A stretch of 62,197 nucleotides of DNA, the filler included, from Collodictyon triciliatum (Eukaryota), in the NCBI GenBank assembly GCA_043381765.1. It is 4 parts of 4 records of this genome, joined end to end, with 100 filler letters (N's around TTAATTAATTAA, not from the genome) between each part and the next. Parts side by side here need not be neighbours in the genome. Positions count along the whole stretch, not along the records: positions 18,301 to 31,792 come from JBHJMP010000544.1; 3 more parts are not named here. One strand, 5' to 3'. The notes under the pieces are model-generated. The model was not told the origin of the DNA and searched no databases. It was given only the letters and a program-made list of their open reading frames with translations. Positions 1-62,197 of this stretch are shown here, piece after piece. Numbering within the stretch: the first letter of the stretch is position 1; every line of letters starts with the position of its first letter. The position numbers and the translations under genes were made by a program.

Positions 1-105
1 AAAGAGAGAGAAAAAGAGAGAGAAAAAGAGAGAGAAAAAGAGAGAGAAAAAGAGAGAGAAAAAGAGAGAGAAAAAGAGAGAGAAAAAGAGAGAGAAAAAG
101 AGAGA
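1..105. repeat. (AAAAAGAGAGAG)n tandem repeat in a dynein intron
   Basis: 12-nt unit read directly. Confidence 0.95.
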
Positions 106-131
106 TGATAGAAGAGATGAAATATACTCAC

Positions 132-18031
<17,900 letters not shown>

Positions 18032-18200
18032 CTTGATGGAAAACAATAAGTATTAACAGCATAATATGAAACAAAAACAATTCGATAAATCAATTGGAGA
18101 ATTCATTTCATTATGAGGCTGGGAGAAATCCAATCCTGGGATGATACATGACGCATCTATAATCTAGAATGTTTGGCAAGCTTACGGTTTCCTATCTTTT

Positions 18201-18300
18201 NNNNNNNNNNNNNNNNNNNNNNNNNNNNNNNNNNNNNNNNNNNNTTAATTAATTAANNNNNNNNNNNNNNNNNNNNNNNNNNNNNNNNNNNNNNNNNNNN
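18201..18300. other. Artificial contig-joining spacer (44 N + TTAATTAATTAA + 44 N)
   Basis: The 12-mer at 18245-18256 places stops in all six frames; the same 100-bp design recurs twice more. Confidence 0.95.
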
Positions 18301-18319
18301 AAAAAAAAAAAAACAAAAA

Positions 18320-18430
18320 AAACAAACAAACAAACAAACAAACAAACAAACAAACAAACAAACAAACAAACAAACAAACAAACAAACAAACAAACAAACA
18401 AACAAACAAACAAACAAACAAACAAACAAA
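18320..18430. repeat. (AAAC)n microsatellite at contig edge
   Basis: Read directly. Confidence 0.95.
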
Positions 18431-18916
18431 AAACCTACTGAAAATTGAAAGAAAGAAAACAACAGACCAACGACGTTGTACGGCGCTTTAATCCCGAAAA
18501 TCATACGAAAGTGATTCAGATACTTCCGGACAAGCTTCCTGCGAGTCGATCTCATCTGCACTCGTTTTGACGCTCGTCTCTATTTTCCCAAAGATCCCTC
18601 TGAGTTACGGTTTCGTCGCCGCGTGTTTTCACTCTGGTTGCTCGTGTGGTCTTTGGTTTCCTTCCAGCGTGATTCAAATCCCACACCGAAAAGAAACATT
18701 ATATAAATAACAACAAAGATTACAATGATAAAAAAAAACCAAAAAAATCACAAAAAAATTCAACAAAAATGAATAAAACCAAAACAGACAACAAACTAAT
18801 GAAAAATAAAAAAATGAAAAGAAATACAGAAAGGAACAGCCTCTGCTCTGGTAGAGTATCTTTATGCGCGGCCTCATCACTGCTCCATCACAGCGCCAAA
18901 CAGCCCGCAACATCAC

Positions 18917-21900
18917 TCACTGAGACGCCCTCGCAACGGCAGCCAACTCGGGATTTCTATCCACGCCCCAGCCGTTCTCATAGCACTCGGCAATCTTCTC
19001 GCTGGCTGCAGGATACATGGGACTCTCCTCCGTGGTTCCGGACCAGCGGTTGTACTGACTCCGCTTTGCCTCGGCCATCTGCTTCAGGGCCAGAAACGCG
19101 TTCTGCGAGCCGCTCTTTGCAAGCTCCAGCAACCCTTGCATGTTTTCATTCAAGCGCAAGGAGTTTGCACGCCACTTATCCGCTGCACCCTCGTCCTTGC
19201 TCACACCCCACGCATTCTCGTAGCACTCAGCAATCAAGGCACTTGCGCCAGGGTACTTGAGTTTGGCTCCGGTTTTGTTTCCGTAGTAATCAAAGACATC
19301 CTCCTGTTCATCAACAAGTCCCTCCAGGATTTCCACAATGATAGGGCATCCGTTCTGTGCAAGTCGCTTCATCCCAGCGAGATTGTTTGCTCTACCGTAG
19401 TAATCGGCAGCCTTCCTGGCATCCTTCTCCGCGCCCCATCCGTTTTCAAGGCACTCGGCAACAAATTCCAAGGCGCCCGGATGCCTCAGCTCCTCTCCTA
19501 TCTTGTCTCCAAAGAGGCCGTGTCTCAGGATATCCTTCTTAGCTTCAGACATGGACACCAGAGCATCAAAAGCGCATCGCGTGCCTTTTTCGGCCAGACG
19601 TTTCAAGCCATCAAAGTCTGCAGCTCCTTTGTAGTATTCGGCAGCGTTGTTATAGCTCTTCTCCACACCCCAGCCGTTTTCGAAGCTCTGTGCCACAATC
19701 TTGACTGCTTGGGGGTGCTTAAAGCTGACGTCAATCACTTCCCCTCTAAACGTAACGTTCTCTTTCATGTCAGCCATGTCCTTGAGCGCTTGAAATGCAA
19801 CGACGGAGCCTTGGCTTGCTAGCTGCTTCAGGCCATCAAAGTCGCCCTCCAGTTGAAGAGACAGCGTTTTCCACTTGGATTCTTCCTCTGCGTTCTTTGC
19901 AACGCCCCATTCGTTCTCGTAGCACTCAATAATGATGGAAATGATTACCGGGTTCCTAAAGTTTCCATCCTCATCTTTCAATAAGCCCAGCTCCTCCAGA
20001 GCAGCAAAAGCATCGGGAGACCCACTCCGCGCCAATCTCTTCAGTTCATCGACATACTCGATTGCTTTGAGCCATTCAGCAGCCTTTTCCAAGTCCTTTT
20101 CAACAGCCCAACCGTTCTCATAACATGAAGCGACGGCAACAGCCGCTGCTTGATGGCGCATCTTTTCTCCGACTTTCTCTCCAGAGTCTTCATACTTCAA
20201 AATGGGGTCCTTCAGTTCAGCCAAGTCAACCAGGACGCTGAAGCCATCTGCGATGCCTTGTCTTGCTAGTTCCTTCAAGCCTTCAAAGTCAAGGCACCGT
20301 CCAAACTTCCAGTATACAGCTTTTTTTGTATCTTTCGCAGTCCCCCATCCGTTCTCGAAACACTCAATAGCAGCTCTTGTTTGGAAGGCAGTGACACTCT
20401 GTCCGGTCTCGCAATAGTGAATAAAATCTTTGTCATAAGATGCTGCGCCAATCGAAAGCAGAATGGACTTTGACTGTGCATCAAGTTCCCCAGCATTGCG
20501 AAGCTGGATATCACCCCCTTCGAGCTTCCTCCGAGCAACCACTTGGACGAGTTTGTCCAAGACAACCTTTGCTTGTTTAAACAAGTTCATGATATCAGAG
20601 GAGCTGCAAAACCTGGCAATCACAACCTCTGGCTCCGTCTTTTTTACAAGGGCCTTTCCGTATGTCCATGTCAGCTCGCTGACTGGGATGTGATGCACCA
20701 TGGCTCCTGTGGAGATATCAAAGATTCCGAATACATTTTCTTTGCTTCTGGACCCCAGCCATTTCTCACCGTTGGGCCCGTTGATTACAAAGAGTAACTC
20801 CACCCATGAAGTGTGACCCTCAAACGAGTTCACCTTCTGTCCGCTGTGTATATCCCAAATTCGAATGTCATTATTTCCTAGCCCAGACGCAACCCAAGTC
20901 TCTCCATTTGGTCCCAACACGGTACAAGCGCTGAATATGGAGTAGTAGTTGTCCTCGAGCTTCTTTATCTTGGTACTGGTACCCAAGTCCCAGACAAGTA
21001 TTCCGCCATCGTATTGGCTCACCAACCATTTTTCGCCGCTGGGGCCCAGGCAAGGGAATATAGCAGTAGTGGAGCCGACATCAGAAGCAAGAATCTTCAC
21101 TTGACTTCCTGTTTTCAAATCCCAGATGCGGATGGTGTCATCCACGCTTCCAGACGCAAGCCATTTCTCGCCGTTCGGTCCATCCACGCCACAGGCACAG
21201 TTTGCTGCATAGGTGTGTCCCTTCAGGGTATGAATGTGATTCCCAGTATCAGCATCCCATATACGCACAGTCTTATCTCTACTGGCGGTCGCAATCAACT
21301 GCTGCCCATCAATTCCAACGAGATTGGATGAGCGACGAGTTATATCGGTATGGTAGTCATCAAACTTGAGAATGTTGTCCTGGTTCACATCCCACAAGCG
21401 AATGGTTTTGTCTCCACTGCCTGATGCCACCCACAGCTCGCCATTTGGTCCAGTGACAGTGCAGAGACTGTGCACGGGGCTTGAATGCCCTTCCAAGATC
21501 ATCAATTCGGTCCCTGATTTCAACTCGAGGACGACCACATCATCATCACAACCATGTACAAGCCTGATATCCCCGCCGGGTCCTGGGACAAAGCAGCATG
21601 ACCTAATGGATTTGCTCGACTGGACCACTGAGGTTTGTGCTCCTGAATCCAAGTCCCAAGTGCGAATAGTTTGGTCCTGACTAATTGACACTAATGAAAC
21701 GCATCCGCGGAATCCCACAAAATGACCCACTGCATACACGTAATCAGAATGTCCCTCCATTTCTCTAAGAAGAGATCCACTTTCCAGGTCCCACAGTCGC
21801 AAAAGCCCATTTCTGTATCCTGAGACCATCCATTTTTCTCCATCCGGGCCTTTTGCTTCACATATACAAGACGAAGCGCCTTTTTCAGCCTCCAATACTT

Positions 21901-24900
21901 TCACTTGACTCCCGGTACTCAAATCCCATATTCGAATGGTATTATCACCGCCCCCAGATACAAGCCACGGCTCCCCGTTCGGCCCACTAATCGCACTGAT
22001 ATATGCGATGCCATACGAATGACCTTCAAGTTGCCGTATTTGATTGCCTTGCACCGGTTCCCAAATTCGAATAACACTATCCTCACCACCCGATGCGACC
22101 CAACTCTCACCGTCAAGCCCAGTGATGCTACAGATTGCGGTGACCCAGCCAGTGTGTGCGGGGATGTGGCGGATAATACCTCCTGACGAGTAATCCCAAA
22201 TGATGACCGAGCTGTCCACACTTCCCGAGGCAAGCCATTTTTCGCCGTTTGGACCCTGCACGGGGCAAAGGACAGAAACGGTGTACTTGTGTCCCTCCAA
22301 ACACTTTCCGTAAGGGACCCCAAAGTTAACACCATCTAGGTTGGCCTCGTTGAATATGATGTTGCCAAAGAAAGCGTTCTTGAAATTAACTCCCTGCAAG
22401 TTCGCACCAGTGAAGTTTACGGAATCTAGGATGGAGTTACTTAGATTTGCGTGTGGAATCCTAACACCAGATAGATCAAGTCCACTGAATGATACGTTCA
22501 TAAAGTTGAGAAGGGTTGCAGCCTCCGAAGCTTGTTTTGATTGCAATTCGTCGTCCTTCGATGATAAGACTATCTTATGCAGACTAGATATGATTTCTCC
22601 TCGATTCCATCCATCTTTGACACTTTCATTTTTCAAGTTTCTATGAATAAAATCTTTGACACTAGTAAACTCGGCCGGTTCTTGATAGATACCAACTAGC
22701 TTGGAATGGGCAGAAAGACGCGCGCAACAGGCCAGTGTTTTGTTGTGGGTCCGCCCGAGTTTCTCTGAGCACAAGTCTCTCATAGCTCCCCAGAAATTCA
22801 TGCCGTCGCCATGGAGCGTATTCTGATGCAGGAATGAATCAAATTCACTATATTGAACCCATGAAACCAAAGAGTCGTATGAGGAGCCTTCGGCCTGAGC
22901 AGCCAGAGAGTCGTTGATAAATTGGGTGATAGCTTCAGAGTCATGTATTTCGTGAAGTAATTTGGCGATCTTGAGCACGACGCCGAAATCACTTATTGAA
23001 CTTGGTGTTTTGGTTGCCTTTCTTATAGAAGCGGCTTGCTTCAAAGATTCGATGGCTTTGTCATTTCTAAAATGAGAGAAGGCAAAAATATAGTATGCTT
23101 TAAGATTGAAACTGACCAGTACATAAAAAAGTGAGAATATGAAAGAATAAAATTATTAAACGTGCATTTTTCTAAAAAAAAAAAAAAAAAAATATTAGCT
23201 AATCAGCATTCAAAGTAATTGGCTAAGCGTTGAATAAAAGCAATTATAATATGTTTTGGAAAATTAAAGAAAACGCACTCTTGTAATTCAATCGAAACGA
23301 GAGCGATTCTCTCCAAAAGTGCAGCACAGGCCGGGGTCTCACATCCAGAAATAGTTCTTTGGACCTCTAGAGCATTGTTGTATGTATCCAGGGATACCAG
23401 ATAGCTGAGGATGTTAAAGTGAGTATGAAATTATCGCAAGATTGATCATTTTGATGTAGTGTGAATTCATACACCATATATCTTTTAAAACTCTGATTGT
23501 ATTGTACAAAGAGGGAGAGAAAAAGGAAAGGAAAGGAAAAGAAGAAAAGTACAAACTCTTTCACTAGTAAACCGATATCACCAATGAGCTCATTTATGGC
23601 AGATATCATCGTGTGGGCCTCATTCAGAATCTTATTCAATGCAACCTTCGCAACCGTAAACATTTTTGTGGACTCTTTAAACCTAGTACATTAAATCAAA
23701 TTTAACAAGGTTGTGTTTTCTTCTTCTGGCATACGTGGACTGAAAAAAAAAAGGCTTCATGCCACAAGGAGACTCCAGCGAGAATAAAATATGCCTTCCA
23801 TCAGCAAGGTAAGCATGTCCTAGATTAATAGGGATAACAAAATCGGGGGCACTGCTGATCCCATGGAAATCTCGCAGTGGAAGCCACTCAGAGGTGTCGC
23901 TACTCATCCCATCTCCATCGGCTCTTGTTTCCTTAGATGTAATGATTCATCGTCAACTTTACTTTTCCCTGTATTTGTCTTTGTAAAAAAAAAAAAATCT
24001 TGATTTTTATGTTAATTCATTCATTTGGGACCTGACTTGCAAGAACTTTATGGACCAAATTCCGTATCCAATTTTTATATTAAAGTTGATTAGTCAGAGC
24101 ACGTTTTCAATTTCTTTTTCGAGTTAGCATGTACATAAAGCGTTGAAAGAGAGAAGGGACTCGTCAAAGTATTAATGTTTACATTCTTTGCTTCGAGCAG
24201 AGAATTTCACAATAGGTCCCATTCGGTTCTCGTTAGAAGCCTGATATTTTGTTTGTTTGTTTTTTATATTTATTTCACTAGAGAAAAAATCTTATGAACT
24301 CAATTGAAATGATATAGAACCGAATGAATACTGTAGGTTAGTGGAAATGAATCAGAATAGTTGGTCCATACTAATCACCTTCGCTTTTGCGACTCGAAGA
24401 CCGATAAGGGTCCAAAGGAAGGGCTCAATCAATTCTAGTGTTTTTTTTTTTAATAGGAGGGGAGAATTTAGATTATTTTTAAATTTTGTTTTCTTCTTAT
24501 TTGGTTCAAAGTGCAACAGAGTTAAGCCATGCGAGTGGTGAGATTGGTGCATATGGTGGAGATTATTTTTACACCGTATCATCTTCTATTTATCAGGAAC
24601 CGGCTCTATAAGGGAAAAAAAACCCAAGTAATAACAGTATTAACCATTGAACGATGCTGCTTGAATGAATGACTGGGAGCCTTCACTCGCCACTTGAGAA
24701 TTGCTAAGTAGCCAGTGTCGAAGGATTTGTTGGTTCTCTTTCGCCTTGGTCTCCTCTGCGTTTAAGGGAACATCCCTGATGATTTGGTGTCAATCAGCTC
24801 AAAAGAAAGGTGTTCTCAAGAGCATCGGGTTGGAAAGAACTTAAATAAGAGAAATAAAAAATGGCACAATCAAAAACAGTATTCGTGCTACGATACCGTT

Positions 24901-25199
24901 AGCTGAATATATAATAACAATAAAAAAAAAGTATGTAATTGCAATAGTAATGGACTTCGCTAACCAAGAGGGACGTGAATGGCACGCCTCCAGCTTCTCT
25001 CCAGTGATACGGCGAATAAGGTGAGCCAAGAGGCAACCGTCCTTGGCGTCCTCGGTGATGTCTTCAGCCTTTAGCCCAGACCTTTCCAGGTTACAATTCA
25101 CCCAAGCCAAAAGAGCCTTAAAAATGACGGTCAAGAGAAAGTGAATATCCGTCGAGTTGGGTGGTTCCTTTTTTTTTTTTTTTTTTTTTTTTTGTCTTC

Positions 25200-25231
<32 letters not shown>

Positions 25232-25405
25232 CATTTTCCATTAGCGAAGTCCCCCAAGCATTAATGACAGGACAGCGCGGAGGATGAGCACATTACAAGA
25301 CTGATGATAAATACTGTGTATGTACAGTGTGTTGGACATGATATGTGTTATTTTTGCATGAGCAGAGCGTACCTCCTTTGCGTTGAGGGGTTCGATGTTG
25401 GCCAT
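18917..25405 (-). CDS. Multidomain repeat protein: calponin-homology (CH) domain, TPRs, pentapeptide repeats, at least 12 WD40 repeats and 7 Sel1-like repeats
   Basis: Exon 1 (25373-25405, MANIEPLNAKE) splices to ALLAWVNCNL...DAKDGCLLAHLI and ELIEPFLWTLIGL (CH). Small exons give TPR-like YNNALEVQRTISG...AALLERIALV...DKAIESLKQAASIR. The terminal exon 18917-23066 encodes FSGLDLSGVRIPHANLS (pentapeptide), GH...WLASGSxDxTIRIWD repeats and IAECYENGWGVxK repeats, ending in TGA. Exons between about 23780 and 24240 are less certain. Confidence 0.85.
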
Positions 25406-27002
25406 CGCGATGAGTCCTTTGCGTGTTCTTTGGTCCGCTCGACCTGTGCAAAACAACGTTCACTCGGGTTAGGCATTTGCGTTTGCCTTCTCCATAGACA
25501 GAACATGGTTTGACTTTGGCGGTTGAGTTGCTTCTTCTGTTCTTGTTTGTGGTTCTGGTGGCAGGCGTTTGCTTTCGACTGGGCGCTGAAAGAGTTGCGC
25601 GGGATGCGTTTCGGAGCCGGTGTCAATCGGATGTGTAGACAAACGGGGGCGATTGATAGGAAAGCAGGAATGATTGGATGATGATATTTACAGATATATA
25701 TATGCGTGTGTGTCACCCGCGAAGTGCACGGCTTGGCCGTCTCTGATTGGCTGAATGTATTCCACATTTGAGAAAAACAATTGAATGGTTTGTCCTGAGA
25801 TTTGTTATTTATAGCCTAATTTAGGTATGAAGTCTTTTGTGGAAAAGGGTGTTGCGGGAATTGCAGGCCGCGGTATCTTTTCTACTTCGCAGGCAACCAC
25901 ACCAGCCCAGATGCCGCGCGCTTATGAAGAGAGGCACATTAAGTATATTAGCTGAAAGAAAGAAATGTATAAATAAATAATTCAGAGAGTAAGAAATAAA
26001 TAAATGAAGGGCCTTCTTTCTCATTATGCAGTTTGTCGAAAAAATAGTAAATTGGCATGAATAAGAAAAGAAAAGATCTAATGACGAGGCGACAAGGACT
26101 TTTCATCCTCTCATGTTCGTGACGATGTATTTTCGAGAGATGTTTGATGCAACACCTCATTTCTTGGCAAAAATAAAATGAATAAATAAATATAATGTGT
26201 TGTGCGGCGGTTGGCGAATGGGTGGAAATAGGTTATAAGGCCATCCGAGCAATAAAACAAGATTGCGATCAACACAATGGATATATAATACTCAATAATA
26301 TGTGACATATTATATATGTGTATCGCTTTTATCCGCAGAATGTCTCATTAAGCCAGTTATATCCGCGTATGGCTTCATTAATATAAATTCCAAAACTGCA
26401 CAAATTCCCTCTTTGATCAAAACGCCTGCGCAGATTCTTTCCATCGTCGTCTCTTTCATTTTGCCCACTGAGAAGCATCGACCGAAAACGCGACACAAAC
26501 ACACCGAAACCAATCGTCCTGCGTGCTGCATTATTGTCACGTGTTATGGTTGAGGTGGCGATCGAAGATACAAGTCCAAGAAAATCACCGCCAGAGTTTG
26601 GGTTCAACCAGTCTTCTCTTCAACACCTTTCTTTTCCTTTTCCTTTTCCTTTTCTTTCTTTTTCTTTTTTTTTCTTCTTTCTTTAAATGTCCTTTTGATT
26701 TTGTTAAGAGAAAGATCAGGCCAGCGAGAAGCACTTTGTTTTTCCTTTTTTTTTTTTTTTTGAGATAAGCTAGCAAAATTCAAGAAACTTCTACACAATC
26801 TTCTTTATGACGACAATATTTCTCCTGCGCCTGTTTCACAATATGCACACTTTCAACGCTTTTTCCCCCCCTTTATTCGATTCAAAGACACTTTCAACGC
26901 ATAAGCAGGAAAAATCTCGAGCAGGGTTTGCCCCGGGTTACAAGGCTCGATTTCGCGTCCCCACCAACTTTCTCTTCCTAGCAAAGTCTGTATTCTTGAA
27001 GA

Positions 27003-27457
27003 ATGAAGCGATTCGCACCATTCGCGATCGTGTGCGCCGCACTTGCTTTGATTCACAGCACAGCGGCTTTTTACTTGCCCGGCGTTGCGCCGATCGACTA
27101 TCCGGACGGAGCCAAAGTGGAGCTCAAGGTCAACAAACTCACCTCTGTCAAAACGCAGCTGCCGTATGACTTTTACAGTCTGCCTTTCTGCCGTCCGAAG
27201 GAAATCATCGACACAGCCGAAAATCTTGGCGAAGTCTTAACTGGAGACCGCATCGAAAACTCAAAATATGAGGTCATTAGCTTATTATGTGCTCTTGTGG
27301 ATTGTTTATGGTCCCCTTAATTCTCCTGATTCCGTCTCATGGTTATGATATTGTCAAATACTCATACTCAGCTTTTTGTATTTTTCTTAAAATGGTCTTA
27401 TTTCATTCAAAGTATATCTATGGGGTCATCCACCGGCCTTCCACCTTTATTCATTTT

Positions 27458-27488
<31 letters not shown>

Positions 27489-30400
27489 TTAAGTTTTCTC
27501 CATCTTCTTCCTATCTTGATTTAGATTTTCATGAAAGTCGAGGAAAATTGTCGAGTATTGTGCACACGTATATATGACAAGACAGAGGCCAAACATTTCT
27601 CAAAGATGATTGCTGAAGAGTACCGAGTCAACTGGTATAAACCGTGGATACATTTACTATTGCAGACCATCATAATCGCTAACCAGCTTCCTTTGAACTG
27701 CAAATAATGCTATCAAATATAATATGTAAACGTAAAAATGCTCGCGAGGCGGCCTCTACATTTTCTGAAATTAGCAAAAAAATGAAGAAAAATCTCAGTG
27801 ATAAAGAAGAGGCTCACCAGGAAATAGCACACCCCTCATAAACGCTTTTAACTGTAGGATATTGGATAACCTGCCGGCTGCAACATCGCACGTCGTAGTC
27901 CCTGATGACCCATCAGAAGCCAAGACAGTCTATGAAATGGGAGTTCCTCTTGGAACGAAGCACACAGCTGGGTCTGGAAAGGTAATCTTCCAAACGCACA
28001 ATGTTTTTGCGCATCTCAACGGTGTGATATATACTTCCGACTCTGATATCCCTGAACTCACTTTATCTTTGTACATGTACAACAAAACAGAATGCATATA
28101 TGTGACTAATTGCACTACTTGCACCTGTCATTAGCTTTTGTATTAATCACCCTTATTATTTCCTTTTATTCCTCACCTCCCTGGTTAAGCTCTCTCATTC
28201 GTTTCACTTTCTCAACAACCATGCAACTTTCTACATCAAATACCACTCGGATGAATCTGCCAGCACACCAGGCTCTCGTGTCGTGGGCTTTCGTGTTCAG
28301 CCCAAGAGTATCAAACACAACATGGATCAAAATTCCATACGGCCAGACACATGCAGCATGCCAACTGCTCCAATGCAGTCCATCGACGGACCTACCGAAG
28401 TTATCTGGACTTATGATGTGAAATGGCAGGTTTGTATCCAAAAAGATACATGGTTCAATACACTAATGCATATTAAGATAAGTGTTCACTCATTGAAACA
28501 TGCCGATTATTGCAAATGGTATCAATTTGACTTTGCCTCATACCACTGACAGGAGCAACCCCTTTTTTCTTTTCTTTTGCTTTTGCTTTTTTACGTAGCC
28601 ATCCGATATCAAATGGGCATACCGCTGGGATGTGTATCTTCTAATGACCGACAGCCACATCCACTGGTTCTCCATTGTCAACTCTCTCATCATAGTTCTC
28701 TTCTTGAGCGGAATGGTTGCTATGATTATGATGCGGACGATTCACCAAGTGTGTGGATCACTGAACACGATTAATATACTACAATTCAATTCAATTCTCA
28801 ATTACTCATTTATTTTCAAAGAATAATTTTTCAGTCAACTGGACCAATATTCTCTAAATGGATACAAAATAAACGAGAGGAAAATGCAAGAAGCGAACTA
28901 ACGAATCGGTTCATGCAGGACTTTCTTCGCTACAATAAAGCAGAAACGTCGGACGAGGCCAACGAAGAATATGGATGGAAACTTGTTCACGGAGACGTAT
29001 TTCGGCCTCCAAAACACACACTCCTTTTGTCAGCGAGCGTTGGGTTCGGTGTTCAGCTCATTTGCATGACGTTTGCTTCTATGGGTAAGATCAGGAATAC
29101 AGACACCCTTTTTTTTTTTGTTTTAAGTCATGGCTGCCATTTTATTATGCTGCTATATCATATGTTTGTATATCAATATTTTTTAAAATAGTCTCTTTTA
29201 GATTCACATTCACTCACTTTAAAAGTAACATAGCTCACCAACATCCATAAGTTTATTTTTATATCGTAGACCACCCACGCGGACTAACCAATATTCTCCC
29301 TCCCTTTCCCCTATCCTTTCATACTTATCTGTAGTTTTTGCTGTCCTGGGATTTCTGTCACCGGCAAACCGTGGTGGACTACTCACTGCCGTAATCCTGA
29401 TGTTCGTCTTCATGGGGTATTGTTTCCATCACTCCCAGCTTTCCCAACCTTCAGACTGCTCACATCCACGCAAACACGAACATATACCAAAAGGCGAAAA
29501 AGAAAAAGAAATTAAAAAACAAGAAATTTAAAAAACAAGAAATATTTAAAAAACAAAATATTAAAAAAAACAAGAAATATTTAAAAAACAAGAAATATTT
29601 AAAAAACTAGAAATATTAAAAAACAAGAAATATTAAAAAAACAAGAAATATTAAAAAAACAAGAAATATTAAAAAAACAAGAAATATTAAAAAAACAAGA
29701 AATATTAAAAAAAAAAGAAATATTAAAAAAAAAAAAAATAAAAAAAAAACAAANNNNNNNNNNNNNNNNNNNNNNNNNNNNNNNNNNNNNNNNNNNNNNN
29801 NNNNNNNNNNNNNNNNNNNNNNNNNNNNNNNNNNNNNNNNNNNNNNNNNNNNNAATAAAAAAGAAATAAAAAAGAAATAAAAAAGAAATAAAAAAGAAAT
29901 AAAAAAGAAATAAAAAAGAAATAAAAAAGAAATAAAAAGAAATAAAAAGAAATAAAAAAGAAATAAAAAAGAAATAAAAAAGAAATAAAAAAGAAATAAA
30001 AAAGAAATAAAAAGAAATAAAAAAGAAAAACCTCACAAAAAACCGTAGCGTATTTGCTGGGTATGCATCTGCACGAAACTACAAGATGTTCAAGGGCCCT
30101 GGATGGAAGCGCTGCGTGGTGCTGACCGCTATGTTGTATCCCGGCATCATCTTTGCCATCTTCTTTGTGCTCAACTTTTTCATCTGGGGCGCAAAGTCCT
30201 CGGGGGCCATCCCATTCACAACGCTGCTTGCGCTGCTTGCACTGTGGTTTGGAATCTCTGTGCCGCTCGTATGCATCGGCAGCTATCTGGGCTTTAAGAA
30301 GGAAGCCGTGGAGAATCCCATCCGCACAAACCAAATCCCTCGCAGCATCCCGGACCAAGTCTGGTACATGCAGTTTGTCCCCTCCATCCTTCTTGGCGGC

Positions 30401-30974
30401 ATTCTTCCCTTCGGCGTCGTCTTTATCGAGCTTTACTTTATCCTCGCATCCATCTGGCAGAATCAGTTCTACTACGTCTTTGGCATCTTGTTTCTTGTTG
30501 TCTGCATCCTCATCATCGCTAGCGGGGAAATCGCAGTGGTGATGATATACTTCCAGCTCTGCCACGAGGTCCTTTCTTTTTTCTTTGATATTCATCCGTT
30601 TGCCTTCGCATATGTAGACATCATGTGAATCCTATATTGCGGTATCCCCTCTGTTACTGTGCTCTTTCCCCACTTTTTATTTATCTATTTATTTTAATAT
30701 TTTCTCGTTTCTCTTTGGGTGGACACCACCGCAGGACTATCACTGGTGGTGGAGGTCGTTCCTGACGTCCGGCGCATCGTCCATCTACATCTTCCTATAC
30801 TCGATTTTCTACTTTGCCACGCGCCTGCACATCCACTCCTTCGTCTCCGGACTCCTTTTCTTCAGCTACACCACAATCATGTGCATCATCTTTTTTGTGC
30901 TGACAGGGACCGTCGGTTACTTTGCGTCTCTGTGGTTTGTCCGCAAGATTTACTCATCCATCAAGGTTGATTAG
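27003..30974 (+). CDS. Transmembrane 9 superfamily (nonaspanin/EMP70) protein, TM9SF2/4-like, 9 exons
   Basis: Signal peptide, then FYLPGVAP, ENLGEVLTGDRIENS, DNLPAAT, IHWFSIVNS, GWKLVHGDVFRPP, LSPANRG, RTNQIPRSIP, GGILPFG, EDYHWWWRSF, and C-terminal IKVD followed by TAG. All introns GT-AG. Confidence 0.97.
29500..30028. repeat. A-rich minisatellites (about 18-mer AAAAAAACAAGAAATATT and 11-mer AAAAAAGAAAT) filling a TM9SF intron, with a gap
   Basis: Read directly. Confidence 0.9.
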
Positions 30975-31296
30975 GGCGATGTAAGGAAATGAGATAGCTT
31001 TCCCTTTTTTTTTTTCTTCTCAAGATGAAAATAAAAATAAAATACGTGAGCAGATAGAGAAAACGGAACGCTAACCAAATCATCTGATGTTCTCCTGTGC
31101 GTCTGCACAATATTGTTTGTTTGTTTGTTTGTTTGTTAGTTTTTGTGTGAAGACTTCCAAAGAACGATCTCTTCTATACCCCACAATGTGAATAAATGTG
31201 GTGATCACACCGACAGAGACAGAGTTGAAAGAAGAATAAAAGAAAAACACAATAATTAAGAAAAAGTCTGCTTTGCTGAGAAACAATAAGCACTCA

Positions 31297-31300
<4 letters not shown>

Positions 31301-31350
<50 letters not shown>
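31301..31350. repeat. (GA)n microsatellite
   Basis: Read directly. Confidence 0.97.
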
Positions 31351-31354
<4 letters not shown>

Positions 31355-31698
31355 AAAAGCAGATTCTCCAGAAAATAATATTATTAAACTTGGGTTCCTT
31401 CCTTCTTCTCTCAACCCACCATATTCTGAAGCCGAAAAAAAGAAAAAACACGCAAGCGATCGGAAAGAGCGATCCCGAGAAGGAAGAGACCGGCGCCACA
31501 GCCCTGCCCCATGGAATGCCTACTGACCGTTCGCAAACCGTGAAGGCCGACGCAGCCGACCCAGAGAGCGAAAAGGTCACTTGACCACATCCCTTACAAC
31601 ACAGGTTATGCACCGAGACACACCGACGATCAAGACGCCAGCTGCCACCGACTCGTGAGTACAACAAACTACTAATAAGACGGAGCGAGCTCTTTGAA

Positions 31699-31792
<94 letters not shown>
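31699..31792. repeat. (AAT)n microsatellite at contig end
   Basis: Read directly. Confidence 0.97.
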
Positions 31793-31892
31793 NNNNNNNN
31801 NNNNNNNNNNNNNNNNNNNNNNNNNNNNNNNNNNNNTTAATTAATTAANNNNNNNNNNNNNNNNNNNNNNNNNNNNNNNNNNNNNNNNNNNN
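31793..31892. other. Artificial contig-joining spacer
   Basis: 44 N + TTAATTAATTAA (31837-31848) + 44 N. Confidence 0.95.
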
Positions 31893-32482
31893 TTTTTCTT
31901 TTTTCTTTTTTCTTTTTTCTTTTTTCTTTTTTCTTTTTTCTTTTTTCTTTTTTCTTTTTTCTTTTTTTCGTGGGCCGTTGGAAGCTGACCTTGCGGCGTG
32001 CTTGTTAGTTTAATAGTTGTGATGCTGTAGTGTTTGGTACAATTACGCTGACGTGGCGTTTCCGCGAACAAAAAGCAGAAGCTACTGTGCGATTAAATGC
32101 GGAAAATAAGAAAACTTGAATTTGTTTTCCTTTGCTGGCAACCCGAGCTTGTCGATGCACATCAAAACAGTCACGTTGTCGCGCGCGGAGTCTTCATGCT
32201 ACCTGTATTCTCCGCAAACGATGCATCGTGAAGATCTGTTTTCTGGATACTCTTTTTCTACCCTCGTTTTGTTTCCTTATTTCTTGTGCTTTCATAAAAA
32301 AAAAAAAAAAAGAGAATCTTTCACCAGAAGAGGCCCAATCATACAGATTGTAATGGCTGATACTTTTTCGTTGTCATTCATTTTGTTTTGCTAGTGTTCA
32401 TATTTTAATCTGCATTGAAATCATGAGTTATATTGTCTAGAATTCACTCATGTGACGAGTGGAGATGTACAAAATGAACGCA

Positions 32483-34546
32483 CTAGTACACCTCCACAGA
32501 ATTTGAATCCGAGCACTGGACAACTATGAGGTTACCTCTAGAATCAAACTTTGCAGCGCAAGCTCGGTATACATCAATAATACGACGAAGCTTTCCCGTT
32601 GGCAGATATAACATGATTTGGCCTTGGACGCTGTCCGTTATCATCAGAGTGCCTTCGGGTCCGTAAGATATACAAGATGAGCCCTGAATTTTTTCCACCT
32701 GAAAACTGCGAATAAGCGTACCAATTTTTGAATCAAAGACCTGGACAGTGCTCGTTTTAAAGGAAACAAACAGCTCCCCGCTATCATTCACCAAAAGCCC
32801 CTCGGGAGGGCCATCAAATTTGAAGGTTTGTGTCTGTACAATCTTCATCAGCAACTTTCCATCTGTGGCATATTTGTGTATCGCTCGACCATCAGGGCTT
32901 GAGACATAAAGATTGTCATATTCATCAAAAGTTGCACGCCCAAGATTCACTCTTCTTGTATCAAAGGCGACCGTCTTTGTGATTTCGGGGAATGCACCGC
33001 CGTTTTGCTCAACAAACTCAATTCGGCCCTGGGCAGAGTTTAGAAGCACAAGGACCCTGCCACTGTTTGATATTGCGATGTCCATGAAACCGGACGCAAC
33101 TGAATGTACACCGTATTTAACGGAATCGATGTATTTCAGATCTGATGAGAAACGACGAACAACAGAATTTGCTGACTCACAAATATAGATATCGCCCGTG
33201 ATTGGGTGAACTGCTATGCCACGTGGGTCCATAAACTGCATTGGGCCGTGTCCATAGCTGCCAAACCGCAACTTTCGTGACTGGAGTGAATTGATGGGAC
33301 GGTGGATGACTTGAAGAGGAAAATAAATCATCCTTTGGTGCGGTGGTGTTTTTGTGCGGATAGTTTCAGGTAATAAGCGGCGGAGTCTCTTCATTCCTTC
33401 GATTTGGGGTTGAAATTTTTGAGATGCAGCAGATGAAAATCGCCTGTAGACTGAGGCAAGGGCTGGCGGACTTTGCGCATGAAGGCGCTTTAGAGACTTG
33501 AATAACTGAAAGGCGGATTGGAGTGAAAGAAGGGTGGTGCACACTTGAGTTTCGTAGGATGATTGAAACTTGCGGTCAGCAGAAGAATGTTCGAGGAGCT
33601 ATCAAAAAAAATTATTTAGCAAGCTGATGGTTGAGCGGAAATGATATATTATGTAAGGTTGTATAGGTAAAAATAAGCCAGTCCTTCATGAATGGTTCCG
33701 TAATTATTTCTTTTTGTAATTTATAAACAGACCATGAATTATAATGAAGGATGGCATATTATTCCAGGTAACATGGAATAAGTTTTTCGCGAGGGGGTTG
33801 TACCTGTGCGTGCGCTGCTTTTTGATAATCACCAATTACTTCGATTGATGATGCGAAAGAAGAGGCTATCTGTTGGTCGAGGTCTTCAAAATATTCAGCG
33901 ATCTTTGCAGGAGGTTTTGATGAATTAGAGCTCACCTTCATTTGGTTTTATTTTTTTTCCTTTTTTTGCTTTTTTTGCTTTTTTTTGCTTTTTTTCTTTT
34001 TTGCTTTTTCTTTTTTTGCTTTTTTGCTTTTTTGCTTTTTCTTTTTCTTTTTTCTTTTTCTTTTTTCTTTTTCTTTTTTCTTTTTCTTTTTTCTTTTTCT
34101 TTTTTCTTTTTNNNNNNNNNNNNNNNNNNNNNNNNNNNNNNNNNNNNNNNNNNNNNNNNNNNNNNNNNNNNNNNNNNNNNNNNNNNNNNNNNNNNNNNNN
34201 NNNNNNNNNNNTTTTTTTTCTTTTTTTTCTTTTTTTCTTTTTTTCTTTTTTGGTTTTTTTTGTTTGTTTTTTGTTTGTTTTTTGTTTGGATAGAGGCCAT
34301 AGCCCTATTCCGAGACAAATGAGTTTATGCTCGTGGGGAAGATATGTTTCGTTAGGGTGCAATACTGCGATCCTACTCAAGTCACCTGATCAGCCCTTTC
34401 ATCCAAGGCTTCTGCACGGCTGATTGTGTGACTGAGGCGATCCTTGGCCCTTGTTTTGGGTGCCCTTGGTTCCTCTGCTGTGGCTTTACGTCGCCAGAAA
34501 ATATTATGCGTCCCGGCTCTGTCAAACTCTGTGATCTCGTCCCTTT
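32483..34546 (-). CDS. Coiled-coil plus NHL-repeat beta-propeller protein (TRIM-NHL-like); N-terminal RING appears disrupted, so possibly a pseudogene
   Basis: Exon 32483-33598 has FGSYGHGPMQFMDPRGIAVHPITGDIYICESANSVV and further NHL-like repeats. Helical upstream exons 33804-33903 and 34386-34546 join in phase through GT-AG introns. No intact start was found. Confidence 0.75.
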
Positions 34547-35178
34547 CTAAAGGCTTGGATCAGTCTCGGGCATGGTCAGGAGAGAAGGAAAAAGAGCCGG
34601 AATTCTGGGTGGCTCTGTGCCCAAGCCATAGAACCGCGGAGTGATGACCGCCACATCCAAAGGCACACCACAGCTTTTGTATTGGGTATGTGAAGAGCAA
34701 CCGAAGATGAAGACCAAGGCATAGGGAAAAAGAGAAAGAAGAGAGTAGGCAAGCGTAGTTCTCATAGCAGATGACATAATTTGGTGTCAGAACCGTTTCA
34801 ACAGGAACAGTATCCTTGACAGTTTAAGATTCTGGGTAGTGCAGTTTTAGGAGCCAACAAAAGAAATCCAGAAAAGCCTTCTATAGTTTTCTCGGTGTCC
34901 GTTATGATAAGGGGTAAGGGGTGTTTTTTGGGGTGGTGCGTGATGGATGCCTCAGACAACAACCTATTTTGATTGAACATCGATATTTTTCTTCTTTTTG
35001 GCTGCGCTATGGGCGCCTCAGCACACTTAGCGCTATAGACGCCTGTTGGGTTTAACAATGACTCTGCTAATGTGGTAAGATTTTCTGCGAGAGTTTATTT
35101 TTATTTTATTTTTATCTGCTTGATGTGCGAGCATCTGATAAGCTATCTGCTATGGGTATTTTTTTCGGGGCTCACGAT

Positions 35179-35862
35179 TCATTTATTGCTTTTCATGGAG
35201 CTTTGGACTGCGGTCTTGTTGTAGCAAAGAGAAAATATTGTCCTAAACAACGATTTTTGTACCACAACATTCAGTAAATGTGCAAAAGAGGCCATCGGGT
35301 GCTGGTACAAGAAGAGCATTTTTTTATTATATTCGTATAAATGGGGCTCTTCTCGGAGTATTTGGGCTTCGTTTGGAGTTAGAGCGATTGCAAGCCAAGC
35401 AACATCGTGAGTAGTTCCTGTGTAGTTGCATTCATCTATCACCTTTTGCGTCTTAACATAGAGTCCGTGCCTTTCGAGGACCTCGGTATTAAAGGCTTCC
35501 ACGGCCTGGCATACCGACTCGTTGGTTTTTTTGATCGCATATGCTACACAACAGAAGCAGTGTGAAATGAGACAAAGCACTTGGCTACAGTTAGACATGG
35601 CATTTCCCCGAATCGATTCGCATATAAGGTTCATGTGTCTCTTCCAATCCACTGCAACCACTCCTAGTTTTATCAAGGGTTCTGGAATTTGAGTGATATC
35701 GTCTTCAGCCATGACTTTTGGAGTATCCCACAGGCAACTTTCGTAAGGAACAATATCAATTATCAGTCTCTCGCCACTAGAGGATGGGCGGTGTGCTCCA
35801 TACGAAAAACGCTGAGTTCCCGTAGCCGGATAGGAGCGAAGCTTTTTTGCTTGGTAGGACAT
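35179..35862 (-). CDS. Intronless Cys-rich protein of unknown function (loosely Golgin-A7/Erf4-like); probable 1-nt frameshift near the 3' end
   Basis: 227-codon ATG ORF with a central hydrophobic Cys cluster (CSQVLCLISHCFCCVAY) and AVEAFNTEVLERHGLYVK. The family call is inference only. Confidence 0.6.
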   Translation of the reverse strand: MSYQAKKLRSYPATGTQRFSYGAHRPSSSGERLIIDIVPYESCLWDTPKVMAEDDITQIPEPLIKLGVVAVDWKRHMNLICESIRGNAMSNCSQVLCLISHCFCCVAYAIKKTNESVCQAVEAFNTEVLERHGLYVKTQKVIDECNYTGTTHDVAWLAIALTPNEAQILREEPHLYEYNKKMLFLYQHPMASFAHLLNVVVQKSLFRTIFSLCYNKTAVQSSMKSNK

Positions 35863-37450
35863 ATCCTATAATTGGGCCATCTCTTTATCTTCTTTTTTTC
35901 GAGTTGTTCTGAGACGCTTTGAGGTTAAAGTTGATTAGATTGGATTTTCATTTGAAATAATTGCACTCATCAAGCAGGTGCATCGGACAACTTATGGCTG
36001 TTTAAATTTTTGCTGACTGACGACAGGGCGCGCGATTGTGAGTCACCCTTTGAATAATAAGGACTAGCCAAACTAAGGCTATTTTTCTAGAAAGATTTTG
36101 GGTCTTTTTTTAAGAGGTCTTGTAATAAGGTGCTGTTGTGCTGGATGTGTTAAGAGCCACTTGAATACGCCGTTTGTAAGGGAAGTTAAGAGATGTTACA
36201 TGCAATCGCCCGATATTTATGTATATATGGTGTGTCGCCTCTAATTGACCAAAAGATATCTCCAAAGCCTTATATCGATATGCAGCCTTTTTGATGGTCT
36301 ATCTGCAGTCATATCGAAATGTAAACGGTCGCTTCAGAGACTAAACCCACAAGGCTTTATTGCAACATTTGCAGTGATGTACTATCAATAATCCTACAAT
36401 TGGGCAAGCCATGATTTACGCGTAGCCGGTTGTTTCTTTAAAATAAAATAAAAATTGTATCAAGAGATACTTTACTTTAATTCGATAAAGATGGTCTCAC
36501 AGAATAGATATGAGATCAAGTTATTTACTCTCAGATTTTGTCGTTCTCTCATATGCACAAGTTACACAACACGCTGACAATAATTTACAGCGTTGCCACT
36601 TAACTAAAAAAAACTGAATGAATGGCTGCATGTGTACTATTATAAAAAAGCTTATATCCAATCGTTCAACTTTGAATCGCATGAAGGGGGGAAAATATCA
36701 CAATCGTTTAGTTTCATCACCTATGTATATTTTTTTTAACATTCATTCTGAAATAGTTACAAAGCGGCTTTAATGAAATGAAACATCAGTGAGCTCGAAC
36801 TAGCCAGAAAATGTTTCAGCGTGTATGAGAAAATAAGATGCATGCCCACCCGACTCCATCTTTTTCAGGGATGGATTTTTGACGCTTGGTTTTGTCGGGC
36901 TGAGGTGAGAATGAATTATCAATGCTCATCGTTTCAATATCACGTATAAGTCATATTCACTAACTGCAAAAGATTATTTCTTCTATCTTTTANNNNNNNN
37001 NNNNNNNNNNNNNNNNNNNNNNNNNNNNNNNNNNNNNNNNNNNNNNNNNNNNNNNNNNNNNNNNNNNNNNNNNNNNNNNNNNNNNNNNNNNNNNNNNNNN
37101 NNNNNNNNNNNNNNNNNNNNNNNNNNNNNNNNNNNNNNNNNNNNNNNNNNNNNNNNNNNNNNNNNNNNNNNNNNNNNNNNNNNNNNNNNNNNNNNNNNNN
37201 NNNNNNNNNNNNNNNNNNNNNNNNNNNNNNNNNNNNNNNNNNNNNNNNNNNNNNNNNNNNNNNNNNNNNNNNNNNNNNNNNNNNNNNNNNNNNNNNNNNN
37301 NNNNNNNNNNNNNNNNNNNNNNNNNNNNNNNNNNNNNNNNNNNNNNNNNNNNNNNNNNNNNNNNNNNNNNNNNNNNNNNNNNNNNNNNNNNNNNNNNNNN
37401 NNNNNNNNNNNNNNNNNNNNNNNNNNNNNNNNNNNNNNNNNNNNNCGGGA

Positions 37451-40400
37451 ATGTCCACTACACCGACAACATCGCCAGTTGCAAATCCGGTTACGCGCAC
37501 GAGGCAGCCTCTCAAACCTCTGCGAAAATCCTCTGCGGGTAAACTGCGGGCAACTCCGTCTCCTGAAAACTCGCAGGATTTTGCTTCCCATGAAAAGATC
37601 AGAGCACTTGGACAAGCATCTGCCTTGGTTTCTCGTATGTGTTGCAACCTCCTTTTCTTTTTTTATGGCTTAAAGTTTGTCTCCCTTGCTGATATTTTGT
37701 TGATATCTCTTTTTAATCGATGGTTTTTTTATCTTGATTTAATTGCTATCAATACTCTCATCACAGAAAAGTCTGAAGAACGCATGTGGCTCGAAAGGGT
37801 TACCAGTCCAGCAGGTGCCTCTGAAAAGTTTGACAAACACTCAAAGATTAGGTTGAAATGCGACTTATGATATACCATATTAAATATAATTATTTTGTAT
37901 TCCCTCGGTCCTGCACAAAAGTTGAAAGGAAGAATAAAAAAAAATAATTATTTTGTATTCATTTTGTTCCGTAGATATTTATTATATTTTACTTTTGGAA
38001 AAAAATATCGTTTCGCTGGTATTGTCTCCCAAATTAATCTGCCTTTATAACGATTTACCAACAGAAAGAGCCAAGATGAACTGGTTGATGCACTCATGAG
38101 CCGTTCAGTTACAAATAAAGGTATTCAAATTAGAAATATAAGCGTGTTCATAATACACCAAATCCACCATCTCCATATATTGCTTTGTATCAGATACTTA
38201 GTTCTCATTTTGATTACACAGTCCTAGACAAATATTCATTTTCTGCTTTGAACATTGAGCATAGAATTTCAGAGGTTGGCCATCTGATAATACAAAGAGA
38301 ATAGAAATAAACTCAAGAAATCGCCTCAATTTTCCAGTTTTATGTTTTTCTTCTATTTTCGCTTGATTCCTTCTGTAAGATATTTAAATATTATATTTAT
38401 TCACTGTATTGTTTCAATATGCTCCTCACAATCCTATGTCTGGGCTGTAGGATGGTGTTTTTCGGTCTTACATTTCGACAGATTCATCTAACAGCCTGAT
38501 ACCAGAAGATTATCACTTGAAAAGACACCACAATCAGCCACGACTTGCGTTTGGATGTATGAATTAATCGTGTGTATCCATTCTTTTATTTGTCGCTAAT
38601 GCCTTCTTTTATTTTAAGCTATCATGTATGGCTATTGACTTTTGTTGCTTTTTTTGTGTATGTCAATTCGTTTTTGTATTCAATATTTATTGGGTTAAAT
38701 CATGATTGTTAACTATATGTGCAATTGAAACAATTCCCTGCCCATATTTCAATTTTCTTTTGTTCTATTTACTTTTATTTTTTCTCATTCCATCAAAATT
38801 GTCTACTTTAGCGAAAATCAATGGCTCGGAAGTAGATAGATCAAAATCACCGCAGCAACCTTTACCCGTAGGACTTCGCCCGTCTGACCGCCGTGACGCG
38901 GCTGTGCTTCGAGAAGCATTTCGAATGGCACTCAAGAAAGTTAAAGACCAATCAGGTATATTTATGTGATTTTGAAAAGTATTCAAATCGTATTTTGAAC
39001 AGATTTTTATTGATTTGAATCATACAGAATGTCATGTGGTATTTGATAATTAACTAATATTGATTGGTTGCTGTGCAGAATATTTCGAACAATCCCGTTA
39101 TGTTTACATGTCTTGCTTCAACGAATTACATCGCCAGGTTTATCCTACAGCGACCGTTCTGTTATGCATTGTTCTATTATTATTCTTTGAAAATAAAAAC
39201 ATCATCTGCATTTGTATTTGAAAGGAAAATAAAAACCAATTTTATTATGAAAAAGGTTATGTCGCACTGCCAGGAGAGGGGAGAACTTCTATATGAATTA
39301 TGGCATGGAATGATATCTCTAGTGGATAAAAGTAAGCCATACAGAGGGTCTCCAGATAATAGAGGTAGCAAAATTAAATGATAAATGCTTCTTTTTTTTT
39401 TTTATTATCGTACGCCTCCTGATTGATGAGTAGTTAAAAAACTTTTTCATCTTTATATCTTTTCATATTTTCATTTTTTTTTTAAAAAAAAAAAAAAGAA
39501 GCACCATTGTCATTTACCTCTCTTTAGATATTCTCAATCGATCGCAGACAATTGAAAATGAATGGATTGTAGTTGATTGCATCTTAAACGTTGCTCTTAG
39601 ATAACGATAGGTCGGGCTTTGACTCGAGAGATAAATCACAAGAGTTTGATATTAAAAAAGCTGACTCTGATGAAGAGAAAACAAGACTGTTTGAAATAAT
39701 TGATGGGTAATCGAAGTTCATCACATGAAATATGAAGAATAATTAAAATTATATGATTGGTATTATAAACGCACATTTTTTTCAGCCTTCGAAGCCACCT
39801 CACCGAAATTAAGGACCAGATGGTTGGCTCTTATCTACTTTTCTCTTTTTTTTTTTAATTTTTTTTAATTTTTTAATTTTTTAATTTTTTAATTTTTTAA
39901 TTTTTTAATTTTTTAATTTTTTAATTTTTTAATTTTTTAATTTTTGTCAGGCCAAGATACCTTTTCCATATGTTTGGCTGATTTTTTTTTGTCTTTTTTC
40001 ATTTTATTTTAATAGTTTAACGTTGAATATACATAAATGAAGCATCTACCATCACCAAAGGTCCATCATTGCTTATTTTCATGTAAGTAAGCGTATTTTG
40101 TGCATAGGCGCTTCGTGAAAGTGAAGATATGGAAAAGACAAAATACTATGAACAAAAAATAGACCAAGCAGAATTAAAATATGCTGCAGAAATCAAGCAA
40201 TATCAAGAATACAGCAGCCGGCTTGGTTAGCAAAGAATCTCTTAATAAGCGCTCTATGATGAATGAAGAAAAAAACAGCATATACTCAATTATGACTTTT
40301 TTTTTTTTTTTTTACATATTTGAGTTCTGTAAATTTTTATGCAAATTATCGAAATTGTAGAACGCGTGCTGGCACCTGTAATGGATTTATACTCCCGCTT

Positions 40401-43400
40401 ATCAAACCCGGAGAATCTTGCATTTGTATGTAAACGATAGCATCAATATGAATGTTTTCCAAATACTTTTGTAAAGCTAACGTGACGGATAGGAACGAGT
40501 GGATAAATTCGGACGAATGATGGGAGTTGTATCCGCACTTGTATCAGACCATCAAGTAAAGGCTGTAGAAACAGAAAAGCTTATGAACAAGGTGTATTTT
40601 TTCTTTGTGAATATAATAAATTGGATTGTATTTTGAATTCAATATTTTAAAAAATAATGAATTATTGTAAATTGAACATATGTCTTTGATTTCATTAAAC
40701 CCGACTCTTAAAAAAAAACTGAAAATATTTGAAACAAAGCTGGATGAAGAAATATACATGTACCAAACCATCATAAAGAGAACGGAAGATAAATTGAATG
40801 AGGACAAAACTATTAGAGCGCGCATAGAGACCAAAGTAGTTCGTTTTAAAAAAAAAGACATCACCTAATTTGTCTGTTATTGTTATGTCTAACATATGGG
40901 GAAAAGTTATATCAAGCTTACTTGTCGGAATATAGCTTCAACAACAAATCGAACAGTGTCATCGTTATGAGGAGAGAATTAATGCACTCTTGTCAGTATC
41001 ACAAGATAAATCAACACAGACCGAACCTTTCAACGTACTTCACGTAAGGATTAGATGGTACTTATAATAATGCAATCAATTTTATGAACATCATTTTGTA
41101 TATGATATGAAAAGCTACAACATTAATGAAAAATGAAAAAATCAGGCGGTTGCAATCCCATGGCAATACGCACTCGTCGATTTGCCAAAAGGTAAATGAA
41201 TTTCTGTTCTAACACTGGTAAGTGGTATGTACTTGAGTATTATTCATAAGTATTTAACTTATTATCCTTTCTTTCTGTATGTACGGTAATTAATGATATC
41301 AAATGTATTAATTAAAATTTCTAAATAGAAACGAGGCCGATGTATATGCCTGAGAAACGGGTTGTCTCTTTGATAGATGAAGTAATGATGACTGTGTCCC
41401 ACCAATATGACCATGTGAGTTCACTGCTGCTATTCGTTTCAAACTTTCATGCTTGTGAGATTTTTACGTATGCATGAATTTGTCATGTTCTGTCCTTAGC
41501 CCACCCTTCTTTTTCTAATTTCCTTTGTTATGAAGGGATATGACTTTGTGGATGCAACCAAAAAAATACTCATGTCTGGTGACATGACCCCAGAAACCGA
41601 CGTTGGTCGGGTTAGTTATTATTTATTTCTTCATGCTCTAATACTTTTCCGCCTCTCGCTTATTTCTTCACATGCTGCTAATTCTGCGCAGATTATCTAT
41701 GATTTTGTGTCTAGTGTCGAAGAGTTCAAATGGATCAATTCCAAAGTTATGTCATTTGCTCGCTGTGGAGAGATTTTTCATTCTTTTTCAAAACCGTCAA
41801 CAATCGATCTGTTCAGGTTGTTCTTATTTGAAAAAATATATTCATAAAACATAAAGCATATTACTTCGGTATAAACGAATAAAATTGTATGTACTAAATA
41901 ACCATAAAAATCAAAAGGAATACACATGCATTAAATTAAAGGGGAATCCCGAATTCAAACTGACCATCCCACTTTCATAATATCTTTCATTAACAATTTC
42001 GCCCCGCTAATGGAAAAAAAAAGCCAATCAATTCGCTGGTGTAAAATAAACCTGAAGAAATATGTGTTAATGGGAGAAAATGATTCATGGATTATCACAT
42101 CAACCGGAATTGTCTGTTACTATTACATAGTATACTTGCTCATTTATAAATTAGACCATATTTTATTTCTTTATTTCTCTATCAATAACTATACTCACCA
42201 AACTGATAATCAACCCTGCTGATTGTATAATAGGCCGTCTATATTGATAAGTTTTTTGCAAACTACGCTCATATTGAAAAAACTATGTTACTTCTAAGAG
42301 CAGCCACTCTGGGTACCCGAGGGAGAATTAGAGATGTAGAGATGTACTTGTTGTTTTCTAATATCATAAAAATTGCATTTTTTTATTTCTATTGGCCCTT
42401 TCTGTCTTTTAATTATATGATTCGTTTATTTACACTACCGCTCTTTATCATCAAGATTATCGTCTGTAGAACAAAAGCCTGCCGATAAATACCGGATTCC
42501 AGTATTTACTCCTTTGCGAAGCTACTCGTCATTTGTTGTTGATGTGGATAACTTTGTACTAATGTGTCTTGTAGAGGTTTGTCTTTTCTATCACGAGACC
42601 CGTGCGTTAGAAACAAAAAAAAATCCTCATAAAATTTTCTTTATAAATGTATTTGGCATATTCACCTTGTGTACTATAATAATGGTAATTTCTACCTTAT
42701 TTCCATTTCGTGCTGGATTCTGAAAGTATGTCATAATTCATACCGATTCTTCAATCAAACAGGCTGACAGGTCTATCGACTTAGACTATATGCTCCCTTA
42801 TGTTTACAAGGTTTGTCATTGATTTTTAAGGGTGCTTCATTAGCATTCCTCCACTTCTCTCCATTTCCATCGCCTTTATTAAAGAATATGCTAATACATG
42901 GAATCATTTCATCATTACCCTGTTCATCACTCAATCAGGAATTATGTTGTAGGCGACTGCTGTTCTCAATCCAGGCGATGTTGGATTTATGGAGCTGAGA
43001 AGTTTGGTTAGAGTAACGAATAGCACTGTTACACAAGCACAAGTAATGTTTCCTATTCTCTTTTTTTGTATTCTCTTTTTTTTATTCTCTTTTTTTTATT
43101 CTCTTTTTTTTATTCTCTTTTTTTTATTCTCTTTTTTTATTCTCTTTTTTTTATTCTCTTTTTTTTATTCTCTTTTTTTTATTCTCTTTTTTTTATTCTC
43201 TTTTTTTTATTCTCTTTNNNNNNNNNNNNNNNNNNNNNNNNNNNNNNNNNNNNNNNNNNNNNNNNNNNNNNNNNNNNNNNNNNNNNNNNNNNNNNNNNNN
43301 NNNNNNNNNNNNNNNNNTCTTTTTTTATTCTCTTTTTTTATTCTCTTTTTTTATTCTCTTTTTTTATTCTCTTTTTTTATTCTCTTTTTTTATTCTCTTT

Positions 43401-44291
43401 TTTTATTCTCTTTTTTATGGAATTATCTCATTTAGATCGACAAGATATTCAAAGAATTCCTCGCTGATGGACGCGTTGAATTCGATAAAGAAATGCTCAT
43501 GGTATGTATCCATCTCGGCATATGCTTTTCATTCCAATAATGATTGGCAAATACGTTGGTATGAAACAATCTTTCACTTTGTGTTGTATATGTCTAATTT
43601 ATGGGCAATAAATGGGATTCGATTCCATCATTAGCAACTGAGTAAGAAGCACAGTCTGATCCAAAGGATTCCTTCTCTGCCAATCGATACCCAGAACACG
43701 GTCTTGAAACAAAGAATATCTACAATACGTTTTCTGATTTTTATCTAGAAATGCACCCACATGGTGTCCTATTATCAAATGAACATATATACACAAGCAG
43801 GAAACATCCCCAAACAGCGCACATCCACTTTTTTTACCAGTTTTAACATCACGTGCGGTAGAACTTAACCATATTGCGTTGTCTGAATGAATGATTTCTG
43901 GTTTTAGGAGCGAATATTCAAAGAGATTGACAAGTACTGGAGACACAGCCAAGAGGAAATCAAAGAAGCAATGGACACGACACGGACGCTATGCGATACG
44001 CACAAACTGGAGAAAATAGAGTTTAGCACAGTTTACCACCGATTTGAGGCTTTCCTGAAGGTCATCATCTGCAAGCTAACTATCATATCATCCATTATCG
44101 AGCTTCAATAGCAATGAAACTTTGTCTTTTTTTTTAAAATATATATCATACACGTATACCCTATGACATTATAGCTCCTCCGCGAGAAGCAAGAAGTGGA
44201 GTCTGCATGGCTATCTCTTATGCTTCTCTTCAACGACTTAATCACCCTGCGAATCGAAGTCTTTGACAAGATTCAAGTCGAGGCCGAGTGA
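37451..44291 (+). CDS. Axonemal dynein light chain (p28) domain protein with long coiled-coil and EF-hand-like C-terminal extension (AXDND1-like architecture), multi-exon
   Basis: Spliced exons 38800-39331 give RPSDRRDAAVLREAF...YMSCFNELHRQ|VMSHCQERGELL, matching the p28 signature YxxCFDELIRQVTxxCxERGxLL. Further GT-AG exons lead to ...KIQVEAE and TGA at 44289-44291. The ATG sits just after a 453-N gap, so the start may be incomplete. Confidence 0.8.
43053..43417. repeat. (TTATTCTCTTTTTT)n minisatellite with gap, intronic
   Basis: Read directly. Confidence 0.9.
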
Positions 44292-44921
44292 CTCCCTCCC
44301 GCCTCCTCTCCCTCGCTCTCCTGTACACACGTCTCCCTTATATCGGCTGGGCCAGGATAAAGCACGAGCCGCAGATTCCCGTGTCTCTGGCGCCTTTGTC
44401 ATTGCGCTCCACATGCCTCTCCGCAGAGGCAGACTCTGGTGCGGGTGGGTTTCTCCAGGGCTGCCGCAAAGCAAGCAAACGCACCATCGACTCGCACCAA
44501 TGCCCTTCACCCCACATGAGTGGCTCTGCCCGACTGCAATGAAGGGAAACCGCTGAGGTTGGTCGTTTGCGCAAAGGCGCTTCGTCTTCAGGCGGGTGCT
44601 GCTTCATCACACATGTATTGAGTGAGATGAAGATATGCAGAGTGCAAGGGCAGTTTATGGGAGTTGGGGTTTGTTGAGGTATCTGTGGATGATGAGTTGA
44701 CGGGATGAAATTGTAGGGGAGTTGGCGCGCAGTGGGGCAGAGTCTGACACAGTTTGCCTGTCAGAGTATACGCAAACCGGCGCGACAATCCTATTTGTTT
44801 GACAGGCAAGCTGATGACAAGCTTCCTTTCGTCTGGAATCTCTCGCGGGAGTCGGGCAAGAGCGAAGCTAGCGCGACAGACGGGAAGCGGGACGCACAGC
44901 GGCGGGCGGCGAGTGGGCGCC

Positions 44922-46196
44922 TTAGTGGGCCAGGGCAAAGGCAACGGCAACGGTAGGGGCGGCGGCCGAGTTCTTGACGTTGGCCTTTGCGCCGATCGAG
45001 AGGGTGACCTTGTCGTGGACCTTGGCAACAACGACGGCGTCGATCTGGCCGGCCTGGGTGGCCTTGAGGCGGAGTTCGCTGTCATAGGCGGCAAACTTGG
45101 TGGCTGTGCCGACAGTGAAGGTCTTGTCCTGGGAGGAAGTGTTGAAGGCAAACTCGCCACCGATCACGGTCTTGTTGTTCACCAGCTTCTCAATGTTGTG
45201 GTAGTAGTTGACGCCAAAGACAGAGAACGCCTTGGTGCTGTGAAGAAAATACGAGCACGTTAATCACGAGGCTAGAGATTGCCACGGGGTAAAAACACTA
45301 TTTTCCAGGGAGGGAAGATGAATCTGGGTTGGAAACAAAAGGAATGCAGCATATTTTCCAGAGAAGGAAGGAGATTAATCTGGTTGGAGACAAGAGGAAT
45401 ACAGTATATTTTCTAGAGAAGGGAGATGAATCAGATCGGACACTCACGCGGTGGCATTGACAACCACGTCGCCAGCGGCATAGCCGAGGACGGCGTCCGG
45501 AGTGGAAGCCTTGGCCTTGTTGACGTCGTAGGAGAGATCGAGGCCAGCAGAGACGCCGTTTGAGGCCACAACGACGGAGGAGGCGACGAGCTTCTTGACG
45601 AGATCGACCGAGGTCTTTGCGGCGACGAGGCCGTGGGCGTAGCTGTAGGTGGCCTTGGCCGAGTCGAGAGCCTGGGCCTTGAAGACGGCCTCGAGCTGCA
45701 GCTTGCCGGCGGCAATCGGCTCGCCCTCGTACGTGGCGTCGATCTTGGTCTTGTGGCTGTCGGTCTCGTGCTTGGCCTTGTAGGCCACGCCTCGCACAGA
45801 CTGCTTCGCCTCCACGTCGCCCTTGAGGCTGCCGTCGGCCTTGCGCACAAGCGTGGCTGTCACGGCCGGGCCCAGCGTCGAGGTCTTGACTTCCACCTTG
45901 GCGTCCTCCGTGTACTTCTCGGTCAGCAGGTCTGTGTGCAGGTTGCTTGGTGAGGCTGCTGCGCAAGTGCTCTTGTGTTTTGTTTTTGTATTTTGTTTTG
46001 TTGTGTTTTTTGTTGTTTGTTTTTTGTTTTTTGTTGTTTGTTTTTTGTTTTTTGTTTTTTGTTTTTTGTTTTTTGTTTTTTGTTTTTTGTTTTTTGTTTT
46101 TTGTTTTTTGTTTTTTGTTTTTTTGTTCGCTATTTATTAGTGCTTACCCTTGGACTTCTTGCCGAGGTCGCTGTATTGTGTGGGCTTGGCGGACAT
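44922..46196 (-). CDS. VDAC: Mitochondrial outer-membrane porin (VDAC), 3 exons
   Basis: Exon 1 MSAKPTQYSDLGKKSK joins DLLTEKY, the VDAC N-terminal helix motif PxYxDLGKxxxDL. Amphipathic beta strands follow, ending KVTLSIGA...TVAVAFALAH and TAA. Introns at about 46147-45933 and 45447-45239 are GT-AG. Confidence 0.9.
45975..46126. repeat. (TTTTTTG)n repeat in VDAC intron 1
   Basis: Read directly. Confidence 0.93.
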
Positions 46197-46866
46197 TGTG
46201 CGTGCGAGAGGGAGGGCTGCGGCTATGTTTGTGATTGTGTTTGCTTGAGATCAGTTGTCTGGGGCGCTGGGGTTTTGTTGGTAGTTTGTTCTTTGTGGGG
46301 CTGGTTCATTTGTTGATCAGAGAAGCCGGCGTGATTTGGTGAGTGTGGTTGCTTGGGAAGTGTGTTGGAGTGGGACGAAGCGCGAGGCCATTGTGACGAA
46401 GGTTTTGTGTAGGGCGAGTGGTTTTTATAGGTTGTTGGTTGTTTTCTTTTTCTTGTCTTTTTTTTTGTCGCTGTTGCGGTTTTGCGGTTTATGTTGTTGC
46501 TGGGTGTTTCGGTGTGATTTCGTCATTGTCCGGCCACTATGTGCGGTGTGGTCTATCTGTGTCGATCTATGTTGTGTTTGTGTGTGTGCGGATTTGTAAC
46601 CTTTTTTGGTTCTGATTCTTGGTATTACGGGAACTGTGATGTTCTGGGATTTCTGCGAAATCTCCTGATTTTCATTGAACTAGCAGGTATTGTATACATA
46701 TACTTTTGTTCGACATTTTCTTAATGATAAATGTCAAAGTCTAGTCCCACAACAGGTATATATTGTATTGATTTATTTTCCACAATGAGGATGAATGCGC
46801 GCTTACGCACCAACCTGACTGCTCTTTTAAGGTTTTTTTTTCATAGTTTATATAGCGCGTGTCTGA

Positions 46867-49162
46867 TTACAAGATGGAAGCTACCACAGAGTTTCCTATT
46901 CGTTAGTTAGGATTCATTCGTGAGTATCATGTTGGTGGAAAAGAACATACCCAGAAAAAGAAAAAAAGGGTGTGATGATGACACAGCGATGAATAAGGTT
47001 CAGCAAAGACTTACCCGGAGTGCCTGCGCGTATGGATTGTGCAGTTTCCATCATCTTCTGTGCTTTTTGAGGGAACTGTGTCTGCTCGTAGCATTCAGCC
47101 ATTAGAACATATCCTGCAGTGGAGTTTGGATTCATGTCCACAACACGCTCCAAGTCCGATATGGCTGCTGCATAATCCCCGACCTGCGATGCGGAGTTGG
47201 TGACTCAAGTGTGGAATTTTGTGATAGACAGAATGAAATATAGGAAGGTAAAGTTTATATAATCAGAGTCAAGAGCTTCGCTGGGCTCATGAATACAAAC
47301 AAGGATTACCTGTCTTAGGACCATAGCTCGGTACAGTAGTGCGCCTGTATTTTTTGATTCCATATTCAGTGCGTTTGTAAATGAATCATGAGCTTTGGCT
47401 AAGTCTCCAGTCTCCATGGCACGAATTCCTGAAACCATTTGTTCTTCTATGTTGCGGGCCAGCTTTCATTGTTGTAATGGTTCAGAGAAGCTGGTTAGGT
47501 GGTGTGTCCGTGATATATGGGCATTATATGATTTCTATTCCGGTTTCTTATTCTCGTTTTATAGACCTGGGTACATTTATGAAAAAGGATATAAAATACA
47601 CCTCTAGTTCAGGTTTGAACCGTTTGTCAGACTCAGGTGATATTTTGAAAAGCTCCCGATAATACTCTGCCTGTAAATTGAACGAATGGATTGTAAGTAT
47701 AACTCGTACTTTGGGACGGTGAAAAAGAATCGCCTCATCAGGGAGAGTGGGCGTGTATAAATCACATGAATACATACAGGAAGAGCACGGCCACTTGTTA
47801 CAGAGTCCAACATAACATTAATCTTGGCCTGGACAGCAATGTCCCCGACAGAACTGGAATTTTTCATTTCTAGTAATGCATAGATCCATTATATGTATTG
47901 AAGGGGGCTCCTCAAATAATGTAAACAGAGCTGTTGATAAAAAAAAATATAGAGAGAGCTAAAAGTTGTGGAACATAGTCTAATCATAGGACAAGAAAAG
48001 AGCACCAGAAAACTTTTGGTTCTTTTTCACATGCGCGGTTATCAAGGCCCATGGGACTGGATCCTCTCGTGGAGGGGCGCCGGCAGCTGGCTCTCCCTCT
48101 TCATTCAGTGTCTGCTCGATATTGAACGTCGTGATACTTGTGTTCTGAGCCATGGCGTCGCTAATCTGTTGCGCACCCTATTCACATGAATATGAATAAG
48201 ATTAATGAGAAAAATACTTAGATATGTAAAAAGGTTACGTTCACATCCATTGAAACATCCAGGAGAATGAAAAGAAAAAAAACAGTCCATTACGGCAACG
48301 ATAATACAACATTTCCTCACCTTATCACCAATCCGGTTGTTATTGAGGTTCACCTCTACCAACACGTCGTTAGTTGTCTAGGTAATCAATTATATAGTTA
48401 GCTACACCCTCAGTGTCTTTGACACCTAAAAACTCGAACATACTTTTATGAAAGAGAAAAAAAGATAATATTCCACAGACACGGCCCTATAATTGCGCAT
48501 GCATGCATGCATTAGAGGAATAAAATGTCGAAAAAATAATGAAAAAAAAAAAAAGGATGGTATGAATGCAGCTATTTGTCGACTTGAGCCCATCAATTCA
48601 CAAGGATCATCGCCCAACTCACCAACACCTCCGCAATGACGGGGCAAACACGATTCCCAAGAAAGTTGTCTGCGAGATTCACAGCAGCGAGAGAGCGATT
48701 CTTGAGGAGGGCACGAAACACGGCAAGGCCGCCTTCAGAGCCGGCGTTGTTTCCAGCCAGAGACAGAGTGCGCAGAACACGGCAGTCGGCGAGACACGCA
48801 GCCAAGTGGGAGACGCCTTCATCGCCAAGGCCGCTGTGGGCGAGATTGAGGTAGACCAGGCCTTTGTTGAAGGGCAGCACAGAGCCCAGCAGACGCCCGC
48901 CTTCAGCCCCGACGCCACTGACTCGCAGATCCAGCTGGGCAAGCCCTTTGTTCATGCGCAGCGTCTCGGCAAGCTTCTTGAGATCCTCGGCCTGCAGCTG
49001 CGTGTTCCATAGGAGAAGATGCTTCAGCTGTGTGTTCCGCTTCAGGGCTTTGCAGAGCTTGGCGAAGTCTCCCGGCTCGATCTCGCATTTCCAAAGAGAC
49101 AGCGTGGACAGTGTCGGATCGTTGTCGAGGAGGCGTTGCAGGTTGACCGGGTTCAGCGGCAT
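46867..49162 (-). CDS. Ribonuclease-inhibitor-like LRR protein with C-terminal TPRs, 8 exons
   Basis: 28-residue LRRs (ALKRNTQLKHLLL; LVYLNLAHSGLGDEG; LRTLSLAGNNAGSEG; LVEVNLNNNRIGDKGA), then TPRs (AHDSFTNALNMESKNTGALLYRAMV; GDYAAAISDLERVVDMNP). Traced through GT-AG introns to ...VVASIL and TAA. Confidence 0.85.
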
Positions 49163-49662
49163 TTCGTGTGGTGGCTCCTGGCTTGCTTCTTCCTGCTTGT
49201 GTTTGTCTTTGAGTCTGTGCTCGCTGGATCGATTTGGAGCCCTTTTTTGATAGAATCCGATTGGGATCTTGATTTGTGATCGGTTGTCTTGGTTTGCGTG
49301 ACCAAATGTGGATCTGTAACGGCTACCAACTGAATTTTAATTGTGGAATTTAAAATATAAGTCAATTAAAAGTATATAATATGGGTAATTTGTATACAAG
49401 AGAATTTACGAATACAAATTTGTGGTAAATGATACAATTAGTGTAACAGTGTATTGATTCACACCTGGCTCGCCACATTTGCTTCATTGTGGCGAGCAAC
49501 AGCACCACACGCAGTCTTCTCGTTGTTGTGTTTCTGCTCCATAAAGCCTTCATTCAAGCGCCCGGAGCATCGCAGCGAATGAGTGAGGTATATCACAGCG
49601 CTTGAGCCTGTGTCTCAAAGCGCCTTCATTGCACTCTCAGCCTGGAACTGTCTTGCAGAAGG

Positions 49663-49780
49663 AAACAAAAAGAACAAAAAGAACAAAAAGAACAAAAAGA
49701 ACAAAAAGAACAAAAAGAACAAAAAGAACAAAAAGAACAAAAAGAACAAAAAGAACAAAAAGAACAAAAAGAACAAAAAG
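49663..49780. repeat. (AAAAAGAAC)n 9-mer repeat upstream of the flavin reductase-like gene
   Basis: Read directly. Confidence 0.95.
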
Positions 49781-49914
49781 AGCAAAAACAAAAACAATAA
49801 AAAGACGCAACAAAGCTCAAAGCAGACCAGAAAGAAAGCCCAACTCATGAACCCAACACAAAACAAGGCCAACAAACACCAAGCAAGCAAAACCCTGCGA
49901 AGCCAAAGCAAGCC

Positions 49915-50556
49915 ATGAGCGGAGGCCAGATTAGCCGGTTCCAAGAGGTCTTTGTGCGTGCCATGCAAGGAGTCTCCACGCCAATAGCCGTAGTGACGCT
50001 GCAAACACAGACAAAGACTCTTCGCGGCTGGACCATCGGCTCCTTCCACTCCGTCTCGGCAAACCCGCCAATGATTGGCTTCAATCTCTACCGCTTCGGC
50101 TCCTTTCACAAAGCTCTCTTCCCTGCACAGCATCAGAACCAAAACGAAACACATTCTCAATCCCCAACACAATCACAATCACAATCACAATCACAGACTC
50201 AAACATCACGTCGGTTTGTTGTCAACATCCTTTCTGCTGGGCAAAAGCCAACCGCAAACTTCTTTTCAAAGCCATTCCACCCGCCCGAGTCGTCTGTGCC
50301 TGCCCCGTGCCAGTTTGCCGCTGTTCCGCACGTGATCGATCCCCTGAGTCAGGCGCCGATTATCCTGGACTCGCAGGTGGCTCTTTCGTGCGAGGTGCTT
50401 TGGCACAAGTCTGCTGCCGAGCATGATGTTGTGGTGGGCACGCTCTTGGACATTGTGCAGCCGCCTTCCCAGGTGGAATCGGTGGCCCAGCTGGACAAGC
50501 CCAAGCGACCTCTGGTCTACTACATGAAGGAGTTTGTCACTGTCGAACAGCCCTGA
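49915..50556 (+). CDS. Flavin reductase-like FMN-binding split-barrel protein, intronless
   Basis: FxRAM...PIAVVT...GWTIGSFHSVSANPP, FVVNILSAGQ, LSCEV...EHDVVVG and PLVYY match the Flavin_Reduct pattern. Confidence 0.88.
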   Translation: MSGGQISRFQEVFVRAMQGVSTPIAVVTLQTQTKTLRGWTIGSFHSVSANPPMIGFNLYRFGSFHKALFPAQHQNQNETHSQSPTQSQSQSQSQTQTSRRFVVNILSAGQKPTANFFSKPFHPPESSVPAPCQFAAVPHVIDPLSQAPIILDSQVALSCEVLWHKSAAEHDVVVGTLLDIVQPPSQVESVAQLDKPKRPLVYYMKEFVTVEQP

Positions 50557-50899
50557 CCTGGTTGTCTTTTTCTTCGCTGGACGAACTCCAATTATCGCTC
50601 TTAATATTTCTTTTCTTTTCCACTTTATTTCCCCCCTATTTTTCTTATATATCTTATGGATGAACGGGACAAACAACAATTATCCCTCAAGCCTTTACTT
50701 TCATTTCTTTACCTTCCCTGTTGCGAGTTTAGCAAATGGATGACCTCTATACACTACAAACACCTCCTTTAATAAAACGACGTCGTATAAGACTTTCCTA
50801 TGCGGGCGTGTTGTGGGAACACTCTGTGCCATATACCTCTTATATGTTTATTCTCCTCAACGCCGATATGCGGAACAATCAGTCAAAAAATAACATTCG

Positions 50900-53690
50900 T
50901 GCTGGATTATCAGAATCGGGTCAGAAAGTCATCATACAGTTTCATCTAAGAGAGCGGACCGAACTATTTTCGAACACGGCTGGCCCATAAGTTGCTGCCA
51001 TCATCACTGGTCTAACAATCGCTGAGATAGGGCTGATTTAACATTCAAACGATTTAGAATACTTGGAGCAATGCATTTTCATTCAATAGCTGGCTGAAGT
51101 GCTCTCGCATTTATTGCCGTGCAGACAGCAAGCGAAGAGAAGGTCTAGACTGAATTAACTTTCAGGTTAATGCATATCGCTTTGAATGCATCGCGGATGC
51201 TGAGGATTCCTGTAAACTAACTTTGTAAAGGAACGGAGTGAATCGCATTGTTTGAAATGTCAAAGTATTCTATCCACTTCATCTCAAAGATCCAATGCGG
51301 GATGTAGCGAATCTATCTCGATTTCAAGAAAATAAAAATAAATTAGATTATACGATAGATAGTTATTTCAATCTATTCAATGGTTGAATATTACCCTGTT
51401 GCTTGAAAGATCAAGTTTGGGTTTTGCAGGAAGAGCAAAATCTCCATTGGAATCTATGCAATCTGCATACCAGTGTGTGATTTTTATCAAATTCAATCCC
51501 AGCAGAATCAACAAATGATTGAGCGCAGCCAGGAAGTTTGTTGTGTTCCAAATTCAAATTCTTTAAATTCCTCAACTTTTGCAAGCAAGTCGAATCCGCA
51601 ATCTAGATAACGCAAAGGGACATTAACCAAAGTCTATCGAACAATAAATAAAGTTAAGCATCGCATAGCATATACGATTAAAGTTGAATATAAAATACGA
51701 CACAACATACTCGGTTGTTTGAAAAATCGAGGTACTGGACCGAGTTCATGCCTTGTAAGAATTTTGGGACGACTTCAACCTGTTTGAATTTCAATCATCA
51801 GTTGGGCGGTATTCTCTCCACATATTCCATATAGAATATAACAAATATTTACACCTGAATATCTCGGACATAAAAGGCTTTCAAGTTAATCAGAGAGCTT
51901 GCGGCTTCTGGAATGAGTTTAATTTACATACATTTATATTTATTTAAAAGATCGATTTTATGTGAAAAATGAGATGTAAAGCGAAGAAATCTGGTTGTGA
52001 GAAATATCTAGATGGTCTATATTTTTTCAGAATTGTTATTGCCATAGGAAATTTATATAACTAGGGTGCGATTCAATAAGGGTTAAAATAGAATTAGCCA
52101 AAAAGTACATTTTGTAAACAAACCAACTTGATTATGGCTCAGGTTTAGGTGGAATATATTTGTTAAGAGAGTCAGGCATGTGGGATTGACGAAAGGAGCA
52201 TATTTGTAAAATCCAGGTAGATATAGTTCTGAATTTTCTTTTTGCTTGGGACACACTTTGGATTCATCAATTCAGCTTCCTTCATTGATGTTATTAGTAA
52301 AAAAAAAAAAAAAAATACTAAAGTTAGCGGGGTTTGCTACATTTTAAAGACATCTAGTAAACATTTTAGGATTTTTATTTGGAATGTATGCACACAAACC
52401 TAATTAAACTATCTCAGTTCTTTCCACCAATATGGGCACCAACATTCTATACCCATCAATATATGAGGTGCTCTTTTCGGAGAGAAAGTTGGCAATCACA
52501 CCCGTGGGTCTTCTATTCTCAATGCTTTGAGATTCTGAAGAATGGTTATCCAAGGAAGTATTTCCTCTATCTGATTTTCATTCAAAACATAAATGTGATA
52601 TTTGAGTGTTCAAAAAAATAAAGCATTTATACTTTATTAATCTTACTCCATTGATGTATGTATGTATTTCTTTTATGGATGCAAGGCGTGTTATCCTAAG
52701 GTGCAACATTTTCAAGTTCATTCCTGAAAAGTTTAGTATCGTTGTGTGGTAGTCATATGAAGATGGCATTCAGCAAGGGTCAATAATGTCCATTTAATGC
52801 ATAAAAGCGCAGAAATGAACCTTTCATGCATAATATGCATACCCGCGAAATAAAAATGGTTCTTACTGGTTGGTGCCGATGGTTATTGAAACAAAAAAAA
52901 TTACTGGTTCATACAAAGTTACTTTTCTCAGGTTATCGGCTATGGATAAATTGTCACCCGGATGCCTCTTTGGATTCTCCCAACAAGGGAGAGATGTTAT
53001 ATCCTGTAGTACCTTCTTGATGCAGATTACAAGGACTCGTTCGATTTGCAAAATGTTCATATACGACAGAGACAATTTTCCTTACGGTAACTATGTAATC
53101 TATATATAAGATAAAAATTATATCCACCACGAATTCAGATAGTAAATGAATGAGTTTAAGCAATTATTTTGATAATTATGTTCATGCATGGCCTAGTGTA
53201 AATATCTGTTACTGAAATATTGAACATGGAGAGCCTGCTAATTTTGCTGAGAGCTGATATCTCTTCAGGCAAGGAGGAAAGGTTGTTCTCTCTGATAATT
53301 AAGGTTGTCATATTGGTCGTCTTCAGGCTAACATTGGGAAAATATGCTAATTTGTTGAATCCCAGATTCAAGTGAACAAGATTGGATAGCATTGATATCT
53401 CATCGGGCATAGCTGCCAGTAGGTTGTTTGAAAAGTCCAGCTAGGCGACTCTGGTAAGATAGGATACATCTGATGGCAGGGATATGAAGCAATTGCTTCC
53501 AATCCAAGGGACAGAGAGGTCACATAGCGCAAAAATACTCGAGGGGAAGTTTGGAAATTTTCTATTTTTGAGATTCAGATATGCGCAACTCTCCAATGTG
53601 TGGTGTGACGGCTGCCAAGCGGGCCTCAAATGCCTTAGTTCGTCCTGCACTCGACCGGTTCTTCTGTCGTCCATAAGGCAGCCCCCTCTC
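50900..53690 (-). pseudogene. Decayed multi-exon leucine-rich-repeat gene
   Basis: LRRs such as LVHLNLGFNKL, IFHLNLSHNQ, IDHLDISHNQ, VQYLDFSNNR and IEYFDISNNAI. In-frame stops at 53441 (TAG), 53082 (TAA), 52770 (TGA), 51454 (TAG) and 51217 (TAG), plus frameshifts and lost splice dinucleotides. Boundaries approximate. Confidence 0.8.
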
Positions 53691-54425
53691 ACTTGTTTGC
53701 TTTGGTATGGAAGATAACCTGCCTTCGTAATGTGGATTGCATCAGAGATTTTATTCCAATTATTTTATAAATTATAAAAAGTATGAAAGATTGAAAGCAG
53801 TGCGGCCGTCGTTTGTACTCAATAAACGTGGCAAGAAAAGAAAAAGAAAAAAACAGCCCCAAGTGCCTTGTTTGCCGAAGGTGACGGGCTAAAGCCAAGC
53901 GAAACGAAAGCACCACGTGCTGAGAGTCCCGGAATGATGCCATCATTGAGAAACAGAGGCTAGTGCGAGGAGACAGAAGCCTGATGCGCCCACCAGGTGC
54001 TAAGCCTATTCATTTGTATGTATTAATGTTTTATCCGCGCCACCCCAGACCGCGACTGACAAGAGAAAAGCGGCAGCCTTTCCTTTAGATGCAGAGCATA
54101 GGTGATTCCAGACCTTTACTTACGAATGCTACTATTTATGGAATATATTCAAAAGTGACGCACTTTATGTTCGTCATTTGACGTCAGAATCTAGAGAAGG
54201 CATCCAGCGAGGGGTACATAAGCCGTGCGGGCGACTTGCGTTTTTCACACATTCCACTAACCGGTTGGAAAGAATACGGACGCAATGCATCACAAGCCCA
54301 AAGACCACCGTAAGAGGCTGTTTGATTCTAGCCTTGCTTTAGATTAAGTAGGTTGTGCAATCATAAAACAGGTTCTCCATCATCCGAAGCATTTGCGCCC
54401 GTCTGTAGGAAAAGGCCGCCGCATC

Positions 54426-55655
54426 ATGTCACAACAACGGGCGGGTGAGAAAGGCTCTTCAAACAAGGCTACCACAAAGACACAGGTTGATTTGTCTCCA
54501 CTTGACGGACTACGAGGGATCTGCTCCGTGCTCATCGTGATTGGGCACTTCTCCACAATGTGGACCCCACCGATACATTCTGGAAAGCAGTTTCCTGCAT
54601 TCACTCCTGATTTCCTCTCTGGTGTTTCCCTTTTTTTCGTGATATCTGGATATACACTCGTTCATGTCTACGACCGCCATGCCCCAGGAAAACACAGCCC
54701 AGTGCCGCTTGAAACACCAGCAGAAAGAGGTTCATTCTTTCGAAAGCGCGTAGCTCGCCTTGCACCGCTGTATTATTTTGGTCTGTTAGTCGGACTCGGT
54801 CCTCTCCTCGTGTACAAGTCGATGGGCGCTATCGTATTCAATCTCTTTTTCAGTGTAATTGCCCTGCAATCAATAGTTCTGACAGCGAACGAGACGAACG
54901 GGCCTCTCTGGACTGTTAGTGCATTCGTCATGTGCTATTGGATTTTCCCTCGTTCTGTCCGTTGGTTCCGAAGCGAAGGATACACTACCCTGCGCAACTA
55001 CGCTATTCTATGCAATCTCTGCTTGGTAGGAATATTTCTTCTTTTCTACCACTTTATTCCTTTGAAGCTTTTGGTAGCGCACCTCTTCGGTCCGTTTCGT
55101 ATCTTTGTATTCCTCATCGGTGTCCTTGCGGGGTATATGTCCAAGCATCTCCAGGTTACACACTACAAAATGTTTAACTGTACAGTGATTTCTGAGGCAA
55201 TTACTTTGCTCCATGTTGCCATTATGGCCTATTCGCTCAGCATGGGCCTCACCAACCAAGGATTCCGTCAGTGGATGCGCTTTGGATTAATTGTGGAGTT
55301 TTTCATCCCAGTAGTCCAGGCCTACTGGATTATTGCGCTCACTGCCCCAGTCTGCGGTGGAATCACACGTCCGTTCCTATCCTCTCGTATACTAAAGTAC
55401 TTTGGTGATATTTCTTACTCCGTGTACTGTCTGCACTATCCCATCTTCAACTGGATTGCATGGGTTGTGGAGGGCAAAGGACTCACTCAAGAGGCGGTCC
55501 CACCGTACCAAAGACAGGAGACAGCCCGGCCAGGATTCTACTATTTTGAACCTGAAGCTCTTGCACCCGTGCTTTTGGTGATTCTGGTCATCTCGGCCAT
55601 CGCACATATAATCTTGGAAGCACCAGCTCGCGCCGCGATATCAAAAAAGGATTAG
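54426..55655 (+). CDS. Acyltransferase-3 (OafA/YrhL-like) integral membrane O-acyltransferase, intronless
   Basis: LDGLRGI...IGH, GVSLFFVISGY, FFRKRVARLAPLYY, NGPLWTVS, FGDISYSVYCLHYP and ILEAPAR are the family motifs. First in-frame ATG at 54426; TAG stop. Confidence 0.93.
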   Translation: MSQQRAGEKGSSNKATTKTQVDLSPLDGLRGICSVLIVIGHFSTMWTPPIHSGKQFPAFTPDFLSGVSLFFVISGYTLVHVYDRHAPGKHSPVPLETPAERGSFFRKRVARLAPLYYFGLLVGLGPLLVYKSMGAIVFNLFFSVIALQSIVLTANETNGPLWTVSAFVMCYWIFPRSVRWFRSEGYTTLRNYAILCNLCLVGIFLLFYHFIPLKLLVAHLFGPFRIFVFLIGVLAGYMSKHLQVTHYKMFNCTVISEAITLLHVAIMAYSLSMGLTNQGFRQWMRFGLIVEFFIPVVQAYWIIALTAPVCGGITRPFLSSRILKYFGDISYSVYCLHYPIFNWIAWVVEGKGLTQEAVPPYQRQETARPGFYYFEPEALAPVLLVILVISAIAHIILEAPARAAISKKD

Positions 55656-55857
55656 ACTCGATACGGCGACACCTTCTGGGGTTGGGCGGTGATGTGACGA
55701 TATCATGACACAACAGCGGTTGAAAAAAATCATTCTTTCTACGTTCATTCACCCTCTCTATCCTTCTTTTATCTTTCTAGTCAGCATAGATTCCGGAATA
55801 AATAGATAACGAACATTCTCAGAGGGTTAACCTGGCCTTCGCTGAGCTCTTTGGTTC

Positions 55858-55859
<2 letters not shown>

Positions 55860-55915
<56 letters not shown>

Positions 55916-55916
55916 G
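55860..55916. repeat. (TTA)n microsatellite
   Basis: Read directly. Confidence 0.97.
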
Positions 55917-56245
55917 GTGTTTTTTACGCTCAGATTAATGGCGAACAAGCGACCTCGTCCCAGGCTGGTTTTACTTTTGTCTATTCTATGCCTTTTTCTT
56001 TCCCCTGTTTTTTGGTGCAAACAAAAAAATTATACATATAAAATCAAAGGAAGAATCAGAGTAACTCCTAACGACTGATTTCGAACAAGAGAGGAAGCAG
56101 GAAGGAAAACAAAGTGGCCTCTGCCGAGCATGTGTCGCACAAGATTCCCTACTTTCCCTGCCTTTTTGGCTCACTCTCGAACAGATATCCTTCTTGTGAA
56201 CCAACCGATCCTTGCATATGTTGACAACCTGTGCAAACGAGCTGA

Positions 56246-56318
56246 CTAAACTTTTCTTTTTCTTATTACTTATCTGGTTCTCTCCTTTTGCTTTGGCTGA
56301 ATCGAACGATATTAAACC
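56246..56318 (-). CDS. Possible 3' tip of a gene cut by the contig end, ending in a KKRKV nuclear-localisation-like motif
   Basis: Open frame from the contig edge reads GLISFDSAKAKGENQISNKKRKV then TAG; too short to confirm. Confidence 0.25.
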
Positions 56319-56320
56319 TT

Positions 56321-56420
56321 NNNNNNNNNNNNNNNNNNNNNNNNNNNNNNNNNNNNNNNNNNNNTTAATTAATTAANNNNNNNNNNNNNNNNNNNNNNNN
56401 NNNNNNNNNNNNNNNNNNNN
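56321..56420. other. Artificial contig-joining spacer
   Basis: 44 N + TTAATTAATTAA (56365-56376) + 44 N. Confidence 0.95.

Positions 56421-56500
<80 letters not shown>
56421..56500. repeat. (TGT)n microsatellite at contig start
   Basis: Read directly. Confidence 0.97.
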
Positions 56501-56503
<3 letters not shown>

Positions 56504-57044
56504 CCTTCGGGGAAGTCGAGGCTGGACGGCTTGTATGGTGTATTTTACTGCACGAACAAGTTAGCAATAAAGTATACTAGTAAATGCGGTTGGGTCAAGT
56601 CTAACATATATCGTTTTGTGCGGTCTTCATTGCGCTAATATTCAACCTGTGGCGGTTGTGGTTGTGGTTCTCTGTGGCGTTTCTCGCATGCGGGACGGTG
56701 AGAACCGTCTGGATTCTAAACCCTTTTTAATCGCACAAGCCTCTCCTTTCCAAACAGACTGCCGGTCATCACAATCTTGGAAGCTCTTTTTTACCACGCC
56801 ACCTTACATCTGGTGTGATACCCAAGACTGGCCTCCCGTTCTCGAGACGAAGTATGCAAACAACAAGAAAGTCATATAGAACGCAGAGGATATAGGCCAG
56901 GCATCGAATCAGATAATAATCAAGGGCCAAGGCCAACGCCGAGATGGGGCTTTAGCCGCGGGCGCATATGTAATAAACTGCACAGGGGTGATTGAAAAGC
57001 GTCTGCTGCATAAGCAACGAAACTTTATAAAGCATTTTTTTCTT

Positions 57045-57440
57045 TTAGCTCACTGGGTCAGGTCCACAAACACCCTCACATGTCTGGTACTGGATTCCTG
57101 TTTGATACCACTGAACCAGTCGGTCAGCAAAAGTCTGTGTCCCAAAAATGGCGACGTGGGTGTTGTAGTTGATATCGCCCGGTGTGTTGTAGATAGGAAC
57201 CTTTAATGGCATTGAGTAAGCAGTTTGATATAAAAAAAATAGCAATAACGAAAAGACAAGATGAATTACGAGAGAAAGTTTATTTATGACACAACTACCA
57301 AAGAGACAGATACCTCTGGCGAGCCAAAGTCATATACGATGGCGGTATTTTCTGTGGTCGAAGTTGTAGTCAAGTACTCGAAGCCAAACAAGGTCTCGTT
57401 TTTGCGTGCTGTCGGCGCATGATTTTTATTTTATTTTATT

Positions 57441-57504
<64 letters not shown>

Positions 57505-57672
57505 NNNNNNNNNNNNNNNNNNNNNNNNNNNNNNNNNNNNNNNNNNNNNNNNNNNNNNNNNNNNNNNNNNNNNNNNNNNNNNNNNNNNNNNNNNNNNNNN
57601 NNNNTTTGGTTTTGGGGTTTGGGGGTGGTGTGGGGTGTGTTGTGTTTTGTGGTGTGGGGGGGGGTGTGGTTT

Positions 57673-57722
<50 letters not shown>

Positions 57723-60700
57723 CTGATAAAGTTTCACTGGTGTAAACTGGTATGATGTTAGATATAAAATGGGAAAAAAATAGATTTTTCAACAGTTTTT
57801 TTTTTTTTTGTCGTCGTGAAATATCACCTGTTGTATAGTTCGGGAAATACTTTGCTCCTATCGACCTTATCATGGTGTACGAACCCATATAGCTGACTTG
57901 AGAATCACCCAGCGCATACAAGACTTGAACTCTCTTGTTCGAATTTCGCAGCAAATCATAGAACCCAGAAGGCTCCGAGCGATCTGTTGGTGCATAAATG
58001 TTTAGATTAATTCAAGATGACTTGATGGAGAATTATAATATAATAGAAAAAAAAGTCCCCTCCAAAGAAGAAAGGCGAGGAAGAAAATGGCTTGGCTAAA
58101 TGGTCAGGTGACGTACGTAGAGAAACACCACACAATTTACATTTGAAATATACCCCAAAGCATCTGCATCAAGGTCAATAGCTGAATCCGGTCAACTGGG
58201 TCTACAAATCAAACATAAAATGATTTAGATGGAAGGAAAGAGAGTAGAATGGGGTAAGGAAAAAAATTTGCTTCGTATTATTACTGGAGTAGCGGCGGCT
58301 AATGATATTCCAGAAAGGAACAAAATCCGTGCTACAAAATACGTTGAATTAGATATTAAGGAAAGCATATGAAATTGCATGGTGCGCTGTTTTGAGTTAC
58401 TCTTTAGGTGTTATACGATGTATTATGAAAGGATTCTATGTACCTTCTTGGGAGAAGCTGGGCAAATGAAGAGCCAGGTACCCCCAGGGACCCGTAAGGC
58501 ACATCAGACGTGAGAGACATGTAAACACTACCATAAATGCCGCCAAGAGACACTCCTGTTAAGTTGGTATGTTAATTATTGAAGGCAAAAATAAATGAAT
58601 AAAAAAGTATTTTTAATTTTCGAATGTGAATCGGTCAATTTGAAAATACCAGCATAGAAACGCTTTTCAGGGATGACAACAGATCTTCCAAAGTATTGAA
58701 CAACTGGGTCGTATACAAAGTTTCCTGTGACCATCTAGTTTTTTTTTATCGTTATTTAGTGACACAATTATAAGTGGCTAATAAATTTCCTTCAGTAAGT
58801 AGCATAAATTAGTTTTTTCAAAATAAACAAGATTTATGTATCCTAACCCGCATCAAAGAAAGTTGATTCAACATCCCTTGGACAGAACGATCAGGTATTA
58901 CGTTTATGTCGCTCATATCAGTAGACTATTGATTTTTTTATGAGAACGCTCTCACACAAGTTCAATAATATTTATTTCGAATGAAAGCTCGAACAAGATA
59001 CCCACAACGATATTTTCGACTACTGGTAAGTCGTAGACACACAATCCCCAGAATTCGGTGGCGAATACAATATAGCCTTTTTGTTCTGCAATCTTTTGCA
59101 GATCCTCGGTCAGTATAACTGTTCGGGATTGGAAGAGGCCGTGTCCGCTGTTTGACATGGGAGTTAATAGTGACGAATTTACATTCGTGAATGGGTTAAT
59201 GGTGGGCGCATAAAATAAGTGTAGTGGTCCTGACATACAATTGGACTATTCCTTGCGGTTGGAGTCGACCTTCTGTGATGCTTTTCGGAATCAGCATTGA
59301 AAAAAGCGCGGTTCCTTGACCTTGGTAGATAGGTTTCCCATCTGCATCAACGACTAGCTTGGAACCAGGGCCTAGAAGCACATATTTTTATGTTTTAAAG
59401 CTACCTCTCTTGAAAAATGGAAATTTACTACATTTTGGCTTGTTTTATGGGATCATCATACTCTCATATATCCTATTTTACATTCTTTTTTTTTAGAGAA
59501 AATTGCCTGGTCTATCGGTGTAAAGGGGGACCTCGAAGTTACCAAGGATATATCGGCCGATGTAGTCTGAAAAATTATCACGGACGCTAGTGATTTCATA
59601 TCTAGGTCCTCCTATTTAGCAGGATATAACCACATTTTAGTTACTTTTTTGATTTCTATTTAGAATTTCGGCACGTCGTTTAGATTACTTGCAGCTCTTT
59701 TGTTTTTTGTTTTTTGTTTTTTTGTTTTTTTTGTTTTTTTTGTTTTTTTTGTTTTTTTTGTTTTTTTTGTTTTTTTTGTTTTTTTTGTTTTTTTTGTTTT
59801 TTTTTTTTNNNNNNNNNNNNNNNNNNNNNNNNNNNNNNNNNNNNNNNNNNNNNNNNNNNNNNNNNNNNNNNNNNNNNNNNNNNNNNNNNNNNNNNNNNNN
59901 NNNNNNNNTTGTTTTTTTGTTTTTTTGTTTTTTTGTTTTTTTGTTTTTTTGTTTTTTTGTTTTTTTGTTTTTTTGTTTTTTGTTTTTAGAAGAGAACTAA
60001 TTCCAAAAAGACTAAAATGTAAGAAAACAACTAATACCTTGTGGAAGTCTTCTCAAACCATCCTCAATAACTGTCAACATACGCGTCTGAGTTCCTGGTT
60101 TACTGACTGTATTGAAATCCCAAGCCAGTTGTAGAGTTGAGCGCAGGATACCAGCAGCCTCGAGTCGTTTGAATATATCCTCGAAAATCACTCTATTTTG
60201 GTTAAGAATAAAAAAAATACGCAAATTTAAACACCAATCAATATTAACTATATCTCTTCCTATCGAGATAAGCGATAGTTGAAGTATTCAAATTAAAAAC
60301 CGTCGAAGCTCGATGTCCGGATCTGTTGTGGGGATATTGTCTCTTAGTGAGATAAATGCGCGAGAAGGAGTGACCAGGCTACCCCCTATGGTTCGCATAT
60401 TCCTCAAAGCAACTATGTAGCGCTTGTTAAAGTCCAGTGTTTTTATTGGCCAAACCATCAGGGATCGCTGACTAGAAGCCGCATCTGGACTGGCCATATC
60501 CAATTCAGCCCAGTTGGGCAGAAGCTCTCCAGTTATTGTGTCAAGAATAACAGAAGGGCAATCCGCGTCCAAAGAACGAGAAATATCCTGCCAGATGATT
60601 TATGAATCCTTTCTGGATAAATAGACACGGTATATTCCCATGATGTGATAATTGCTTCGGAGATAGATCTTATTTCATATATTATGCAAGAACTCATTTT

Positions 60701-61599
60701 ATACCCAATGCCTTGGAAAGTTTTCGATGGATAGGTCACTGAATAGTGCGGAGGCAGGCGAGTAGACTGGGAATCCATCAAGCTCTGGGACTCCGAGTCT
60801 TTGCTCGTCGATGGGGACATTATCATCAGATCTTTATGGTCGATAAAATCAAAATTATTGCTATATGCCTCACCCATACAATAATGAAAAATGCAATCTC
60901 GATTGATGTTCATTAAAGAGTTCAAAATTGCTAGACTCACAATGGTAAACTTCGAGAAGTCAGACGGACACGATATCCTGTGGGAGAGGCGAGGTCCGAG
61001 CGAAGGAAAAAGTTGTTTGGGAATGGAAATGAGCAGTACTCTAGTGGTATGTGGTACTCACAGATTAATTTTTCCTCTTAAAATTTCCTCAGAATATGTT
61101 AAAGACGAAAAAGGCAGCAGTAAAATCAATGCACTGAATATTTTCGCTGCGTATTTCTTCTGAATTAACCTTTGTTGACAAAGAAAAGTTCGCAATACCA
61201 GTCAATATATCGTTTACAAGAGATATACTTCAACGCTCTAACTCGTTTATTACAAAAAAATAATTGGTATTATGAATGTGAATACATGTTAAAAAAAATA
61301 TACCAGGCACAAGAGGATCACAGTCACTCAAGCTATTGCTGATATTCGTGGGGGCAGTAAAGGGTGGCGGCTGGATGGGTAGTGCTACAATCCGCACCAC
61401 CGGTTGTGACGTGTACCGGACAATTAGAGGAGGAAATAATCAGAGGATAATAAAATTACAGTATTCAAATTAAAAAAAAAAGCAATTTGAATGTATTATG
61501 CTCTAACGCCCGGGACCGTAACGACTCTGCCTAACCTAGAGTGGAGGTGACCAGACAGACAAGGACGAAGCTGGCCGTCAGGTATTTGATCGGCTCCAT
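57045..61599 (-). CDS. Secreted alpha/beta-hydrolase-fold protein of a bacterial-type family (N-terminal Ig-like/lipase-N region plus GxSxG domain), multi-exon
   Basis: Signal peptide MEPIKYLTASFVLVCLVTSTLA, then CDPLVPEYCSFPFPNNFF...TGYRV, LDGF, TGELLPNWAELD...RYIVALR, LQLAWDF, YGHGLF, FYAGVSLGGIYG, LLPRSTDF, MQMLWDRSEP, LGDSQV and NTH. The last exon is uncertain (stop at 57045 or about 56910). Confidence 0.85.
59697..59987. repeat. (T7-8G)n repeat with gap, intronic
   Basis: Read directly. Confidence 0.9.
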
Positions 61600-62100
61600 G
61601 GCAATATCTTGCTTCGAAGGGGAAAAAATGAAAAAGAAGATTACAAGGAGGGCGCTGCGGAAGCGAAGAGGATGAAAAGAGGAAAATCCGCGACAATTCT
61701 AACTCTTGCCCAAGTTGCCAAGGTGATTGGTGTTGTGATCACTATATTCAGGTGTCCTATCTAATAGTTTCCCTTAATTACCAGGGCTTTGGTTGGGGTG
61801 GTTGCTTGGGGCTGACTCACCAACCGAATTTTCTCGCCCTTAGACTCGCCCGCCTGTCACAGAAAAGTGCTGAAAGGAGCGCTATTTATAGGGTATGTGA
61901 CGTCACAATCATACGGTGTGTCTCTTCCAGGAAAGAATCAATTCATCGAATTATTGTCCCATTCCTTCAGAGGAAATAAGAAAAATTTGTGGGGCGAAGG
62001 GTGGGGTTTAAAGCCGCATATATAAACATATATTAATCATTTATTATGTTTACTATTATAGATATCAATATTGACTGTAAAATAATTATAATAATGTAAT

Positions 62101-62102
<2 letters not shown>

Positions 62103-62197
<95 letters not shown>
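62103..62197. repeat. Poly(T) run at window end
   Basis: Read directly. Confidence 0.95.

Follow-up and report, generated by a model that had tools for sequence, protein, structure and literature searches.

Within the stretch of Collodictyon triciliatum DNA that we analysed (the window, 62,197 nucleotides, filler included), a locus on the minus strand at 18917 to 25405 encodes a calponin-homology (CH)-like head and the repeat sensor of a STAND/NLR-like protein and has no ATPase. Based on its sequence, this locus appears on balance to belong, as a derived member, to a STAND/NLR-like family that has so far been found only in the freshwater flagellate Diphylleia rotans, and parsimony suggests that the missing domains were lost rather than never gained. 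Diphylleid flagellates are a deep-branching protist lineage (CRuMs). With respect to the features of STAND/NLR-like (NACHT) proteins, the repeat "sensor" is present, while a NACHT domain with Walker A/B and an N-terminal effector are not. All features described below for the locus are on the minus strand.

The big exon (4.15 kb; 18917 to 23066) ends in the stop codon TGA at 18917-18919 and is part of a stop-to-stop ORF of 1411 codons (18917 to 23152). Reading TGA as Trp was rejected, as the gene ends in TGA and has none among its 1,411 codons. The exon starts with a family-specific TPR-like helical linker (22508 to 23066; P0001 residues 30-215) supported by phmmer, AF2 and Foldseek. When the first 262 coded residues were modelled with AlphaFold (pLDDT 84.6), the linker had 10 helices and matched kinesin-light-chain (KLC) TPRs in Foldseek with an E value of 1.5e-4. 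The linker is followed by a pentapeptide-repeat beta-helix (22313 to 22507; residues 216-280), which is recognized by PF00805 in the N-terminal 262 aa (E 2.7e-14; 52.9 bits vs a gathering score of 20.2), is present in relatives, ends in ANLDGVNFG and folds as a beta-helix in the AlphaFold model. Next come 12 WD40 blades (20714 to 22312; residues 281-813) with a spacing of ~45 aa and, in many of them, a GPNGExW insert; these were identified by PF00400 (E 1.2e-45; 152.4 bits vs a gathering score of 27, with many propeller families matching too), motif reading and tblastn. Motif reading also identified a cap motif, GGDIQLRNAGELDAQSKSILLSIGA, at 20444 to 20518 (residues 879-903) and, at 18920 to 20398 (residues 919-1411), seven ENGWG-type Sel1-like units of ~75 aa each, which PF08238 matches in five stretches (E 2e-20; 72.9 bits vs a gathering score of 30.7). 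The Sel1 units are 24-50% identical to one another in pairs, and Tandem Repeats Finder returned 0 rows for a DNA-level tandem repeat in the big exon. Residues 835-1411 are mostly helical in a poor single-sequence fold (pLDDT 53.6), and the Sel1 part matched generic Sel1 clusters alone in the ESM Atlas (0.76-0.78, under the lead level). Pfam, motif reading and the model together bear out the original prediction for this part of the locus: the big exon encodes TPR-like helices, the pentapeptide block, 12 WD40 blades, the cap and seven Sel1-like units.

Using the linker (186 aa) as a phmmer query, we identified four proteins with E<=0.001 among 1.84 billion representatives. Three of these (P0122-P0124; E 2e-21 to 4e-13), all D. 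rotans Trinity ORFs, cover the whole query; the fourth, P0125, was discounted because only 33 residues match, inside a long low-complexity repeat protein. With three real matches, the locus does not belong to a widespread known family, an outcome that would have spoken against the original prediction. At "shorter" lengths, a homologue search with linker residues 30-200 scored 0 of 267 candidates, and nothing was found when metagenome contigs were scanned with linker peptides or with a degenerate exon 2 pattern. By blastp, the linker is matched in all five D. rotans members having that part. In the pentapeptide block, identity is 40-55% with 9 out of the 10 relatives compared, and the cap region is conserved in all five D. 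rotans relatives possessing that end (E 4e-14 to 2e-5). The window protein and the D. rotans family have in common the cap pattern L.GG.I....LL..GA, after which come FDxDF..YCE and a Sel1 unit, the latter matching P0129 and P0127. The big exon has five regions in common with the D. rotans proteins, and all five are collinear. In a tree of 10 rows, five of seven inner branches had <80% support and the window protein was not placed among the paralogues.

The full-length members P0123 (2619 aa) and P0127 (2401 aa), which are uncharacterized transcripts from EukProt EP00002, have the order CH - DUF4062 (NIR, a TIR-like NADase) - NACHT - TPR_12 - linker - pentapeptide - WD40 - cap - one Sel1. For P0123 residues 1-1372, Pfam reported CH (4.4e-11), DUF4062 (8e-11), NACHT (2.2e-5, below the gathering score) and TPR_12 (1.3e-37), and the CH domain passes PF00307 at 43.4 bits over positions 8-90; the Pfam domain order of P0127 equals that of P0123. 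When P0123 was searched against the whole window by tblastn, only three places matched, i.e. exon 2 (residues 189-260) and two pieces of the big exon, of which the best corresponds to residues 1373-2165 (37% identity, E 3e-166) and the last extends to residue 2611; with P0122 as the query, exon 6 is matched in addition. The window gene covers P0123 residues 189-269 and ~1290-2611, and ~1,000 P0123 residues comprising the NADase, NACHT, the helical domain and the first/most TPRs are absent from it. The original prediction had placed CH and TPRs in the position of the ATPase. This does not hold in P0123 and P0127, in which the CH domain precedes and the TPRs follow DUF4062-NACHT, and the locus would therefore represent an internal loss and not a new fusion. 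The predicted fusion to Sel1-like repeats has to be narrowed in the same way, as one Sel1 unit is already present in the D. rotans family and what is special here is the expansion to seven.

We found no trace of the missing domains. In six frames of 18-27 kb, the Walker A motif (GxxxxGK[ST]) occurs 0 times, in line with the original claim that there is no P-loop upstream. NACHT is absent from the Pfam matches of the big exon and the upstream ORF pieces, P0123 residues 270-1286 have no tblastn match across the 62-kb window, and DUF4062 was found neither by Pfam on the upstream ORF pieces nor by tblastn with P0123 and P0127. Based on these searches, a cryptic NACHT domain upstream, which had been named as evidence against the prediction, is excluded within the window. 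The region 18917-25405 contains no N runs. In the entire window there are three Walker A motifs; two are in a dynein-type AAA context, and the frame of the third (9662, minus strand) has stops on both sides of the motif. The view that the pentapeptide, WD40 and cap parts form the C-terminal half of NACHT proteins was corroborated by GxxxxGK[ST] motifs upstream of the linker end, pentapeptide block and WD40 array in P0117, P0102 and P0089.

Upstream of the big exon, exon 1 (25373 to 25405), which consists of ATG plus 10 codons (MANIEPLNAKE), is spliced to exon 2 (24965 to 25116) in an X4 metatranscriptome contig that joins 25115/25116 to 25372/25373 and leaves out 256 bases that begin with GT and end with AG on the minus strand. 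Exon 2 encodes the N-terminal half of a CH domain: its translation (25116-24967) matches PF00307 positions 6-50 of 109 (E 2.5e-5; 24.8 bits vs a gathering score of 26), alpha-actinin-type CH1 domains in the PDB (best E 2.9e-6) and P0123 residues 189-260 (tblastn E 1.7e-4). Based on its open frame and alignment, exon 3 (24645 to 24775; acceptor cag|G at 24775) encodes the second part of the CH-like domain. The translation of exons 1-2-3 is open (105 aa) and is 38% identical to the P0123 CH domain over 82 aa with 1 gap (45.4 bits; maximum in 200 shuffles 25.0), and the exon 2/3 junction is spanned by the alignment to P0123 189-269 and P0127 127-198. Nothing in exons 1-3 aligns to the final CH helix of P0123, which follows residue 269. 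The upstream CH domain that was originally predicted is supported by the PF00307 E value and the alignment to the P0123 CH domain, with exon 2 alone falling under the Pfam cut-off. We note that the pyrimidine tract is weak at the frame-keeping acceptor 24775 and that acceptor 24839 is better-looking; the latter introduces an in-frame TGA, the first stop being at codon 77 (76-codon ORF). We considered whether the stretch after 24839, QPDALENTFLLS, might be the missing CH helix, interrupted by a stop and a frameshift or by homopolymer errors, but rejected this idea because joining exons 2 and 3 via 24775 already gives collinearity to P0123 (one gap), and because the RNA contigs are free of indels in the exons covered.

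Exon 3 is followed by a putative 825-base intron (23820 to 24644), alternatively an intergenic spacer, at the position where the ~1,000 P0123 residues are missing. Exon 4 (23735 to 23819) is an uncertain TPR-like fragment whose end may instead lie at a GC donor at 23795; it is in phase in models A, B, C and E and not significant alone (E 30). Exon 5 (23553 to 23682) encodes a TPR_12-like unit according to alignment and an HMM (E 0.053) and contains an ATG at 23663 as a possible alternative start. Exon 6 (23279 to 23404) encodes a TPR_12 unit that lines up collinearly with the final TPR in the D. rotans relatives; it matches P0122 157-203 by blastp (E 2.6e-6), tblastn (E 0.002) and HMM (E 1e-4), has GT-AG sites and is in phase with the big exon. 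When exon 5 is joined straight to exon 6 (model D), the simplest join by homology, the reading frame is lost, while models B and E are open; the open path requires either a possible 20-base micro-exon (23473 to 23492; ATG at 23477), which is uncertain and would restore the frame, or a run of 26 hydrophobic residues that looks odd. Models B and E lengthen the alignment to P0123, P0124, P0129 and P0127 by ~75-120 residues upstream of the big exon, through exon 5. Pfam identified no TPR families on the seven small ORF pieces, five of which had no match of any kind, and the codon-usage score was non-discriminating on the upstream ORF pieces. For the TPRs claimed upstream, support comes from the match of exon 6 to the P0122 TPR_12 unit and from the KLC match of the big-exon model, with Pfam silent on the small exons.

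The big exon is transcribed, as contigs from X1-X4 map to parts of 18845-22496, and the RNA contigs are gap-free on the exons they cover. None of the four metatranscriptome runs has RNA contigs on 22497-24969, which is neutral on the link between the CH exons and the big exon. In a comparison with other strains, the big exon has 16 differences, of which 11 are synonymous and 5 non-synonymous; this excess of synonymous differences is significant relative to an expectation of 22% (P 8e-5) and to the transition-only expectation of 34% (P 0.004). The big exon is under purifying selection.

In each of four exon chains built on GT/GC-AG sites, a single open frame runs from the ATG at 25405 to the stop at 18917, and we infer that all exons are part of one mRNA of ~1,590-1,630 codons. 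We consider it rather unlikely that internal loss instead left two genes, a CH-only gene (exons 1-3, 105-106 codons, with a stop TAA immediately past the exon 3 donor if unspliced) and a TPR-pentapeptide-WD40-Sel1 gene starting from the ATG at 23663 or 23477. Two genes would be compatible with the in-frame ATGs at 23663 and 23477 and the 825 bases between the two parts, and with the lack of RNA contigs bridging 22497-24969; however, the GT donor of exon 3 is in phase with four downstream acceptors, and CH and sensor tail are one polypeptide in both complete relatives. D. rotans P0122, which begins with M at the TPR array and is without CH or NACHT, resembles the second of the two genes but is maybe a 5'-truncated transcript. 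It is improbable that the 5' part is a decaying relic, with CH/TPR mini-exons that are transcribed and non-functional (5' UTR or unproductive splicing) and a protein that starts at the latest at the first big-exon ATG (P0001 residue 117). While the premature stop via acceptor 24839, the phase conflict in the direct exon 5-6 join and the missing Pfam TPR family on the seven small ORF pieces fit decay, exons 1-3 read as an open frame that follows P0123 collinearly with one gap, canonical splice sites keep exon 6 in phase, and the 87 codons preceding the first big-exon ATG are open and conserved with P0123. An assembly artefact, in which DUF4062-NACHT exons between 23820 and 24644 were collapsed or dropped, is very improbable: the assembly is a draft, and the window contains 14 N runs and many microsatellites, but 18917-25405 is free of N runs, the RNA contigs are gap-free on covered exons, and a loss of ~3 kb of coding sequence leaving phase-compatible exons would be an atypical collapse.

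A different question is whether the family is immune-type at all. The whole family might consist of cytoskeletal/ciliary scaffolds of the NPHP3/kinesin-light-chain kind, in which case ATPase loss removed a regulatory switch only; we regard this as a possible, albeit doubtful, explanation. The P0123 core matches NPHP3_N and TPR_NPHP3 and has relatives named nephrocystin-3 and TEP1, the linker model matches KLC TPRs, and the head is predicted to be an actin-binding-type CH domain. Against this, DUF4062 is a NADase effector in bacterial defence and is found on NLR-like proteins, according to a recent report (bioRxiv 10.64898/2026.09.04.749371).

With moderate confidence, we favour the reading that the locus encodes a sensor-only paralogue, devoid of both NADase and ATPase, with a role as a scaffold or a decoy/regulator. 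In this sensor-only paralogue, the CH-like head, ~3 TPR units, linker, pentapeptide block, 12 WD40 blades and cap would have been kept, the effector and switch lost, and the Sel1 tail grown from one unit to seven. Having no nucleotide switch and no NADase, the protein would not signal by ligand-triggered oligomerisation. Rather, it may be a constitutive scaffold that the CH-like head places on actin and whose WD40 and Sel1 surfaces bind a ligand or partner, serving either as a decoy/competitor that tunes full-length paralogues or as an adaptor outside an immune-type circuit. A more specific proposal, which we put forward only tentatively, is that it is a dedicated partner of full-length CH-NIR-NACHT diphylleid proteins on actin (e.g. 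at the feeding groove or phagosomes); the WD40 and sevenfold Sel1 parts would capture prey/microbe ligands and titrate them from NADase-armed paralogues or present them, forming a decoy/adaptor layer independent of the truncated NLRs of plants and animals. The originally suggested "cytoskeleton-tethered detector of engulfed bacteria" is speculation.

The locus points to a seven-part architecture, CH - NIR - NACHT - TPR - pentapeptide - WD40 - Sel1, which was seen only in Diphylleia rotans in the databases searched and for which a literature search found no description. The window gene would be a natural derivative in which both ends are kept and the enzyme and switch are lost, and which has nevertheless stayed conserved and is expressed in lakes. 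Should the single-transcript model be true, the gene would offer a clean test of the sensor part alone (ligand binding, localisation, antagonism) and would show that regulators of the truncated-NLR type can also emerge in organisms other than plants and animals. If it fails, the locus is an ordinary case of gene decay or gene fission.

Compared with known systems, the window protein is most readily described relative to P0123 and P0127, with which it shares, all collinear, the putative CH-like head, the last TPR_12 units, the linker, the pentapeptide block, WD40 with the GPNGExW insert, the cap, the FDxDF-YCE motif and a Sel1 unit; identity is 37% over 794 aa for P0123 and lower for P0127 (21-40% by region). 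Unlike the window gene, P0123 and P0127 have DUF4062, NACHT with a GIGKSS Walker A and ~5 more TPR units between CH and linker, and they have one Sel1 unit in contrast to seven. P0123 150-1000 gave 65 matches, among them TEP1-like and nephrocystin-3-like proteins, and the core DUF4062 - NACHT - TPR/WD40 of the D. rotans parent family is common to TEP1, NWD1, NWD2, TTC41 and NPHP3. The 2026 report describes NLR-like STAND proteins with a DUF4062/NIR NADase head as widespread in eukaryotes, where DUF4062 is at the N-terminus of many NLR-like proteins; it also describes a use of DUF4062/NIR in bacterial defence and calls it largely unknown what NWD1/2, TEP1 and TTC41 do in eukaryotes (bioRxiv 10.64898/2026.09.04.749371). 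The window gene differs from TEP1, NWD1, NWD2, TTC41 and NPHP3 in being without DUF4062 and NACHT, and the abstract and section 8 of the report do not mention a CH head, pentapeptide block, cap or Sel1 tail for these five proteins (bioRxiv 10.64898/2026.09.04.749371).

P0102 (Euglena gracilis), P0089 and P0117 (TIR-NACHT) resemble the window protein in the linker end (SK...A..A...LN...VSFSG.DLSG), the WD40 array and a pentapeptide block whose last residues are FG; in contrast to it, they have the ATPase, and they have no match to its TPR-like linker, cap or Sel1 parts. In alpha-actinin/spectrin type-1 CH domains (PDB 5nl7, 6oa6), it is the first half of CH1 that aligns to exon 2 (E 2.9e-6 to 1e-4). 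The window gene has a single CH-like domain instead of a CH1-CH2 tandem; its last helix is unrecognizable, and its actin binding is putative. Finally, NRG1C of Arabidopsis is a truncated NLR that antagonises full-length neighbours (bioRxiv 10.1101/2021.01.27.428547). NRG1C is from another NLR class and kingdom, the window gene misses the ATPase itself, and antagonism by the window protein is only a possibility by analogy; the likeness would be that of a family member without canonical domains that could oppose its full-length relatives.

The window is eukaryotic in character, with GT-AG introns, microsatellites, and 14 N runs. Its minus strand carries an open frame of 1,411 codons, measured stop to stop, from 23152 to 18917, and an acceptor at 23066 (ttttag followed by A AAT GAC) marks the start of the coding sequence of the 4.15-kb big exon (18917-23066), which ends in a TGA stop codon. 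The three kinds of parts named in the original prediction were each matched by Pfam in this exon on the minus strand, i.e., pentapeptide repeats (PF00805, E 2.7e-14), WD40 (PF00400, E 1.2e-45, together with many propeller families), and Sel1 (PF08238, E 2e-20). Based on motif and alignment counts, there are 12 WD40 blades and 7 Sel1-like units of ~75 residues each, and the cap GGDIQLRNAGELDAQSKSILLSIGA spans residues 879-903 of the big-exon protein. Because the Sel1-like units are only 24-50% identical to one another, this array is old; no DNA-level tandem repeat was found in the big exon.

RNA contigs from four runs in three studies map to parts of 18845-22496 with at least 99% identity. Two of these runs are lake or freshwater metatranscriptomes, while the loose ends in the contigs of the two others are presumably the SMART template-switch oligo. 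Among 16 single-base differences between the big exon and the contigs, 11 are synonymous and 5 non-synonymous; the expected synonymous share is 22% for random change (P 8e-5) and 34% for transitions alone (P 0.004). This excess and the contig cover show that the big exon is expressed and under purifying selection.

Using residues 30-290 as the query, a word-based search gave 2,172 candidates, of which 140 had E≤0.001 and were mostly pentapeptide proteins. P0117 (TIR and NACHT), P0102 (from Euglena gracilis), and P0089 combine NACHT, a linker end as in the window gene, pentapeptide repeats, and WD40, bearing out the NACHT-pentapeptide-WD40 pattern named in the original prediction. In the predicted protein P0002, from a Logan contig, the linker-pentapeptide-WD40 module occurs twice in tandem, at residues ~18 and ~795; this could reflect either a true duplication or read-through of two neighboring genes. 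In a HMMER scan of the 186-residue linker alone against 1.84 billion representatives, we obtained four matches. Three span the entire query, are all Diphylleia rotans transcriptome ORFs, and share 24-30% identity with the linker (phmmer); the fourth covers only 33 residues inside a repeat protein and was discounted, leaving no other linker relatives. By these matches, the window comes from the D. rotans lineage or from close kin that carry an additional paralogue.

We modeled the 262 N-terminal residues coded by the big exon with AlphaFold, from a six-row alignment; the model has ten helices and then a beta-helix (pLDDT 84.6, pTM 0.79). Foldseek with this model returned pentapeptide proteins as well as kinesin-light-chain TPR domains, for which the best E was 1.5e-4 and the TM low, at 0.26. 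The modeled helices and the TPR matches thus show the linker to be a divergent continuation of the TPR_12 array. For the cap and Sel1 part, a model from the single sequence was too poor for use (pLDDT 53.6).

Five of the relatives are D. rotans proteins. P0123 (2,619 aa; ORF labelled complete by the source) contains a CH domain (residues 191-277, E 4.4e-11), DUF4062 (residues 379-470, E 8e-11), NACHT (residues 653-817; E 2.2e-5, under the cut-off, but with GIGKSS present), and six stretches of TPR_12 (E 1.3e-37), followed by the linker, pentapeptide repeats, WD40, the cap, and one Sel1-like unit. P0127 (2,401 aa) has the same domain order. P0122, P0124, and P0129 have the C-terminal parts in common; each starts within the NACHT region or downstream of it, and the transcripts may be truncated. 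P0129 continues after the cap with one Sel1 unit (CYENGWGVEKD, nearly the window repeat consensus) and a MIB/HERC2-type domain (PF06701), and the tail after the cap is therefore a variable slot in this family.

Using tblastn with six relatives against the whole window, we obtained 33 HSPs, all but two of them in the big exon; the others fall in exon 2 (P0123 189-260, E 1.7e-4) and in exon 6 (P0122 157-203), and there was no match elsewhere. The big exon aligns with P0123 from residue 1373 (best piece 1373-2165, 37% identity, E 3e-166), with another piece extending to 2611, and the alignment of exons 5-7 begins at about residue 1287. The translation of exons 1-3 aligns with P0123 189-269, and this alignment runs through the junction of exons 2 and 3 (38% identity over 82 aa, one gap, 45.4 bits; maximum of 25.0 bits in 200 shuffles); the translation also aligns with P0127 127-198. 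Because the matches cover only the flanking parts, the window locus is without a counterpart of P0123 ~270-1286, i.e., the NADase-type DUF4062, NACHT, its helical domain, and the first TPRs. The original prediction that CH and TPR occupy the position of the ATPase holds in that the ATPase is absent; CH and TPR, however, flank NACHT in P0123 and P0127, which argues for an internal loss and against a swap. The DUF4062-NACHT-TPR core occurs widely (65 matches, including nephrocystin-3-like, TEP1-like, and bacterial proteins), and its insertion between pre-existing CH and TPR parts would therefore be less parsimonious. A tree did not resolve the paralogues, and it is parsimony that favors a loss of the core.

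The lack of a P-loop upstream, as originally described, was confirmed in six-frame scans of 18-27 kb, in which GxxxxGK[ST] was not found. The three matches in the window all lie in the dynein region at 9-12 kb; two have a dynein-type AAA context, and the motif at 9662 is flanked on both sides by stops in its own frame. Dynein heavy chain exons at 9026-12140 (-) include Dynein_AAA_lid (E 1.3e-18) and the Walker A motifs GEPGTGKT (10291) and GPDGIGKT (12140). An assembly gap is a very improbable explanation, as 18917-25405 contains no N run. Nor is there room for hidden exons, since an EMP70/TM9SF gene begins upstream on the opposite strand at ~27000. This nonaspanin gene (27000-30625, +; multi-exon, with PF02990 at E 1.7e-73 on one exon) is divergent from exon 1, with start codons ~1.6 kb apart.

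An RNA contig from a lake metatranscriptome (run X4) joins exon 1 (25405-25373) to exon 2 (25116-24965) on the minus strand, skipping 256 bases with GT..AG ends. Exon 2 encodes the N-terminal half of a CH domain (Pfam E 2.5e-5; 24.8 bits, slightly below the cut-off of 26), and its top PDB matches are alpha-actinin CH1 domains (E 2.9e-6). Exon 6 (23404-23279) joins the big exon in phase via canonical sites and resembles a TPR_12 unit found in a relative, with E 1e-4 by HMM, 0.002 by tblastn, and 2.6e-6 when a small database was searched. Exon 5 (23682-23553) is marginal by itself (E 0.053) and lengthens the collinear alignment to four relatives, while exon 4 had no support by similarity. The simplest join of exons 5 and 6 is out of frame; an open frame requires either a 20-base micro-exon or an extension of exon 5. 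Four exon chains stay open as a single frame all the way from ATG 25405 to the stop (1,582-1,628 codons); they are compatible with a single gene and not proof of it, as the choice of sites makes such chains easy. The missing contigs over the 5' exons fit low depth and count neither for nor against a link between the CH exons and the big exon. That the locus instead comprises two genes, a CH-only gene and one running from TPR to Sel1 with its start at ATG 23663 or 23477, is a less likely but serious alternative.

That the 5' region is decaying and serves only as a leader is considerably less probable; with the acceptor at 24775, exons 1-3 form an open frame of 105 codons. A stronger-looking acceptor at 24839 (24794-24839, -), with a long pyrimidine tract and CTAAC ~60 bases upstream, would lengthen exon 3 by 64 bases and lead to an in-frame TGA at codon 77; its use could represent unproductive splicing of the CH exons.

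Elsewhere in the window, a eukaryotic porin (VDAC-type, PF01459, E 1.7e-16; 45447-46133, -) sits in the sole GC-rich block (44-46 kb, GC 0.55 versus ~0.38 elsewhere). An intron-less membrane acyltransferase (Acyl_transf_3, E 2.5e-26; 54348-55652, +) is uninterrupted for 435 codons among intron-rich neighbors. An RNI-type leucine-rich-repeat ORF (LRR_6, E 2.2e-6; 48596-49336, -) and an NHL/SGL beta-propeller ORF (E 3.7e-6; 32486-33598, -) are unrelated to the studied gene. Paired 44-base N runs with 12 bases between them, beside (CAAA)n-type microsatellites, at 18201-18300, 31793-31892, and 56321-56420 look like masking or scaffolding rather than biology; the remaining gaps are of 100 or 453 N.

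In two preprints, DUF4062 is renamed NIR and described as a TIR-like NADase that acts as an effector in bacterial defence, in Avs among other systems, and forms the N-terminal part of many NLR-like proteins of eukaryotes, including TEP1, NWD1/2, and TTC41 (bioRxiv 10.64898/2026.09.04.749371; 10.64898/2026.05.01.722283). By analogy with this published activity, the full-length Diphylleia proteins resemble NADase switches that a ligand would gate and that carry a very long sensor. The window protein, as predicted from its sequence, is a retained sensor and CH head without the switch and without the enzyme. It would be a constitutive scaffold, with actin as a possible target of the CH-like head and a ligand or partner as that of WD40 and the enlarged Sel1 solenoid. 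A tentative alternative, overlapping with this reading, is a cytoskeletal scaffold of the NPHP3/KLC kind with no immune role.

In a literature search by title and start of abstract, we found no publication in which NACHT and a CH domain are combined in this way. Table S5 of the NIR preprint may list the D. rotans proteins. The publications found on NACHT, pentapeptide repeats, and WD40 together concern cyanobacterial metacaspases and prokaryotic conflict systems (including PMC7159879). We rate the window locus as a truncated NLR-like gene, a known kind, and the parent architecture of the full-length D. rotans proteins as the more unusual. The window protein could act as a decoy or competitor of full-length paralogues or as an adaptor outside the NADase-switch circuit; the former role would resemble that described for the truncated NRG1C in plants.
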